Below, in pieces: positions 1 to 55,778 of a stretch of DNA of 55,778 nucleotides. A program made the translations under genes and the position numbers. Numbering within the stretch: the stretch's first letter is position 1; every line of letters begins with the position of its first letter. The notes beneath the pieces were generated by a model. The model made no database searches. It had not been told where the DNA came from and saw only the letters and a program-made list of their open reading frames with translations. The stretch covers positions 1-55,778 of IMG/VR virus record IMGVR_UViG_3300032215_000092; one strand, given 5' to 3'. This stretch comes from a virus. Taxonomy: Duplodnaviria > Caudoviricetes.

Positions 1-95
1 CTGGCCGCTGGCTGGCCGCTGGCTGGCCGCTGGCTGGCCGCTGGCTGGCCGCTGGCTGGCCGCTGGCTGGCCGCTGGCTGGCCGCTGGCTGGCCG
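1..95. repeat. 11-bp tandem repeat (CTGGCCGCTGG)n, about 8.6 perfect copies, truncated by the window edge
   Basis: Read directly: 8 full units at 1-88 plus CTGGCCG; the unit length is not a multiple of 3. Confidence 0.97.
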
Positions 96-109
96 TAAAA
101 GTTTTACGG
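93..109. promoter_or_regulatory. Palindromic site CCGTAAAAGTTTTACGG (copy 1 of the dispersed motif)
   Basis: Perfect 8+1+8 inverted repeat; the same core recurs at 50154, 52980 and 55094. Confidence 0.6.
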
Positions 110-206
110 GGTTGGCGCACCCCACCATACCCGGGGAGGCCCGGATAAGTTCCCCGCGAGCGCGACTCTCCTACTATACTAATTCGCTCATCCAATTCCA
201 TTTTTC

Positions 207-236
207 TTGACACTGCCCACCCACCCCCTCTAATAT
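207..236 (+). promoter_or_regulatory. Candidate sigma70 promoter for the packaging operon
   Basis: TTGACA (207-212), 18-bp spacer, TAATAT (231-236) upstream of terS. Confidence 0.45.
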
Positions 237-292
237 AGAAAAGGCCCCCCTATCATTTCCCCCCATATACCCCGGGGGGTACATATAAAATT

Positions 293-772
293 TTGAACAA
301 CTTCAACGAGATCTTCGCAAACGCCAAGTTGGCTTGCAGCGACGCGCCGCAAGAGAGTCTGTTCGAGCCGGGGTTTACGGCTGCGCCAGCTCAAGTTCCC
401 CAAGCCATGCCCACGCACGTCAGCAGTGGGCCACTGGGCCAGATCAACAACCTGCTAAATGCATACGATAAGCGAGTAGTAGACGATCCTGCCCAGATCC
501 GGTACTACGCAACCAACCGACTGCTAGAACTGACGGACGACCCGGACGTGAAGATTCGGATCAAGGCGTTGGAGTTGCTGGGCAAGGTTGCCGATGTCGG
601 GCTGTTTGCCGACCGCACCGAGATCACTATTAAAGATAAAACGACCCGAGATCTTGAGAAAGAGCTTGAGGCGTACTTTAGTAAGTATGTGCAGGAAGTG
701 GAGCCGGTTGAAGAGATTGAGGACGCTGTAATTAGCGAGCCGGAAGAGGAGGACGCCTTTGATGAACCTTGA
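293..772 (+). CDS. Terminase small subunit (putative); start uncertain
   Basis: Directly upstream of and overlapping terL; 'RIKALELLGK' motif typical of TerS; TTG start. Confidence 0.65.
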   Translation: MNNFNEIFANAKLACSDAPQESLFEPGFTAAPAQVPQAMPTHVSSGPLGQINNLLNAYDKRVVDDPAQIRYYATNRLLELTDDPDVKIRIKALELLGKVADVGLFADRTEITIKDKTTRDLEKELEAYFSKYVQEVEPVEEIEDAVISEPEEEDAFDEP

Positions 773-2276
773 CCCGGTTGCAATACAGGCAGCACTCACT
801 GCCATGCCGCCGGAGATTCGGGAGAAGGCAGCTTCCCTACTGCAAGAATTAAACCGTCGCCGCAAGGTAGAGGGTTGCAAGTCGGATTTTTTGTTGTTTG
901 TGGAAGAGATGTGGCCGGGGTTTATCCACGGCAAGCATCACAGGATCATGGCTGATGCGTTTGAGAAGGTAGCCGATGGCGAGATCAAACGCGTTATTAT
1001 CAACATGCCGCCACGGCACACAAAATCCGAATTTGCTTCCTTCCTATTACCCGCATGGTTTCTTGGTCGCTTCCCACAGAAAAAAGTCATTCAGACTTCC
1101 CATACATCGGAGCTAGCCACCGGCTTTGGCCGGAAGGTGCGAAACCTTGTTGACTCTGACTCTTACAAAACAATTTTCCCAGAAGTCTCCCTCCAAGCAG
1201 ACTCCAAGGCTGCTGGACGCTGGAGCACCAACAAGGGAGGCGACTACTTCGCTATCGGTGTGGGCGGTGCCGTCACCGGTAAGGGTGCCGACCTGCTTAT
1301 TATTGATGACCCCCATTCCGAGCAAGAAGCTGCCCTAGGTGAAACAAACCGTGAGGTCTACGACAGGGTGTACGAGTGGTACACGTCCGGGCCGCGCCAG
1401 CGTCTGCAACCGGGGGGCTCTATTATTATAGTGATGACGCGCTGGTCTAAGCGCGACCTCACGGCGCAAGTCATCAAGAGTTCGCTCACCCGTGGTGGTG
1501 AGGAGTGGGAGGTGATCGAGCTACCTGCCATCATGCCCTCGGGTAAACCCTTATGGCCTCAGTTCTGGTCTCTAAAAGAACTTCAGGCCCTTAAAGACGA
1601 GTTGCCGGTTCACAAGTGGGACGCGCAGTACATGCAGCAGCCCTCCGGTGCTGGTGGCTCTATTATTAAGAGGGAGTGGTGGCGAGAGTGGGAGAAAGAA
1701 GACCCACCAGATGTTGACTATATTATACAGTCGTGGGACTGCGCATTCTCAGCCAAGGAGCGAGCGGACTACTCCGCCTGCACCACGTGGGGCGTGTTTA
1801 ATAAAGAGAATGAGCACGGCGACAGGATGCCAAACCTCATCCTGCTGGACTCGTTCAAAGCGCGGATGGATTTCCCCGACCTGAAGAAAAAAGCGCTTGA
1901 GCTATATAAAGAGTACAACCCGGACACCTGCATCATCGAGGCAAAAGCCTCAGGCACTCCGTTAATTCAGGAGTTGCGCAGCATGGGCGTCATGCTTTCA
2001 GAGTATACTCCGTCAAGAGGTAATGATAAGATTTCGAGGGTGAACTCGGTAGCAGATTTATTTGCAAGTGGCGTAGTATGGGCACCGCAAACCCGGTTTG
2101 CTGAAGAAGTTATTGAGGAATTCGCATCTTTCCCCGCCGGAGAGAACGACGACTTGGTAGACTCCTGCACGCAAGCCCTGATGCGGTTCCGCCAAGGCGG
2201 ATTTATTCAATTACCGAGCGACGAGAAAGATGCTGAAGAGTATTTCAAGTCTCGCCGCCGCCTAGCGTACTACTAA
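759..2276 (+). CDS. terL: Terminase large subunit
   Basis: Walker A variant NMPPRHTKS, Walker B LLIIDDP, motif IIIVMTRW, nuclease domain SWDCA...DDLVD. Confidence 0.95.
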   Translation: MMNLDPVAIQAALTAMPPEIREKAASLLQELNRRRKVEGCKSDFLLFVEEMWPGFIHGKHHRIMADAFEKVADGEIKRVIINMPPRHTKSEFASFLLPAWFLGRFPQKKVIQTSHTSELATGFGRKVRNLVDSDSYKTIFPEVSLQADSKAAGRWSTNKGGDYFAIGVGGAVTGKGADLLIIDDPHSEQEAALGETNREVYDRVYEWYTSGPRQRLQPGGSIIIVMTRWSKRDLTAQVIKSSLTRGGEEWEVIELPAIMPSGKPLWPQFWSLKELQALKDELPVHKWDAQYMQQPSGAGGSIIKREWWREWEKEDPPDVDYIIQSWDCAFSAKERADYSACTTWGVFNKENEHGDRMPNLILLDSFKARMDFPDLKKKALELYKEYNPDTCIIEAKASGTPLIQELRSMGVMLSEYTPSRGNDKISRVNSVADLFASGVVWAPQTRFAEEVIEEFASFPAGENDDLVDSCTQALMRFRQGGFIQLPSDEKDAEEYFKSRRRLAYY

Positions 2277-2285
2277 AGGCTCAAA

Positions 2286-4664
2286 ATGGCTACAAATATT
2301 GAGAATACGACTGGTTTGGGGGCTGGACTAGCTGGAATTCAGGATGAAATGGGGGTAGATAACCTCGATTCTGTCGATTTTGAGCTGGAGTTGCCCGATT
2401 TGGCGGACGAAACCGACGCCGATGTCGAAATTTTGCTGGGCGAAGGCGAAATTGACACCGAAAACGAGGATTTTGACGCCAATTTGGCCGAAACCATGTC
2501 GGAAAGCGAGCTTACAGGTATCGCAGATGACATTGACGAACTAGTAACGGCAGACATTAATAGTCGCAAAGACTGGGCGGACACCTACGTGCGCGGTCTA
2601 GAAGTGCTGGGGCTTAAATATGAGCAGCGCACCGAGCCGTGGGATGGCGCTTGTGGCGTGTTCTCCACCGTGCTCACGGAAGCGGCTATTAGATTCCAAG
2701 CCGAGACGATCATGGAGACTTTTCCGGCTCAAGGGCCGGTAAAAACCCAGATTATTGGCGAGTTGGACGACATTAAGGAAGAAGCGGCGGATCGTGTCAG
2801 AGATGACATGAACTACCAACTGACCGAGAAAATGACGGAATATCGCTCAGAGCATGAGCGGATGCTGTTTAGCCTCGGGCTTGCCGGTGCTGCATTCAAG
2901 AAAGTTTATTTCGACCCGTCACTAGACCGCCAAGTATCGCTATACGTCTCGGCTGAAGATTTGATTATGCCGTATGGAGCGTCAAACCTCCAGACATCCG
3001 AGCGTGTTACGCACATGATGCGTAAAACCAAAAACGATATTCGCAAGCTGCAAGTCGCTGGGTTTTATCGGGATATTGAGCTTGGTGAACCTGTCAGCAT
3101 TGCAACTGATATTGAGAAAAAGAAAGCCGACGAGCAGGGCTATTCTATTACCGACGACGACCGGTATCAAACATGCGAAGTTCATATCGACTACGATCTG
3201 CCGGGATATGAGGATGAGGATGGGATCGCCCTGCCTTATATCATCACCTACGAGCGTGGGACTCAAAAAATCCTAGCTATTCGTCGCAACTGGAACCCAG
3301 ACGATGAAAAACGACTCAAGCGACAGCACTTCGTGCAGTACAACTACATTCCGGGGTTCGGAGTGTATGGCATGGGCCTTATTCATATTATTGGTGGATA
3401 TGCTCGTGCCGGTACTTCTCTTATTCGTCAGCTTGTCGACGCTGGTACTCTCGCTAATCTGCCGGGTGGTCTAAAGACCCGAGGACTGCGGATCAAAGGC
3501 GACGACACGCCCATCTCCCCCGGAGAGTTTAGGGACGTGGACATTCCTAGCGGAGCGTTGAAAGACAACGTGATGCCGCTGCCATACAAAGAACCTAGCC
3601 AAGTTTTGTCTGGTCTGCTGGACAAGATCACGGAGGAAGGTCGCAGGCTTGGTGCGATATCAGATATGAACATATCTGATATGAGCGCAAATGCGCCTGT
3701 CGGAACCACGCTGGCTCTGCTTGAGCGCACGCTTAAAACCATGTCTGCGGTGCAGGCACGGGTGCATTTCTCGATGAAGGAGGAGTTCAAGCTCCTCAAG
3801 AACATCATCCGGGACTATACGCCCCCGGAGTATAGCTACACGCCAGACTTCACGACGGATCGCAAGGTCAAGCAGTCTGACTATGACATGGTGGAGGTCA
3901 TACCGGTCAGCGACCCCAACAGCAGTACGATGGCACAGCGCATCATGCAGTATCAGGCGGTCATACAACTCGCCTCCCAAGCCCCGCAAATATATAACCT
4001 GCCAAACCTGCACCGGCAGATGATCGAGATCCTCGGTATTAAGAATGGTGAGGACTTGGTTCCGGTCGAGGACGACGAGAAACCTCGTGATCCGATCAGC
4101 GAGAATATGTCCGTGCTCAAGGGTAAGCCCGTGAAGGCGTTTATCTATCAGGATCACGACGCCCATATTGCAACGCACAATGCGTTCATGAACGACCCGA
4201 TGATCATGCAGCAGATGGGCCAGAACCCTCAGGCTCAGATGTTGATGGCATCCATGCAAGCACACATCGCTGAACACCTAGGGTTTGCGTACCGCAAACA
4301 GATCGAGGATCGGATGGGCGTGCATATGCCAGCGCCAGATGCCGAGATGCCCCCAGAAGTTGAGGTTCAGTTGTCACGCATGGTCGCTCAGGCCAGCCAG
4401 CAGCTACTTCAGATTCATCAAGGTCAGGCGGCTCAACAGCAAGCACAGCAGACAGCTCAAGATCCTCTGGTTCAGTTGCAGCAGCAAGAGTTGCAAATCA
4501 AGCAGCAAGACGTGCAACGCAAGATGCAGAAGGATCAGACTGACGCTCAAATTGCCACGGCTAAATTGCAGCTTGAGAAAGATCGGATTGGGGTCGATGC
4601 ACACATCCGAGCCGCGCAAGTTCAAGCACAGACTAACCGGCCACAACGGCCACAGGGGAGATAA
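2286..4664 (+). CDS. Portal protein (P22-like, with Q-rich C-terminal barrel)
   Basis: 792 aa right after terL; 'FKKVYFD', 'GLIHIIGG...LVDAGTLANLPGG' and a Q-rich coiled-coil tail. Confidence 0.88.
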   Translation: MATNIENTTGLGAGLAGIQDEMGVDNLDSVDFELELPDLADETDADVEILLGEGEIDTENEDFDANLAETMSESELTGIADDIDELVTADINSRKDWADTYVRGLEVLGLKYEQRTEPWDGACGVFSTVLTEAAIRFQAETIMETFPAQGPVKTQIIGELDDIKEEAADRVRDDMNYQLTEKMTEYRSEHERMLFSLGLAGAAFKKVYFDPSLDRQVSLYVSAEDLIMPYGASNLQTSERVTHMMRKTKNDIRKLQVAGFYRDIELGEPVSIATDIEKKKADEQGYSITDDDRYQTCEVHIDYDLPGYEDEDGIALPYIITYERGTQKILAIRRNWNPDDEKRLKRQHFVQYNYIPGFGVYGMGLIHIIGGYARAGTSLIRQLVDAGTLANLPGGLKTRGLRIKGDDTPISPGEFRDVDIPSGALKDNVMPLPYKEPSQVLSGLLDKITEEGRRLGAISDMNISDMSANAPVGTTLALLERTLKTMSAVQARVHFSMKEEFKLLKNIIRDYTPPEYSYTPDFTTDRKVKQSDYDMVEVIPVSDPNSSTMAQRIMQYQAVIQLASQAPQIYNLPNLHRQMIEILGIKNGEDLVPVEDDEKPRDPISENMSVLKGKPVKAFIYQDHDAHIATHNAFMNDPMIMQQMGQNPQAQMLMASMQAHIAEHLGFAYRKQIEDRMGVHMPAPDAEMPPEVEVQLSRMVAQASQQLLQIHQGQAAQQQAQQTAQDPLVQLQQQELQIKQQDVQRKMQKDQTDAQIATAKLQLEKDRIGVDAHIRAAQVQAQTNRPQRPQGR

Positions 4665-4862
4665 ATGGACGAACGAATGTTCCGTTACTTACAAGAACGC
4701 AACCAGAACAGGAGGGAGGCTATTACGGACTTCCTGACTTCTGGTGGCGCTAAAGACGCCGCAGAGTACCGCGAAGCGGTTGGAGTCATCAAAGGTCTAC
4801 TCCAAGCAAATCAAGACCTTGAGGAACTTTTTGATCGTATGAAGGAATTTGAGAATGAATGA
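4665..4862 (+). CDS. Small conserved head-module protein
   Basis: Abuts the portal stop; GGGGAG RBS; 'EYREAVGVIKGL' helix typical of the post-portal gene. Confidence 0.7.
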   Translation: MDERMFRYLQERNQNRREAITDFLTSGGAKDAAEYREAVGVIKGLLQANQDLEELFDRMKEFENE

Positions 4863-5244
4863 CGCCGTGGATCTCTCGCTGCTGCTAAATAAGACCGAAC
4901 AAGAGAAAGCTACCCAGCTACCAAAGCCCAAAGGCTATAGGATCCTTGTAACACTGCCTGACATTGACGAGGAATTTGAGAGCGGAATCATCAAACCCTC
5001 TCAGGTCGTGTATCACGAACAACTCCTCTCCAACGTGCTGTTTGTAGTTGAGCTAGGCGACATGGCGTACTCCGACACCGTTCGGTTTCCTACCGGCCCA
5101 TGGTGCAAGAAAGGCGACTTCATCATGTGCCGCGCCAACACGGGCACGCGGTTCAAGATCCATGGCCGTGAGTTCCGTCTAATTAATGACGACTCAATTG
5201 AGGCGGTTGTTGAAGATCCCCGTGGCATTGGCCGCGTGAACTAA
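4855..5244 (+). CDS. groES: Phage co-chaperonin GroES/Cpn10-like
   Basis: 'LPKPKGYRILV...SGII...VVELGDMAY...GD...G.EFRLINDDSIEAVV' matches the Cpn10 pattern. Confidence 0.85.
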   Translation: MNDAVDLSLLLNKTEQEKATQLPKPKGYRILVTLPDIDEEFESGIIKPSQVVYHEQLLSNVLFVVELGDMAYSDTVRFPTGPWCKKGDFIMCRANTGTRFKIHGREFRLINDDSIEAVVEDPRGIGRVN

Positions 5245-5254
5245 GGAGATATCC

Positions 5255-6220
5255 ATGGCTGATATGGAAAAAGACGACTTTAAGTTCCCCGATGAGGTGG
5301 AAGTTAACGCGAAAGACGGGAAAGAAGATAAGGTCGAATTTGAGATTGAAGATGACGAGCCGGTAAAACTGGAAGTTGTCGACGACACTCCCGTCGAGGA
5401 CCGTGGGCGCAAGCCGATGGAAGACGAGCCGGATGAAGTCACCGATGAAGAGCTATCCCGGTACAAAGACACGCGCTTGCGTGACCGCCTGTCTCATCTG
5501 AGCAAAGCCCGTCATGAGGAGCGGCGTCAGAAAGAGTCCGCGATGCGTGAGCGGGAAGAGGCTATTAATATAGCGCAGCGGATTCTGGCTGAAAACGAGC
5601 AGCTAAAGAACTCCATGGGGAATAACCACAAGGTTATTCTGGATCAGGCAAAGACGGTTGCAGAGCAGGAATTCGCGCAAGCAAAGGCGCAATTTAAATC
5701 TGCATACGAGTCCGGTGATGCGGATGCGCTAGTTGCTGCGCAAGAGGCATTCACTAATGCAAAGCTTAAATCCGACCGTATTGAAGCGGCAAGGCAAAAG
5801 TCTTTGCAAGAACGCGAAAATGTGGTACAAAGGGAACCACAGCCTCCAAGTCCTGCGAGGGAGGTGCCGGTAGATGATAAGGCTTTGCGGTGGAAAGATC
5901 GCAATAGCTGGTTCAACAAAGACCGGGAAATGACTGGCTTCGCTCTCGCAGTGCATGAGAGGCTGGTTGAAGAGGAAGGGGTTAATCCTCAGTCTGACGC
6001 ATATTACGAGCGTATCGACGCCCGGATGCGTGAGAAATTCCCCGAGAAGTTTAGTAGTCAGCCCAGACGGTCGAACGTAGTGGCCCCGGCAACACGCAGC
6101 ACCGCGCCAAAGAAAATCGTGCTGAAGTCGAGTCAGGTCAACTTGGCGAAGCGTCTCGGAATCCCCCTAGAACTTTACGCAAAGCAAGTTGCTTTGGAAA
6201 TGCGGAAGGAACGCGCCTAA
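5255..6220 (+). CDS. Capsid scaffolding protein (putative)
   Basis: Acidic N-terminus, long coiled coil, C-terminal 'LAKRLGIPLELYAK'; lies between portal and capsid; AGGAGA RBS. Confidence 0.7.
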   Translation: MADMEKDDFKFPDEVEVNAKDGKEDKVEFEIEDDEPVKLEVVDDTPVEDRGRKPMEDEPDEVTDEELSRYKDTRLRDRLSHLSKARHEERRQKESAMREREEAINIAQRILAENEQLKNSMGNNHKVILDQAKTVAEQEFAQAKAQFKSAYESGDADALVAAQEAFTNAKLKSDRIEAARQKSLQERENVVQREPQPPSPAREVPVDDKALRWKDRNSWFNKDREMTGFALAVHERLVEEEGVNPQSDAYYERIDARMREKFPEKFSSQPRRSNVVAPATRSTAPKKIVLKSSQVNLAKRLGIPLELYAKQVALEMRKERA

Positions 6221-6679
6221 ATGAAAGTAACCCAACAGAACCGTGAAGATCGTGACACTGAATCCCGCGTAATGGCGGAGCGTCCAACTCAGTGGGCACC
6301 GCCTACACTGCTTCCTGACCCAAAGCCGCAAGACGGCTGGGCCTATCGTTGGATTCGTATTTCAACCCTTGGGCAAAACGATCCGACCAACATTTCCGCA
6401 AAGCTACGCGAAGGCTGGGAGCCGGTGCGAGCAGAAGATCATCCCGAAGTTCACGTCTATGGTGACGACACAGGTCGCTATAAAGACAACATTGTGATTG
6501 GCGGGTTGATGCTCTGTAAGACACCTTCTGAGTTTGTTAAACAGCGGGATGCTTACTACCAGAAGCAGACCGATGGGCAGATGAATTCGATTGATAGTAA
6601 TTTCATGCGCGAGAACAATCCAAAGATGCCTCTTTTTAAAGAACGGCGGTCTGAGGTGACTTTTGGCAAAAGTAACTAA
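6221..6679 (+). CDS. Head-module hypothetical protein
   Basis: Tight operon packing; 'YRWIR...LREGWEPV' motif. Confidence 0.7.
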   Translation: MKVTQQNREDRDTESRVMAERPTQWAPPTLLPDPKPQDGWAYRWIRISTLGQNDPTNISAKLREGWEPVRAEDHPEVHVYGDDTGRYKDNIVIGGLMLCKTPSEFVKQRDAYYQKQTDGQMNSIDSNFMRENNPKMPLFKERRSEVTFGKSN

Positions 6680-6695
6680 TTTTTTGGAGCTTTAA

Positions 6696-7586
6696 ATGGC
6701 TTATCCTACGGTTGACGCCCCCTACGGGCTAAAGCCAATCAATTTGATTGGTGGTCAGGTGTTTGCGGGTTCTACTCGCAATCTCCCGATCCAGTATAGC
6801 TACGCGACGAACATTTTCTACGGTGACATCGTAGGTATCGTCCGTGGTTTTGCAACGCGCTTGGCTGTGACTGACGGCTCGACGAACCCATTGGGTGCGC
6901 CGGGTGCGGGCATGGTTGGTGTATTCCTTGGCTGTTCGTTCACTAACCCAGTGACCAAGCAGAAGACCTTCTCGCAATATTGGCCCGCAAACACGCTGGC
7001 TGGTGATGCAGTAGCAATCGTCTGTGATGACCCTGACACTATCTTCAAGGCTGTTGTTTGTTCCAGCGGAACCACGGTTGCTTCTGGAAGCTTTGCGATG
7101 GTTGGTAACAACTACGCAGCTATTAACAACGCCGGAAGCGCCAACACGGGTAACTCCGCTGTTGCACTGCAATACTCGTCCACAATTAGTGGTTCGAGCG
7201 CTGCCGCTTATCCGTTCCGTGTTGTTGGTGTGAACCCTGACACCGCAGTTCAACTTGGAACGGCAGTCTGGTCTTCTGGTACTACGACTCTAACGACCAC
7301 GGCTAACGTCGGTTTTGCAGTTCCTCAAGGTACTGACATCTCCTTCATCGCCGCAAACGGTCAGGTTATCCAATCTGGTTCGTTTGTTACTACAGCTATT
7401 GCAGCAAACGCTACGACTTCGGTTGTTTTGAATGCTCAGTACGGTGTGGTTGGGGCGGGCGGTACGGCTGCTACGGGAACTGCTGTTCCTGCTAACAGCA
7501 CCATCGTCTTTACTCAATACCCAGAAATGCTCGTCAAGCTGAACTTCAGCTCGCATGAGTATTACTACGCTCAGCCGAACTTCTAA
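6696..7586 (+). CDS. Capsid decoration/cement protein (putative)
   Basis: Beta-rich G/A/T/V protein immediately before the capsid gene; GGAG RBS. Confidence 0.55.
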   Translation: MAYPTVDAPYGLKPINLIGGQVFAGSTRNLPIQYSYATNIFYGDIVGIVRGFATRLAVTDGSTNPLGAPGAGMVGVFLGCSFTNPVTKQKTFSQYWPANTLAGDAVAIVCDDPDTIFKAVVCSSGTTVASGSFAMVGNNYAAINNAGSANTGNSAVALQYSSTISGSSAAAYPFRVVGVNPDTAVQLGTAVWSSGTTTLTTTANVGFAVPQGTDISFIAANGQVIQSGSFVTTAIAANATTSVVLNAQYGVVGAGGTAATGTAVPANSTIVFTQYPEMLVKLNFSSHEYYYAQPNF

Positions 7587-7599
7587 GGAGTAACTTAAC

Positions 7600-8511
7600 A
7601 TGGCAATTTCACGTGCCCAACTACTGAAGGAACTCCTTCCCGGGTTGAACGCTCTGTTTGGTCTTGAGTACGCTCGCTACGGCGAAGAGCACAAAGAGAT
7701 CTACGAGACCGAAACCTCTGAGCGTTCCTTCGAAGAAGAGACCAAGCTCTCTGGCTTCAGCGCAGCCCCCGTCAAAAACGAGGGTCAGGCAATTGCGTAC
7801 GACAATGCGCAAGAAGCATGGACGGCTCGCTACAACCACGAGACCATTGCGATGGGCTTCGCGGTGACGGAAGAGGCAATGGAGGACAACCTCTATGACT
7901 CCCTGTCTTCGCGTTATACCAAAGGTCTGGCCCGTGGTATGGCTTACACCAAACAGGTGAAAGGTGCGGCGATTCTGAACAACGGATTCTCGTCTAGCGT
8001 TACATACGGTGACGGTGTTTCCCTGTTTAGCACTGCACACCCACTGGTTTCGGGTGGTACTAACAGCAACCGTCCTTCGACGGGTGTTGACCTGAACGAG
8101 ACCTCGTTGGAAAGCGCTGTGATTCAGATCGCTGCGTGGACTGATGAACGTAGCCTGTTGATCGCCGCTAAGCCGCGCAAGCTGATCATTCCGCCTGCTC
8201 TGATGTTCGTTGCTACCCGTCTGTTGGAAACCAGCCTCCGTGTTGGTACTACTGACAACGATATCAACGCGCTGAAGAACAACGGTTCGATCCCTGAGGG
8301 TTACACCGTTAACCACTTCTTGACCGACACGAACGCATGGTTCCTGACCACGGATGTTCCAAACGGTCTGAAGCACTTCGTGCGTGTTCCATTGTCTACC
8401 TCGATGGACGGTGACTTCGACACGGGTAACGTGCGCTACAAAGCGCGTGAGCGTTATTCGTTCGGTGTGTCCGATCCGCTGGGTATCTTTGGATCGCCCG
8501 GTTCGACCTAA
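7600..8511 (+). CDS. Major capsid protein (HK97 fold, Mu gpT-like family)
   Basis: 303 aa, strong TAAGGAG RBS, 'DGVSLFSTAHP', 'PRKLIIPPAL', 'RYKARERYSFG'; followed by a terminator. Confidence 0.9.
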   Translation: MAISRAQLLKELLPGLNALFGLEYARYGEEHKEIYETETSERSFEEETKLSGFSAAPVKNEGQAIAYDNAQEAWTARYNHETIAMGFAVTEEAMEDNLYDSLSSRYTKGLARGMAYTKQVKGAAILNNGFSSSVTYGDGVSLFSTAHPLVSGGTNSNRPSTGVDLNETSLESAVIQIAAWTDERSLLIAAKPRKLIIPPALMFVATRLLETSLRVGTTDNDINALKNNGSIPEGYTVNHFLTDTNAWFLTTDVPNGLKHFVRVPLSTSMDGDFDTGNVRYKARERYSFGVSDPLGIFGSPGST

Positions 8512-8535
8512 TCAATCTGGCCTCTGGCCGATTGG

Positions 8536-8558
8536 GGGCCCCTTCGGGGGCCCTTTTT
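8536..8558 (+). terminator. Rho-independent terminator after the capsid gene
   Basis: GGGCCCC-TTCG-GGGGCCC-TTTTT. Confidence 0.9.
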
Positions 8559-8559
8559 A

Positions 8560-8588
8560 TTGCGCGTCTACAAAAACAGTGATATAAA
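8560..8588 (+). promoter_or_regulatory. Sigma70 promoter with extended -10
   Basis: TTGCGC (8560-8565), 17 bp, TATAAA (8583-8588) preceded by TGn. Confidence 0.6.
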
Positions 8589-8596
8589 GGTTCATA

Positions 8597-8666
8597 CCTA
8601 GACCACCCGACTTGCTGACTGACTAGGCAGACTTCCCTCAAGAGACAGCAAGTTTTGATTTGAGGA
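8597..8666 (+). ncRNA. Candidate structured 5' leader RNA (pseudoknotted, RBS-sequestering)
   Basis: Three complementary pairs: 8597-8601/8623-8627, 8610-8617/8646-8653, 8636-8641/8660-8665 (the last covers the GAGG RBS). Confidence 0.55.
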
Positions 8667-8673
8667 CTTTATT

Positions 8674-9186
8674 ATGGGTTTCGCTACTCACCTAGGCCCA
8701 TGGCTGCTTGGAACGGTCAAAGAGACCACCGGCACCACGGCAGGTACAATTCGCAATCTTGGCGCAACGATTGTTGCCCAGACTGTTACCGTCGCAATGT
8801 CTGGTAATGCGCTGACTTCTTCTCCAGTTGCTCAGTCGTTGTTTACCCTCCCGGCTGGCGCTAAAATTCTTAGCTTTCAGATTGAGAAGCTGGCAACGAT
8901 TTCCGGTAACTCGGTATCGGCTGTCAACACCACTATTGGTAATTCTGGCACTGCAAATGCGTACATGACCACAATTGACATTGGTCTAACGACGGCGCAG
9001 ACGGCCCCAACGACGATTGCCGCTGCTCTGGTTTCGTCAGCTACCAATAACATTGGTACGGTTGATATTCCGGTGTTTGCCACTTTCACAGCGGCTACGG
9101 GTAACCCAACGGCTGGCTCTGTGGTTATTACTTGTCAGTACCTTGTTCGTGGTACAGACGGCGTAATGTTCCCAGCATCTGTGTAA
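8674..9186 (+). CDS. Virion structural protein (capsid-associated, putative)
   Basis: T/A/G-rich beta protein after the capsid gene; 'LPAGAKI' motif; GAGGA RBS. Confidence 0.6.
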   Translation: MGFATHLGPWLLGTVKETTGTTAGTIRNLGATIVAQTVTVAMSGNALTSSPVAQSLFTLPAGAKILSFQIEKLATISGNSVSAVNTTIGNSGTANAYMTTIDIGLTTAQTAPTTIAAALVSSATNNIGTVDIPVFATFTAATGNPTAGSVVITCQYLVRGTDGVMFPASV

Positions 9187-9193
9187 ATTTGAC

Positions 9194-9209
9194 GGGGGCT
9201 TCGGCCCCC
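9194..9209 (+). promoter_or_regulatory. GC hairpin with UUCG loop and no U-tract (mRNA stability element or weak terminator)
   Basis: GGGGGC-TTCG-GCCCCC immediately before the AAGGAG RBS of the next gene. Confidence 0.55.
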
Positions 9210-9223
9210 AGTAAGGAGTCACC

Positions 9224-12094
9224 ATGTCTGGTGGATGGACCGCTGTAGACAGCATCACTAACAAGTCGATGCCAATTCAAGGCACCACTAACTCTGGTGC
9301 CACTTCTCCATATCAAACCCCTGCACCGGGGACGATGGACCCCGTTAACAAGTTCCGAGTCTCGACGCCGCAAGCGTTGATTGATACAGACTTTGAATAC
9401 GGAACTCAGCCCACCAAGTGGGAATCAATTGGACTGCAAAACAACCGGCAATCTGTTTACTACATTGCCCAGCAGCCCCTCATAGCCAATTCTATTCTTG
9501 GAACGGCAACGGCAGACCAAGTAACGCTTGGTTTTGGTTCTTCGGTAGCCATTGCCAATAACACGCCTATTTATATTCAGAACTCTACTAACTCAACCAT
9601 CAATGGTTGGGGTTATATTGCTACTGGTGGTACGGCAAGTTCATTTACTGTTTTACTGGCACCGGGTTCGTCAACCACGACTAATAATGCCCAATATTTT
9701 AGCGCAGCCACAACCGCTGTTTATTTGGGGTATTTTTATACTAACTGCGGTATTGCAATAGCCAAAAACAGCACCACTGCAATTGTTGTTACCAGTGCAA
9801 CCGTAATCACAGTTACCACACAGTTTTCTCATGGTTTAAACAAAGGCAGCTACGTTTACATCACTGGTACAACTGGTGGTACAAACGTCAATGGCGCTTA
9901 TATTGTTGCTACTGTTCCAACGCAAAACACGTTTACGGTTACTGCCGCCGCCGCATCTGGGACGGTTACTACATCTAACCCATCTACAACGTACACTAAC
10001 ACCAACCTATATGCTCGTCCTTCGGGTTATGTTGAGCCTCGTACATTTGACGGCGGCGTGGCTTTCTCTGCCGGTGGCGCAGTTCCAAACCAACAGTTGA
10101 TTCGTCAGACCCGTCGGTACTTCAGATATCAGTCTGGTAAAGGCATTCAGTTTTCGACTGGTACTTCGCTTAAACCAGCACTTTTCTTGTCGTCAATTAC
10201 CTCGTCTGGAACAACGGTAACGGTTACAACCCGGTATCAGCATAACCTTGGAACAGGCGCAAAAGTTCAAGTTGCTGGTTGTGACCAAGGTTCATATAAC
10301 GGTATCTTTACTATTACTGTTACGGGACCAACAACGTTTACTTACACTGCGCTAAGTGCCCCCGGAACCAGTCCAGCAACGGGGGCTATTCAAAGGGTTT
10401 CTCCGTACTCTTGGTATGGCGCAGCAAACCGAATTGGGATGTTTGACCAACAGAACGGCATGTTCTTTGAATATGACGGTCAGACGCTATGGGCGGTTTT
10501 GCGTAATAGCACAAATCAAATTAACGGCACGGCAGCAGTTGTAGCAGGTAGTGGCGACGTTACTGGGACCGCAACTCAGTTTTCGACTCAACTTCAGCCC
10601 GGAGATTTTATTGTTATTCGCGGGATGTCGTATCGTGTAATCACAATTACAAGCGATACTGCATTACAAATCTCTCCTGAGTATCGAGGTACTTCCGATA
10701 TTTCAGGTGTTTTGATTTCAAAGACAATTGATTTTAAAACCCCGCAACGGCTATGGACTGACCCCTGCGACGGCACCGGACCTTCAGGTTATAACCTTGA
10801 CTTGACCCGGATGCAGATGTGGTTTATTGATTATTCTTGGTACGGCGCTGGTGTTATTCGTTATGGTATCCGTACCACTAAAGGAAACATCAACTACGTT
10901 TATCAGATTCAAAACAACAACATTCAGTTTGAAGCATACATGCGGTCAGGTAACATGGCCGCGCACTATGAGTCAAATGGTGTTGGGCCGGTTACAGTGT
11001 TGTCGGCCAATGTGGGCAACACTACAGCTAGCATTAATAGTGCAATTTCATCAACGCAAACAACAATAAGTTCTAACTCTAACATATCTAGTTATTATAA
11101 TCCAACCGGAGTTATTCAAATTGACTCCGAATTAATTTATTATAGCGGTATTACTGGTACTTCACCTTCTTCATTTTTAAATTGTATTCGTGGTTTTGGT
11201 GGAACGGCTGCGGCAAGTCATGTTTCAGGTTCAAATATGTTGATGTCTTCAATTGACATTGCAGATTGCAGTCGTTTCCCAAATTCTGGCACAATCAAAG
11301 TAAGTACTGCTGGAGCTTCTGGCGCAATTGAATACATTAACTACACCGGAAACGACGGTAGTCTTCTGTACGGCTTAACTCGCCAAGTAGCAGGTGGAAA
11401 TCCCTCTTCACAGTCATTTACTTATTCCGCTACCGCCCCCGTTGCTGTTGAGTATGTTAGCCCAGATACGGTGCCTTCACTGGCACACTGGGGTTCGTCA
11501 GTCATCATGGACGGTCAGTTCAACGATGACAAATCGCTTATCTTTAACTACGGAACCACAGCGCAGCTTGCTGTCCCTGCGGGAGCAACTGTTCCAGTTA
11601 TTGCAATTCGGATTGCACCGTCGGTAGATAACGGGCAGATCGGGTTAATTGGTAACAAGGAAATTATCAACCGTATGCAGTTACAGTTGGTTGAGCTTGG
11701 GGTTGTTACGTCAGGAACATTCTTAATCAACTTGATTCTAAATGGGTATTGCACAAGCTTTAGCGGTGCGTGGAATGGCCCAGCAATTGGTAACGCTTAT
11801 ACCTCTTCATTGGCGCAAGTCGCGGCTAATACGACCACTACTGCCACGATTACGGGGGGTGAGTCAGTCGCTGCGGCGTTTACCAACTCTAGCGGTCAAA
11901 CCACGTTGGACTTGAGTCAGGTTCGGGACTTAGGTAACTCCATCCTTGGCGGTGGAAACACCTTTGCGGTTCCGACTGGACAAGCAGGTCAATACCCAGA
12001 CGGTCCTGATATCTTGTATGTTGTAGCTACTAACACTGCTGGTAGTCCTACAAACATTCTGGCACGGTTGTCTTGGAAAGAGGCGCAGGCGTAA
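9224..12094 (+). CDS. Large beta-rich virion protein (spike/fibre-like)
   Basis: 956 aa rich in T/G/S; repeated 'TVTT...H.L..G..V...G...NG.....V..TF' modules. Confidence 0.6.
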   Translation: MSGGWTAVDSITNKSMPIQGTTNSGATSPYQTPAPGTMDPVNKFRVSTPQALIDTDFEYGTQPTKWESIGLQNNRQSVYYIAQQPLIANSILGTATADQVTLGFGSSVAIANNTPIYIQNSTNSTINGWGYIATGGTASSFTVLLAPGSSTTTNNAQYFSAATTAVYLGYFYTNCGIAIAKNSTTAIVVTSATVITVTTQFSHGLNKGSYVYITGTTGGTNVNGAYIVATVPTQNTFTVTAAAASGTVTTSNPSTTYTNTNLYARPSGYVEPRTFDGGVAFSAGGAVPNQQLIRQTRRYFRYQSGKGIQFSTGTSLKPALFLSSITSSGTTVTVTTRYQHNLGTGAKVQVAGCDQGSYNGIFTITVTGPTTFTYTALSAPGTSPATGAIQRVSPYSWYGAANRIGMFDQQNGMFFEYDGQTLWAVLRNSTNQINGTAAVVAGSGDVTGTATQFSTQLQPGDFIVIRGMSYRVITITSDTALQISPEYRGTSDISGVLISKTIDFKTPQRLWTDPCDGTGPSGYNLDLTRMQMWFIDYSWYGAGVIRYGIRTTKGNINYVYQIQNNNIQFEAYMRSGNMAAHYESNGVGPVTVLSANVGNTTASINSAISSTQTTISSNSNISSYYNPTGVIQIDSELIYYSGITGTSPSSFLNCIRGFGGTAAASHVSGSNMLMSSIDIADCSRFPNSGTIKVSTAGASGAIEYINYTGNDGSLLYGLTRQVAGGNPSSQSFTYSATAPVAVEYVSPDTVPSLAHWGSSVIMDGQFNDDKSLIFNYGTTAQLAVPAGATVPVIAIRIAPSVDNGQIGLIGNKEIINRMQLQLVELGVVTSGTFLINLILNGYCTSFSGAWNGPAIGNAYTSSLAQVAANTTTTATITGGESVAAAFTNSSGQTTLDLSQVRDLGNSILGGGNTFAVPTGQAGQYPDGPDILYVVATNTAGSPTNILARLSWKEAQA

Positions 12095-12096
12095 TC

Positions 12097-12354
12097 ATGG
12101 GAACTCCAGCTTGGCAAAAAGCAGAAGGCAAGAACCCCAAGGGGGGCCTGAACGCGAAGGGACGCGCATCCGCGAAATCACAAGGGATGAACTTAAAGCC
12201 CCCCGCCCCGAAACCAAAAACGAAAGAAGACGCAGGGAGAAAGAAGAGCTTTTGTGCCAGAATGAGCGGCATGAAATCGAAACTTACTTCAGCAAAAACA
12301 GCCAACGACCCCGACTCCCGGATTAACAAAAGCCTTCGGGCGTGGAAGTGTTGA
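12097..12354 (+). CDS. Basic DUF6321-like protein
   Basis: 'GGLNAKGRAS...RKKSFCARMSGMK...SRINKSLRAWKC'. Confidence 0.7.
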   Translation: MGTPAWQKAEGKNPKGGLNAKGRASAKSQGMNLKPPAPKPKTKEDAGRKKSFCARMSGMKSKLTSAKTANDPDSRINKSLRAWKC

Positions 12355-12361
12355 GGTGGAT

Positions 12362-12598
12362 ATGGAACACACGATCTGGAACGCTGTACTTTCGGTAAGT
12401 GTCAGCGTTGTTGGGTTCGTCCTCAAGAGCGTCTTCGACGAGTTAAAGCGTCTTCAAGTGCTGATCAATAAGACACGCGAAGAAGTGGCTAAAGATTACG
12501 TAACCAAGACACAATTGGATTCGGATATCAACCGCATCTTTGATCGCCTTGATCGTCTTGAAAGTAAGATTGATCGGCTTATGGAGCAGCACAAATGA
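12362..12598 (+). CDS. Small protein with an N-terminal TM helix and a coiled coil
   Basis: Hydrophobic N-terminus then 'FDRLDRLESKIDRL'; GAGGTG RBS. Confidence 0.65.
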   Translation: MEHTIWNAVLSVSVSVVGFVLKSVFDELKRLQVLINKTREEVAKDYVTKTQLDSDINRIFDRLDRLESKIDRLMEQHK

Positions 12599-14061
12599 GA
12601 AAGCTCAAAAAATTTAAGCGCTTTAGCCAAGGTGGCCTCGGCAGCAGCGAGGGTGAAGGCGATCCTTTTGCCAAAAAGACAGAATTTGCGCCGGGTCAGG
12701 GCGAACGAAATTTGGAGGGTATTAAAGACTTCTTTATGGGTCGCCGCTCTAGAGGTGAAGCGTCTGCTCCGATTGAAGAGCGTGATACTTCCCGCAAAAC
12801 TCCGGAGCCCGTAAAAGCTGAACCTGAAAAAGCAGAACCCGCAAAGGCCGGAACTGAGCGAGTTCAAAAACCTGCTGTTACAACGACCGATACAACTCCT
12901 AAAGATCGCGGCGAAACAGATTTTAATTACGAACCTCAGCGGCCATATAACCAAGCTCTTGAAGATGCTAAAGAGCAAGGGCGTCGCGCACGGGATGCGT
13001 TCAAACCTGCTAAACCTGCCGCTGATAAGCCCATTAACATTAGTACTGGAGCATCTGGGTTTAAGTTTCCTAAAGAAAAAACTTCAGAGCCTTCTTCTAA
13101 ACCTAGCTATGTAGGAGCGGGTGATAGCGACGATAGCGTCGAAACCAAGAATAAGAATGAGGTAGAACGACTAAAGCGGGTTGGTAGCGGGGCTGTTGAA
13201 CAGACCATGATGGGTCCGGTTGAGACCATTGCTCTTGGGGCTTCAAAGCTCCCATCTATGGCCCGTGCTGGTTTTGGTGCGGCTAGAAAAGCGTACGACG
13301 AATTTACTACCCCCTCAGTAGGAAAAGGGACTGGTAAATTCCCCGAAGCTAAGCCAGAAATTCAAGTTTCTAACAAGCCCGCTGTTGAGCGGGTTAAAGA
13401 TGCAAAGATTGAAGGGCCTCCTAAACCCCCACGGCAGGAAACTTCCGCAGACAAAATGGGCGTGCGTGAGACTTCCGCGATGGAGAAGACCCGCAAAGCA
13501 AATGAGGAAGGCCCTCCCGATGTAGGTGCACGCGCACGCCGGGTTGCTGAAGACACGGCTAAAGCAGATAAGCAAGCCGAGACCACCATGGCCGCTGCTG
13601 GGCGTCGCGCTCAGCAAACCCGTGCGGATGAGAAGCAAGCAGCCGATGCCATGGCTGCCGCAAGCAAGCGGGCTAAAGAAAATCGTGCTGCTGAAAAGCA
13701 AGCCGCCGACTCGATGGCGTCAGCAGGTGCACGCGCTAAAGAAACCCGCGCTTCTGAAAAGCAAGCTTCCGATGCCATGGCTGCGGCAAACAAGCGGACT
13801 AAAGAAGCCCGTGCGCAGAACCGCATCAAGGACATTAAGGAAGAGCACCGTAAACCCGGCTTTATGCAAGAGTATATTGCTGGCCGTGCACAGAATCGTA
13901 ACCGCATCAAAGATCTTCCAAACGACGGATTGGCCGCGCGATACGAGAACAAGAAGGGTGGCAAGATCCCAGCCTTCAAGAAAGGCGGTTCGGTTAGCTC
14001 CGCTTCTTCTCGCGCGGACGGTTGCGCTACTAAGGGCAAAACTCGCGGACGGATGATGTAA
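12595..14061 (+). CDS. Low-complexity charged protein, possible internal head protein
   Basis: ATGA overlap; K/A/E/P-rich; 21-aa repeats; GG motifs at both ends. Confidence 0.65.
   Translation: MRKLKKFKRFSQGGLGSSEGEGDPFAKKTEFAPGQGERNLEGIKDFFMGRRSRGEASAPIEERDTSRKTPEPVKAEPEKAEPAKAGTERVQKPAVTTTDTTPKDRGETDFNYEPQRPYNQALEDAKEQGRRARDAFKPAKPAADKPINISTGASGFKFPKEKTSEPSSKPSYVGAGDSDDSVETKNKNEVERLKRVGSGAVEQTMMGPVETIALGASKLPSMARAGFGAARKAYDEFTTPSVGKGTGKFPEAKPEIQVSNKPAVERVKDAKIEGPPKPPRQETSADKMGVRETSAMEKTRKANEEGPPDVGARARRVAEDTAKADKQAETTMAAAGRRAQQTRADEKQAADAMAAASKRAKENRAAEKQAADSMASAGARAKETRASEKQASDAMAAANKRTKEARAQNRIKDIKEEHRKPGFMQEYIAGRAQNRNRIKDLPNDGLAARYENKKGGKIPAFKKGGSVSSASSRADGCATKGKTRGRMM
13558..13815 (+). 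repeat. 63-bp (21-aa) coding repeat, about 4 copies
   Basis: RADEKQAADAMAAASKRAKEN / RAAEKQAADSMASAGARAKET / RASEKQASDAMAAANKRTKEA at 13621, 13684 and 13747, plus a degenerate first unit. Confidence 0.85.
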
Positions 14062-14420
14062 TGCCTAGCACTTCCAAGAAGCAGCATAATTTCATGGAGG
14101 CGATTGCCCATTCGCCTTCGTTTGCGAAGAAAGCGGGAGTTCCTCAGTCAGTAGGCAAGGACTTCGCAGCGGCGGATAAGGGCAAAACTTTTAAATCGGG
14201 TGGTGACATGATGAACTCCAAAATGAAAATGTTTGAGAAATCAGGCAAAGACGTTGAGAAAAAAGGTATGGAGGAAGGTTCTAAAGCCGACATGGCGCTA
14301 GACAAAAAGCAAATGAAAGGCTACTCCAAAGGTGGGTTTACCCGCGCTGCGGACGGTGTTGCTAGTAGAGGCAAGACCAAAGCCAAGCAGATCAAGATGG
14401 CTGGCGGCGGGAAGTGCTGA
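14061..14420 (+). CDS. Small K/M/G-rich basic protein
   Basis: TAATG overlap; 'MPSTSKKQHNFMEAIAH'; three GG motifs. Confidence 0.7.
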   Translation: MPSTSKKQHNFMEAIAHSPSFAKKAGVPQSVGKDFAAADKGKTFKSGGDMMNSKMKMFEKSGKDVEKKGMEEGSKADMALDKKQMKGYSKGGFTRAADGVASRGKTKAKQIKMAGGGKC

Positions 14421-14421
14421 G

Positions 14422-14673
14422 ATGATGGCAAGCCGTGGGATGGGTGCTATTGACCCATCCAAAATGCCGGGGAAGAAAAAGATTGTCCGTAAGGACGATC
14501 CGAACGATGTCGCCATGTACGCCGAAGGCGGGCATGTTGGTCTGTATGACAACATTAACGCTAAACGCAAACGTATAGCTCAAGGCTCTGGCGAGAAGAT
14601 GCGCAAGCCCGGAGCCAAGGGCGCTCCCTCCAAGCAAGACTTTATCGACTCTGCTAAGACGGCTAAAAAATGA
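14422..14673 (+). CDS. Small basic protein
   Basis: ATG just after the upstream stop; 'GLYDNINAKRKRIAQGSGEKMRK'. Confidence 0.65.
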   Translation: MMASRGMGAIDPSKMPGKKKIVRKDDPNDVAMYAEGGHVGLYDNINAKRKRIAQGSGEKMRKPGAKGAPSKQDFIDSAKTAKK

Positions 14674-15380
14674 CAGTCTCCGGGGTCGCCAACTTTGACA
14701 TGAACTTCACGGAACTCGCTGAAGAAGCGTTTGAACGTGCAGGTCGTGAGATGCGCTCTGGTTACGATCTTCGGACGGCGCGGCGTAGTGCCAATATCAT
14801 GATGGCCGAGTGGGCTAATCGTGGTATTAATATGTGGACGATTGAGCAGGGGACCATCAACCTTGTTCAAGGTACGGCAACGTACAACCTACCGGCTGAC
14901 ACAGTTGATTTGTTAGAGCATGTGATCCGTACAAATTCGGGTAGCATCTCTAATCAATCTGACCTGACCATCACTCGGATCAGTGTCTCTACTTACGCGA
15001 CTATCCCAAACAAACTTAGCGAAGCGCGTCCTATTCAAGTTTGGATCCAGCGTAAACAAGACGTACCTACTATAACTGTCTGGCCCGTGCCGGACCAAGG
15101 TACAATCGCATCCCCATACTATGTTTTTGCTTATTGGCGATTACGTCGAATTGACAATATGGGGACTGGTGTCAACACGGCTGACGTGAACTTCCGGTTT
15201 CTCCCATGCCTTACCGCAGGGTTGGCTTACTATATAGCCATGAAGATTCCTGAGGGGGCGCAACGTCTTGACATGCTAAAGAATGAGTATGAGTATCAGT
15301 TCCAGATGGCGGCTACTGAAGACCGAGAGAAAGCGGCAGATCGGTTTGTACCTCGGCAGTATTTTATCGGTAGTAGTTAA
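14670..15380 (+). CDS. Head-tail adaptor-like protein
   Basis: 'ARRSANIMMAEWANRG...TYNLP...WPVPD...LTAGLAYY' adaptor pattern. Confidence 0.65.
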   Translation: MTVSGVANFDMNFTELAEEAFERAGREMRSGYDLRTARRSANIMMAEWANRGINMWTIEQGTINLVQGTATYNLPADTVDLLEHVIRTNSGSISNQSDLTITRISVSTYATIPNKLSEARPIQVWIQRKQDVPTITVWPVPDQGTIASPYYVFAYWRLRRIDNMGTGVNTADVNFRFLPCLTAGLAYYIAMKIPEGAQRLDMLKNEYEYQFQMAATEDREKAADRFVPRQYFIGSS

Positions 15381-15769
15381 TGGGTAATCGGTTCGCCTCA
15401 GGCAAACGAGCTATTGCGGAGTGCGACCGGTGCGGATTCCGTTTTAAGCTAAAGGATCTTAAAAAGCTAGTAGTCAAGACAAAGCTAGTTAATATCAAGG
15501 TTTGTCCACAGTGTTGGACACCGGACCAACCCCAGTTACAGCTTGGGATGTACCCGGTTGAAGATCCTCAGGCACTTCGAGAACCTCGTAAAGATCTTAG
15601 CTACGAACAATCTGGGGTTAACGTAAACGGGTATCCGTCAGAAGGCAGTAGAATTTTTCAGTGGGGATGGGCACCGGTTGGGGGGGCTAGTGGATTTGAC
15701 GATCCTTTGACACCAAACTACTTGGTTGCTAGGACATACGTTGGTACAGTAACGGTTACGACGACATAG
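15380..15769 (+). CDS. Zn-ribbon hypothetical protein
   Basis: CDRC...CPQC; TAATG overlap. Confidence 0.65.
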   Translation: MGNRFASGKRAIAECDRCGFRFKLKDLKKLVVKTKLVNIKVCPQCWTPDQPQLQLGMYPVEDPQALREPRKDLSYEQSGVNVNGYPSEGSRIFQWGWAPVGGASGFDDPLTPNYLVARTYVGTVTVTTT

Positions 15770-15775
15770 GAGTCC

Positions 15776-15967
15776 ATGATGGACAAAAAGGAAGTTAAAG
15801 GGATTGCTGACGTGGAAGCTGCCAAAGCAGTTAAAGGTCATGAGTCTCGTATGCACAAGGGAGCCAAAGGCATGAAAGCCGGTGGTCCGACTTCGGATGA
15901 CCGTATGAAATACGGTCGGAATATTGCTCGCGCTATGAATCAGCGCTCTGGCGCACGGGGGCGATAA
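15776..15967 (+). CDS. Small basic protein
   Basis: AGGAG RBS, tight packing, 'MKAGG' motif. Confidence 0.6.
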   Translation: MMDKKEVKGIADVEAAKAVKGHESRMHKGAKGMKAGGPTSDDRMKYGRNIARAMNQRSGARGR

Positions 15968-16230
15968 TGGCTAAGTTCAGCATGAAACAAGGCGGCAAAG
16001 AAGTTGGCCCCGCATCAACGTACGCCAAACCGCATGACATGAAGGGCAAGGCGATGTCAATTGCCGAGAACCCCGGTAAGCCGTCTGATCTTGAAAGTCT
16101 TAGCACCATGCGTATGAGTGTTGGGATGTACAACAACGGGCCGGATAAAGGACCTAAAACCACAGGCATTAAAACCCGTGGTAACGGCGCGGCAACTAAA
16201 GGCACGATGGCTCGGGGCCCGATGGCATGA
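15967..16230 (+). CDS. Small basic protein
   Basis: TAATG overlap; 'KTRGNGAATKG' motif. Confidence 0.6.
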   Translation: MAKFSMKQGGKEVGPASTYAKPHDMKGKAMSIAENPGKPSDLESLSTMRMSVGMYNNGPDKGPKTTGIKTRGNGAATKGTMARGPMA

Positions 16231-16877
16231 ACTACGCCGATCTGGTTACGAACATATCTGACATCACGGAAAATACTTTCCTGACGAGAGATGTAAATAT
16301 GTTTATCCAGCAGGCTGAGCAGAAGATCTATAACACGGTCCAACTGCCCAACCTGCGTAAAAACGTGACCGGCGTAGCAACTGCAACGAATAAATATTTA
16401 TCGTGCCCAGCAGATTTTTTATCTGTTTATTCATTAGCGGTTTTTTCTACGGGCGGAAGCTATACATACTTGCTGAATAAAGATGTGAACTTCATCCGTG
16501 AAGCGTATCCCAACCCTACGGATACTGGGCTTCCAGCGCACTATGCTATTTTTGGCCCACAAACTGGACTCCCAACGTCGCTATCATTTATTTTTGGGCC
16601 TACTCCCGACGCAGCATACAACATAGAGCTGCACTATTACTATTACCCAGAGTCAATTGTAACCGCCGGAAATACATGGCTGGGCGATAACTTTGATTCT
16701 GCGTTGCTTAATGGCGCGTTGGTTGAAGCGATTCGGTTCATGAAAGGTGAGCAGGAGTTGGTTGGGATTTACCAAGGAATGTACGACAACGCTCTAACCC
16801 TGCTTAAACAACTGGGCGACGGTAAAGATCGTCAGGATGCGTACCGCAGCGGTCAGACTCGCGTGCAGGTGGTCTGA
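16227..16877 (+). CDS. Tail adaptor / tubular protein A-like
   Basis: 'FIQQAEQKI...GPTPD..Y.IELHYY...ALLNGALVEA'. Confidence 0.65.
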   Translation: MNYADLVTNISDITENTFLTRDVNMFIQQAEQKIYNTVQLPNLRKNVTGVATATNKYLSCPADFLSVYSLAVFSTGGSYTYLLNKDVNFIREAYPNPTDTGLPAHYAIFGPQTGLPTSLSFIFGPTPDAAYNIELHYYYYPESIVTAGNTWLGDNFDSALLNGALVEAIRFMKGEQELVGIYQGMYDNALTLLKQLGDGKDRQDAYRSGQTRVQVV

Positions 16878-17299
16878 TGGCTATCATTCAGACTCAGACG
16901 ACAAGTTTCAAATCTGAGTTGTATCAGGCAATTCACAACCTGCTGACGGACACGCTGAAGATCGCGCTATACACCGGAAATGCTACATTAAACGCGGATA
17001 CAACTGCATACACGGCTAGCAATGAAGTTGTGGGTACGGGCTACACGGCTGGTGGGGTTACTCTTACAGGTGTGACGGTAAACTCGTCTGGATATACAGC
17101 GTACGTCAGTTTTAACAATCCAGCGTGGACTTCCGCCACCTTTATTGCCCGCGCGGCTTTGATTTATAATGTTAGCAAAGCTAACCGGTCTATCGCTGTT
17201 CTTGATTTTGGGGCCGACAAAACGGTTTCCAATAGTACGTTTACTATTACGCTCCCAACAAATAGTGCAACAACCGCACTAATTCGGTCATCTAATTAG
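16877..17299 (+). CDS. Small virion fibre-subunit-like protein
   Basis: 'LKIALYT...NEVVGTGYTAGG...ALIYN...LDFG...FTITLP'. Confidence 0.6.
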   Translation: MAIIQTQTTSFKSELYQAIHNLLTDTLKIALYTGNATLNADTTAYTASNEVVGTGYTAGGVTLTGVTVNSSGYTAYVSFNNPAWTSATFIARAALIYNVSKANRSIAVLDFGADKTVSNSTFTITLPTNSATTALIRSSN

Positions 17300-17307
17300 G
17301 ATTTATC

Positions 17308-17820
17308 ATGGAAAAAGTATTTGCTTCTGGACAATTTTATGTCCTTTGCTATGACGAAAATGGCGACCTTAAATGGGAAGAAAAGAACAACAACTTGGTA
17401 GTTAACGTCGGTATCCAGTACATGGCTGGTACCGCACTAACAAGTGTTACTCAGATCACAACGTGGTCTATTGGACTGTACGGCGCTGGCTCTACCAATA
17501 ACCCTGCCGCTGGCGATACTATGGTAAGCCATGCTGGTTGGACTGAGGTTACAAACTACAGTCAAAGTACTCGGGTGGCTGCTGTTTTTGCAACGGCTAC
17601 CACGGCTAACCCTTCGGTTGTTACTAACTCGGCTTCGGTCGCAGTGTTTTCAATCAACGGTAGTGGTACGGTTGGTGGCGCATTCCTGACTAGTAACAAC
17701 ACTAAGTCGGGTACAGCTGGTACGCTGTTTTCCGCATCCGACTTTACGGGCGGTGACCGCACGGTTGTGTCTGGTGATACGTTGAACGTAACTTATACGT
17801 TCAGCCTAACTGCAACTTAA
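17308..17820 (+). CDS. Small virion fibre-subunit-like protein
   Basis: 'NLVVNVG...WTEV..Y..R...GTLFS...GDTLNVTYT'. Confidence 0.6.
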   Translation: MEKVFASGQFYVLCYDENGDLKWEEKNNNLVVNVGIQYMAGTALTSVTQITTWSIGLYGAGSTNNPAAGDTMVSHAGWTEVTNYSQSTRVAAVFATATTANPSVVTNSASVAVFSINGSGTVGGAFLTSNNTKSGTAGTLFSASDFTGGDRTVVSGDTLNVTYTFSLTAT

Positions 17821-17833
17821 TTGGGGGTGGGGT

Positions 17834-18115
17834 GTGGAAAGAATTACCCCTACCTATACCTTCTTGTACGACAAAGTAAGGTTCGCGGTGTATCACGCAA
17901 ACACGGGGGAGGGTCTCCCCCGTCATCAGCACACATTTGCTCATCTGACAATGTGCGTTGCTGGAAAGGCGGCAATTCGTAAAGAAAATCTTTACAAAGA
18001 AATGGACAAGGACACCACGCCAGTAATCCTAAAAGAAATTGAATGGCATGAAGTTGAGGCGCTAGTTGATGGGACTGTGTTCATCAATGTATTTCCGTCT
18101 AGCGAGGAAGAATAA
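17834..18115 (+). CDS. Cupin-fold protein
   Basis: Cupin motif 1 'GLPRHQHTFAHLTMCVAG' and motif 2 'WHEVEAL..TVFINVF'. Confidence 0.75.
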   Translation: MERITPTYTFLYDKVRFAVYHANTGEGLPRHQHTFAHLTMCVAGKAAIRKENLYKEMDKDTTPVILKEIEWHEVEALVDGTVFINVFPSSEEE

Positions 18116-18297
18116 TGAACTGCGTTCTTCTTGATGATCAAGGCAATTATGTCAATACTATTGTTACGGATTCTTTAAGTTGGTATGACCCGACTTGGAC
18201 GCTTATTCCCGTTCCTGAAGGGTATGGTTGGAATGGAAAAGAGGTTGTTCCTAGTAGCTTATTCGTATCTAACGAAGTAACCCCCGAAGTAATTTAA
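18115..18297 (+). CDS. Small fibre-associated protein
   Basis: TAATG overlaps on both sides; 'NTIV...GYGWNG'. Confidence 0.6.
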   Translation: MNCVLLDDQGNYVNTIVTDSLSWYDPTWTLIPVPEGYGWNGKEVVPSSLFVSNEVTPEVI

Positions 18298-21200
18298 TGC
18301 CCACCGTAAGAATTGCGATCACAACAACTGGAAATGGGCGTTGGCGAGTTCCAGTTGACGCTGGTTCGGGCACTATAACTGTTGAGTGTATAGGTGCAGG
18401 TGGTGTTGGTGGTGGGGCGTATTCAAAAACAACTTCTCTTTCTGTTACCCCACTTCAATTAGTTTATATTAACATTGGAGGTGGAGTAAGCGGAGGTTTT
18501 GTTCCCGGAGATACTTGGTTTAACACATCAGCGGGCGCACCCGCAGCTTCCTCCTCTCCGACAACCGGCTGTTTAGCAAAGGGGGCTGAAGCAGCTACCG
18601 ATACTGGTGGTAGAGCTTTTCTTGGCGGGCAGGCATCTGCCGGGGCTGGAAATACAAGATATTCGGGCGGTTCTGGCTATGCTGTATATAGTTCTAGTTG
18701 CGGGTGTTCAAATGGATGGTATAGCTTCGGAGGCGCTGCCGGTCCAAATGGAGACGGGGGGAGTGGGTATTTAGGTGGGACCATAGGTGGAGGTGGTGGC
18801 GCAAACGGGGGTTCGGCGGGAACGGCGGGGTCTGGGGGTAATAATCGCCTTGGTGCGGGTGGCGGAGCATCTGGAAGTTCGGGTACAAACGGAACTGCCG
18901 GTGGTGGCGGTGGCGGAGCAACTGGTTCTGCCAACCAAGGATTAGGATCTACGGATTTAGTTTGGACAGATTACGCGGGCACACAGTATGGTCCCGGCGG
19001 CGGAAATGGTGGTTGTGTAGGTTATATCGGACTTCCACGAACGACAAGTACTGGTTATGGTTGGGGTGGGCTTTCTAATTTTTACAACTCTGGCAGCGGG
19101 CTTATAATTGTTACCTATACGCCATCAGTAACTATTAGCAATTCATATACAGAAGTATTAAGTGAAACTGGATATCCCGGTACAACAGGAGTTCCGTATA
19201 GAATTCCGTATGGTGTTGATTCAATAACCATACACGGTATTGGAAATGGCGCTTCTGCCAATACAACATCAAGCCCATTTAAAGGTGGTGGCGGTGGAGC
19301 TTATGCTACATCAACAGTTACTGTAAGCTCTTTAAATAATACCAACGTCTATTATAATACCAGCGCAAGTAACGGGGATACTTGGTTTAATCTAGCGGCA
19401 AATATACAGCCAAGTGTTTCGAGTAACGGCATAAGAGCAGCAGGTGCCGTCGCAGATGCTGGTGGGGTAACAACTTCTTGTGTTGGTACTACTACTTTTG
19501 CTGGTGGTAATGGTGGTACCGGCGCTGGAACCACTGGTGGTATTAGAAAAGTGGGTGGAGGCGGCGGAGCCGCTGGCCCGTCTGGCGCTGGTAAAGCTGG
19601 CGGCGCTGCATCTAATACATCTGGGTCTGCATCATCTGGTGGGGGTGGTGGATCTAACGGAGGATCTTCAACTGCTGGTGCAGCCGCAAGTAGCGCCACC
19701 GTAGCTGGTGCTGGCGGTCAGGGAAATGCTGGTTCGGGAGGTGGGTCAGCCGCAACTGCATCAGCAAATGCTGGTGCGGGAAGTAACGGCGGCGGTGGCG
19801 GTGGAGGTAAAAATACAACCGGCACTTTCATGAACGGTGGCGCTGGTGGTATGCAGTCCATCTGGACCGATTCTGGTACAGGTACAGGTTGGGGTCCGGG
19901 CGGAGGCGGTGGCGGTTCTGCTGGTATTACTTCTGTTAACTTTGGAACTCCCGGCGGAGCGCCCGGTGGTGGTGGTAACGGTGCGGCTGCTTCCCCGTAT
20001 TTCAACGGCCTAGTTGTCCTTACTTACACGATATCTAAGGCGGTACCCTCTGATACTTCGTTTATTACCGAAGCGGCGTCCAGTGTAGATTCTATAAGTT
20101 CTGTTTTAACTAAAAGCGGAATTATTTCAGAAGGTGCTTCTGGAGTTGATTCAATCAGCTCTACGATAGCGTACGGTACAATTATTTCTGAAGCGGCGTC
20201 AGGCATTGATGCAATAACTGCCGGACTAGCATTTAGCAGTGCTATTTCTGAAACTGCTTCTGGCGCAGACGCTATAAATGCAGTTGCAATTTTTGCTTCA
20301 GCTTTGTCCGAAGCGGCAAGCGCAATAGATAGTCAAAGTGTTTCATTAAGTTTTAATTTAAGTGTTTCAGAGGCAACAAGCGGTCTAGATACAACAAAAA
20401 CTACCGTTACACTGTCTACGATAGTTTCGGAATCTGCCGCCGGTTTAGACGCCACAAGCAATACCGCAATACTAAATATAGCCGCAGTTGAATCTGCTAG
20501 TGCATTAGATCAATCAAACGCTACTTTTACTTTTACCGGGGTAATTGCAGAACTTGCCGCTGGTTTAGATTCTACAAACGCGGGATTTAATTATAATTAC
20601 GCTGTTTCCGAAGCTGCTAACGCAGCAGATGTAGCAGATACAATTGCTACGTTTATTACAAATGTATCCGAAACAGCGTCAGCCTTAGAAGTTTCGTTTG
20701 GAAGTATTGTAACTAACCTTACTATTGTTGAAACTGCTTCTGGAATTGATTCGGTAATTGCAGCAGTATTATTCTCGCTTAATATTTCAGAAACATCTGC
20801 TTTATTAGATAGCACTAATGCAAATTTAATATTAAACCCAGTTATTTCTGAATCTGCTACTGGGTCAGACCAAGTAAGTTCTCTTGCTCAATTTGTTGTA
20901 AACGCTGTTGAGGCTGCTTCCGCCGCAGACCTTGCTGTCGGTAACATTTTGTTTACGGCAGTAATATCAGAGTCGGCCTCCGGTGTAGACTCTAACGTAG
21001 GTTCGCTGGCTTATTTTGTAACAATCAGTGAAATTGCTGCCTGCCTAGAAAGCTTAGGGGTTTCTGGATCTTTTAAGATTGCAGTAGTTGAAAGTCTGTC
21101 CGCCCAAGATCAAAATATTGGTGGGCTATCGTTTGTAGCTAGTATCTCTGAAGCCGCAACCGGCGTAGAAGTGGCTGAAGTTAGATTCTTGTGGGAAATA

Positions 21201-21311
21201 ATTAATGACCAGCAAACCCCAAACTGGTCTACAATCAGCACAACGCAGAGTCCGGTTTGGACCGATGTAACCAACCCCCAAACTCCGGGGTGGACTAACA
21301 TACAAACATAG
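18297..21311 (+). CDS. Glycine-rich adhesin domains fused to a 20-aa repeat stalk (fibre protein)
   Basis: Two Gly-rich domains ('IGAGG...GGGG...GLIIVTY'), then 19 x 20-aa repeats and terminal Trp repeats. Confidence 0.7.
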   Translation: MPTVRIAITTTGNGRWRVPVDAGSGTITVECIGAGGVGGGAYSKTTSLSVTPLQLVYINIGGGVSGGFVPGDTWFNTSAGAPAASSSPTTGCLAKGAEAATDTGGRAFLGGQASAGAGNTRYSGGSGYAVYSSSCGCSNGWYSFGGAAGPNGDGGSGYLGGTIGGGGGANGGSAGTAGSGGNNRLGAGGGASGSSGTNGTAGGGGGGATGSANQGLGSTDLVWTDYAGTQYGPGGGNGGCVGYIGLPRTTSTGYGWGGLSNFYNSGSGLIIVTYTPSVTISNSYTEVLSETGYPGTTGVPYRIPYGVDSITIHGIGNGASANTTSSPFKGGGGGAYATSTVTVSSLNNTNVYYNTSASNGDTWFNLAANIQPSVSSNGIRAAGAVADAGGVTTSCVGTTTFAGGNGGTGAGTTGGIRKVGGGGGAAGPSGAGKAGGAASNTSGSASSGGGGGSNGGSSTAGAAASSATVAGAGGQGNAGSGGGSAATASANAGAGSNGGGGGGGKNTTGTFMNGGAGGMQSIWTDSGTGTGWGPGGGGGGSAGITSVNFGTPGGAPGGGGNGAAASPYFNGLVVLTYTISKAVPSDTSFITEAASSVDSISSVLTKSGIISEGASGVDSISSTIAYGTIISEAASGIDAITAGLAFSSAISETASGADAINAVAIFASALSEAASAIDSQSVSLSFNLSVSEATSGLDTTKTTVTLSTIVSESAAGLDATSNTAILNIAAVESASALDQSNATFTFTGVIAELAAGLDSTNAGFNYNYAVSEAANAADVADTIATFITNVSETASALEVSFGSIVTNLTIVETASGIDSVIAAVLFSLNISETSALLDSTNANLILNPVISESATGSDQVSSLAQFVVNAVEAASAADLAVGNILFTAVISESASGVDSNVGSLAYFVTISEIAACLESLGVSGSFKIAVVESLSAQDQNIGGLSFVASISEAATGVEVAEVRFLWEIINDQQTPNWSTISTTQSPVWTDVTNPQTPGWTNIQT
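20064..21203 (+). repeat. 19 gapless 20-aa repeats, consensus ISExASGxD plus 11 residues
   Basis: Counted from the translation, ITEAASSVD... to ISEAATGVE... Confidence 0.85.
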
Positions 21312-21323
21312 TAAAGGATTAAC

Positions 21324-23972
21324 ATGACCACCGCTAATTTTACTACCCGTCTAGGTCTTGCGCTTCCTACTCAGGGAGATCTATCCGGTACTTGGGGTAA
21401 CGAAGTAAATAACTTTATTTCGACTTACATCGACTACGCGGTTGCTGGGGCGTTGACGGTTAGCGGGGATGTTTCGCTATCTAGGACTACAGCTCCAAAC
21501 GCTATTGGAAGTACGTCAACGCAGTACGCGACTATTATTGCTTCGGGGCACACAACCAACATTACTATCACCGTTGCTTCTACAGCGGCAAAGCCTTATT
21601 TTGTTATTAACTCGTCCAGTACATATACAGTCAAGATCTGCGGAACCGGCCCAACAACTGGCGTCACTTTAGCTGTAAATGAAAAAGCTACTGTCGCTTG
21701 GAACGGATCTGATTTTGTAAAAATAGCAAGTTCTGTTGCTGGAACGGTAACAAGCGTTGGCTGGACCGGTGGGATTGTTAGCGTAGCGACTGGAACGACT
21801 ACTCCAGCGTTTACTATTGCTGGCACTAGCGGTGGAGTGCCTTACTTCTCAAACGGTACGACTTGGGCATCTTCGGCTGCATTAGCGGCTAATGCTCTTG
21901 TAGTTGGCGGCGGTGCTGGGGCTGCTCCTGCTACGGTTACAACTGGCACTGGGGTTGTGACTGCATTAGGTGTTAACACCGGAACTGCTGGTGCGTTTGT
22001 TGTAAACGGCGGTGCGCTAGGGACGCCAAGTTCGGGAGTACTGACTTATGCTACAGGACTTCCACTTTCTACCGGCGTAACCGGCAACCTACCAGTAACT
22101 AATCTTAATAGTGGTACTGGCGCAACTGCTACTACGTTTTGGTGCGGTAATGGTACTTGGGCTACTCCGGCTGGAAGTAGTGCTGGGGTTACGACTTTTA
22201 GTGGGGGCACTACCGGACTGACTCCAAGCACTGCAACGGCGGGTGTGATAACTCTTGCTGGAAAATTAGAGGTTGCTAACGGTGGCACGGGAGTAACAAC
22301 TTCCACAGGATCTGGCAACCTAGTTCTCTCAACCTCCCCGACTTTAGTTACTCCGGTACTTGGAACTCCAACATCTGGTGTTCTTACAAATTGCACAAGT
22401 ATCCCGGTTAATCAAGCTACCGGTAACCTTCCAGTAACTAACCTTAATAGTGGTACTAGCGCGTCTGCTGCTACATTCTGGCGCGGAGACGGTGCTTGGG
22501 CTACACCCACCGGTACTGGAGTTACTCAAGTTAACGGAACAGGGACCGTCAATGGCATCACGCTAACCGGAACGGTTACTAGTACTGGGAACCTAACTCT
22601 TGGCGGCGCACTTAGTGGAGTTAGCCTGACAACTCAGGTAAGCGGAAAATTAGAGGTTGCTAACGGTGGCACGGGAGTAACAACTTCTACAGGGTCTGGA
22701 AACGTAGTTCTTTCTACTAGCCCAACGCTAGTAACCCCATTTTTGGGCACTCCCCAATCCGGTGCTCTTACCAACTGTACGAACATCCCAGTTAACCAAG
22801 CTACAGGAAATCTTCCTGTAGCTAACCTTAATAGTGGTACTGGAGCGAGCGCAACTACGTTTTGGCGCGGCGATGGAAGTTGGGCTACACCTTCTGGTGG
22901 GGGCGGTGGGGTTTCAACTATTGCAATTGCAACTTCTAACGGATTTGCCGGATCTTCTTCGGGCGGAACGACCCCAACCCTGACACTTACAACGTCAGTC
23001 AACGGGATTGTAAAGGGTAATGGCTCTTCACTTAGCGCGGCTGTGGCCGGAACGGATTATCTAGCTCCGGGCGGAGTAGTTACTAGTGTTGGAGCAACTT
23101 CACCTGTTTCATCCAGTGGTGGTACAACACCAACAATCAGCCTCGCTTCTGCATACGGCGACACACAGGCTCCATTTGGCACTAAGACTGCTAATTACTT
23201 TTTGGCCGCTCCCAACGGGGCGGGTGGAGTCCCGTCTTTTAGAGCAATTGTCGTTGCCGATATCCCGACGCTTAACCAAAATACAACTGGCACTGCTTCA
23301 AACATTACCGGAAACTTATCGGTAAGTAATCTTAATAGCGGAACATCAGCTTCCTCCAGCACGTTCTGGAGAGGTGACGGAAGTTGGGCTGCACCTACTT
23401 TTGGTGGTAGCACTACGGGAACCGGGGCTTATGTATTACAAGGTAGCCCAACGATTACCACCCCCACAATTGCTGGTGGCAACCTGACATTCTCCGCCTC
23501 AAACGGGGGGATTGTATTTAATAAGTCAGGCGCACTAGTCAACTCCACGCTGAATGACTATGAAGAAGGTACTTGGACCCCTACTTTTACTAGATTTTCA
23601 TCTGCCCCAACCGTTTCTTATGCTCTTCAAACAGGAAAATACACAAAAGTAGGAAGGCTTGTTTATGTTGTATGTCAGCTTATTTTGACCTCACAGTCTG
23701 GTGGAAGTGGCGGGTATATAGTTGGCGGCCTTCCGTTTACAGTAGGTACATCTGATTCAAGTTCCGCTGCTGGCTCAATAGCATATATTGTTGGGGCCAC
23801 TCTTCCAACAAGCGGAGTTCAAGCAACTCAAATAAACCCATATTTTAGCGTTACTTATGGCGGCGTTATTTTTGCTGCTATTTATAACAATGGAAATCAA
23901 TCAGCAAACCCGATAGATACTGGATTTAGCAGTGGGTTTAATGTTTTTTTCTCTGGATGTTATTCAACTTAA
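21324..23972 (+). CDS. Tail fibre protein
   Basis: N-terminal 'LGLALP..G..SGTWG' anchor, 'LEVANGGTG' and 'TFWRGDG.W..P' repeats, C-terminal '[11 protein letters not shown]...YTKVGR'. Confidence 0.8.
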
Positions 23973-23984
23973 CTAGGATTACCA

Positions 23985-24227
23985 ATGACAATCACTAAAG
24001 AAACAATCGTAGATGAAATTATTATTAGCCTCAACGGGTCTATCGGCTATCGTGAAACCACCCAATGGGTTGAAGATGGCGTCGCCTCGGCTGCAACTTT
24101 CTTTAGAAATACTCTGTCCCCCGGTCAAGATTTGACAGGTATCCCAGAAAAAGTTGTGAGCGTTTGCAATTTCATTTGGACCCCAGAAGTTATTGCTGCG
24201 TATCAGGCAGCGGCACAGGCGGTATAA
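23985..24227 (+). CDS. Tail-fibre-associated small protein
   Basis: Follows the DYEEGTWTP fibre; 'WTPEVIAAYQA'; AGGA RBS. Confidence 0.65.
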   Translation: MTITKETIVDEIIISLNGSIGYRETTQWVEDGVASAATFFRNTLSPGQDLTGIPEKVVSVCNFIWTPEVIAAYQAAAQAV

Positions 24228-24228
24228 A

Positions 24229-24540
24229 ATGAGCGAGAAGCTGGAAGCCAAGTCGCAGTTGATTGAGAAGACCGCGTTTGCGGTGCTTCCAATTTTGTTT
24301 ACTTGTGTTGTCTATCTAATGTCGTCACTGGATAAACTCAGCCATGATGTGACGGTGCTCAATGCCAAGATCAGTTTGGTGGTCACGTCAGACAATAAGC
24401 AAGCCGCCAACTCTGGGGCTGAACTGGCGCGGGAAAAATTGCGGCAGGACATGGAAAAAGAAATTCAGCACAACCGCGACATGATCCACGAAAACCAAAA
24501 GCACATCAGCATCATTGAAGACCGCATGGCGAGGAAGTAA
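24229..24540 (+). CDS. Membrane protein with a coiled coil (lysis-associated candidate)
   Basis: One TM segment 'AFAVLPILFTCVVYLM' then heptads; ATG at 24229. Confidence 0.6.
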   Translation: MSEKLEAKSQLIEKTAFAVLPILFTCVVYLMSSLDKLSHDVTVLNAKISLVVTSDNKQAANSGAELAREKLRQDMEKEIQHNRDMIHENQKHISIIEDRMARK

Positions 24541-24628
24541 TTTTCCTGTCTTATACGAGTTATAAGATTCTGGAGGAAGCTGCCCGCCCGCTGGGGCCGC
24601 TTCCACTTTACCAATTAAGGAGTTTGTC

Positions 24629-24847
24629 ATGAAAGACCAAATTATTGAAGTTCTTGAAGGTTTGGAGCCGGTTGACGCGTTGCAGGCTTTGATCGCCGCT
24701 ACCTATGCCGTTGCAGATGCTAACGGTGTTAACCGCTTCACGCTCACCGAATTGTTCTCTTCCACTATTGATGCGCACTTTGACGTTGCTGATTCAGCCT
24801 CTGAAGACGAGGAAGATGAAGCCGAAGACGAACAGACCGATAACTAA
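24629..24847 (+). CDS. Highly acidic 72-aa protein
   Basis: TAAGGAG RBS; 20 D/E versus 2 K/R. Confidence 0.7.
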   Translation: MKDQIIEVLEGLEPVDALQALIAATYAVADANGVNRFTLTELFSSTIDAHFDVADSASEDEEDEAEDEQTDN

Positions 24848-24854
24848 GGTCCGG

Positions 24855-24875
24855 CCCCGGTGCGACCCACCGGGG
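24855..24875 (+). promoter_or_regulatory. Hairpin covering the probable RBS of the EndoVII-like gene
   Basis: CCCCGGTG-CGACC-CACCGGGG, ending 7 nt before ATG 24883. Confidence 0.5.
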
Positions 24876-24882
24876 TATCTAT

Positions 24883-25317
24883 ATGTTGTTTTGCGCTGTC
24901 TGCCGTGGTGAGTTCCTAAGGGAAGACCTTATTGCCCACGGACGTAAGAACTATTTTCTTTGTAGTTCCTGCAAATCTGACGTAAACCGACTTGACCGGT
25001 TTGGGTTGTCACCGTCAGATTATGACTTCCTGTTGAAACTTCAGGGGTATAATTGTGCCATATGCGACAAACCTCTCCAGCTTAAACAGTACAAGTTTGC
25101 GGTCGATCATTGCCACGACTCGGATGACGTTCGTGGGATTTTGTGCAGTCGATGCAACTCGGCGCTAGGTATTTTTGAGGACAACCCGGATTTTTTAGTT
25201 CGCGCTGCTGAGTACCTAAATAACCCCCCTGCTGTTGGTAGAGTCAAGCGACACAACGGGCGCAAGAAAGTGACGTTTCTTAGGTCTGAATATTTGAGGC
25301 GGTATGGAACTAGTTGA
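24883..25317 (+). CDS. Recombination endonuclease VII-like (His-Me) nuclease
   Basis: 'QGYNCAIC...AVDHCHDSDDVRGILCSRCNSALG'; N-terminal CxxC pairs. Confidence 0.88.
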   Translation: MLFCAVCRGEFLREDLIAHGRKNYFLCSSCKSDVNRLDRFGLSPSDYDFLLKLQGYNCAICDKPLQLKQYKFAVDHCHDSDDVRGILCSRCNSALGIFEDNPDFLVRAAEYLNNPPAVGRVKRHNGRKKVTFLRSEYLRRYGTS

Positions 25318-25465
25318 ACTCTTCCTGAAAGCGTGGCCGGTACTGTTGGGTCTTGTGACGTTGATCATCGTATTGTCCAAACTTGACCTGCGCGTGGCGG
25401 TGCTGGAAGAGAAGGTCAAATCGGCGTTTGAGATCATCAACAAGATGAAGGACAAAAATGGCTGA
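25304..25465 (+). CDS. 53-aa TM plus coiled-coil protein (holin/antiholin candidate); not in the ORF track
   Basis: Hand-translated MELVELFLKAWPVLLGLVTLIIVLSKLDLRVAVLEEKVKSAFEIINKMKDKNG; GAGG RBS; fills the gap before the endolysin. Confidence 0.7.
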   Translation: MELVELFLKAWPVLLGLVTLIIVLSKLDLRVAVLEEKVKSAFEIINKMKDKNG

Positions 25466-25967
25466 CTTCAACCCCGCCTTTGAAAAAATGATCCACGATG
25501 AGGGTGGGTATCAACTAACCGACATTCCCGGTGACCGGGGAGGACAAACATATGCAGGTATCGCAAGAAAACCCAACCCAGACTGGGCGGGGTGGCAACA
25601 CATTGACCGTAAAGACTTTGGGTCAGCTACGCCTTTGGTCCGTGAATTCTATAAATCTAATTTTTGGGATCGTGTCCGAGGTGACGACATTAAGGACCAA
25701 GCTATCGCAGAAACCATCTTCAACTTCGGCGTCAACACCGGAATCGGCGTCGCAATCAAACTCGCCCAACTCATCGTCGGCGTCACCCCAGACGGCGCAA
25801 TCGGACCAAAAACCGTCGAACGGTTGAACATTTGTACGGCAGAAAAGTTCCTGCCAGCCTACGCCCTCGCCAAAATTAGCCGGTACGCGCAGATCTGCAA
25901 CAAGGACCGGGGGCAATCCAAGTTCTTACTCGGTTGGATCAACCGCACTCTTGCAGGACTCAAGTAA
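25458..25967 (+). CDS. Endolysin, glycosyl hydrolase family 108
   Basis: 'EGGY...D.GG.T.AGI' catalytic motif, 'DGAIGPKT', C-terminal 'FLLGWINR'. Confidence 0.92.
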   Translation: MADFNPAFEKMIHDEGGYQLTDIPGDRGGQTYAGIARKPNPDWAGWQHIDRKDFGSATPLVREFYKSNFWDRVRGDDIKDQAIAETIFNFGVNTGIGVAIKLAQLIVGVTPDGAIGPKTVERLNICTAEKFLPAYALAKISRYAQICNKDRGQSKFLLGWINRTLAGLK

Positions 25968-26404
25968 TGGATCTGATTGGAATAGGGAGCATCATTGAAG
26001 GCGTGGGTAAGGTTGCCGGTGACCTCATTACCACCGATAAAGAGAAACTCCAGATGGCGCTTGAGGACCGCAAACTCGATCTGGAGGAAAAGAAAATTGA
26101 TCAGGCCACTGACCTCGCCCAAGTGGATATCAATAAAATCGAAGCGGCGTCTAGTAGCGTATTTGTCTCTGGCTGGCGTCCTGCTGTGGGTTGGGTTGGG
26201 GTTGCAGGTTTGGCTTACCAATTTCTTGGCTACCCCTTGATGCAGTGGGGTTGGGCTTTTGGTCAAAGTTATGACATAATCCCCAAGGGGTTGAACCCCC
26301 CGCCAGACCTAGATGTTGAGCAACTCATGACCCTTCTTGCTGGTCTCCTCGGTTTCGGCGGTATGAGGTCTTTTGAGAAGCACAAGGGTGTAGCGAGCAA
26401 GTAA
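25967..26404 (+). CDS. Holin, 3-TM (GTA-holin-like) family
   Basis: 'EAASSSVFVSGWRPAVGW...GLLGFGGMRSFEK'; ATG overlaps the endolysin stop. Confidence 0.8.
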   Translation: MDLIGIGSIIEGVGKVAGDLITTDKEKLQMALEDRKLDLEEKKIDQATDLAQVDINKIEAASSSVFVSGWRPAVGWVGVAGLAYQFLGYPLMQWGWAFGQSYDIIPKGLNPPPDLDVEQLMTLLAGLLGFGGMRSFEKHKGVASK

Positions 26405-28536
26405 TGGCCCTCAAGAAACTCCAACTTCGTCCGGGCGTAAACAAGGAAAACACTAGTTACGCCAACGAGAACGGTTGGTATGATAGCGACAAAGTTCGCT
26501 TCCGACAGGGCACGCCCGAAAAAATTGGCGGGTGGCAACAGATATCTGGAAATACGTTTTTAGGTGTATGTCGGTCTCTGTGGAATTGGGTTACTCTCGC
26601 CCTTGAAAATTTGATCGGGGTAGGTACCAACTTAAAATTCTATATTTCTAATGGTGGTGCATACTATGACATCACCCCCATCCGGTCTACTGTTACGTTA
26701 GGCGCTGACCCGTTTACAGGCAACGGCACCACGACAGTTACAGTTACATCCGCCCTACACGGATGCCTTACTGGAGACTACGTTACGTTTAGCGGAGTCA
26801 CCGGAACATACGCCACACTGCTAAATGCTGAGTACAGCGTAACGTACGTAGACGCAAATTCCTACACAATTACAACCGCTTCTACTGTCGCGGTTGGCGC
26901 AACGGGCGGCGCTGCTGTTGTTGCTGCCTATCAAATAAACGTAGGTTCTTCGGTTCAGCTTCCGCCTAATGGGTGGGGTTCAGGCGCATGGGGTAGCGGC
27001 ACTTGGGGTAGTGGGTCAGCTACCGCCACCGATATTCGGCTATGGTCACAGGCAAATTACGGACAAAATTTAATTTTTGCTTATCGTCGAGGCCCAATAT
27101 ATTATTGGGACGCTGCTCTTGGAACTAGTACAAGAGGAGTTTTATTAAGTTCTTTGGGCGGAACGGTTACGTTTACAAGTGCTTCTCCCACAGTTGTTAC
27201 ACTAACTAGTTTGCTACCTAACGGCACGCCTGTACAGTTTGCATTTTCTTCTGGTGGAGCACTACCAACTGGTATAAGCGCAAATACAACATATTATTTA
27301 GAAAATGTTACTGGCGTAACTGCTAATCTTGCAACAGTTGCTGGAAGCACTGTATATATTAATACTACATCTACCGGGTCTAATGTGTATATTTCTAAAT
27401 TAGGAGATGTACCTACAATACAAAACTTTATCTACGTAACAGATAATCGGTTTGTATTTGCGTTTGGGTGTAACGATTATGGTTCGGCCACGCAAAATCC
27501 CATGCTTGTACGATGGTCCGACTACGAAAACCCAATAAGTTGGACAGTTGCTCAAGATAGTCAGGCTGGGTTCGTTACTCTTTCACATGGTTCTCAGATC
27601 GTAACCGCCGTTCAAGCGCGTCAGGAAACCATAGTTTTTACTGACTCGGCGCTCTATTCGTTCCAGTATATTGGCGTGCCGGGTATATGGAGCCAACAAA
27701 TTCTTGGCGATAACATATCAATTATTAGTCCTAACTCCGCTGTGATTGCCTCTGGAAAAGTGTACTGGATGGGCGTTGATAAGTTTTATGTGTACGACGG
27801 ACGCGTCAACACTCTTAACTGCGATCTCCGCAAGTACATTTACAGTGATATTAATCTAGGACAAAGCGATCAATTTTTTTGTGGGACCAACGAAGGGTTT
27901 AACGAAGTTTGGTGGTTTTACTGTTCGCTTACGGGACCAAACGGTACAAATAATGCCGCAAACCCAAACCTTATAATTGATCGGTATGTTGTTTACAATT
28001 ATATAGAACCCGACGGCAAGGGCGGGCAAGGAATTTGGTATCACGGCAAATTGGGCCGCACCGCTTGGTTAGATTCCGGTTTGATAGATTTTCCAATTGC
28101 CGCTACGTACAGTTATAACGTTGTTAACCATGAATCTGGGGTTGACGACCAAGAAACCTCTACGACCCTGCCTATCGTTGCGACCTTATACTCATCAGAA
28201 TTTGACATAGACGACGGCGACAAATTTGGGTTTGTCTATCGGATGCTACCAGACATGACATTTTCGGGGTCAACAGCGGCTAGTCCTTCCGCGACAATGA
28301 CTCTAATCCCAATGAAAAACTCCGGGTCAGGGTATAATGACCCACAATCTGTCGCTGGAAATAGTTACGCTGCGGTTACTCGCACTGCCGAAATACCTAT
28401 CGAGCAGTTTACAGGGCAGGTGTATATTCGGGTGCGTGGGCGACAGATGATTTTAAAAATTGAATCTACTGGTGCGGGTGTTGCTTGGCAGTTGGGGTAT
28501 CCGCGAATTGATATTCGGGTGGATGGAAGGAGGTAA
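26404..28536 (+). CDS. Tail nozzle/stabilisation protein (P22 gp10-like beta-propeller, putative)
   Basis: 710 aa; 'VRWSD.E', 'YWMG..KFY.YDG', 'EVWWFY', C-terminal 'R.RGRQ...DGRR'. Confidence 0.7.
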   Translation: MALKKLQLRPGVNKENTSYANENGWYDSDKVRFRQGTPEKIGGWQQISGNTFLGVCRSLWNWVTLALENLIGVGTNLKFYISNGGAYYDITPIRSTVTLGADPFTGNGTTTVTVTSALHGCLTGDYVTFSGVTGTYATLLNAEYSVTYVDANSYTITTASTVAVGATGGAAVVAAYQINVGSSVQLPPNGWGSGAWGSGTWGSGSATATDIRLWSQANYGQNLIFAYRRGPIYYWDAALGTSTRGVLLSSLGGTVTFTSASPTVVTLTSLLPNGTPVQFAFSSGGALPTGISANTTYYLENVTGVTANLATVAGSTVYINTTSTGSNVYISKLGDVPTIQNFIYVTDNRFVFAFGCNDYGSATQNPMLVRWSDYENPISWTVAQDSQAGFVTLSHGSQIVTAVQARQETIVFTDSALYSFQYIGVPGIWSQQILGDNISIISPNSAVIASGKVYWMGVDKFYVYDGRVNTLNCDLRKYIYSDINLGQSDQFFCGTNEGFNEVWWFYCSLTGPNGTNNAANPNLIIDRYVVYNYIEPDGKGGQGIWYHGKLGRTAWLDSGLIDFPIAATYSYNVVNHESGVDDQETSTTLPIVATLYSSEFDIDDGDKFGFVYRMLPDMTFSGSTAASPSATMTLIPMKNSGSGYNDPQSVAGNSYAAVTRTAEIPIEQFTGQVYIRVRGRQMILKIESTGAGVAWQLGYPRIDIRVDGRR

Positions 28537-28538
28537 AC

Positions 28539-28868
28539 ATGACTTACCTTGTTACTGCTAACGATGTACTATCGCAAGCCGTTGCCCCTAACTTGCCTCT
28601 TGCCCCAAACGAGTATGACCGTCGGTACGGCGATCAACTTAATAATGTACTTCGTCTATACTTTAATCAACTTGACAATATTTTAAGTCAGCTAAAAGCT
28701 AACGTGCCGGTAACGGTAGCTAACCTACCCAGCGCAGCGACCGCAGGTGTTGGGTCTAGAGCGTTTGTAACGGACTCTTCCGTATCTACATTTGGTACCA
28801 CGGTAGCCGCTGGCGGGTCAACTAAAGTGCCCGTTTACTCTGACGGCACTAATTGGAAAGTGGGTTGA
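28539..28868 (+). CDS. Small tail protein
   Basis: GGAGG RBS; 'TVANLPSA...PVYSDGTNW' short fibre-knob motif. Confidence 0.6.
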   Translation: MTYLVTANDVLSQAVAPNLPLAPNEYDRRYGDQLNNVLRLYFNQLDNILSQLKANVPVTVANLPSAATAGVGSRAFVTDSSVSTFGTTVAAGGSTKVPVYSDGTNWKVG

Positions 28869-28870
28869 GT

Positions 28871-31800
28871 ATGGGAAACTACGAAGACGAGTACAACCAA
28901 GCCCAAGAACAGACTGCGCTTGATCCGTCTATACCTGCCAAAGTTTATTCTGGGTTTAATCCCAACGCCGCAGCCGAAGCCGCGTCTTCTAACCTACCGC
29001 CCGGACCTGAATCTTGGCAAGCGGGGTACGACACCCTTCTCAAACAGATGGGTGCAATTCAAGGAACAACGGACGTTTACAAGCGTGGGTCGCCGCTTTC
29101 TGCCGATACGCACATGCAGAACATTGCCAAGTCTTTGGCAAAAGACTACGGCATTACGAATATTGGGGATATTGGCGTAAGGTACGAAACTCGTCCTGCT
29201 TATGTATCAGGAAGCGATGAATCGGCTGTTACAATTCCCGAAGAACAACTACCGGTATATTACAACAAAAATAACCCAAACATATTAATTCCCGGCTATA
29301 AATTTGCTTCTGAAAATAGAGGCGACGGGTATAGTGAATACAACCTCCAACCAGTGCCAGATGGTAAAGGCGGCACAATTGCCCTGCCGGTTCAGCAATA
29401 TAGTAAGTCTGGGTGGGGTGCATTTGCTCAAGACCTTGGGCCAATTATACCTATTATTAATTTGGCGTTGCTGGCTTCTGATATTCCACCTATCACGGTC
29501 GCGGCAGGTAACGTAGCATTCCAAGCTGGCGCTGGAAACATCAACAACATTGGAGACATATTAAAAACCGCAGCGCCCGTTTTAGTTGGCGACCCCGGAA
29601 TTCTAGGTGGGGCAGCTAAATTATATACAGCGTACCAAGCTTTTGATAAAGGCCAAGTCCTTAGTGGACTGGCTAGCCTCGCCAATGCTGCTGGAATGAA
29701 CGGGTTGGCTAATGATCTTAGATTTGCTAATGCTATAAAAACTGGAAACGTATCCGGAGCATTGCTATCCCTTAGCAACATGAAGGATCTTTTTGACAGT
29801 CCACTAAAAGATGATTTAGGGAATATACTTAAAAACGAAGATGGCGTAGTCCAGACAATAGGAAATATTAAGATTGGTGGGGAGGACGGAATTCTCCTAA
29901 AAGAAGTAGCCAAAGGTGCAGCAATTACTGCCAATCTATTGTCTGACAAACCCAATTATGGGTTGGCTCTTCAGATGGCCGGGGACCTTGCCGGTAGTAA
30001 AGACGCAATTACAGCGGGTAAAGCTTTAGGTTTAGTACAAGCAATTCAATCTAATAATCCCAGTGCCATTTATAATGCGGCTCTTAGCCTTGCTGGTCCG
30101 TTTAATAACAAAGCCCCCGGTTCAGTTCCTATTGAAAACAGAACTGCAAATGATGCTATTGCAGCGGCTGCACCTGATATTTCTGCTACGGCTAACCAAA
30201 CCTTAGCTAACACAGACCCAGTAACTAATCTCACTGCAACAGATCTTGTAGCCAGAAACGCAGGGAACCAACTCACACAAGAACAAATTGCGGAGTTAAA
30301 TGTTGCAAACGCCAATGGCCTTCTTGCATCAGACTTAGGTACGGGTGCTAAGCTAGATACCGTAAATGTTGCGGGGTCAAATCCTGCCGTAACATCAGAC
30401 CTAACAGATTTATCTACATCTCAAATCCCTGCCTCAACTTCAACAATAACTAACCTTACAGCCGCTCAAATTGCCGCGCTTACGTCTTCTCAAATCCCAG
30501 CTAGAACATTAGATACGGTAACTATTAACACATCTCAACTCCCTGCCGTAACATCAGACCTAACAGATTTATCCACATCTCAAATTCCCGCTTCAACTTC
30601 GACAGTAACTAACCTTACAGCCGCCCAGATTGCTGCGCTTACTTCTACTCAAATACCCGCTCGAACACTAGATACGGTAACTATTCGCACATCTCAAATT
30701 CCTGCGGTAACATCAGACTTAACAGATTTATCTACATCTCAAATCCCTGCCTCAACTTCAACAATAACTAACCTTACAGCCGCTCAAATTGCCGCGCTTA
30801 CGTCTTCTCAAATACCCGCTAGAACATTAGATACGGTAACTATTCGCACGTCTCAACTCCCTGCCGTAACATCAGACCTAACAGATTTATCCACATCTCA
30901 AATCCCTGCCTCAACTTCAACAATAACTAACCTTACGTCCGCTCAAATTGCTGCGCTTACGTCTAAAAAAGTATCTACGATTGCAACGCTGCCCCTAGTA
31001 ACAGTTAAAGCTACGTCAGATATTATTGGCGCAAACGACGACACACTAACATCTCAAATTGCAGCCATAACATCAGGATCGACCTCCCTTACATCTGCCC
31101 AGATCGCTGCGCTTACATCTACTCAAGTCCCCGCTGCTACATCAGGATCGACCACTCTTACATCGACTCAAATCCCTGCCGTCACAGCCGCTCCCCCCGC
31201 CTCAACAACTAGCAGCACCGTTCTAACATCCACACAAGTGGCGGCGCTTACTACAACTGACCCTCGGGGAATGATGGCCCTGCCGACATCGGATGCGCGG
31301 TATTGGCGTCAGACTGGAGCACAGGGAACTGGTGGCAAGGGTGGTGTTAGGTTCTTTGACTGGTACGACACGCCAGAAAATAGGACAATGGCCCCACCCG
31401 CCATGGCGTCAACCAGCATTCCGGCGATCACGTCTCAACAGGCTGGGGCTATTGCCCCACCCACGGCAAAACAATATTTCAATCAAGCAACAAATCGTTA
31501 TTACACAGACCCCACCGGAACATGGCAACCCCCTGCCGGTTGGACTCAAACAGGACTAAAAGGCGGTGGTGAAGTGAAGACAAAACATTTTGACGGAGGT
31601 GGTATGACTGAAGAAGAAGTCAATAACTACCTTATGTCTCTACCCAGTGACAACGCTAGCTATGGCAACGCTGATCTAAGCGGGTATCTAGCTGGGGACG
31701 TAAACCTTTTAGGAAACGACTCAAGCCAGTCTAGTTATGACGGGGGTGGGTACGGCTGGGGGTATGACGGTGGAGCTATGCCCGAGAGCGATGTTGAAAG

Positions 31801-32413
31801 TTATCTTCGCGGCCTACCCAGCGACAACGCCAGCTACGGTGGCGGTAAAGATCTTACAGAGCAATATCAGAAAGATATCAAAGATGCCGCAATCACCGGC
31901 TCTCCCAATAAATCTCTTTCTAACCCACTCAAAAGTTTAGCTGACGCAGCTAAAGCAAACCCCGATTTAACCAAAGCCTTGCTAGCCGCTGGGCTTGGCG
32001 GTCTTCTTGGCTATATAGGGCGTCCAAAAGGTTTCAATCCTAAGGGTATGCAGGGTAATAGCCTCGGCCTCACTCAAGCTCAAGTCCATGGCGCTCTCAA
32101 AGGTGTGCCGGTCAAACGTGCTGAAGGTGGTGGAATTGATGGTTATGCTGGGGGTGGTGGGCTGCACTATCTCAAGAGCGCTGAAGATGGTATGGCCGAC
32201 AAGATTCCTGCTACCATTGACAACAAGCAACCGGCGAAACTTAGCGGTGGTGAGTTTGTGATCCCTGCCGATGTGGTATCACACTTGGGCAACGGCAACT
32301 CTGAGGCCGGTGCCAAACAACTCTACGACATGATGGACCGCATCCGTCACGCCCGCACTGGTAATAAACAGCAGGGCAAACAGATCAACCCGGCTAAATT
32401 TACGCCGAAGTAA
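28871..32413 (+). CDS. Large internal virion protein (putative) with 53-aa repeats
   Basis: ATG at 28871; C-terminal 'DGMADKIPA...LSGGEFVIPADVVSHLGNG' domain; several GG motifs. Confidence 0.7.
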   Translation: MGNYEDEYNQAQEQTALDPSIPAKVYSGFNPNAAAEAASSNLPPGPESWQAGYDTLLKQMGAIQGTTDVYKRGSPLSADTHMQNIAKSLAKDYGITNIGDIGVRYETRPAYVSGSDESAVTIPEEQLPVYYNKNNPNILIPGYKFASENRGDGYSEYNLQPVPDGKGGTIALPVQQYSKSGWGAFAQDLGPIIPIINLALLASDIPPITVAAGNVAFQAGAGNINNIGDILKTAAPVLVGDPGILGGAAKLYTAYQAFDKGQVLSGLASLANAAGMNGLANDLRFANAIKTGNVSGALLSLSNMKDLFDSPLKDDLGNILKNEDGVVQTIGNIKIGGEDGILLKEVAKGAAITANLLSDKPNYGLALQMAGDLAGSKDAITAGKALGLVQAIQSNNPSAIYNAALSLAGPFNNKAPGSVPIENRTANDAIAAAAPDISATANQTLANTDPVTNLTATDLVARNAGNQLTQEQIAELNVANANGLLASDLGTGAKLDTVNVAGSNPAVTSDLTDLSTSQIPASTSTITNLTAAQIAALTSSQIPARTLDTVTINTSQLPAVTSDLTDLSTSQIPASTSTVTNLTAAQIAALTSTQIPARTLDTVTIRTSQIPAVTSDLTDLSTSQIPASTSTITNLTAAQIAALTSSQIPARTLDTVTIRTSQLPAVTSDLTDLSTSQIPASTSTITNLTSAQIAALTSKKVSTIATLPLVTVKATSDIIGANDDTLTSQIAAITSGSTSLTSAQIAALTSTQVPAATSGSTTLTSTQIPAVTAAPPASTTSSTVLTSTQVAALTTTDPRGMMALPTSDARYWRQTGAQGTGGKGGVRFFDWYDTPENRTMAPPAMASTSIPAITSQQAGAIAPPTAKQYFNQATNRYYTDPTGTWQPPAGWTQTGLKGGGEVKTKHFDGGGMTEEEVNNYLMSLPSDNASYGNADLSGYLAGDVNLLGNDSSQSSYDGGGYGWGYDGGAMPESDVESYLRGLPSDNASYGGGKDLTEQYQKDIKDAAITGSPNKSLSNPLKSLADAAKANPDLTKALLAAGLGGLLGYIGRPKGFNPKGMQGNSLGLTQAQVHGALKGVPVKRAEGGGIDGYAGGGGLHYLKSAEDGMADKIPATIDNKQPAKLSGGEFVIPADVVSHLGNGNSEAGAKQLYDMMDRIRHARTGNKQQGKQINPAKFTPK
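30383..30965 (+). repeat. 159-bp (53-aa) tandem repeat, about 4 near-identical copies
   Basis: CCTGC(C/G)GTAACATCAGAC at 30383, 30542, 30701 and 30860. Confidence 0.92.
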
Positions 32414-32422
32414 GGAAGCACC

Positions 32423-33433
32423 ATGCCAGATCCAGTAGCCACAGGCGTAAAAGAAAATACCGTATCAGACTGGGCTGCTCCCGTTGTCGGGGGCATTATC
32501 AACTCTGCGGTTGACTACGCTTCAAACCCGTATCAAGTTTACGGTGGAAAGACCGTTGCCGGTCCTTCGGCGCTTCAAAGCTCAGCGTTTTCGGGGATTC
32601 AAAATCTAACTGTGCCAAACATGGCGCAGACCAACGCTGGCACTAACATGCAGGACGTGTACAAGTCTGCGGCTACCCAGCCCGCGTACACGGGGACGAC
32701 GTTCACGTCCAATACGAAGGGGATCAACGATCAGTTTGGAGCAAACGATCTCACACACTACATGGACCCGTATCTGCAACAGATACTGAACCCCCAGCTT
32801 GCGGAAGCTAGGCGCAATGCGAATATTGAGCAGATGAAGAACAACGCGCAGTTGATCAAATCTGGCGCATTTGGTGGTAGCGGTCAAGCTCTAGCAAACG
32901 CGGAGACCAGTCGCAATCTGGGGACCAAACTTGCCGACATCACTGGCAAGGGATACGATAGCGCGTTTACCGCTGCTCAAAATCAATATAACGCGGACCA
33001 AGACCGGCTGCTTAAAGCACTGGGCGAGCAAGAAAAATCCAGTCAGTTTAAATCTAATCAAGGTCTTAACTACCTTAAACTCGCGGGCGATACGGCTCAG
33101 AACCAAGGACAGTTTGGTAACCAGCTTGCTGATCGACAGTTGGCGGCTAACCTGCGAGAAGCTGACCTTGGTAGTATCCAGCGTGATATTGAGCAGCAGG
33201 GTCTGACCTCTGACTACAACATGTTCAAAGAAGCGCGGGATTACCCTAAGAATCAGATCGACTGGCTTAATAGTGTCGTCAGCAAATATCCAATGACCAC
33301 CACTAACGAATATGGGCAGCCTACGTCTGCGGCTAACTCTATTCTTGGTGGTGCGCTGACTGGGATTGGCGCTCTTGGCAGTGCGGCTGACGCTGTTAAT
33401 AAGCTAAAGGGCGGCACTACGCCTCCGAAATAA
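32423..33433 (+). CDS. Internal virion/ejection protein (putative)
   Basis: Q/N/A-rich helical; 'YMDPY', 'GAFGGS', C-terminal Gly-rich hydrophobic segment; position after the nozzle. Confidence 0.6.
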   Translation: MPDPVATGVKENTVSDWAAPVVGGIINSAVDYASNPYQVYGGKTVAGPSALQSSAFSGIQNLTVPNMAQTNAGTNMQDVYKSAATQPAYTGTTFTSNTKGINDQFGANDLTHYMDPYLQQILNPQLAEARRNANIEQMKNNAQLIKSGAFGGSGQALANAETSRNLGTKLADITGKGYDSAFTAAQNQYNADQDRLLKALGEQEKSSQFKSNQGLNYLKLAGDTAQNQGQFGNQLADRQLAANLREADLGSIQRDIEQQGLTSDYNMFKEARDYPKNQIDWLNSVVSKYPMTTTNEYGQPTSAANSILGGALTGIGALGSAADAVNKLKGGTTPPK

Positions 33434-33442
33434 GGACTAGAT

Positions 33443-35281
33443 ATGGGACCGACACTTGAAGAAACCCGCCGTGACTTGCGGTACATGCCGACCCAGTATC
33501 TGACGCAAGTTGCTCAGAGTCCTAACGACCGGGTTATTGGCGACATTCCGCTAAAAACTTTAGCGGGGCTGGAGTTAAGCCGCCGTGCTCAGATGCAGAC
33601 TGAGATGGCTGCTATGAACGCGCCTAACGCGCAGATGCCCACGGTACTAGACTCGACCGTCCAGTCACTTAACCCACAACCCCAGCAGGGCATGCCGCCC
33701 CAACAACCGCAGCCTCAACAGGCCGCACCACAACCGCAGCCTCAACAACCGCAACCCCAGCAGCAACAGCAACCTCCTCAAGCTAAGCAACCTCCTATTA
33801 TGGGACTACCTTCCATGCAAGGGCCGAAGAAGATGGCCGGGGGCGGGATCATTGCGTTCGCTGAAGGGGACCCCGTACCACCTGCGGAAGAAGCTACTTC
33901 TCCTATTGGAGATATGCTCCGTGACCTTCTTAGAGGCCCAGAGAAAGACGGGAAAAATGCTAGGGAAATTGAGTGGGAAGCGGCGAAGACTAACCCCAAC
34001 ACTTGGTTTAATCTTACAACCGCGATGACTCCAAGCCAACGCAAGGCGGCTTCTGAAAAAGCTGCTGCTCTGCGTAAAGAAGCGGAAGGCATACGCGGTA
34101 CATCTGTGCCCCCTGCCGTTAACGAAGATGCTAAGAAAAAAGAAGGCAAACCTGATATTCAAAACGCACCCGACCCAACTAACGGCATATCCGCGCTTAT
34201 GCAGATGTTTGGTGGTGGGGGTGGGGGAGATAGCGGTATCTCTAGAGAAGAAAGCGCATTGCGTAGAAAACTTCTTGAAGGACTTGATAAGCAAGGACCT
34301 GCCCAAACAGAGTACATAGCAAACGCTAAAAGAGTGGCTAACGAGTTGGAGACCGCTCGTGCTCCTTCTTTATCGGATGCAGAACGCGATGCGTTAGAAG
34401 AAAAGCAATACGGCAAATACCAAGCTCGGTCTAAGCCTCACTTCGACATGATGCAGAAGATGATTGACGAAGAGCGGGAAGCCAACAACGCTGGTAAGGA
34501 AAGCGAAGTCTATAAGATGTTGGGCAAGATGGGCGGCGCGTTGATGTCCAGCCATGGCGCATTTGGCCCCGCGTTGGGCCGTGCCGTAGGTGAAGGTATT
34601 GACTATAGCGACAAAGCAGACGCTGCTCGTGCCGCTGCTGAACGTCTACGTCGCAGTGCTCAAATGGATCTTCTTAAAGCCCGCATGGCTGATGAAAAGA
34701 ACGATCAAAAATCGGCTCAAGATTATTTAAACGAACGCGACCGTAAACTAGAAGCCGCCTTTAAAATTAACCAAGACTTAAAGATTGGAGCCATGGGCCT
34801 CCGAGGCAAAATGGCTGATCTTGAAGCCGGAGATGAACGTAGTAGGGAACGAACTCTTGCTCAGTTGTCAGCATTAGATCAAAGACGTGAACTTAGTAAC
34901 GCACGGTCTGGTTTTGCCCGAGATTTAGCTTTGGCTAAGTACGGCGCTCAGTTGGACGCGGCTAGGCTAAAAGGACTCCCCAGCATAGCTGAACACTATA
35001 AAATGAAGGAAGAAGCTGACAGTCTGTTTGCTAATCCGTTCCAAGGCGAAGCCGCTGCATACCTTTCAAAAATAGGACCAGAAGGAGTAAATGCTATCCG
35101 AAAAGTGGAGATGATGGGGATGAAACCCCAAGAAGCTCTTAAAGACGCGGCAATTGCTTCTGCCGTTGAGAAAGCCAGAGCTGCTTACATAAATGACGTA
35201 TTAAAAAGCACTAATCGGGTCAACGCTAGTAGTTCTTCCGTGCGCGATGGTAACGAGTTGTTTGCAAACATCCCTAAATGA
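33443..35281 (+). CDS. Internal virion/ejection protein (putative)
   Basis: P/Q tract, 'MAGGGIIAFAEG', long alpha-helical region. Confidence 0.6.
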   Translation: MGPTLEETRRDLRYMPTQYLTQVAQSPNDRVIGDIPLKTLAGLELSRRAQMQTEMAAMNAPNAQMPTVLDSTVQSLNPQPQQGMPPQQPQPQQAAPQPQPQQPQPQQQQQPPQAKQPPIMGLPSMQGPKKMAGGGIIAFAEGDPVPPAEEATSPIGDMLRDLLRGPEKDGKNAREIEWEAAKTNPNTWFNLTTAMTPSQRKAASEKAAALRKEAEGIRGTSVPPAVNEDAKKKEGKPDIQNAPDPTNGISALMQMFGGGGGGDSGISREESALRRKLLEGLDKQGPAQTEYIANAKRVANELETARAPSLSDAERDALEEKQYGKYQARSKPHFDMMQKMIDEEREANNAGKESEVYKMLGKMGGALMSSHGAFGPALGRAVGEGIDYSDKADAARAAAERLRRSAQMDLLKARMADEKNDQKSAQDYLNERDRKLEAAFKINQDLKIGAMGLRGKMADLEAGDERSRERTLAQLSALDQRRELSNARSGFARDLALAKYGAQLDAARLKGLPSIAEHYKMKEEADSLFANPFQGEAAAYLSKIGPEGVNAIRKVEMMGMKPQEALKDAAIASAVEKARAAYINDVLKSTNRVNASSSSVRDGNELFANIPK

Positions 35282-38200
35282 AAATAGTAAATGTCCCCGG
35301 CGCGGGTCCGTTATCTTTCCCAGATTCGGAATCTGATGATTCAATCTATGCAAAAATTGCAAAGATTCAGGAACATTTAAAACAAGTTGATCTAGCGACT
35401 CGCCCGGACCCACGGGATATTCCTTTTAGTAGGGTTGCAAGTAACGCCTTCAACCGTACCGGCAGGGGGCTGGGGATCACGGCTTTCAACGAGCTACCGG
35501 CTCTTGGCGCATCTTTATTTGGTGAAGATGAAACCGCTGCTAGGTTGTTAGACGAAGGCATAGCTAAACGCCGAGCCCTTGAAGAAAAGTACCCAACGTC
35601 CCAAGCATCTTTTGAAGGTATTCGTGGGCTATCTGATACGGGTAAGTTTTTACTTGAGTCTGGCGTAGAAGCCGTACCAACTGTAGCTGCTATTGCGGGA
35701 ACCGGCGGCATCGGTGCTCTTGCTGGACGTGGGGCTGCTAAGTATGGGGTTGAGGCGGCACTTGCTCGTGCTGCGGCACAACGGGGTGTAGGTGTAGAGG
35801 CGGCTGAAGCAGCCGCCGCCGCTGCTAGATCTAAAGCTACTCAGACTGGTCTTGATGTGGGCCTTGGCGCGGGTAGCTTTGGTCTCAACGCGCCTGAAAC
35901 TTTTGCTGGCGTTTACGAAGAGACTGGCAAACTTGCGCCCGGAACTGCCATAGGTATTGGTGCGCTCAAAGCCGCACTGGACGGCGTTCTTCCAGCCCGA
36001 TTGTTAAATCAATTAGGAGCGCGTGGTCAAGCTAAATTAGCGGAAGAGATCGCCTCGCGATCCACCATCGTGCCGGATAGTTTTAAGTTACGGCTTGCTA
36101 AAGAAATTGGTAAGACTGCCGCCACCGAAGGGGTCACTGAAGGCGTTCAAGAAGCGTTGGACATCTTTGCGGAACAACTTTCTGGCGCTCCGGGTGGATT
36201 TTCCGATCCTAAGAATGTAGACCGGATGTTGTTGGCTGCTGCTAAAGGCGCAATTGGCGGTACGACTATTGGTGCTCCGGGCGCTCTGGTGCAAACCATG
36301 CGGGAGACTCCTGCGAAGCAACCGGAATATAGCCTCGACGAAACCAAGAAAGCTGACTCTGTTGGCCCCGGCCCTGCTGAGAATCTTGCAGCGGCCATGG
36401 CTAAGCTCAAGAGCACGGAAGGTATTACCGAAGATGAGTTCAACCTGCTCGTTGAAAACAAGGTACTCACCCCTGAATCAAGAGCTTCGGTAAAATTTGC
36501 CGCCCCCAGAACTGACCCAGCTCTAGAAGAACAAACCAACCAAGCTACTCTTGAGGACGCCGCGCAGGCCGACCAAGTAGCCCAAGCCGCCGCAGCGCAA
36601 GCTAGCCTTCAACAACAGCAGCAACAGAACCAACAGGCTCAACAGCAGCAAGAGCAAGCTCAGCAGCAGCAACAGCAGAACCAACAGCAGCAAGCTCAAG
36701 AAGCCGCTGACCTTCAAGCCAAACAACAGGCTGCTTCTGAAGCCGCCATGGCTCAGCGGGAAGCCGAAGCCCAAGACCGAGCCGCAGCAACGCAACAGGC
36801 CCAACAAAATGTCCAGCCAAACGCCCAACCTAACGTCCAAGCCGACGCAACACCTGCTCCAACTGTCAATCCCCCAAGTGGAGCAAGCACTGCTGTATCT
36901 AGCGAACCCGGAGCAGGGGTACCCCCCGCAGGAGTTGCAACATCTCCACCCCCTAGAGTGGCACCTGCTGAACAACCTTCTCAACAAGTTGGAGTGGGAG
37001 AAACAGCGCAACCCCATCCAGTAGCCAAGCCAAACCAGCCGTTCTACGATAACAGAAGAATCATGGTTGTCGCGGATGTAAATGGTACACGCGTGCCATT
37101 TTATCTAAGCACTGGCAGGGGGAATAAACAGACCGTTCCTTCGGGTAAGTGGTATCCGTTTTTTGGCTACGGTAAAGATGGCTGGATCAACAAGGGCACT
37201 GAAGAAGACATCAACAACTTCTATGGTAGTCCCGCACTAAAGGCCAAAGCTGAAGAACTAAACTCCACGTTGGGAGACATTCGCCACCTTGATCCCGCGA
37301 AAGGCGACTTGCCATTTGCTTGGGATGGGGTATCTCCGATTGCAGATTGGAGAAAATCAAACTCGTTAGTAGTTAATCCTAATGAAGGTTTTACTCCAGT
37401 AAATTACGACGACGTACATGAGCAAGGCAACAAAAGATATTGGGACAACATACTAGGCACGATCTCTAAAGTTGAAAGGGTTCCGCTTGAGGAAGCCGTA
37501 AACAAAGTAGAAAGTAAACTTGAATCTAAGCCAGCCCAAGTAACCGAAGAAGGAGCTTACGAACCCGTCAACGATCAGTTCTCCATTCCTAGGGAGGAGT
37601 TTGCTCGCGCGTTAGGTATAAAATCCCACGGTAAAACGTGGATGGCTACGGAGCACAACGCTGAATTGGAAAGCGCCGTCATAAAAGGCGACATGCCCGC
37701 AGTGATAAAGGCCCTGCTGGGCAGCAAGCACCCCGTGGTCAGAGACATTGCTCGACGTGCTCAAGCGATGGAGCGGTTCATACCTTCAGAGCGGGTAAAA
37801 GTTAAGCTCGACGATGGAAGGCTTCGTGAGCAAGAAGATTTTAAAGGGTATCCCCCCGGCTCTATTGCCGGGATGTTTGACAGCGGGCCAAACACGGTTT
37901 TTGTCAACCCCGTCTATGCGGGAAGTGAGCATACGATTGCCCACGAAATTGTCCATGCCCTGACGGAAAGAATAATCAAGACCCCTATTCCCGGCAGACA
38001 GCTTGAGGCGGTTAACCGCCTGAAGAAGTTGTACAAGGACGTACTTGCTAAAGCTGAAGCGGTCTACAAAACCAAGAACATCAAGGAACTTCCCTACGGG
38101 TTAAAGTCTCCATCAGAGTTTTTGGCTGAAGGACTTAGCAACCCTGAGTTCCAGTACCTCCTCGCTGCGCTGCCTCATGAAAGCAAGACTTCGTTGTGGA

Positions 38201-41200
38201 CTCAGTTTGTCCAAGCTATTGCCGATATGTTGGGCCTTAGAGATACTAGCGCACTGACGGAATTGCTAGATATCTACAGCGCAATGTTGCAAGAGGGTCC
38301 GCCCTCGCCTACCAAGACTGCCGCTGAATCTACAAAATCTTTTTTGATTGGCGTTCCTCCTCAGAACAACAACTACCCCCTAGCCGCTGACGATCTACCT
38401 GACAACGCCAAGGTCCCCCCTACGGTATCGACACCACCAGCCGCTACCCCACAACGGGGCGTAGATCTAGCGATGCAAGGGCCAGCTAATTCGTACCTTA
38501 AAGCTGCCACAGATAGCGAGCTTTACATTAATGCCATGGATCAAGTGGGGCGTTCAGCCCTGTCTTTGCAACCACTATGGTATATCGCTGATACCGCACG
38601 GAAGCTAGGCTTTAAGCAGATTGGCGCAATTGAGAATGCTCTGCGTAAAGCTGGGGCAATGAAGAACACCATACTCAAGAGTAGCTCGGACTTCATGACC
38701 AAGGCGCTGGCAATTGCCAAGTCTGACCCTGTAGGTAAAAAGGCGATGGATGCCTTTGTGAACCGCGCGTCTGACCTTGCAATTGACGTGACCCTTAGCA
38801 AGGACCCGTCCCCAGAATTTATCCAAGCTCGTCCTGACTCGGTTGCTGACTACATCTCCCTGCGTGCCGAATACGACAAGCTACATCCTAAGTTTCAGAA
38901 GCTAGCGTCGGACCTTGTTGACCAATACCGACAGTTTCGTAATGAGTATTTTACGGCACTGAAGCGGTCTATACACGATCAGTATCAGTACGACCCCATG
39001 AGGGCAGAAAAAATTCTGTCTGGGTTGGAAGAGAAGTACAAACAGTTTAACGAAGCCTACACGCCATTCGTCCGCATAGGGGACTACTGGATTACGTACT
39101 TCAACCCCAACAACGGCAAGCCTGTCGCTGAGTCCTACACCAGTCTGGGTGCTCAGAAGACACGCCTCGATGAGTTGAAGAAGGCTGGCATCGTTCACGC
39201 CCAGTCATTCAAACAGACGGATTTCAGGAAATTTAGTTACAAGAGCGGTCCCGTCAATCAGTTCTTTGATGAGATCAAAGGCGATGTGGATAAGGCACTG
39301 CCTATCTATAAGGATGACCCTGCTGAAACAGTTGACCGCATCCGCGAAGCTCGTGAAGATATGAAGGAGCGTCTGTATCAGGCGTCCCTGCTGCTACACC
39401 CAGAGTCCTCTATGTTGCGGCAGTTCGGTCTCAAGCGTAAAGGTACGGCGGGTTACATCGAGGACACCCTCGCTGCGTTTGATCATAAGGCTCCGATCTA
39501 CGCCAGTCAGATCTCCCAAGTTGCGTACAAGGGTCAGATCGAGCATGAGATCGACAGCGCTCGCAAACAGAACGCCAGCAACCCCGACACAAAGATGAGT
39601 GACATCATCACGCACGTCGCCAAAATCGTCTATGGGGTAGACACAATCCGCGCAGATGATCCTCTGAATCAGATTGCCAACAACGTGAACCGGTTGGGCT
39701 TCACGTTCTACATGGGCTTCAACCCTGCATCGGCTCTCGTAAACTTATTGCAGACACCCACCGTTATGTTCCCGCTGCTGGCTGGCGAGTTTCACAAGCT
39801 GGGTCAAAGCAAGATCATGAACACTTTGTTTGGTTCCCTGACCAAAGTCATAGGTGGTTCGGTAGGTGAGCAGACGTACGGCGAGAAGTTGGTTGAGTCT
39901 GCGGAAGCTAAGATTGACGCCGCTGTTGCCAAGGGTAAGACTCGTGCGGAAGCTATTGCGGCCCTACCCGAGATGGAGCGCGTGTTCCTCTCGTTCCGTG
40001 ATCAAGGCATCCTCAATGCCGGTGACCCCAGCCATGACTTCGGTTCTGTAACTAAGCATGGATCGGGTGAAACTTCCGCGTTTGGTAAAGGTACTCGTGC
40101 CTTCACTAAATACTCCGCGATCATGTTCCAGCGGGCTGAAGCCATCAACCGTGAAGCCGGTGCACTTGCAACCTACCAACTGATGAAGCAGCGGTTGAGC
40201 GGAAAGGGGGACATGAGCAGCCAAGAGAAGTACGCCGAAGCAATCCGCAAGGCTACTGATATGGTCACAAGAGCGCATGGAGACTACCAACATGGTCTGG
40301 CTCCTAAAATCTTTTTGAGCCCGACGATGCGCGTCATCTTAATGTTCAAGAAATTCCCCGCTCACATGGCTGCGCTTTATGTGCGTCTCTTTAAAGATAT
40401 GTTTAGCAAGGCGGACCCTGAAGTTCGCAAGGTAGCGCGTATCCAGTTCGCTGGTCTGATGGGAATGTCCGGTCTCTTTGCCGGGACCATGGGTATGCCG
40501 TTCTACTACATCATCAGGGACATGATGAACCTCATGCTTGATGATGAAGATGACCCGTACGACTTCGACTTCGCCTTCTACAACTATCTGTCTGATATGT
40601 GGGGCCAGCCCATGGCTAACCGAATCACTCGTGGTTGGCTGGGTGATCTTGGCGGGGATGTTGCTAGTAAGGTTGGGTACGCAAGTTCTCCCCTTTTGGG
40701 AGGCACCAAGCAACTGCCATTTATTGGCGGCCTCTTGGGGCTACGTGACGGTAAGAACACTGCGTCTGCTGAAGATGATTTGAAGAACTACGTTGCCGAG
40801 GCAGCGGGTGCTTCTGCTGGTATGGCCCTACAGATTGCACGGGGTGTAGACAAGCTGGCTCAAGGCGACGTGTATCGGTTCTTGGAAGGCGTTACCCCCA
40901 TGGCTGGGCTACGCAACATCACCAAGGCCATCCGACTGAGCAAAGAGGGTGCGCTGACAACTCGCGGCGAGCCGATCATCGAAGACGTGTCCTTAACAGA
41001 GACCGCGCTTCAGGCAGTGGGCTTTACCCCACAGCGTTTGGCTGGTCAGTACCAACTCAACGCTTGGCAAAAAGATATGGAGAAACAGATTCTTGATCGT
41101 AGACAAGGCTTGATCAATCAAAAATTCAACGCCCGCGCGAAACGGGACTACGACACGGAATCTGATATCAACGATGAGATCAGCAAGTTCAACATGTTGA

Positions 41201-41352
41201 ACCCCGAGAAGGGTTTGCGGATTACTTCTGAGACGCTTGCCGCCTCGGCCCGCACCCGTGCCAAGCAGAGCAAGGAAACCAAGGCCGGTATCTACCTCTC
41301 CAAGCCATTCCGTCAGCGTTTTGCCGAAGTGCCGGTATACGCAGAGGAATAA
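35278..41352 (+). CDS. Large polyvalent/ejection protein with a zincin metallopeptidase-like domain
   Basis: 2024 aa, last late gene; HEIVH plus downstream 'SEFLAE'; Gly/Ala membrane-like N-terminal region; helical C-terminal region. Confidence 0.75.
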   Translation: MKIVNVPGAGPLSFPDSESDDSIYAKIAKIQEHLKQVDLATRPDPRDIPFSRVASNAFNRTGRGLGITAFNELPALGASLFGEDETAARLLDEGIAKRRALEEKYPTSQASFEGIRGLSDTGKFLLESGVEAVPTVAAIAGTGGIGALAGRGAAKYGVEAALARAAAQRGVGVEAAEAAAAAARSKATQTGLDVGLGAGSFGLNAPETFAGVYEETGKLAPGTAIGIGALKAALDGVLPARLLNQLGARGQAKLAEEIASRSTIVPDSFKLRLAKEIGKTAATEGVTEGVQEALDIFAEQLSGAPGGFSDPKNVDRMLLAAAKGAIGGTTIGAPGALVQTMRETPAKQPEYSLDETKKADSVGPGPAENLAAAMAKLKSTEGITEDEFNLLVENKVLTPESRASVKFAAPRTDPALEEQTNQATLEDAAQADQVAQAAAAQASLQQQQQQNQQAQQQQEQAQQQQQQNQQQQAQEAADLQAKQQAASEAAMAQREAEAQDRAAATQQAQQNVQPNAQPNVQADATPAPTVNPPSGASTAVSSEPGAGVPPAGVATSPPPRVAPAEQPSQQVGVGETAQPHPVAKPNQPFYDNRRIMVVADVNGTRVPFYLSTGRGNKQTVPSGKWYPFFGYGKDGWINKGTEEDINNFYGSPALKAKAEELNSTLGDIRHLDPAKGDLPFAWDGVSPIADWRKSNSLVVNPNEGFTPVNYDDVHEQGNKRYWDNILGTISKVERVPLEEAVNKVESKLESKPAQVTEEGAYEPVNDQFSIPREEFARALGIKSHGKTWMATEHNAELESAVIKGDMPAVIKALLGSKHPVVRDIARRAQAMERFIPSERVKVKLDDGRLREQEDFKGYPPGSIAGMFDSGPNTVFVNPVYAGSEHTIAHEIVHALTERIIKTPIPGRQLEAVNRLKKLYKDVLAKAEAVYKTKNIKELPYGLKSPSEFLAEGLSNPEFQYLLAALPHESKTSLWTQFVQAIADMLGLRDTSALTELLDIYSAMLQEGPPSPTKTAAESTKSFLIGVPPQNNNYPLAADDLPDNAKVPPTVSTPPAATPQRGVDLAMQGPANSYLKAATDSELYINAMDQVGRSALSLQPLWYIADTARKLGFKQIGAIENALRKAGAMKNTILKSSSDFMTKALAIAKSDPVGKKAMDAFVNRASDLAIDVTLSKDPSPEFIQARPDSVADYISLRAEYDKLHPKFQKLASDLVDQYRQFRNEYFTALKRSIHDQYQYDPMRAEKILSGLEEKYKQFNEAYTPFVRIGDYWITYFNPNNGKPVAESYTSLGAQKTRLDELKKAGIVHAQSFKQTDFRKFSYKSGPVNQFFDEIKGDVDKALPIYKDDPAETVDRIREAREDMKERLYQASLLLHPESSMLRQFGLKRKGTAGYIEDTLAAFDHKAPIYASQISQVAYKGQIEHEIDSARKQNASNPDTKMSDIITHVAKIVYGVDTIRADDPLNQIANNVNRLGFTFYMGFNPASALVNLLQTPTVMFPLLAGEFHKLGQSKIMNTLFGSLTKVIGGSVGEQTYGEKLVESAEAKIDAAVAKGKTRAEAIAALPEMERVFLSFRDQGILNAGDPSHDFGSVTKHGSGETSAFGKGTRAFTKYSAIMFQRAEAINREAGALATYQLMKQRLSGKGDMSSQEKYAEAIRKATDMVTRAHGDYQHGLAPKIFLSPTMRVILMFKKFPAHMAALYVRLFKDMFSKADPEVRKVARIQFAGLMGMSGLFAGTMGMPFYYIIRDMMNLMLDDEDDPYDFDFAFYNYLSDMWGQPMANRITRGWLGDLGGDVASKVGYASSPLLGGTKQLPFIGGLLGLRDGKNTASAEDDLKNYVAEAAGASAGMALQIARGVDKLAQGDVYRFLEGVTPMAGLRNITKAIRLSKEGALTTRGEPIIEDVSLTETALQAVGFTPQRLAGQYQLNAWQKDMEKQILDRRQGLINQKFNARAKRDYDTESDINDEISKFNMLNPEKGLRITSETLAASARTRAKQSKETKAGIYLSKPFRQRFAEVPVYAEE

Positions 41353-41386
41353 AAAAACCCCGATGCCGTCCTTGAACATCGGGGTT
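41351..41386 (-). terminator. Rho-independent terminator between the convergent arms
   Basis: On the - strand: AACCCCGATG-11 nt-CATCGGGGTT-TTTTT. Confidence 0.8.
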
Positions 41387-41418
41387 AACCCTTGGAGAAG
41401 GGAGAGGAGAGAGAGCAA

Positions 41419-44259
41419 TCAGCCCGCAGTATCCCCTAAATTTGGTACAGCATCAAGTACTAAAGGGTCCATACCGGCCTTGTCCATATCAATCTCTAGT
41501 GCCTCAACTGCCGTGGCAGTGATGTGCGTACCCTTGCTAAGCCTTTTCTTGACGTTGTTCAAGTAGATACCAGCGTCACCTAGCTCCTTCAACACTTCCT
41601 TGTACGTCAACTGCTGGCGCGTGCAGAAGTCACGCATTCCTCTGGCAGAGATGTACATGCGCTTGGTGTCTGGCTCGATGCGAACGATGAGGTCACTACG
41701 GGGTTCTCGGATTGCAGCCTCGGGTAATCCGGAACGTAACGAAGAATTCTCGTTAATAATCAGTATGTTAGCCATGTGCTCGTTGATAAATTCTCCTAGA
41801 GTTGATAACGCATCCCGACCCTTGACATTCATGGACGACTGCATCCGACTAAACTCATCCAAGGCCCACTCGTAGACCCTCTCCATGTTGTATTCCATCA
41901 GGCCCAAGTCACGCGCGATGTGCCCACCGGATAGGTTGGACGCTACTGTTGCAGACCAGAACCGCTCCCGACTCGTGTAATTCAGAGCCTTGTCCAGCTT
42001 CTCTTGAATACGCATACGTAGGGAGTTAGCCTTGTCCCTGTTGGCAACCACCCACTGCATGTAGGGAACTCCGGCGTGTCCGTAGTTCTCAGCCAGCTTG
42101 CTAAACAATCTATCAGCTTCTGCCTTATCTAGATTGCCAACCCGGTCGATCTTATATTCGATGATCCGCATGGACTCCCCGTCAGGGAACGCCTTCAGTT
42201 GTAGCAACTTGTCGTAGAGCGATGCGTTGGAGGTGCACAGCATGATCATCGACCAGCGAGTGTGGTTGACCCGCTCAGAGTTAGATTGACTCTGCATCCG
42301 GTTCTTACCCCGGCCATGGGTGACGGTATAGGAAGTATCTGAGATCAACTCAGACTTCATGTTCGTTATTTCGTCCAGCGTCCCGGCGACGTTAGACAAG
42401 ACCCCCATGCGATGTATCCGGGCGTTCTGCGTATCGTCTGCCAGCATCATCAGATCGGTAGGGTGTCCGAAGACTGAGTTGCACATCCCCAGAATCGTGG
42501 ACTTGCCGGTTCCTGACTCGTTGTTTAGCAGGTTGATGATCGACCCGCGATGGCCGGTGAATTTAAATAGTGGACTGCCAAACGCAGTACAGGCAGCGAA
42601 TGCGTGTGGCTCAAACCCCGGTCTGTTGTATATGTTAAAGACATCCTGCCAACCTTTGAGGGTGCCCTTGGGCTCAAACATGGGTGTGACGTTCTTGGTC
42701 TGTACGGATGGCGGGGTGTAGATCACACCCGTGGGCGTAATCTCTGACTCCCCAACTACGAACGACTCGTCGTTCTCGGTCCAGCCAAAATGCGTATGTG
42801 CTTTCAATGCTTTCTCTGACACTTGCAACTCCTTTAGTACTCTGGTTATGTAACTCATGATGTTGTCCATCTGCTTGCCGTAGGCGAAGACTCCGTTAGA
42901 AGCCAGCAGATCCCTGCACTTGTCTTTTGATAGCAGGTCGCCAACCGGGGTAGTAAATTGGCGCAGACCGTCGCGGGGTAGATGTAGCCGTAGCCACGCT
43001 ATCTCCCCAACCCCTTGCTCGTATAGCCGTTGTGTTACAAAAAAATCGTGTTCGTAAACGCATGTTTCTTTCTCGCTATCTCCATCCTTCTCCTTCCAAA
43101 TACCCCCTGCCTTACCACGAAAGTAGGGCCATGGTAGCGACGGGATCTGATACTGAACCGCAATTCCTGCGGAGTTAAACGCCGCAACGGTAGTCCCCGG
43201 TTCGGCTTTCTCAATGAGTACCCCTAGCTGGATCGGACTCGTGATCTTTCCGTAGTGGGGGCAACTCTGACATACCCCCGGTGCTAGGGTGTCAAAGGTT
43301 TTACAGACATACGGTCCCTTGGTCTTCTCTGCTTTCTGCCTAGTCTCATCTGCATCGTAGTTCGGGTGATCCTTCGACATCTTGTGGATGGAAGTCTCAG
43401 CGTCGTCGCAGTACCATGCAATCGACAGCCCCGCTCGCCACATCGGCTCAGCAACCGACGCTTGATCGGTGACTATGTGCTTGATGTGAGCACACCCCTC
43501 ATCTTGCAAACTACGTTTAGCAATCAGGGAAAACTTGGTTGCCTTATTATTAAGCAACGCCTTCGTGGCTTCATCTAACTGACGGCGCGGACCCAGCTTA
43601 CTATCGGGCTTCGATACTGCCAGCCCCTTCTCTTTCAGCGTCGTGACTTCGATGACGTTGAGCGGACGCACTGCCTGATGGATGATCCGCACGATGTTGC
43701 GGGAGGTGACGTGCGTAGTGCCCGGAACCCTGAGAATCCGTGATGCGTCCGTAGTACAGGCATTGTCGATGTCGAGCCCGTGCTGAGCCCCTAGTGCCGC
43801 TATACCCCGCGCGATGGGTTGCCACTCTTCCCTCGTGATCTCAGCTTCAAGCGGCCAGTACACATGCAAGCCACCGCCCGAGTCAACAACCCATGGATCA
43901 GGTAGTGCAGTGTCTGTAACAAATTTACGTAGTGCTACCGCAGCTTCTGAGCGGTCTTTGTAGACAGCCGTTTCCTTATGGGATGGTGTCTCTTGTGTGT
44001 CTATATCAAACCATACAGCCTTGGCATAGGCCGCGTTGTCAGTCTCCCGACTGTCACCGTTCGTGAACGAACTCAGTGCGAAGTAAGTGTTTAGCCCCCT
44101 GCTTTCAAAATCTAACGCCCCCTGCTCTAGCTCTGCAAAGTTGCTTGCGGCTCTATGCAGGACGACCGCTTTCTTCGGACCATTGGCTTTCTTGATTCCA
44201 ACGGCGAAGTAAATGCCATGCCCCGGCCCGGGCAGGACCGCCCTAAATAGCGACTGCAT
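41419..44259 (-). CDS. Primase-helicase (N-terminal primase, DUF927 and P-loop domain)
   Basis: 'WFDID', 'SGGGLHVYW', 'RILRVPGT', 'HFGW', Walker A 'ESGTGKST', 'LDE'. Confidence 0.85.
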   Translation of the reverse strand: MQSLFRAVLPGPGHGIYFAVGIKKANGPKKAVVLHRAASNFAELEQGALDFESRGLNTYFALSSFTNGDSRETDNAAYAKAVWFDIDTQETPSHKETAVYKDRSEAAVALRKFVTDTALPDPWVVDSGGGLHVYWPLEAEITREEWQPIARGIAALGAQHGLDIDNACTTDASRILRVPGTTHVTSRNIVRIIHQAVRPLNVIEVTTLKEKGLAVSKPDSKLGPRRQLDEATKALLNNKATKFSLIAKRSLQDEGCAHIKHIVTDQASVAEPMWRAGLSIAWYCDDAETSIHKMSKDHPNYDADETRQKAEKTKGPYVCKTFDTLAPGVCQSCPHYGKITSPIQLGVLIEKAEPGTTVAAFNSAGIAVQYQIPSLPWPYFRGKAGGIWKEKDGDSEKETCVYEHDFFVTQRLYEQGVGEIAWLRLHLPRDGLRQFTTPVGDLLSKDKCRDLLASNGVFAYGKQMDNIMSYITRVLKELQVSEKALKAHTHFGWTENDESFVVGESEITPTGVIYTPPSVQTKNVTPMFEPKGTLKGWQDVFNIYNRPGFEPHAFAACTAFGSPLFKFTGHRGSIINLLNNESGTGKSTILGMCNSVFGHPTDLMMLADDTQNARIHRMGVLSNVAGTLDEITNMKSELISDTSYTVTHGRGKNRMQSQSNSERVNHTRWSMIMLCTSNASLYDKLLQLKAFPDGESMRIIEYKIDRVGNLDKAEADRLFSKLAENYGHAGVPYMQWVVANRDKANSLRMRIQEKLDKALNYTSRERFWSATVASNLSGGHIARDLGLMEYNMERVYEWALDEFSRMQSSMNVKGRDALSTLGEFINEHMANILIINENSSLRSGLPEAAIREPRSDLIVRIEPDTKRMYISARGMRDFCTRQQLTYKEVLKELGDAGIYLNNVKKRLSKGTHITATAVEALEIDMDKAGMDPLVLDAVPNLGDTAG

Positions 44260-44260
44260 A

Positions 44261-44503
44261 TCACCACTCGATATTGTGGAAGTCTGATATTAGTTCTTGA
44301 ATCCTCGGTAAGTGAAGGTTCTTGTTAGGAAGCGTCCGTCCTGTAAACCACATATAGACAGTCATGCGGGACACTTTGAGATGACGGGCAACTTTAGCGG
44401 CGGGGATGTCACGATCAACACAGAGCAAGCCAAGTCTCACACCCAATTTTTCGGGGTCAGCTTTCTTGACTTGATCTACAAATTTTATGCTGTAGCCAAG
44501 CAT
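44261..44503 (-). CDS. Helix-turn-helix DNA-binding protein
   Basis: 'AAKVARHLKVSRMTVYMWFTG'; ATG at 44503 with AGGA RBS. Confidence 0.8.
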   Translation of the reverse strand: MLGYSIKFVDQVKKADPEKLGVRLGLLCVDRDIPAAKVARHLKVSRMTVYMWFTGRTLPNKNLHLPRIQELISDFHNIEW

Positions 44504-44518
44504 GATGGTCCTTGAAGG

Positions 44519-44547
44519 GGAGATGTAAAGCAATGCTTTACATCTCC
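44519..44547. promoter_or_regulatory. 14-bp perfect inverted repeat (operator or hairpin) between the RHH and HTH genes
   Basis: GGAGATGTAAAGCA-A-TGCTTTACATCTCC. Confidence 0.65.
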
Positions 44548-44554
44548 AGAGGTC

Positions 44555-44857
44555 TTAATGAGCGAGGCCGTTCGCCCCCACCCTGCGTGCGTCTGCTTTA
44601 GCTTTAGCCGCAACCGCGAGCCTGAGTCCCTGCTCCCGCATCTGAGCCCGACGCTCAGGAGAGATTAACATAGGCCGACGCTCTTTCTTCTCGGTAAAGT
44701 CCAACGCCTTTGGGGCCACCGTCCCGTTCTTGGCTTCGTAGGTCGAGGCCCAGTAAGCGAGTTGCTGATTAAACGTACGTATCTCGATTGCGGCGATCCC
44801 CGCAATCTTCTTGGCGATTTGCTCTTCAATGATCAATTTTACTTTTGGCTGTTTCAT
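44555..44857 (-). CDS. Ribbon-helix-helix-like DNA-binding protein (putative)
   Basis: 'KVKLIIEEQIAKKIAGIAAIEIRTFNQQLAYWA' resembles the Arc/ParD-like RHH pattern; basic tail. Confidence 0.5.
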   Translation of the reverse strand: MKQPKVKLIIEEQIAKKIAGIAAIEIRTFNQQLAYWASTYEAKNGTVAPKALDFTEKKERRPMLISPERRAQMREQGLRLAVAAKAKADARRVGANGLAH

Positions 44858-44915
44858 GATTACTCAAAGTTAAGGAAATGCCGGGTAGGACCCAACCCGG
44901 CGTGGGTTCGGACTC

Positions 44916-45803
44916 TTATTCCTCGTCGTCCCAGCGGCTCATAACATCATCAGCCGTTTTGGGTTTCGGAGCTTCGGGCTTGGCGCGTTTGATAGGCGGT
45001 TTGATTGGAGGAGTAGCTTCCTCTTCCTCCTCTTCAACTTCAGGGGCGGGTGAGGCTTTCGGTTTCTCCTTCGGGGTTACGCCCGAAGTAGCGCCGTCAG
45101 TTTTGGCGGGGGTGAATGCAATTGCATTCTGTGCATCTTGCGTCTGCCCCTTGCCCTGCACGATCTCCCACTCCGACTCCTCCAAAGGACGCACTGCCTT
45201 GAAGAAAAGTTTAGGAGTAGCCGAGTCCGTATCGAACCGCATCTCGGTCACGACTGCGGTGATAGGAACCGAGTGTCCAGCCAGATAGCGCGTGTACGCT
45301 TCCAGCGGGAGCTTGCCACCTTCAGGCTTGCCGAACAGCGACGTGGCTGGGATAACAAGCTGATATACATCACCTTCGATATCGTTTGCCAACACCACTG
45401 CCAGACGGTGCGAGAACCGGCAAGCGCGTGACGTACCCTGCCCACTACCTGCGATATTCTGCGGACAGTTTGCACAGGTCTTTGCCTGAGGTTTTTCAGA
45501 CTCGGCGTCTGGCTTGACCCCATCGTTGCTGAAACATGCGGGAAGAACTTTCTCCCCTTCCTCATAGACCCCAGCGTAGAACGTGCGGCTATGTGAAGGC
45601 GCGGCGGCGGCAATCACCACCTGCATGAAGCGATCATCAGACTTGGCAATCTCTTGCCCACCAACGATCATACGAAACACCGACCCACGGATCGAAATCC
45701 GCTTAGCCTGTGAGCCACCCATGAGGGCTTTCGTGGTGCTATCCATCTGCATAGAACGCAGGTAGGATGGCAGGTTTCCCTTGAATAGAGCTAGTTCGCT
45801 CAT
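44916..45803 (-). CDS. ssDNA-binding/annealing protein (putative)
   Basis: Replication-module position; 'CANCPQN..GS...RAC' Zn motif; acidic/Pro tail ending WDDEE. Confidence 0.55.
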   Translation of the reverse strand: MSELALFKGNLPSYLRSMQMDSTTKALMGGSQAKRISIRGSVFRMIVGGQEIAKSDDRFMQVVIAAAAPSHSRTFYAGVYEEGEKVLPACFSNDGVKPDAESEKPQAKTCANCPQNIAGSGQGTSRACRFSHRLAVVLANDIEGDVYQLVIPATSLFGKPEGGKLPLEAYTRYLAGHSVPITAVVTEMRFDTDSATPKLFFKAVRPLEESEWEIVQGKGQTQDAQNAIAFTPAKTDGATSGVTPKEKPKASPAPEVEEEEEEATPPIKPPIKRAKPEAPKPKTADDVMSRWDDEE

Positions 45804-46189
45804 TTTGATGCTCTCCTGACAGTAATGTCATAGCGGTTATCGACGTTCAGACCCTTGGGCATCAGATTGGGATTCTCTTGGAGAAACTCTTTCATGTTGC
45901 CCTGATGAATGCGCTTTTCCAGAAGGCCAAGCTCACCCGAATTTGCGACTAGCTCGTACATCGCGTCCCAGTCCGAAGTCCAGTAGCGAGTCCTAACCGT
46001 TCGCATCACCGTGCCGCCACTCGTTTTCAAAGTGTCTGCGCCGGTATCCTTGCAGATCTCTAGAAGCTGGTGGGAGATGACCTCCAACTGCTCCGCAAGC
46101 TCTGCGTCTTCCTCTTCAAATTTGCTCTTTAGAGCGTTACGGGCGTCGCGTATCTTGACGTACACCCTTGCTAACTTGTCTGCTGACAT
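45800..46189 (-). CDS. Conserved replication-module protein
   Basis: Coiled coil then 'LKTSGGTV...DWDA...P.GL'; AGGAG RBS. Confidence 0.65.
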   Translation of the reverse strand: MSADKLARVYVKIRDARNALKSKFEEEDAELAEQLEVISHQLLEICKDTGADTLKTSGGTVMRTVRTRYWTSDWDAMYELVANSGELGLLEKRIHQGNMKEFLQENPNLMPKGLNVDNRYDITVRRASK

Positions 46190-46214
46190 TTGTTTTCTCC
46201 TCTAGTGAGTTGAC

Positions 46215-46243
46215 ACTGTACACCGACTATTTGGCAGTGTCAA
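46215..46243 (-). promoter_or_regulatory. Sigma70 promoter for the downstream replication genes
   Basis: - strand TTGACA (46243-46238), 17 bp, TACAGT (46220-46215). Confidence 0.65.
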
Positions 46244-47789
46244 GCACTTCTTCACGATAGAGACCAACTATTTTTGCGTGTACGTCCTCGCGCTCACGGA
46301 GCATCTTGTAGATCTTGCGCTCGACCGAGCTTCCAACAATGTGGATGACGGTCACGGGGTGCTTCTGCCCAGCCCTATGCACCCGAGCGTTCGCTTGTAG
46401 GTATGTCTCTAAGGACATCGTGGGTCCGTACCACACCACCGTATCAGCGGCAGTAAGTGTTACCCCATGCGCGGCGGCTTGGGGTTGGATGATCAGAACC
46501 TTGGGGTCTGGCGTGGTCTGAAAGGTCTTAAATATGTCAGTCCTCTTCCCTGCCGACACCGCGCCTGATATAACTTCCGAGGTAAACCCGTCTTTGGAAA
46601 GGTGCTCTTGGACTAGCTCAATAGCGTTCTTGAAGGGGACGAACACCAACACCTTGTTGCTTGTCTCTGTAATAATTTCAGACAACACGTTCAGCCGCGA
46701 CGATGCGTCGAAGTTCACGCTTTCTCTTGAGTCTGTGTACACCGTGCCACACGCCATCTGGAGTAGCTTGTTCATAAGAACTGCGGCGTTGACTGCACTA
46801 ATCTCCTCGTCAGCAGCGGAGACCATGTTGTGGACCAGCATACTTTTGTAGTACGCCTGTTGTGTCTTGGTCATCGGTACGTCTCGGTCAACGTACGTCA
46901 TATCGGGCAGGTCTAGGCAGTCGGCTTTCAAGAATCGGATCGCTGGCTGCAACACCCTGTGCACAATATCTTTAGCGTTGTCCCTTGGCAGGTAGCGGTA
47001 CTGCGTCAGGCGGTACATCACCATATCGCGGAACACCCCTGCAAACTTAGGCACGTTGGTTGGGTTGACCAGACGGGCTAGACCGAATGCGTCCACGGGA
47101 GATTGCGCGGCGGGTGTGCCTGTGAGCATCCACAACCAGCGGTTCTGATTGACCAGCCGGTTCATAGCCTTCCAACGCTTGGTGGTTGCAGTCTTGTATG
47201 CGGACGCCTCGTCGATGACGATCAGATCAAACTCAGCCGCATCAATTTCTTTCTCGACGATCTCGATACCGTCGTAGTTGATGATGACGAACTCAGCGCC
47301 ACCGTCTATAATCTTCCTGCGTTTTTCTGGAGAGCCATGCGCCACGTCCACCGTGCGGTGCATAGCAAACTTAAAGAGGTCCGACTGCCATGCCGATTGC
47401 ATGATGGACAGGGGGCATACCACCAAGACCCTACGCAGGAAGCCTAGTGACATGAGGTAGTCAGCCGCCCAGATTACGCTACCCGTTTTGCCCGTGCCCT
47501 GCTCGTTGAAGCAGAAGGCACGCTTGTGCATGGTCAGGAACGCGGCGGTTTCTTTTTGGTGGGCGAAGGGCCTGTACACTCCCGGCCACTTGTAGTCCCG
47601 TTCGATGGGACTAGGTACGTTCTTTATCTTTAAGATCTTTAGCGCATGTATCTCAGGTATGCCCCACGGCACTAGCACCTGCGATATACCGTCTACTTCG
47701 TTTACTAGCTTACTTGTTTTTATTGCATCTAGAACTCTATCGGGCCTATTGAGATTAAGTAGTAGGCCCTTCCCCTCTAGTATTTCCAT
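46227..47789 (-). CDS. SNF2-family (SF2) helicase
   Basis: 'EQGTGKT', 'IDEAS', 'LTGTP', 'HGVTLT', 'QANARVHRAGQ'. Confidence 0.92.
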   Translation of the reverse strand: MEILEGKGLLLNLNRPDRVLDAIKTSKLVNEVDGISQVLVPWGIPEIHALKILKIKNVPSPIERDYKWPGVYRPFAHQKETAAFLTMHKRAFCFNEQGTGKTGSVIWAADYLMSLGFLRRVLVVCPLSIMQSAWQSDLFKFAMHRTVDVAHGSPEKRRKIIDGGAEFVIINYDGIEIVEKEIDAAEFDLIVIDEASAYKTATTKRWKAMNRLVNQNRWLWMLTGTPAAQSPVDAFGLARLVNPTNVPKFAGVFRDMVMYRLTQYRYLPRDNAKDIVHRVLQPAIRFLKADCLDLPDMTYVDRDVPMTKTQQAYYKSMLVHNMVSAADEEISAVNAAVLMNKLLQMACGTVYTDSRESVNFDASSRLNVLSEIITETSNKVLVFVPFKNAIELVQEHLSKDGFTSEVISGAVSAGKRTDIFKTFQTTPDPKVLIIQPQAAAHGVTLTAADTVVWYGPTMSLETYLQANARVHRAGQKHPVTVIHIVGSSVERKIYKMLREREDVHAKIVGLYREEVLDTAK

Positions 47790-47795
47790 GCTCTC

Positions 47796-48062
47796 TCACT
47801 TGTTCTTCTTGACCGTGTGGTCAGAATTTCTTTGGAAGGATCGGTTGTCGCTTGGGCTCACTAAGCGTAGGTTACCCTTTGCATTAGTCCCTCCTTTAGA
47901 GAGGGGCTTGACATGATCAATGTCTTTTCCGGTTCTGTCAACCCCTTCCGCATCCATTTCGCGCCGTGCCCTAGCACGGGCGGCACGTGGGGCTTTCTCG
48001 TCACGCTTCTGCTCCATCTCCCACTCGTGTTTGTAGGGACGGGGCTTCTTGGTGTAGGGCAT
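47796..48062 (-). CDS. HNH endonuclease
   Basis: 'DIDHVKPLSKGGTN...NLRLVSPSDNR'; ATG at 48062. Confidence 0.85.
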   Translation of the reverse strand: MPYTKKPRPYKHEWEMEQKRDEKAPRAARARARREMDAEGVDRTGKDIDHVKPLSKGGTNAKGNLRLVSPSDNRSFQRNSDHTVKKNK

Positions 48063-48063
48063 T

Positions 48064-48744
48064 TTAGTTTCTTCCGTTGTGTGGGCAGATCGCCACTGGG
48101 CAATATTTATGGCAGGTGAAGTTAGGCTTGGGGTTCCACACATCGTTAGCGTAGGCTTCCTTTAGTGGGACGTAGCTATCCCGAGTCTCCTGCATAAGCC
48201 GAGCCACGGAAGATTCTCTATGGTACTTGCGTTTCACCAACTCGTTGGCTACTACGAAGATCAGCGCGGCCTTGATGACCCTGACGCCGGGGAAGTGTGC
48301 GAACGTAGCTAGAGCAAGCAAGTCTAACTGTACGGTGTCCGCGTAGCGGGAAGTCTTTCCCGTCTTGTAGTCAATTACTCTGGAGAGTTCTCCGTTGACT
48401 ACGATCAAATCTGCTATGCCCCGCCACCACACTTCGGGGTCATGGAATGTGCAGGGCGTGCCGTCTTCACGCAACCCCATCTTATACTCTGCGTGCTTGT
48501 CACCCTCGTACGCATCAATATTGTTCATGTACCCCTCCATGTATTTATACTGGGGAGGGATAGGTTTTTTCTTAGTGATGTAGTCTTCGGCGGCTTTGTG
48601 TACGGCACTGCCGTATAGCAACGCTTCAGTCTCTTTGTCCTTGAAGTCCTTCTGAACCTTCAGGTGGTAATACTTTTTGGGGCACTGCTTGAATAGCGAC
48701 ATCCCGCTGTATGACCACGAGATGGGTTTCTCAAGAATCTGCAT
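48064..48744 (-). CDS. PD-(D/E)XK exonuclease (Cas4/RecB-like)
   Basis: 'WSYS...CP', 'G...H', 'RGIADL...IDYKTG', 'QL', C-terminal 'CHKYCPV..C'. Confidence 0.85.
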   Translation of the reverse strand: MQILEKPISWSYSGMSLFKQCPKKYYHLKVQKDFKDKETEALLYGSAVHKAAEDYITKKKPIPPQYKYMEGYMNNIDAYEGDKHAEYKMGLREDGTPCTFHDPEVWWRGIADLIVVNGELSRVIDYKTGKTSRYADTVQLDLLALATFAHFPGVRVIKAALIFVVANELVKRKYHRESSVARLMQETRDSYVPLKEAYANDVWNPKPNFTCHKYCPVAICPHNGRN

Positions 48745-50566
48745 AAGTTGGGCCGCATCCTATTTCGCAATCTACGGGTAATCCATTAGCCCACTTAGGA
48801 ACCCAGCGCATACATTCCTGAACATACGCCATCGCCTCGATAGACTCCTGCTCTGGAACAATTATAGACACTGCATCATGTACTGTCAAGGCCGGACGGT
48901 ACTTCTTAGCGATCCTCAGCATTTGCTCACCCACAATGATCCGGGCAAGGGCTTGAACCACGTTCTCCACCAGCTTACCACCGTAGAGTTTCACGTTCTT
49001 CTCACGCAACGTGCTGTACATCCAGCCATCGTAAGGACTGGATCTGAGGTCGTCGTACTCAATCTTCATGGTGTTGGGCAGGATGACGTACTTGTTCCCT
49101 ACCTCCAGCAAGTCGCCCCTACCGAACGTCCAGCCCGTGGAGGTAGCCATATAATGTATGGCTCTGTCAGCAACTCTCCACAGATTCACAATCTTGGGAT
49201 TGACGCCCCGGTACACTTGAATAATGCGCTCGGCCTCGGCCATGGTGATCTTTGTCTCTTGTTTGAGAGACAACATGTGATGAAACTTGTCGTGCCCCAT
49301 GCCGTACCCGCACCCGAGGATCACGGTCTTACCAAAAAATCTTTGCTCCTTGGTGATTTTGGTGACCGGTGTTTGGTAGATCTTAGATGCCATGATCTTG
49401 TAGACATCCTCGCCGTTAGCGAAGGAGGTCACCAAGTCATTCTGATTAGCCAGCCACGCGAGGGTCCGCGCCTCGATCTGCGAGGAGTCGCACGAGATGA
49501 TGACGTGCCCTGCCGGTGCGCGGAGAGACTTCTTTAGGGCGGAAGCGTTACCCCTACTAGGTAGGTTCTGCATATTAAGTTTGTCAGACCCACCCCATCT
49601 GCCGGTGTGAGCTGCGTAGTATTTAAGAGGGACTGGCAGTAGGCCCCGCTTGCCTATGCCAATGAACCGCTCGGTGCGAGACTCCTCGATAGTCGTCTTG
49701 ACCCCAAGCCGCGCAGCCACCACCGCTTGCACCCGCAGGTCAGGATGCTCAAGAAGATCCTGCAAACCTTGGTCTGTCTTGGCAAAGGCGTAGGTCACCT
49801 TGCCGGTAGTGGGGGATATTTTGGTAGGCGGCACAATACCAAGTAGGCACAGTATCTGTGCAAACTTCGGGTTGCTCATCACGTCCTCAAGGTTTATGTC
49901 GGCGTCCTTGAGTAGCTTCGCCTTGTTCTCCCGCACTTTGATGAGGTGGTCTTCCAGCAACGGCACGTCCACCTCAAGAGTCGGCTCGGTAAACATACGG
50001 ATCGTGAGGTCGATCAGCTTGAGTTCTTTTAGAGGGAACTCCTCAAACGTAAAGTCCTCGTTGGCACGGAAGGTGTACATCCGTGTATATAACCCAGCGG
50101 TAAGATCCACATCGTTTCGGCAGTACGACATGTACCGCTCCATCTCCATATGTGTAAAACTTTTACGTGTTTTACCCAATGCGTTAATTACCTCGTCCCC
50201 TTTTGTACCTATCTTGAACCACGTGGCTAGGTGAGCTAGTCCGACCCTGCACCGCGTCCCCAATAACGCTTGAGCCATCGACATAGTGTCAGCCCAAGCC
50301 TTCGGGTAAATCTCAAAGTGCCACGCCATAATTGCCGCATCAAAAAGCGCATTGTGAGCACAGGCGAGGGAATTCCCCCAATCGAACTGTTGTAGCCAAT
50401 CCTTCGTCTCGGCACGCGTACCAGAGAAGCTCTGCGTTTCCTCATCGTCCACTTTAACCGCCACGCCGATGACTTCAAACCTTGGGTCACGTATGTACTC
50501 CTCAGTAGACATTTTGGAGAGACTGAAGTCTCGGTCGTAGTAGGTTTCAAAATCTATTGTTATCAA
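48731..50566 (-). CDS. polA: DNA polymerase family A with 3'-5' exonuclease
   Basis: Exo 'IDFET', 'HNALFD', 'YCRND'; 'HTGRW', motif A 'DSSQIEAR', motif B 'RFFGKTVILGCGYG', motif C 'VHD'; likely TTG start at 50566 overlapping the upstream TGA. Confidence 0.93.
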   Translation of the reverse strand: MITIDFETYYDRDFSLSKMSTEEYIRDPRFEVIGVAVKVDDEETQSFSGTRAETKDWLQQFDWGNSLACAHNALFDAAIMAWHFEIYPKAWADTMSMAQALLGTRCRVGLAHLATWFKIGTKGDEVINALGKTRKSFTHMEMERYMSYCRNDVDLTAGLYTRMYTFRANEDFTFEEFPLKELKLIDLTIRMFTEPTLEVDVPLLEDHLIKVRENKAKLLKDADINLEDVMSNPKFAQILCLLGIVPPTKISPTTGKVTYAFAKTDQGLQDLLEHPDLRVQAVVAARLGVKTTIEESRTERFIGIGKRGLLPVPLKYYAAHTGRWGGSDKLNMQNLPSRGNASALKKSLRAPAGHVIISCDSSQIEARTLAWLANQNDLVTSFANGEDVYKIMASKIYQTPVTKITKEQRFFGKTVILGCGYGMGHDKFHHMLSLKQETKITMAEAERIIQVYRGVNPKIVNLWRVADRAIHYMATSTGWTFGRGDLLEVGNKYVILPNTMKIEYDDLRSSPYDGWMYSTLREKNVKLYGGKLVENVVQALARIIVGEQMLRIAKKYRPALTVHDAVSIIVPEQESIEAMAYVQECMRWVPKWANGLPVDCEIGCGPTYADS

Positions 50567-50826
50567 GTGTTCTTCTCCCTGAGTTTGGCTTCGATTGCTT
50601 TGGCGTAATCCTCTTCCCATCCAACGCAACTATTAAATCCAATTACTTTGCTAGTAATTGCACTTAACTCCTCATCCGTCAGCCCGACCCACTCGCGTTT
50701 TTGTTCTTTTAACGCAATGTTTTTCTTCATCAACAAGTTAATTGTTTCAATCTGCGAATGCATTGATGCGTGGCACCTCTCCACTTCATATCGCAGGAAG
50801 TCAACTTCGTGTGTGTATTGGTTCAT
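50563..50826 (-). CDS. Hypothetical protein with a WVGLT..E / EAKLREKN C-terminal module
   Basis: ATGA overlap; shares its C-terminus with the neighbour. Confidence 0.65.
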   Translation of the reverse strand: MNQYTHEVDFLRYEVERCHASMHSQIETINLLMKKNIALKEQKREWVGLTDEELSAITSKVIGFNSCVGWEEDYAKAIEAKLREKNT

Positions 50827-51059
50827 GTGTTCTTCTCCTTCAGCCTCGCCTCAAGCGCGGCTATCATGTCTATGACATACGGTCGATTCGCAAGGCTGAT
50901 TTCTTTAGCCTCTTCTTTAGTTAGTCCAACCCACGGTTTCTTTACATGCGCGGCGACAAGGGCCGCAAAGCTATCAAGATATGGGTCAAACCAATTTAAG
51001 TCCCACGATCCGGGAATTTCCGCCTCCCGCGCCATGCGGATGATGTCTTCTTTGTTCAT
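50823..51059 (-). CDS. Hypothetical protein with a WVGLT..E / EARLKEKN C-terminal module
   Basis: 'MNKEDIIRMAREA...FAALVAA' N-terminus; ATGA overlaps. Confidence 0.65.
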   Translation of the reverse strand: MNKEDIIRMAREAEIPGSWDLNWFDPYLDSFAALVAAHVKKPWVGLTKEEAKEISLANRPYVIDMIAALEARLKEKNT

Positions 51060-51202
51060 ATTAGTGCGTCCGGTACGTTAGATATATCCAGCTTTGGTTT
51101 GCGCTGGCGTTTAATTTTCTCAACCACGTGCGGGTATGGCGGGGGATGCCATACCCACCGGATTACCTTGCCTTCATCGTCAAGGATTCCGTATCTCTTC
51201 AT
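51056..51202 (-). CDS. 48-aa hypothetical protein; not in the ORF track
   Basis: Hand-translated MKRYGILDDEGKVIRWVWHPPPYPHVVEKIKRQRKPKLDISNVPDALI; fills the gap with an ATGA overlap. Confidence 0.55.
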   Translation of the reverse strand: MKRYGILDDEGKVIRWVWHPPPYPHVVEKIKRQRKPKLDISNVPDALI

Positions 51203-51542
51203 TCGGATCTACCATAGCTTCAAAAAGCGCCGACTGCACGTTGTATGATAAATCTTCTAGCTGATCATGGCGTAGAACTTCAAACTCCACGTTGCCCCTA
51301 GTTCTTAGACACATTTCATTCTCAGCATCGGCCCATACTTTTTTCCAGCCTTCATTCCAATCGGTCATGTCGTACCAGCCAAGATAAGCCGACACTCCTT
51401 CATCCCTTCCAATCATGTAAAACCGAACCTTGCCGTTTTTGTTTGGTATTCCGTTCATGTGTTTTTCCCTTTCATCTAAACATTTCTGCCAAGTTTCGTT
51501 AACCCAATCCTTCATCTCAGCGCGAGATATTGGCTTGCTCAT
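51180..51542 (-). CDS. Hypothetical protein
   Basis: ATGA overlap with the upstream gene. Confidence 0.55.
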   Translation of the reverse strand: MSKPISRAEMKDWVNETWQKCLDEREKHMNGIPNKNGKVRFYMIGRDEGVSAYLGWYDMTDWNEGWKKVWADAENEMCLRTRGNVEFEVLRHDQLEDLSYNVQSALFEAMVDPNEEIRNP

Positions 51543-51772
51543 GTGTCCACCCACGTTCCGTCAAGCCACTCATCAAGCATTGTGTGAAGCTTCGCTCGTT
51601 GCCGTTCTCCAACCGTCCGACCATCGTCGGTTACAAGGTCACTCGCAACAAATTGTTTAATGTCACCTTGCCCAGAGAATGCAATGTAATTGTCTGTTGT
51701 CTTAATGATAAGTGAACCAATGGGTTTTGATGCACCGTTCACCAATGCGACGCTTTTTTCTTTATTCACCAC
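51539..51772 (-). CDS. Hypothetical protein
   Basis: GGAGG RBS, GTG start, tight packing. Confidence 0.55.
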   Translation of the reverse strand: MVNKEKSVALVNGASKPIGSLIIKTTDNYIAFSGQGDIKQFVASDLVTDDGRTVGERQRAKLHTMLDEWLDGTWVDT

Positions 51773-51993
51773 CCAGCCTCCTTCTGCACTTCTCTAAGTT
51801 TCTGCTTGTAGTGCAAGCATTTGCCCGCGTCGTTAGAATCTTTTAGTCCTTGACGCATGGCGTACTTAATGATGTTGCCTTTTAGGAACCCTATAAATTC
51901 CTCGGTACTCAGCACGGTTTCTATAACATCCCATGGCGGGATGCCCATCTCTTTGTAGTGATCACCATCAATTTGAAAATCATCTGCTTTCAT
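51766..51993 (-). CDS. DUF3310 (SaV-like) protein
   Basis: 'Q.DGDHY...GFLKGNIIKY..R.G.K...D..KC.HY'. Confidence 0.8.
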   Translation of the reverse strand: MKADDFQIDGDHYKEMGIPPWDVIETVLSTEEFIGFLKGNIIKYAMRQGLKDSNDAGKCLHYKQKLREVQKEAGW

Positions 51994-52235
51994 TTTTTAT
52001 CCCTAGACATCTGACCAGCCAAAAACGCTGCTTTGTATGCTCCGTCGTTGGTATTAGCCCGCAGCAATTGTTCTTTGAGGTACTTAATCTCAACCTGAGA
52101 TTGTCTATCTGCCGTATCCCACCCTGCCGTAAACGCATCATGCGCGTGTCCTTCCATCGGATGGTATCCACCCATCGGAATGTTCTGCCCGTGAGTTTCT
52201 GTCCACCATTTGCGCCACGCTTCACCTTTAGTCAC
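51990..52235 (-). CDS. Hypothetical protein
   Basis: GTGA/ATGA overlaps; 'AFTAGW', 'AFLAG'. Confidence 0.55.
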   Translation of the reverse strand: MTKGEAWRKWWTETHGQNIPMGGYHPMEGHAHDAFTAGWDTADRQSQVEIKYLKEQLLRANTNDGAYKAAFLAGQMSRDKK

Positions 52236-52513
52236 GATAATTTTCCTCGTATTAATTTAGTCCAAGACATTGCCCGTAAAGCTTTTACATCTTCAGCGGA
52301 TCGTCGCCCAACAAACTCACCCTGAACCGTTTTGAAAGTAGTTTGTGGGTAAGCGCACCTATTTTGCTCAGCCATCTTGTCCCTGTATTCAGGGGTACAG
52401 TCTTCGCAGTATGAGTGAGCCGGTGATGGGTGAGCCCCCCTCGCAGCTATGACCCATAATTTGAATTCTTTATAGTCGTTGAAACAGCGCGGCGTTTCAG
52501 GTTTTTCTTTCAT
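52232..52513 (-). CDS. Cys-containing hypothetical protein
   Basis: 'PRCF...YCEDCTPEY...RC'. Confidence 0.6.
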   Translation of the reverse strand: MKEKPETPRCFNDYKEFKLWVIAARGAHPSPAHSYCEDCTPEYRDKMAEQNRCAYPQTTFKTVQGEFVGRRSAEDVKALRAMSWTKLIRGKLS

Positions 52514-52734
52514 GAGAACCTGATCTTGCTAATCCAATCATTGACGGGATTTTGCGGAGCAATCTTTTCATACTTCATCACTGCCCCAAGAGACTGCAAT
52601 TCTCCTAAAGTTTTATATTCACCGCCGTAAGTTGCCCAGCATTTATTAAACTTTACATGTGGTGTGTACATGGCATTACCCAAGTAAAAGCATGGTTGTA
52701 GGGTGCGTGCGTATAGGTCTTTTGGTTTGGTCAT
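52510..52734 (-). CDS. Hypothetical protein
   Basis: Operon packing. Confidence 0.5.
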   Translation of the reverse strand: MTKPKDLYARTLQPCFYLGNAMYTPHVKFNKCWATYGGEYKTLGELQSLGAVMKYEKIAPQNPVNDWISKIRFS

Positions 52735-52736
52735 TT

Positions 52737-52958
52737 TTAGGCTCTCGGAACTGGCGATGTTTGGGCTTTGGCGCGAGCGTCCTCAATCCGAATCTCGTCC
52801 CACTGCGCGATCAGGATCGCGGCATGTAGATCAAGAAGTTCGGCAAGCATCTGCTTGACTAGCCCCTCGGCGTGGTAAATACGATTTTCATTGAGCGTAT
52901 CTTTTAGGGCAATCGCCATGTGCTCAATGTTAATCAGGGGTTCACTCCAATCCTTCAA
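52737..52958 (-). CDS. Hypothetical protein
   Basis: GGAG RBS, TTG start, operon packing. Confidence 0.5.
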   Translation of the reverse strand: MKDWSEPLINIEHMAIALKDTLNENRIYHAEGLVKQMLAELLDLHAAILIAQWDEIRIEDARAKAQTSPVPRA

Positions 52959-53235
52959 AGCTACTCTCCAGTTGTTCGCGTAAAACTTTTACGCTGTTCA
53001 CACAAAAAGAAAGGCCACCCGCAGAACGGATGGCCTTCAAGTTTTTCTCCTGTAGTGCGGTAGGCTGGTTGTTGCCAGCCTTGCACTCGATACCTACAAA
53101 GTTCCCATACACACACGCAACTATGTCAGGTACGCCCGAGCGACCGTAGCCGCCCGTGACGGGGAAGAAATAGTATGCGCCTAGTTCATCAAGGTAGGCT
53201 GTTACCTCCTTCTTTACTTTCCCTTCCGGTGTCAA
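52942..53235 (-). CDS. VRR-NUC domain nuclease
   Basis: 'PEGKVK...GVPDI....G.FVGIECKA...TALQ'. Confidence 0.88.
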   Translation of the reverse strand: MTPEGKVKKEVTAYLDELGAYYFFPVTGGYGRSGVPDIVACVYGNFVGIECKAGNNQPTALQEKNLKAIRSAGGLSFCVNSVKVLREQLESSFEGLE

Positions 53236-54175
53236 GCAATTCTCCTAAGTCTTCACCGATGAAGCCATAGCGCGTAAGCCAATCGCAATCAGCCTCGTGC
53301 CGAAACCCCACCATCTTTGCCTCATCCCCTGTGCCCAATTGCAACAGAGCGAGCTTACTTTGTACCACGTCAGGTAGCGCGTCGATACTAGGGAAATCCC
53401 TAATTGTGCGATCAACCTTGTCCGTGGTTCCGGTGCCCCCGGTGAACGTCCGATGGTGTGTGATCATGCGGTACAAGGATTCTCCGCCCGGCGGGAGTTC
53501 TTGAAGAGTTACCCAAAGATCTCTTAGAAGCGCTTGCTCCATGCGCTGATCCTGCACCTTGTCGTACGCGGCAAGGTACTTATGGATCTCTTGTTGATCC
53601 GCGCCCGTAGTCTCGCCGCGCATCATCCTAGACACCATATCGTAGCTACTGTTGTAGTAGAGCCCCTGCATAAACTCAGTCAGAACCAGATCCTCTATCG
53701 GCGCAGACTTGCTTACTATCCTGTTGAAATTAGATTCAGTCGCGTGGGCTTGCGCCTCGGCATACGCCTCAGGAGTTTTGTAGTCCAGAAGTTCTACCAG
53801 CTTTTCCGCCTTGGGCCTAGTGCTTGAGCGCTTAACATCTGAGGGAGACTTCTTGTTCCTGATCCTGCGACTCGACACCTCTGCCTGTAGCGTGTCGCGC
53901 ACCATGCCACTAGGTCTGAACACACCAAACGTACCAATGTGCATACCTGCTTGCATCACCGGAATTGTCTTGTTAGGGCGTACCTCAAAGTAGATCGCGG
54001 GGTCTGTGTACGTCACACGCATGGCGTCGATCAACCAGATCAACGGTTGATGGAAAACCCTGTCGTTCCAGATGTCAGCACCGGCCACCTCTTCGATAAT
54101 CTCTTGAGTCCCTACCTTGCGGAGCGTGGTAAGGGTGAAATAGTGGTGGCGTTTGCCTTTGTGAAGTATGGTCAT
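53189..54175 (-). CDS. Hypothetical protein
   Basis: 328-aa ORF with AGGAG RBS. Confidence 0.65.
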   Translation of the reverse strand: MTILHKGKRHHYFTLTTLRKVGTQEIIEEVAGADIWNDRVFHQPLIWLIDAMRVTYTDPAIYFEVRPNKTIPVMQAGMHIGTFGVFRPSGMVRDTLQAEVSSRRIRNKKSPSDVKRSSTRPKAEKLVELLDYKTPEAYAEAQAHATESNFNRIVSKSAPIEDLVLTEFMQGLYYNSSYDMVSRMMRGETTGADQQEIHKYLAAYDKVQDQRMEQALLRDLWVTLQELPPGGESLYRMITHHRTFTGGTGTTDKVDRTIRDFPSIDALPDVVQSKLALLQLGTGDEAKMVGFRHEADCDWLTRYGFIGEDLGELLDTGRESKEGGNSLP

Positions 54176-54193
54176 GATCTCTATCTCCTAAAA

Positions 54194-55078
54194 TTAAAAT
54201 GCAAACTTACTCAAGATGTCTTCGACTTGTGTACGTACATCGAAGCGTACTGCTTTCGAGTCCCGTAAATCTTTTACAGAAACACCGGCAAGGGCGGCGG
54301 CAAGACCAGCACGGGCTCCCTCCAACTTGGTGTCGTTGGTGATGTTCATACTGTCGAGCGTGTCGATCAACTCGTTAGCCTTCTCGATCATGGAGGCATG
54401 GAACACCTTGCGGTCACCCTCCTCCCCGTCAGTCAGTCGGTCAACCAGATGCTTGAGCACGTCATGCAGTCGTGACCATGCGTCACCCATAGCCGCGCCC
54501 ACCTGCTTGTCATATAGCTGACGGTAGTGCTCGTTGAGTTCGTCACGGATCTGCATCTCACAGTCAACACGAAAGTCGCCCGTCTCCGGCACGGGCCAGA
54601 AGCTGACCTCCATGTAAAACTTTCTCTCAATATGCTCAACCTCTGGGTACTCGTTGCGGTCAAACATACCGCCAAGTTGGAACGCGGCGGCAGACACCAT
54701 GGTTGGGTAGCAGACCACTAGCTCCTTCTTCAGATCGTTGTACTTGGCGATCCAAGAATCAGCCTCTGCCTTGTAGTCGAAGAACCGCTTCATGGGTAGC
54801 AAGCGTGGGCCGGTGTCTGCCCATGGCAGGGTGAGGTGGTAGTGCCGGTTGCGCGTGTTAGCTACAAACTTGTTGATCAGATCAAGCTGATGTGCACCTG
54901 CCAGTAAGTTCTTATGGTAGTTACCGGCACGTCCTTGCGTGTTGTTCTGCTTGTCTACGTCCTCGCTCACTTTGCGGTCTAGCTTGCGAGCGGTCCAGTT
55001 GCCTACGCTGAGGTTGACCAGCATGGCGCTGGATGCGATGGATGGACCGAAGGTTGGGGTCGTGATAGTTGAAGTCAT
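54194..55078 (-). CDS. Conserved phage protein (DUF3150-like), typical neighbour of vWA/MoxR genes
   Basis: 'AMLV.L.V..WTARKLD...TLPW...G.RLLP...EYP...DFR'. Confidence 0.6.
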   Translation of the reverse strand: MTSTITTPTFGPSIASSAMLVNLSVGNWTARKLDRKVSEDVDKQNNTQGRAGNYHKNLLAGAHQLDLINKFVANTRNRHYHLTLPWADTGPRLLPMKRFFDYKAEADSWIAKYNDLKKELVVCYPTMVSAAAFQLGGMFDRNEYPEVEHIERKFYMEVSFWPVPETGDFRVDCEMQIRDELNEHYRQLYDKQVGAAMGDAWSRLHDVLKHLVDRLTDGEEGDRKVFHASMIEKANELIDTLDSMNITNDTKLEGARAGLAAALAGVSVKDLRDSKAVRFDVRTQVEDILSKFAF

Positions 55079-55218
55079 GATGTGCTCTCGTCTGTAAAAG
55101 TTTTACGTAAGATTGATTTAAGTATTGCTGAGTTGCTGTCGTCGTGCCCCGTGACACGGAGCAGAGCCACCTCGTCGATGTACTCTGCCTCGATGCCAGA
55201 CAGGGCAAGTAGTGCCAT
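55075..55218 (-). CDS. Small hypothetical protein; start uncertain
   Basis: Fills the gap, ATGA overlap with the next gene. Confidence 0.4.
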   Translation of the reverse strand: MALLALSGIEAEYIDEVALLRVTGHDDSNSAILKSILRKTFTDESTS

Positions 55219-55241
55219 AAGTTCTTCTCGTGTGTGCTCTC

Positions 55242-55778
55242 CTACATATTCACTGATTGACCGTACGGGGGCTTCCACCCCTTGTTCTGAGTCACTACCC
55301 AGAGTGTTGGCGCGAGACCTGTCCATAAATCTTCCTCACATCGTCCGATATACCCGTCGGTCAGGATGACCACGCACACGGGGTCCATGCGTTCCTTCTT
55401 AATATAGACGGGGATGCAGTCGGGGTCAGTCCCCCCGCCACCCTTGGGCTTGGTCGTGTTGACGATAGACCCGAGCATGTCCTGCGAGTACACCTCGTGC
55501 GAAGCGATCTTGGTATCCCAGTACAGAAGATCGACACACTCAGGCACGACATCCGTACAGATAGCGACAAGCTCAGAGAAGAACTCAGCAAGCTCTGCGC
55601 TACCGATGGACCCGGACGTATCAATACACACGACAATGCGACCAAGAGTGACGGACTCCATGCTAGGCATGATGATGTCGTTGTGTAAGAACCTACGGTT
55701 GGGCTTGCGCCACGTAGACCGATCACGCCCTGCCGCCACTGCCTTGCACCACTGACGGAACACCTCCTTCCAGTCAAC
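55242..55778 (-). CDS. vWA-domain protein (DUF2201-like), 5' truncated by the window
   Basis: MIDAS 'IDTSGSI', 'GGGGTD', 'ILTDGY'; frame is open to the window edge. Confidence 0.85.
   Translation of the reverse strand, partial: VDWKEVFRQWCKAVAAGRDRSTWRKPNRRFLHNDIIMPSMESVTLGRIVVCIDTSGSIGSAELAEFFSELVAICTDVVPECVDLLYWDTKIASHEVYSQDMLGSIVNTTKPKGGGGTDPDCIPVYIKKERMDPVCVVILTDGYIGRCEEDLWTGLAPTLWVVTQNKGWKPPYGQSVNM

Follow-up and report, generated by a model that had tools for sequence, protein, structure and literature searches.

What occupies the short interval between the major capsid gene of this phage and the gene that follows it? The stretch of DNA analyzed here, referred to as the window, is IMGVR_UViG_3300032215_000092 at its full length of 55,778 nt. 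An original prediction, made from its letters, had placed a promoter-driven, interlocked three-helix leader RNA in this interval and proposed that it masks the ribosome-binding site of the post-capsid gene. Analysis of the leader on the + strand, together with its homologues, established four helices, their covariation, their placement from the -10 box to the Shine-Dalgarno sequence and their linkage to the downstream gene. The core of the proposal, a compact and evolutionarily maintained leader RNA located in cis behind a conserved -10 box and directly before a virion gene, was thus borne out. Coordinates are collected in Table 1.

Table 1. Features of the leader and its flanks; positions are those of the window, and counts out of 93 refer to homologous leaders.
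Feature	Position	Strand	Basis and remarks
Major capsid protein gene	7600-8511	+	phrog_371 major head protein, E 1.5e-18; Pfam Phage_capsid_4, Mu-like_gpT
Capsid-gene intrinsic terminator	8534-8559 (hairpin 8534-8555)	+	9-bp GC-rich stem and T tract; sequence scan
Promoter-like region (putative function)	8560-8588	+	TTGCGC 8560-8565, 17-nt spacer, TG 8580-8581 (positions -15/-14), TATAAA 8583-8588
Predicted transcription start	8594-8596	+	6-8 nt past the -10 box; predicted from spacing
H1 5' arm, CCUAG	8597-8601	+	pairs with 8623-8627; at least 5 bp in 93/93, 22 arm-sequence types
H1-H2 linker, 7 nt	8602-8608	+	5-10 nt across all 93, mode 7
H2 5' arm, 9 nt	8609-8617	+	pairs with 8646-8654; 79 sequence types in 93; 9/9 pairs compensatory
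Unpaired conserved A, H2/H4 boundary	8618	+	A in 90/93
H4 mini-hairpin, CUG 8619-8621 / CAG 8628-8630	8619-8630	+	99.6% of cells paired
Unpaired conserved AC, 3' of H4	8631-8632	+	A 89/93, C 87/93
H3 5' arm, CCUCAAG	8636-8642	+	pairs with 8659-8665; at least 5 bp in 92/93, 35 arm types
Conserved AGA junction preceding H2 3' arm	8643-8645	+	G 87/93, A 93/93
H2 3' arm	8646-8654	+	pairs with 8609-8617; alignment of leaders
H3 3' arm, UUUGAGG	8659-8665	+	includes GAGG of the Shine-Dalgarno
Shine-Dalgarno, GAGGA	8662-8666	+	7 nt upstream of AUG at 8674
Post-capsid gene, 170 aa	8674-9186	+	probable jelly-roll capsid cement/decoration protein; AlphaFold2 and Foldseek

The capsid protein of the window, 64.5% identical at the amino acid level to that of Pelagibacter phage HTVC023P, is encoded ahead of an intrinsic terminator that is the strongest terminator-like site within the first 20 kb. 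By eye, related loci likewise carry a terminator hairpin and T tract, upstream either of the leader or of inserted genes. The sigma70-like promoter proposed behind the terminator stood as to its elements, which are present, and as to its -10 box, where the first T is conserved in 92 and the A in all 93 of the aligned homologues. It fared less well at the -35-like box, which matches at only three of six positions, so that a strict consensus scan does not flag the promoter; TTGACA-like -35 boxes were seen in loci with inserted genes. The window holds no excess of the pattern TGNTATAWW (3 occurrences versus 4.9 expected), and those at 23881 (minus strand) and 29731 (plus strand) are chance matches within long ORFs. 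Transcription is predicted to start near 8595. The -10 box ends 8-9 nt upstream of H1 in 78 of the 93 leaders, and one RNA-library contig starts exactly at 8595, a weak hint in favor of the predicted start. In sequencing runs the stretch is present as contigs only and at small shares, and four RNA libraries lack cover over 8492-8587; depth in these data cannot rank expression, and the gaps were left uninterpreted.

All three pairings that had been proposed were found at exactly the coordinates claimed for them. The core of H2 joins ACTTGCTG (8610-8617) to CAGCAAGT (8646-8653) and is extended to 9 bp by G8609.U8654, and the core of H3 joins CCTCAA (8636-8641) to TTGAGG (8660-8665) and is extended to 7 bp by G8642.U8659. 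The crossing of helices was also confirmed, H1 with H2 and H2 with H3. The count of three, correct for the helices it named, proved incomplete: a fourth helix, H4 (C8619-G8630, U8620-A8629 and G8621-C8628), encloses the 3' arm of H1, and its loop consists of A8622 and that arm, CUAGG 8623-8627. The established order of helices is H1-H2-H4(H1')-H3-H2'-H3'. Taken alone, the sequence does not fold beyond chance expectation (MFE z = -1.37, with an equally good fold in 19 of 200 shuffles; z = -0.90 in a second run). With single-sequence thermodynamics uninformative, the structural case therefore rests on comparison.

Two sets of homologues supplied that comparison, and the covariation anticipated for related leaders was present in both. 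In the first, 81 distinct homologous leaders aligned with MAFFT and not fitted to the structure, 91.9% of cells pair compared with 27-39% when partners are slid, both partners vary in 20 of 23 pairs, and the covariation score was reached by none of 500 shuffles. In the second, 93 dereplicated and more diverse leaders, standard pairs fill 93.6% of pair cells versus 21-39% in slid controls, compensatory changes occur in 22 of 23 pairs, and again no shuffle of 500 matched the score. The crossing helices hold on columns that were not fitted to them: among the 93 leaders, 93.1% of H1 cells are paired with four of its five pairs compensatory, as are all six pairs of H3. RNAalifold independently predicts H2 and H4. 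The outer pairs of H4, C-G and G-C, are fixed and its middle pair covaries (AU 40, UA 35, CG 11, GC 7). G.U and U.G pairs are present in all long helices of the 93 leaders; on the opposite strand they would be C.A mismatches, which favors the + strand as that of the RNA.

Geometry is conserved along with pairing. H2 is almost always 9 bp long in the 93 leaders, both fold-back linkers are constrained in length (5-10 nt and 5-7 nt), and in 88 of 93 H4 leaves 0-1 nt on the 5' side of the H1 3' arm that it encloses and 0 nt on the 3' side. The unpaired junction letters A, AC and GA are nearly invariant, and junction and closing-pair positions together give about a dozen that are near-invariant. 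The GAC/AGAC repeats noted earlier in the linkers are accordingly conserved in part: G-A-C follows H4 in 87-91 of the 93 leaders, GA precedes the H2 3' arm in 87-93, and A precedes H4 in 90. From these constraints we infer that all four helices form simultaneously. By eye, AUGs lie within H3 in some clades only and none is conserved as an upstream ORF, and the H1-H2 linker shows no complementarity to the Shine-Dalgarno that is consistent between clades.

The original prediction had been unable to name an Rfam family for the element, and covariance-model searches gave no match at the leader. Rfam 15 at gathering thresholds returned 0 matches over the whole window. When E values up to 10 were admitted over 8450-8750, none of 11 weak matches covered the H1-H3 fold; all 11 fall on the terminator, 8450-8582, the furthest-running one (8535-8617) being on the minus strand. 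A search of 10 homologous loci at E up to 1 yielded nothing at the leader. The leader is single-copy in the window, where a covariance model run with filters off found 8577-8679 only, the next matches having E > 8.

What does this RNA precede? The AlphaFold2 model of the post-capsid protein (pLDDT 82, pTM 0.76) finds its best Foldseek match in the Pam1 capsid asymmetric unit (7eel_H, E 6.8e-5, TM 0.58/0.69), with further matches to the cement proteins of KHP30/KHP40 (7dn2_1, E 2.5e-4; 7dou_4, E 1.2e-3). TM-scores are moderate (0.41-0.69), and on these models the product is probably a jelly-roll cement/decoration protein. It is also 34% identical to a DSL-LC04 protein annotated 'cement protein' by its depositors. 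No informative family came from PHROGs or Pfam for the window product or for most variant cassettes, the exception being a 236-aa type that matches SO2946-like_C/ConA-like. An RNA-binding autorepressor resembling MS2 coat was considered for the product and rejected: no MS2-type coat is among the Foldseek matches listed, and the fold is that of a cement/jelly-roll capsid protein. In phmmer comparisons of the product with MS2 coat, single chains gave E 0.02-0.07 and a tandem dimer construct 6.7e-6, the match being confined to a stretch rich in T, S, A and N.

The leader, which runs from the -10 box to the Shine-Dalgarno, would constitute the whole 5' untranslated region of the post-capsid gene. 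Among 101 loci examined (100 related loci and the window), 23 carry inserted genes behind the capsid gene, and in all 23 the leader stays directly upstream of its own gene. The association is with the downstream gene and not with the capsid terminator. The leader is found, too, before decoration cassettes that share no homology beyond about 20 N-terminal residues. Because the downstream proteins are non-homologous beyond those residues, the case for classical autoregulation by the product is weakened.

A pseudoknot is present at the ribosome-binding region of the downstream gene, with H3 ending at or inside the Shine-Dalgarno; relative to the first nucleotide of the Shine-Dalgarno, the end of H3 falls between -5 and +6 nt in all 93 leaders. 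Masking of the ribosome-binding site, as originally envisaged, applies to the window, where GAGG (8662-8665) lies inside the H3 3' arm, and is not general. The arm overlaps the Shine-Dalgarno by at least 3 nt in 13 leaders, the window included, and by 1-2 nt in 12; in the other 68 it does not pair the Shine-Dalgarno, stopping short of it by 0-2 nt in 59 leaders and by at least 3 nt in 9. Masking is clade-specific, the clade of the window being one in which it occurs. Given these 68 leaders, plain masking cannot account for the family as a whole. A second form, which we call type II, has the same junction letters, these being fixed by the search pattern in the pattern-derived set. Here AGG of the Shine-Dalgarno lies in the closing stem, and UG of the AUG, together with codon 2, lies in a covarying pseudoknot, so that Shine-Dalgarno and AUG are both sequestered. 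We read the junctions of type I and type II as homologous. Some type II leaders directly follow a terminator and lack a -10 box, and a role that requires the RNA 5' end therefore cannot be the common denominator.

On balance, we consider the chances about even that the element is a translational-control pseudoknot leader acting in cis on initiation at the cement gene. In this model, an RNA of about 80 nt would form the entire untranslated leader of the cement-protein mRNA, made from its own host-type promoter behind the capsid terminator. The fold would be built on the constant 9-bp H2, with the 3-bp H4 borne on its apical junction; H1 would join the RNA 5' end to the H4 loop and H3 would join the 3' tail to a junction strand, producing a doubly pseudoknotted three-way junction that displays the near-invariant unpaired A, AC and GA. 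The 3' pseudoknot arm would end at or inside the Shine-Dalgarno, and in the window, with GAGG paired, the folded state would limit access of the 30S subunit. The invariant junction may serve as the docking site of a hypothetical trans-acting effector, for which a protein of phage or host, or the ribosome itself, would be likelier than a small ligand, and such an effector would tune output of cement protein relative to capsid protein. We infer both the effect on translation and the existence of the effector. The leader probably sets the amount of cement protein made. Repression need not be the only direction, as a high-copy structural gene with a strong Shine-Dalgarno would fit a leader that boosts translation equally well.

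Pseudoknotted operators bound by proteins are known from the T4 gene 32 leader, E. coli rpsO with S15, and the alpha operon, where S4 binds a double pseudoknot. Like these, the element is a pseudoknotted 5' leader that adjoins or overlaps the ribosome-binding site of one downstream gene, and the two interlocked pseudoknots of the S4 operator enter the initiation region as they appear to in the type II leader. Unlike these, it has neither a sequence nor a covariance-model match, and the proteins that would be regulated are non-homologous apart from the N-terminal peptide, which makes autoregulation by the product doubtful. The Mu-gpT-DE RNA motif of Rfam lies downstream of Mu-like gpT head genes. 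It shares with our leader a position in the spacer after a major head gene matching Pfam Mu-like_gpT; it differs in that the leader has no Rfam match and moves with the downstream gene, being separated from the capsid gene in the 23 loci with insertions.

A rather unlikely reading is that the invariant A, AC and GA junction serves as an aptamer recognizing either a small molecule or a conserved component of virion assembly, such as free capsid protein or the N-terminal arm shared by the decoration proteins. If true, this would define a new class of sensor RNA coupling translation of capsid decoration to a cellular or assembly signal.

An effector-free alternative, which we would also count as a minority possibility, is that the leader is a module for 5'-terminal protection and insulation: the knot would tie up the transcript's 5' end, block 5'-end-dependent decay (by RppH/RNase E, or by RNase J, a 5'-to-3' exonuclease, much as viral xrRNAs do) and keep the Shine-Dalgarno free of the downstream cassette, giving high expression independent of context. 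The spacing of the -10 box from H1 would leave only 1-3 nt unpaired at the 5' end in the 78 leaders that share it, the Shine-Dalgarno is unpaired in the 68 leaders noted above, the leader travels with very different downstream cassettes, and a probable cement protein would be needed at capsid-like copy numbers behind a strong terminator. The topology also resembles, by analogy, the exoribonuclease-resistant xrRNAs of flaviviruses and plant viruses, in which a closing stem and junction are likewise paired by the 5' end and the 3' tail. The arrangement in xrRNAs is the reverse of that in the leader, where the 5' end goes to the hairpin loop and the 3' tail to the junction strand; no xrRNA model matches, and resistance of the leader to nucleases is hypothetical. 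Furthermore, a plain 5' hairpin would suffice for protection; the invariant letters would make sense here only if the fold had to be mechanically resistant. In several type II leaders, which follow the terminator without a -10 box, the element would lie inside an mRNA, and the ribosome-binding site is paired in type II and in the clade of the window.

That the three-way junction is the aptamer of a small-molecule riboswitch, whose ligand stabilizes the pseudoknots and alters access to the ribosome-binding site, appears unlikely. Known classes offer parallels: preQ1-II, SAM-II, SAM-V and guanidine-III are 50-90 nt long, the 3' arm of their pseudoknot touches the Shine-Dalgarno, and a few junction nucleotides are invariant. 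The leader is similarly compact, has its dozen or so near-invariant positions and pseudoknots that abut or include the Shine-Dalgarno in the manner of H-type riboswitches, integrates Shine-Dalgarno and AUG into the fold in type II, and matches no Rfam family. It departs from those classes in having four helices and two pseudoknots and in preceding a virion gene, for which neither a metabolic rationale nor a ligand suggests itself. It carries no terminator or other expression platform, and in the same 68 leaders folding induced by a ligand would leave the Shine-Dalgarno unpaired.

We attach a small probability to a two-state switch, operating kinetically during transcription or by temperature, between a state of H2 and H4 (with a local 5' hairpin in the CCGGG/CCGAG clades) and a state of H1 and H3. 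Nearest-neighbor energies of these nested alternatives are similar in the window (-10.4 kcal/mol for H2+H4 versus -9.4 kcal/mol for H1+H3), H1+H3 has the lower energy in 65 of 93 leaders, and by eye the H1 5' arm can pair with the linker in many leaders of the CCGGG/CCGAG type (CCGG/CCGG, CCGA/UCGG). That hairpin, however, is absent from the window and from the CUAGG, CCAAG and CUGGG clades. The constant length of H2 and the constrained linkers fit a single three-dimensional fold, and the conserved H4, which encloses the H1 3' arm without a spacer, is sensible if its loop is presented to H1 but would not be if the two helices were mutually exclusive.

An RNA that acts on the transcribing polymerase, promoting processive antitermination through the long virion operon as HK022 put does, is very improbable; the leader does lie right after the promoter that opens a long block of + strand genes, but its 3' end is locked to the Shine-Dalgarno and AUG, type II pairs the start codon, and no terminator-like site occurs on the + strand from the leader to the next genes, up to 9200. 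A self-cleaving ribozyme, suggested by crossing helices and conserved junction letters, is scarcely credible, given that no ribozyme family of Rfam matches even at E up to 10 and that a promoter directly in front makes 5' processing unnecessary.

Conservation of the leader extends to hundreds of freshwater and marine phages that are very abundant. It was found in 66/81, 69/82 and 31/61 capsid-selected loci, the sources being viral contigs of freshwater and marine origin and contigs binned into MAGs. The cultured phages that carry it include the SAR11 phage HTVC023P and DSL-LC04, and Roseobacter phage CRP-902 has a sister form. Host assignment from MAG contigs was rejected, as the MAGs holding capsid relatives carry labels of many unrelated phyla and the contigs are most likely mis-binned phage sequence. 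About 7.6% of the reads in marine viromes are reported to come from the HTVC023P-type group (PMC12753301). Fremin et al. (2023) mined IMG/VR for covarying intergenic structures, including those at most 25 nt upstream of genes, and reported 8,495 IMG/VR candidates (PMC10690425); their article also mentions T4 gene 32. No candidate in front of a cement or decoration gene is named in the main text of that study (PMC10690425).

Collectively, these results describe a strongly covarying, compact double-pseudoknot RNA without a catalogued Rfam family, and the structural support is of a grade that usually precedes discovery of a riboswitch, ribozyme or protein operator. The questions it raises are directly testable, as phage-host pairs are in culture and RNA-seq data from a time course of HTVC027P/HTCC1062 infection are public (PMC12753301). 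Furthermore, the pairing of a constant leader and N-terminal peptide with swapped, unrelated decoration cassettes bears on how these phages may keep expression steady while the capsid surface diversifies.

Each of the three pairings in the original prediction was found to be exact in the window sequence, and H1 crosses H2 as H2 crosses H3 (table). Its three-helix description held for these helices but was incomplete: reading of aligned sequences disclosed a fourth helix, H4, a mini-hairpin whose stem surrounds the 3' arm of H1. The elements of the proposed sigma70-like promoter are likewise present, but the -35 is weak and a strict promoter scan does not flag them. Folded as a single sequence, the window leader is ordinary (z = -1.37 and -0.90). 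Sequencing runs each held at most one fifth of the words sampled, and all holders were contigs. Comparison of four RNA libraries with 8300-9000 yielded one 171-nt contig that starts at 8595 and matches 8595-8666 without difference, and another that covers 8593-8677 from its 8th letter. The start at 8595 is a weak hint of a transcription start, contigs being unable to prove either a start or transcription.

Features of the window leader and its neighborhood, with loci carrying type II leaders
Feature	Position	Strand	Basis or remark
Major capsid gene	7600-8511	+	Upstream of leader; family searches
Capsid-gene terminator	8534-8555	+	Top terminator-like site of first 20 kb
Promoter-like elements	TTGCGC, 17-nt spacer, TG-N-TATAAA	+	Window sequence
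H1	8597-8601 with 8623-8627	+	Pairing read in window sequence
H2	8610-8617 with 8646-8653; extended to 9 bp by G.U 8609/8654	+	Window sequence
H3	8636-8641 with 8660-8665; extended to 7 bp by G.U 8642/8659	+	Window sequence
H4	C8619-G8630, U8620-A8629, G8621-C8628	+	3-bp stem; found by reading aligned sequences
Post-capsid ORF	ATG at 8674	+	170 codons; ORF reading
Type II leaders	L241:2469-2530, L243:2473-2534, L266:3491-3549, L275:3487-3547, L276:3461-3526, L280:3439-3505		Capsid-selected loci
Type II leader, Roseobacter phage CRP-902	L427:2996-3060		Before gp56

In A1, a MAFFT alignment of 81 distinct 106-nt stretches made with no structure fitting, standard pairs fill 91.9% of cells versus 26.6-39.0% when the 3' partners are slid, and both sides change in 20 of 23 pairs. 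None of 500 column shuffles matched the observed pairing, covariation score or doubly changed cells, and two of 500 matched the number of further pair types. R1, a covariance model built from A1 that encodes only the nested H2 and H4, matches the window once, at 62.8 bits and E 5e-10; the runner-up has E > 8. A second alignment, A3, placed 93 leaders, chosen by k-mer dereplication from 176 distinct ones, on R1 with H2 and H4 fitted and H1 and H3 not. Here 93.6% of cells are paired (21.4-38.7% with slid partners), compensatory changes occur in 22 of 23 pairs, and 0/500 shuffles reached the observed value on every measure. H1 is paired in 93.1% of cells with four of five pairs compensatory; H3 is compensatory in all six pairs and paired in 84.8%, a lower figure caused by indel misalignment. 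RNAalifold predicts H2 plus H4 from A3 unaided. When each leader was parsed for its longest helix, a procedure that leaves a few automatic H3 choices in doubtful register, H1 reached at least 5 bp in 93/93 leaders (22 arm types) and H3 in 92/93 (35 arm types); H2 and H4 comprise 79 and 9 sequence types. G.U pairs occur in all long helices, which places the RNA on the + strand. With pairings that are exact and covary among homologues, the observation of a structured leader is real, and the structural part of its interpretation is strongly supported.

Spacing and junction letters are also kept. The -10 box retains its T in 92/93 leaders and its A in 93/93, and ends 8-9 nt before H1 in 78/93. A linker of 5-10 nt leads from H1 to H2, which is almost always 9 bp long and is joined to H4 by one unpaired A (90/93). 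Within the H4 loop, the H1 arm is flanked by 0-1 nt on its 5' side and 0 nt on its 3' side in 88/93. AC follows H4 (A 89/93, C 87/93), the 3-nt spacer before the 3' arm of H2 ends in GA (G 87/93, A 93/93), and in most leaders 5-7 nt separate H2 from the 3' arm of H3. This geometry suggests that all four helices form at once: H4 would offer its loop to the RNA 5' end, and both fold-back linkers would be just long enough to run along the 9-bp stem.

Masking of the ribosome-binding site was correctly described for the window, where the Shine-Dalgarno GAGG lies within the 3' arm of H3, but overlap of at least 3 nt occurs in only 13/93 leaders, the window included. Masking is thus a trait of the window's clade and not of the family. 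The arm overlaps the Shine-Dalgarno by 1-2 nt in 12 leaders, ends 0-2 nt 5' of it in 59, and lies 3-6 nt upstream in 9. The family constant is a fold that ends at the Shine-Dalgarno.

The window is an IMG/VR virus record of 55,778 bases, with an estimated completeness of 88%. Protein-guided searches of viral contigs with capsid and post-capsid queries each returned at least about 600 stretches, from which 80 loci per query were retained. Both genes lie on one strand in 100 of these 160 loci. Counting the window as well, the capsid-to-gene spacer is shorter than 300 nt in 78/101 loci (62 distinct sequences), and at least one gene is inserted after the capsid terminator in 23/101. By eye, a -10 box and leader stand directly 5' of the post-capsid gene in all 23 insertion loci; thus, the leader belongs to a promoter-leader-gene unit rather than to the 3' end of the capsid gene. 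One inserted ORF (L041:3523-4230) is a free-standing GIY-YIG/NUMOD3 homing endonuclease, and another (L095:1803-2402) drew no Pfam match. In the shortest spacers (e.g. L089:2371-2420) terminator and promoter overlap: the loop of the terminator hairpin contains a -35-like hexamer, TTGTGC, and the -10 comes right after the T tract.

In the first capsid set R1 matched 66/81 sources with E no higher than 0.01, and 39 of these 66 loci give no tblastn match to the window post-capsid protein. With the E limit at 1, it matched 69/82 sources around capsids of the DSL-LC04 type and 31/61 contigs of prokaryote genome bins that carry a capsid gene; 67 and 22 of these, respectively, also pass a limit of 0.01. 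Misses comprise loci ending within ~550 nt past the capsid gene, long insertions whose leader may sit outside the retrieved flank, six loci whose leader is of type II, and some loci without explanation. Two divergent type I leaders were seen: in L267:3470-3575, unmatched by R1, all four helices can be made out by eye (H4 of 4 bp, loop of 7 nt), and L257:3425-3527 (E 0.85), close behind a terminator, seems to lack the H1 5' arm. Capsid relatives also lie inside a Pseudomonas sp. MAG contig (L277; 465,754 bases), with no leader match, and a Dehalococcoidia MAG chromosome (L278; 1.12 Mb), with a weak one (E 0.031). These may be prophages or assembly chimeras, and host information is possible. Among cultured phages, type I precedes gp41 of Pelagibacter phage HTVC023P (R1 45 bits, E 3.3e-7), with H1 arms identical to those of the window, and the 'cement protein' gene of DSL-LC04. 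A divergent form stands before gp62 in HTVC027P (E 0.43, by eye), and Roseobacter phage CRP-902 has a type II leader (table). In Planktothrix phage Pag-Yong1 the capsid gene is followed by an unrelated gene, and the leader is absent.

Neither Pfam nor PHROGs assigns a family to the window post-capsid product. Its AlphaFold2 model, for which 48 relatives were used (pLDDT 82, pTM 0.76), was searched against solved structures; the best match was 7eel_H, one chain from the capsid asymmetric unit of cyanophage Pam1 (E 6.8e-5, TM 0.58/0.69), ahead of the Helicobacter phage KHP30 and KHP40 cement proteins and then assorted jelly-roll capsid proteins. The DSL-LC04 homologue (34% identity, E 8e-12) is annotated 'cement protein' by its depositors. 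A similarity of residues 78-141 to MS2 coat protein (window 8674-9186; phmmer E 0.02-0.07, single chains) finds no support in the fold search and is probably compositional. Elsewhere, proteins behind type I leaders range from 73 to 240 aa and share little except an N-terminal peptide of ~10-20 residues, of the type M-A-x-T-T-F-x-G-P (M-G-F-A-T-H-L-G-P-W in the window). Profiles of the window family and two others, one with an SO2946-like_C/ConA-like domain, align over the first 20 residues or not at all. Judging by the window ORF and by the reading frames behind the leader in L001-L304, the post-capsid slot is a hypervariable cassette of at least three families without detectable homology. Some cassette proteins contain G-N/D-V-T-G repeats.

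The type II leader is shorter and precedes the same kind of gene. From its 5' end it reads CCUG, A, a hairpin opening C-N-G and closing C-N-G, AC, a 6-nt strand, (A/C)GA, and CAGG running on into AG to give the Shine-Dalgarno, part of which the CCUG/CAGG stem covers. A pattern scan of viral contigs gave at least 120 stretches, of which 80 loci were listed; 71 distinct leaders with a start codon at the right distance formed A6, in which that stem and the junction letters were set by the search pattern and carry no evidential weight. In A6 the hairpin covaries, and a pseudoknot joins the 6-nt strand to UGG(C/G)UA around the start codon, covarying with the second codon, GCU versus GGU (G-C 44, C-G 11; 86% of cells paired). 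In our reading, junction order and letters (A, AC, GA) are the same as in type I, whereas H4 is lengthened into an ordinary hairpin, H1 is missing, and H2 is shorter and has shifted to the Shine-Dalgarno.

Some type II leaders lie right after a terminator T tract with no -10, which makes control of translation initiation the likelier shared function and a role dependent on the RNA 5' end less likely. Translational control through a fold coupled to the ribosome-binding site, with a putative, probably macromolecular effector, is the function we favor, with about half of our confidence. An effector-free module for 5' protection and insulation is unlikely, and the same -10-less leaders speak against it. 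A small-molecule riboswitch is less probable still, and a two-state switch ranks lower again, despite the similar energies of the nested alternatives in the window (H2+H4 -10.4, H1+H3 -9.4 kcal/mol); in 65/93 leaders the greater stability belongs to H1+H3. By eye, the H1 5' arm of many CCGGG/CCGAG-type leaders (e.g. L089, L029) can pair instead with the H1-H2 linker, as CCGG/CCGG or, where H1 is CCGAG, CCGA/UCGG. This hairpin, absent from the window and its clade, may be an intermediate of co-transcriptional folding or may act as a switch. Antitermination is very improbable and a ribozyme the least credible of all.

The original prediction could not assign the leader to a named Rfam family, and an Rfam search gave no match. 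In PMC5737381, the 224-motif paper, the main text does not mention capsid, gpT or freshwater. An IMG/VR structured-RNA screen (PMC10690425) reports candidates that precede GP20, GP32, terminase and a major capsid protein domain; its accessible text names none upstream of a cement gene, and its supplement could include the motif as an unnamed candidate. Leader RNA is likewise unmentioned in the accessible text of the HTVC023P-type phage papers and of the HTVC027P transcriptome paper, whose gene-level table is supplementary. The leader is a pseudoknotted RNA family, undescribed or at most catalogued but unnamed, of a very abundant group of aquatic phages.

Follow-up and report, generated by a model that had tools for sequence, protein, structure and literature searches.

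A palindrome repeated across the early arm of the window

The distal early arm of the window, the 55,778-nt stretch of phage DNA analysed here, spans 50154..55778 on the minus strand and encodes a vWA/DUF2201 protein (cut by the contig end), proteins of 83, 294 and 328 aa, a VRR-NUC-like protein, nine small ORFs and the start of a family-A DNA polymerase (PolA). It holds five of the six copies of a 13-bp palindrome, GTAAAASTTTTAC. Four of the six copies are perfect and two carry one mismatch, and all were found where an earlier note on this DNA had placed them.

The 83-aa ORF (55075-55326, minus strand) carries one perfect copy (55094..55106; sites are given without strand) in its final codons, 15 nt ahead of the ATG of the 294-aa gene. 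The 294-aa gene itself has a one-mismatch copy (54265..54277, GTAAAAGATTTAC on the sense strand) in the codons for its C terminus, with the next start 89 nt on; the identical variant is found in 5/5 genomes of the clade, with variable flanks. The 3' end of the VRR-NUC-like 97-aa gene (52942-53235, minus) holds another perfect copy (52980..52992), 21 nt before the next listed start, and the relatives G001, G002, G004 and G005 keep both this copy and the one at 55094..55106. The second one-mismatch copy (52276..52288), altered in its innermost pair, lies at the 3' end of a 93-aa ORF (52232-52513, minus), 40 nt before the next listed start; among the genomes compared it occurs in the window only. 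These four copies at ORF 3' ends agree with the earlier description. The last early-arm site, a perfect copy (50154..50166), lies about 155 codons into the PolA gene (48731-50629, minus), and its 13-mer is identical in 6/6 clade genomes.

The remaining perfect copy (copy 1, 95..107, C...G flanks) is situated in the control region that separates the early arm from the late-side genes. It is the homologue of the relatives' first site. In the relatives that site precedes the -35 box of the main early promoter by 6-8 bp and is followed by TTGACA-N17-GATAAT; window positions 95-1200 align to the relative G005, and the alignment starts exactly at the first site of G005. Copy 1 adjoins an 11-bp tandem array (CTGGCCGCTGG x 8.6, 1..95, no strand assigned) that reaches the contig end. 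This array occupies the place of the relatives' early promoter and first early gene, and the assembly probably broke there. We read a sigma-70-like promoter (TTGACA-N18-TAATAT, 207..236, plus strand) about 100 bp from copy 1, facing the terminase/late operon. Its counterpart in G005 scores 11/12, and the locus L091 has TTGACA-N17-TATCAT on the minus strand (2185-2157).

The palindrome is the commonest of the dispersed, non-tandem 13-mers of the window. No perfect copy occurred in any of 100 dinucleotide-preserving shuffles of the window, against four observed, and copies with at most one mismatch numbered six against 0.07 expected (maximum 1 per shuffle). Allowing two mismatches adds three sites (14182, 31700 and 54614) where 1.22 are expected, so two-mismatch copies are inseparable from chance. 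We also ran the codon-preserving shuffle that the earlier note had proposed, permuting synonymous codons inside each of 23 early ORFs, and none of 300 replicates matched the coding counts. Over 41419-55778, three perfect copies were observed (shuffle mean 0.13, maximum 1) and five copies with at most one mismatch (mean 0.81, maximum 3). The pyrimidine 5' and purine 3' of the core were borne out in 6/6 copies, which extends the element to 15 bp. Translation confirmed that the coding copies are read in two frames (RKSFT and RKTFT versus VKVLR, VKALR and VKDLR), and we judge the proposal that selection acts on the DNA and not the protein to be supported. No copy with at most one mismatch lies within 108-50153, so the late genes are free of the motif; the view that it marks the early arm is likewise supported.

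Close relatives share the motif and other members of the family carry their own

Five close relatives share the window's motif. More than 599 PolA-related stretches of this phage family are held in IMG/VR, and among 80 PolA-related loci the motif was present in four, which are the four closest to the window (81-93% identity), and in 0/76 others. DNA runs holding parts of the stretch are mostly labelled as freshwater or lake water, labels that by themselves are not evidence of habitat.

The whole records of four relatives contained 14, 14, 1 and 7 copies, and a reversed control pattern gave 0. In G005 (61,337 bp, 97% complete) 12/12 copies fall within 44084-57874, that is, in 13.8 kb, and in G002 13 of 14 fall within 21844-34425. 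The central base on the sense strand is G or C, varying by copy, and C...A flanks are frequent in the window's clade. The first site of G002 stands behind a strong terminator, 8 bp ahead of a -35 box, and that of G005 between divergent promoters.

The earlier note had pointed to enriched palindromes in relatives as a test of the motif. Such palindromes were found: among 76 loci gathered via the 294-aa protein, 61 had at least three perfect copies of some palindrome in the early region. Only 4 of these 61 use GTAAAA-N-TTTTAC, and several of the remaining 15 loci have longer or even-length inverted repeats. The spacer between the palindrome arms differs by clade (1, 2, 3, 4 or 6 nt). The cultured Rhizobium phage RHph_TM3_14A carries GTTACC-N6-GGTAAC, with 12 perfect copies and 33 with at most one mismatch in 45.9 kb, and the right arm of its palindrome overlaps the Shine-Dalgarno (SD) sequence. 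In 40 loci with palindromes of the form TTC....N....GAA, the genome's own core was present at 311/313 sites. Cores nevertheless differ between phages whose 294-aa proteins are 98.6-99.0% identical. In the collinear pair L125 and L120 (83-93% nucleotide identity) syntenic sites were switched in 5/5 cases, and one alignment (A1) pairs homologous promoters, leaders and gene starts with different cores.

The early arm is strongly mosaic across relatives, and cassettes of promoter, leader and palindrome recur within one genome. Many sites are found in transcribed leaders, about 65 nt after consensus sigma-70 promoters. An SD-preceded start lay within 30 nt of 95/337 unique sites (28%) compared to 190/1685 control positions (11%); 196/337 unique sites had no start codon within 60 nt. 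The layout recurs in related phages, with a palindrome of their own. In the window's clade and its relatives the sites are genuine and conserved, they keep to the early arm, and they are of one type per genome, a type that switches from one close relative to another.

The first early protein co-varies with palindrome type

We compared phage pairs with at least 90% identical 294-aa proteins, split by palindrome type. The first early protein (F5) was 78% identical in same-type pairs (51 pairs) versus 53.5% in different-type pairs (46 pairs); for the neighbour proteins F2, F12 and F4, identity was the same in both classes. Between types, the maximum identity of F5 was 0.71 in its central segment versus 0.91 in its N- and C-terminal parts, and 10 of the 11 type-separating residues lie at positions 65-103. 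The central segment is modelled as two helices (59-70 and 75-91) followed by a basic linker, and the helices bear type-specific residues. F5 co-varies with palindrome type via this central helix-turn-helix-like segment. In a TACTGTC-type phage, the first early protein matches the F5 central segment alone (hhalign probability 93%, E 2.4e-7). F5 evolves fast even inside one palindrome type and its gene is linked to the first site, so part of the co-variation could be mosaic linkage.

Within the window's own clade, motif type does not vary. The positional counterpart of F5 in this clade is an unannotated 233-aa protein (F132), and the motif lies about 93-107 bp upstream of its gene, the first early gene, in 8/8 contigs that encode it. 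The F132 gene would fall in about 7 kb absent from the window. Modelled as a homodimer with ESMFold2, the 233-aa protein gave an ipSAE of 0.44 (median of three runs) versus 0.00 for the best of three controls, contacts agreeing by at least 91% between runs and partner pLDDT being at least 82. Among proteins of solved structure, 20/30 homomeric pairs and 1/23 single chains reached the ipSAE mark used. These predictions support, rather than demonstrate, a symmetric homodimer.

Neither F5 nor the 233-aa protein had a match above threshold in Pfam or PHROGs or matched a known DNA-binding family or fold; fold searches reached E-values of 3.3 and 0.25 at best with Foldseek and a Z of 5.5 at best with VIA-align. 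Comparison of the two with hhalign (E 0.19 and 0.072) established no homology, so the candidacy of the 233-aa protein rests on position, co-occurrence and the predicted dimer. Other clade-specific early proteins are F133, F134, the 328-aa protein and several small ORFs. The most likely binder is the first early protein, from the F5 family in sister clades and F132 here, encoded outside the window.

The earlier note had suggested two binders inside the window. The helix-turn-helix protein at 44261 is not supported as the binder: its predicted recognition helix, VSRMTVYMWF, is nearly constant (VSRMTVYKWF) in a sister clade with a different inverted repeat. The ribbon-helix-helix-like ORF at 44555 fared no better: no relative was detected among the 76 loci, and its Pfam match was sub-threshold only. 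The same note had left the dimeric binder as either a phage or a host protein. A phage-encoded dimer fits best, and a host protein is disfavoured by the switching of the motif between near-identical phages.

DNA recognition and the alternatives

The sites might instead work at the RNA level: a clade-specific phage protein would recognise a small hairpin of the early transcript, immediately 5' of the ribosome-binding site, and so repress or enhance translation, process the polycistronic transcript or load an antitermination factor. Several features agree with such a role: the enrichment 10-35 nt upstream of SD-preceded starts, the many sites in leaders about 65 nt past consensus promoters, the overlap with the Shine-Dalgarno in RHph_TM3_14A, spacers that vary by clade as loops might, and a first gene that co-varies with the site in front of it, as lambda N co-varies with nutL; lambda N/boxB would be the antitermination parallel. 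We nevertheless consider an RNA-level element unlikely. In the imperfect copies we looked for selection for stem pairing and found none. Among 41 distinct one-mismatch variants on the sense strand, a G-U pair was kept in 7, A-C arose in 8 and other mismatches in 26, and only 2/30 two-mismatch variants were compensatory. The sites do not evolve as base-paired hairpins. As RNA, the six window copies form weak hairpins (-1.6 to -7.4 kcal/mol), and two of the six fold no better than shuffles; the copy best positioned before a start codon forms a hairpin of -1.6 kcal/mol (z = 0.09). The C...A flanks of the window's clade are unable to lengthen the stem, the best-conserved site has divergent promoters on either side or a terminator before it, a setting in which little RNA should be made, and the majority of unique sites lack a start codon inside 60 nt. 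As pairing is not preserved, a conserved site stands between divergent promoters, and type is uniform within and switched between genomes, a DNA-binding phage dimer is the best reading.

Three further explanations are more improbable. The palindromes might be recombination sites, identical short linkers at which gene cassettes meet and early genes are shuffled, perhaps with the phage VRR-NUC or HNH protein cutting or resolving them, comparable to the PeSLs (promoter-early stem-loops) of T4-type phages or to integron attC. Sites at gene borders, the mosaic early arm, the repeated promoter-leader-palindrome cassettes and the presence of a VRR-NUC-like and an HNH gene agree with this, but shared linkers cannot explain core differences beside 99%-identical genes or a genome-wide joint switch. 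Copies also lie within conserved coding sequence (PolA and the 294-aa gene), away from cassette borders, 13 bp is very short for homologous exchange, and a search for integrase or resolvase found none in the window, G005 or G002; we regard a recombination role as quite improbable. We think it very improbable that a host nucleoid protein or global regulator, or a ParB/MatP-like organiser, marks or compacts the first-entering DNA through these sites. They are palindromic, dispersed and restricted to one arm, with copy 1 close to the packaging-proximal end, as such a role would have it, but the motif differs between near-identical phages that presumably share hosts, and it matches no host-factor consensus known to us (Fis, Lrp, IHF, LacI-type). 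The parS/matS comparison of the earlier note is not supported: searches for Phage_integrase, Resolvase and ParB_N domains in the window (G000), the nearly complete relative G005 and a third relative (G002) found none, and the sites are tied to promoters and gene starts, with a sequence that changes between near-identical phages. Hairpin promoters for a virion-delivered RNA polymerase, as in phage N4, are the least probable of the explanations considered. N4 early promoters have 5-7-bp stems and 3-nt loops, a geometry that an extruded 5-bp stem with a 3-nt loop would fit; the sites are confined to the early arm, and the 2024-aa ORF (35278-41352), a virion protein that would be the enzyme, matches a virion RNA polymerase PHROG (E 1.3e-14). 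That match, however, spans only profile positions 2081-2254 of 3406, which we take to lie outside the polymerase domain of the N4 enzyme. The ORF matches the C-terminal parts of other giant virion proteins more strongly and has no PDB sequence match to the N4 polymerase (three weak unrelated matches). The early genes are already served by consensus sigma-70 promoters, more than 10 promoters per 13 kb, some intragenic, would be unlike N4, and stem pairing is not under selection in the variants above (26/41 neither G-U nor A-C; 2/30 compensatory).

A model of dispersed operators

We consider it probable that the palindrome (13 bp, or 15 bp with its pyrimidine and purine flanks) serves as operator for a DNA-binding protein that is specific to the clade, encoded by the phage and bound as a symmetric dimer. 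Multi-site operators, for which the earlier note had drawn a comparison with stoperators, are the best-fitting model. One copy lies in the non-transcribed spacer beside the main early promoter, and the others along the early units, in leaders about 65 nt past sigma-70 promoters and just before ribosome-binding sites or, alternatively, at the very end of the gene before. The regulator, for which the first early gene is the most likely source, would occupy all sites once made, dampen its own promoter and halt or slow host RNA polymerase on the early arm, giving a stoperator-like early shut-off by roadblock. Repression is the putative effect, with activation and antitermination as the alternatives; leader sites at about +65 are in an unusual position for a classical repressor, and the enrichment just before start codons is also predicted by a role in RNA.

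More tentatively, and as a possibility on which we would not insist, hypervariable, orthogonal regulator-operator pairs may be carried by the virulent freshwater phages of the family, as an immunity-like specificity system without lysogeny genes. Each pair would comprise a first early protein of an uncharacterised all-alpha family and a palindrome of 13-21 bp that it reads with a swappable segment of about 45 residues, and specificity and about 10 operators would switch together between phages with 99%-identical neighbour genes. If so, the pairs could serve early shut-off as well as competition among co-infecting relatives, by cross-repression or escape.

Comparison with known systems

Lambdoid modules (lambda, 434, P22) have odd-length pseudo-palindromes of 14-18 bp bound by helix-turn-helix dimers and confer heteroimmunity between similar phages. 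The present palindrome has a free central base. Lambdoid operators cluster at two promoters for lysogeny, whereas the sites described here are dispersed over 13 kb. The PeSLs of T4-type phages are repeated promoter-palindrome cassettes between small early genes in a plastic region; they are proposed recombination modules whose stem-loops act as terminators. Unlike the present palindromes, they are not known to have a single uniform sequence per genome with a co-varying protein. Many dispersed operators and one regulator are also a resemblance to phage P1 and Streptomyces phage phiC31, in which one repressor acts at many scattered sites in separate early or lytic units. The phiC31 sites (conserved inverted repeats, CIRs) are palindromic and intergenic, and the C1 operators of P1 are asymmetric; both phages are temperate with known repressors, and we know of no clade-by-clade switching in them on the present scale.

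The stoperators of Cluster A mycobacteriophages (L5 gp71 type) occur in dozens of copies, often in short intergenic gaps, with a motif that is uniform per genome, differs between related phages and changes with the repressor, which blocks elongation as well as initiation (PMC6550527, PMC9283540). The likeness lies in the many dispersed copies within transcription units (6 in the window, 12-14 in fuller relatives) and in a motif that is uniform per genome and differs between related phages; F5, as candidate regulator, tracks palindrome type in sister clades. The differences are that stoperators are asymmetric, follow the direction of transcription and bind a monomeric repressor in temperate phages, whereas the present sites are perfect palindromes in the early arm only. 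No integrase, resolvase or ParB domain was found in G000, G005 or G002, and 185,579 species genomes gave a single hit, on a 9-kb MAG contig. For the candidate regulator, no likeness to any known family of repressors was detected. Coliphage T1 and Citrobacter phage Stevie, which are lytic, carry a mostly intergenic 22-bp repeat in 16-20 copies that the authors liken to stoperators and whose function is given as not known (PMC4319613). These repeats are asymmetric and oriented with transcription, unlike the present palindromes, and the passage that describes them reports no co-varying protein.

If the operator model is true, a large family of uncultured phages holds many natural specificities of one regulator architecture, each with a short palindrome, and its orthogonal repressor-operator pairs would be available as a ready-made library. 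It would also offer a clean system in which to study the joint switching of DNA-recognition specificity and about 10 cis sites, and would extend dispersed-operator control, known in temperate phages, to phages that are apparently lytic. A testable candidate, a protein family without annotated function, comes out of the analysis, and a comparable motif is present in a relative that can be cultured, Rhizobium phage RHph_TM3_14A.

Selection acts on the palindrome as DNA

The palindrome is real and strongly selected. The earlier note had described six copies of the 13-bp motif GTAAAA-N-TTTTAC in the window, four perfect (95-107, 50154-50166, 52980-52992 and 55094-55106) and two with one mismatch (52276-52288 and 54265-54277), each between a 5' pyrimidine and a 3' purine, with the five coding copies read in two frames; coordinates, flanks and reading frames were all correct. 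The four perfect copies compare with zero in any of 100 dinucleotide shuffles, the six copies with at most one mismatch compare with 0.07 expected, and a two-mismatch search of the window added just three further copies (1.22 expected). When the codons of 23 early ORFs were shuffled with their composition preserved (300 replicates), the maximum was one perfect copy, compared to three observed, and three copies with at most one mismatch, compared to five observed. Since the counts exceed those from both codon-preserving and dinucleotide shuffles, the target of selection is the DNA, not the encoded peptides, as the note had proposed. Furthermore, the copy inside the family-A DNA polymerase gene (PolA) is invariant in 6/6 genomes and the one-mismatch copy in the gene for the 294-aa protein, a conserved early-arm protein, is invariant in 5/5, although the flanks of both vary. 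Two in-frame ATG codons lie 4-10 nt downstream of the PolA-internal palindrome (50140-50153, minus strand), presumably between the Exo II and Exo III motifs of the polymerase.

The window shows roughly half of its network

The window is an entire, linear IMG/VR record with a completeness estimate of 88%, and its early and replication arm runs leftward from 55778 down to 41419. The first early gene in the window, encoding a vWA/DUF2201 protein, is truncated by the contig end. It is followed by genes for 83-, 294- and 328-aa proteins, a VRR-NUC-like nuclease and nine small ORFs, then by PolA, a PD-(D/E)XK nuclease, an HNH protein and a SNF2 helicase, then by two unknown proteins, a 100-aa ORF and a 90-aa HTH protein, and lastly by a DUF927 primase-helicase.

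Among 80 loci retrieved with PolA, the motif was present only in the four closest (81-93% identity). Their retrieved stretches contain 13, 9, 1 and 7 copies and their whole records 14 (16.0 kb), 14 (37.4 kb), 1 and 7, while a reversed control pattern gave 0. A fifth relative, G005 (61,337 bp, 97% complete), has 12 copies, all at 44084-57874 and none in the remaining 47.5 kb. Alignment of window 95-1200 to G005 begins exactly at the first site of G005, the other window end aligns about 7.0 kb further along, and the region between them in G005 contains the main early promoter, the first early genes and seven more sites. Thus, the window displays roughly half of its network. Window positions 1-95 consist of 8.6 perfect tandem copies of an 11-bp unit (CTGGCCGCTGG), which run off the contig start and directly adjoin the copy at 95-107. 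This array occupies the place of the relatives' early promoter and probably caused an assembly break in which about 7 kb of the early arm was lost.

Each genome uses one palindrome type, which switches between close relatives

Retrieval with the 294-aa protein yielded 76 loci, 61 of which carry a palindrome in at least three perfect copies in the corresponding region. GTAAAA-N-TTTTAC was found in only four of the 76, all from this clade. The other types include TTCATAC-N-GTATGAA, TTCGTAC-N-, TTCCCAC-N-, TTCATAT-N-, TACTGTC-N-, TCTAGAC-NN-, GTGTGAG-NN-, TCGGGAC-N- and CTGTAA-NN-, among more, and some of the 15 loci scored as having none contain longer or even-length inverted repeats. Loci derived with PolA contributed CTAACA-N-TGTTAG, CTCACA-N-TGTGAG, TTAGGGA-N-TCCCTAA and GTAGTC-N4-GACTAC. 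In one sister clade (L094-L103), a ~27-bp inverted repeat (GACAACCTGAC-N5-GTCAG..TGTC) stands in place of the 13-17-bp palindrome and adjoins shorter CTGACA-N3-TGTCAG sites.

By PolA, the nearest cultured phages are the Rhizobium RHph_TM3_14A group (37% identity, with gene order in common) and Pseudomonas phage KPP25 (34%). Among 50,697 phage records, megablast gave no relevant near-identical phage. RHph_TM3_14A (MN988472.1) carries GTTACC-N6-GGTAAC in 12 perfect copies and 33 with at most one mismatch, and no palindrome reached three copies in the 44 kb of KPP25. The RHph_TM3_14A repeat often ends 2-5 nt ahead of a start codon, on both strands, contains a Shine-Dalgarno (SD) sequence in its right arm (GAGGTAAC) and is also present at late genes.

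Within each genome the core is nearly uniform: of the 313 sites in the 40 loci whose palindromes are of the TTC type, 311 have the core of their own genome. The two exceptions are an ATAT site at 3792 of L118, a CCAC-type locus whose leader is otherwise near-identical to that of L123, and a fully compensatory ATTC/GAAT variant at 11405 of L147. Cores nevertheless differ between phages whose 294-aa proteins are 98.6-99.0% identical. In one alignment (A1), the promoter (TTGACA-N17-TATAGT), leader and gene start are homologous and the core is ATAT, CCAC or ATAC, and in the collinear pair L125 and L120 (83-93% nucleotide identity) 5/5 syntenic sites have switched. One core per genome, switched between close relatives, requires a genome-encoded, trans-acting specificity factor.

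Site positions and the form in which the palindrome is recognized

In the relatives, 6-8 bp separate the first site from the downstream -35 box of a TTGACA-N17-GATAAT promoter; the first site of G005 falls in the spacer of two divergent promoters and that of the relative G002 directly behind a strong terminator. Several sites are 64-65 nt downstream of promoters matching the consensus at 12 of 12 positions, where they follow two leader hairpins and immediately precede AGAGGA and an ATG. The remaining sites, including all five early-arm copies in the window, are within genes or in their final codons. A start codon with an SD sequence lies within 30 nt of 28% of 337 unique sites, compared to 11% of control positions, and 58% of the sites have no SD-preceded start within 60 nt. 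Inspection revealed no -10-like element that follows the sites at a constant spacing, and a MotA-like or leaderless-promoter reading was rejected on this ground. An entire cassette is repeated within relatives (L091, 4721-4830 and 7229-7357; L005, about 1400-1500 and 3300-3400). It starts with a TG-extended sigma-70 promoter that matches the consensus at 12 of 12 positions, continues with an 8-bp hairpin and then a G/C hairpin, and ends with the palindrome, AGAGGA and ATG in that order; such duplicated promoter-leader modules appear to serve early genes.

A palindrome in these positions could in principle play its role at the RNA level, and we consider this improbable. Among 41 distinct one-mismatch variants, 7 create G-U, 8 A-C and 26 other combinations, and compensatory changes account for 2 of 30 two-mismatch variants; these counts indicate that pairing is not what is conserved. 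Moreover, the C...A flanks of this clade are unable to pair, the RNA hairpins of the window are weak, with two of the six no better than shuffles in folding, and the best-conserved site is the first one, where little transcription is expected. Together, the variants, flanks, hairpins and first-site position favour recognition of the palindrome as duplex DNA, putatively by a dimeric protein.

The first early protein is the candidate binder

Candidate specificity factors were sought among 2,639 plus-strand ORFs clustered from the 76 loci and the early arm of the window. A crude ranking of all families by identity within and between types was confounded by phylogeny, and we instead contrasted pairs of phages whose 294-aa proteins are at least 90% identical. 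Identity of family F5, the first early protein of the sister clades (~170 aa), was 78% where both phages shared a palindrome type and fell to 53.5% where the types differed, with no change in families F2, F12, F4, F8 and F9; the figures for F3 are unreliable due to paralogues. F15 also dropped and was set aside as a likely spurious antisense ORF family of low-complexity sequence. The type differences in F5 are concentrated in residues ~59-112: the L125 and L120 proteins are 79% identical overall with nearly all changes in this segment, the maximum identity between types is 0.71 in the centre compared to 0.91 on either side of it, and all but one of the 11 type-separating residues fall at 65-103. 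In an AlphaFold model (pLDDT 80), type-specific residues map to two helices (59-70 and 75-91) that lead into a basic linker. In one subfamily, as read from the alignment, V or T before 'YL' accompanies A or G in TTC(A/G)TAC, and a TACTGTC-type phage has a first early protein with homology to the central segment of F5 alone (probability 93%, E 2.4e-7). F5 had no match in Pfam, PHROG or PDB folds.

F5 is undetectable in the present clade, where its positional counterpart is a 233-aa protein (P0001) with 59 database relatives, every one unannotated; neither protein is encoded in the window, and the gene for the 233-aa protein presumably falls in the missing ~7 kb. In 8/8 contigs encoding the 233-aa protein, the motif lies about 93-107 bp upstream of its gene. 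Its model is all-alpha (pLDDT 78), and a fold search gave no match above noise. Modelling supports a predicted homodimer: the score was 0.44 compared to 0.00 for the best control, a mark reached by 20/30 proteins solved as homomers and 1/23 solved as single chains, and runs shared at least 91% of contacts with a partner pLDDT of at least 82. Compared as profiles, F5 and the clade's 233-aa and 176-aa early proteins showed no significant similarity, and both candidate regulators fell only into unnamed viral clusters of the ESM Atlas. P0001 and L120:6030-6533 share their nearest Pfam-bearing cluster, which consists of DUF3102-containing viral proteins, at scores of 0.77 and 0.84; this hints weakly at a distant relationship between the two families.

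Other clade-specific early proteins are possible binders. The earlier note had named as candidates the HTH protein (44261, 90 aa) and the RHH-like 100-aa ORF (44555). A sister clade that uses another repeat retains the recognition helix of the former, which makes the HTH protein an unlikely reader of a clade-specific palindrome, and the latter had no relatives among the set compared. Host-factor consensuses (Fis, Lrp, TyrR, LacI-type and UP element) were compared with the motif and rejected.

A proposed clade-specific operator network on the early arm

On the best reading, the palindromes form a network of many clade-specific operators along the early arm of a phage that appears to be lytic. 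Three genomes of the clade yielded no integrase, resolvase or ParB, which argues against an ordinary temperate lifestyle, and the missing ParB also speaks against the parS-like role that had been suggested. A protein bound at the palindromes would repress transcription as a roadblock. A new, testable candidate regulator family accompanies the palindrome network.

Systems compared with the network also included P1 C1 operators, phiC31 CIRs, lambdoid immunity modules and T4 PeSLs. The closest analogue comes from Cluster A mycobacteriophages, whose stoperator networks differ in repressor and motif between heteroimmune relatives (PMC6550527; PMC9283540). However, stoperators have an asymmetric, oriented sequence that a monomer reads, and they occur in temperate phages. 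An unexplained, oriented 22-bp intergenic repeat is reported for T1 and Stevie (PMC4319613). In the titles and abstracts of the papers retrieved, including those on KPP25, no description of the palindromes of these phages was found.

Features of the virion gene block

The virion genes form a rightward block (293-41352) that begins with the terminase (293-2276) and closes with a 2024-aa ORF (35278-41352, plus strand). The C-terminal ~800 aa of this ORF match the ends of giant phage proteins, including a PHROG annotated as DarB-like (E 8e-60), and its residues 861-1016 match a PHROG with the annotation virion RNA polymerase at profile positions 2081-2254. The ORF has no detected polymerase domain. 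A 159-bp tandem repeat (30383-30965; 3.7 copies, 89% matches) lies within a 1186-aa ORF (28853-32413) and probably encodes a repetitive fibre or adhesin domain.
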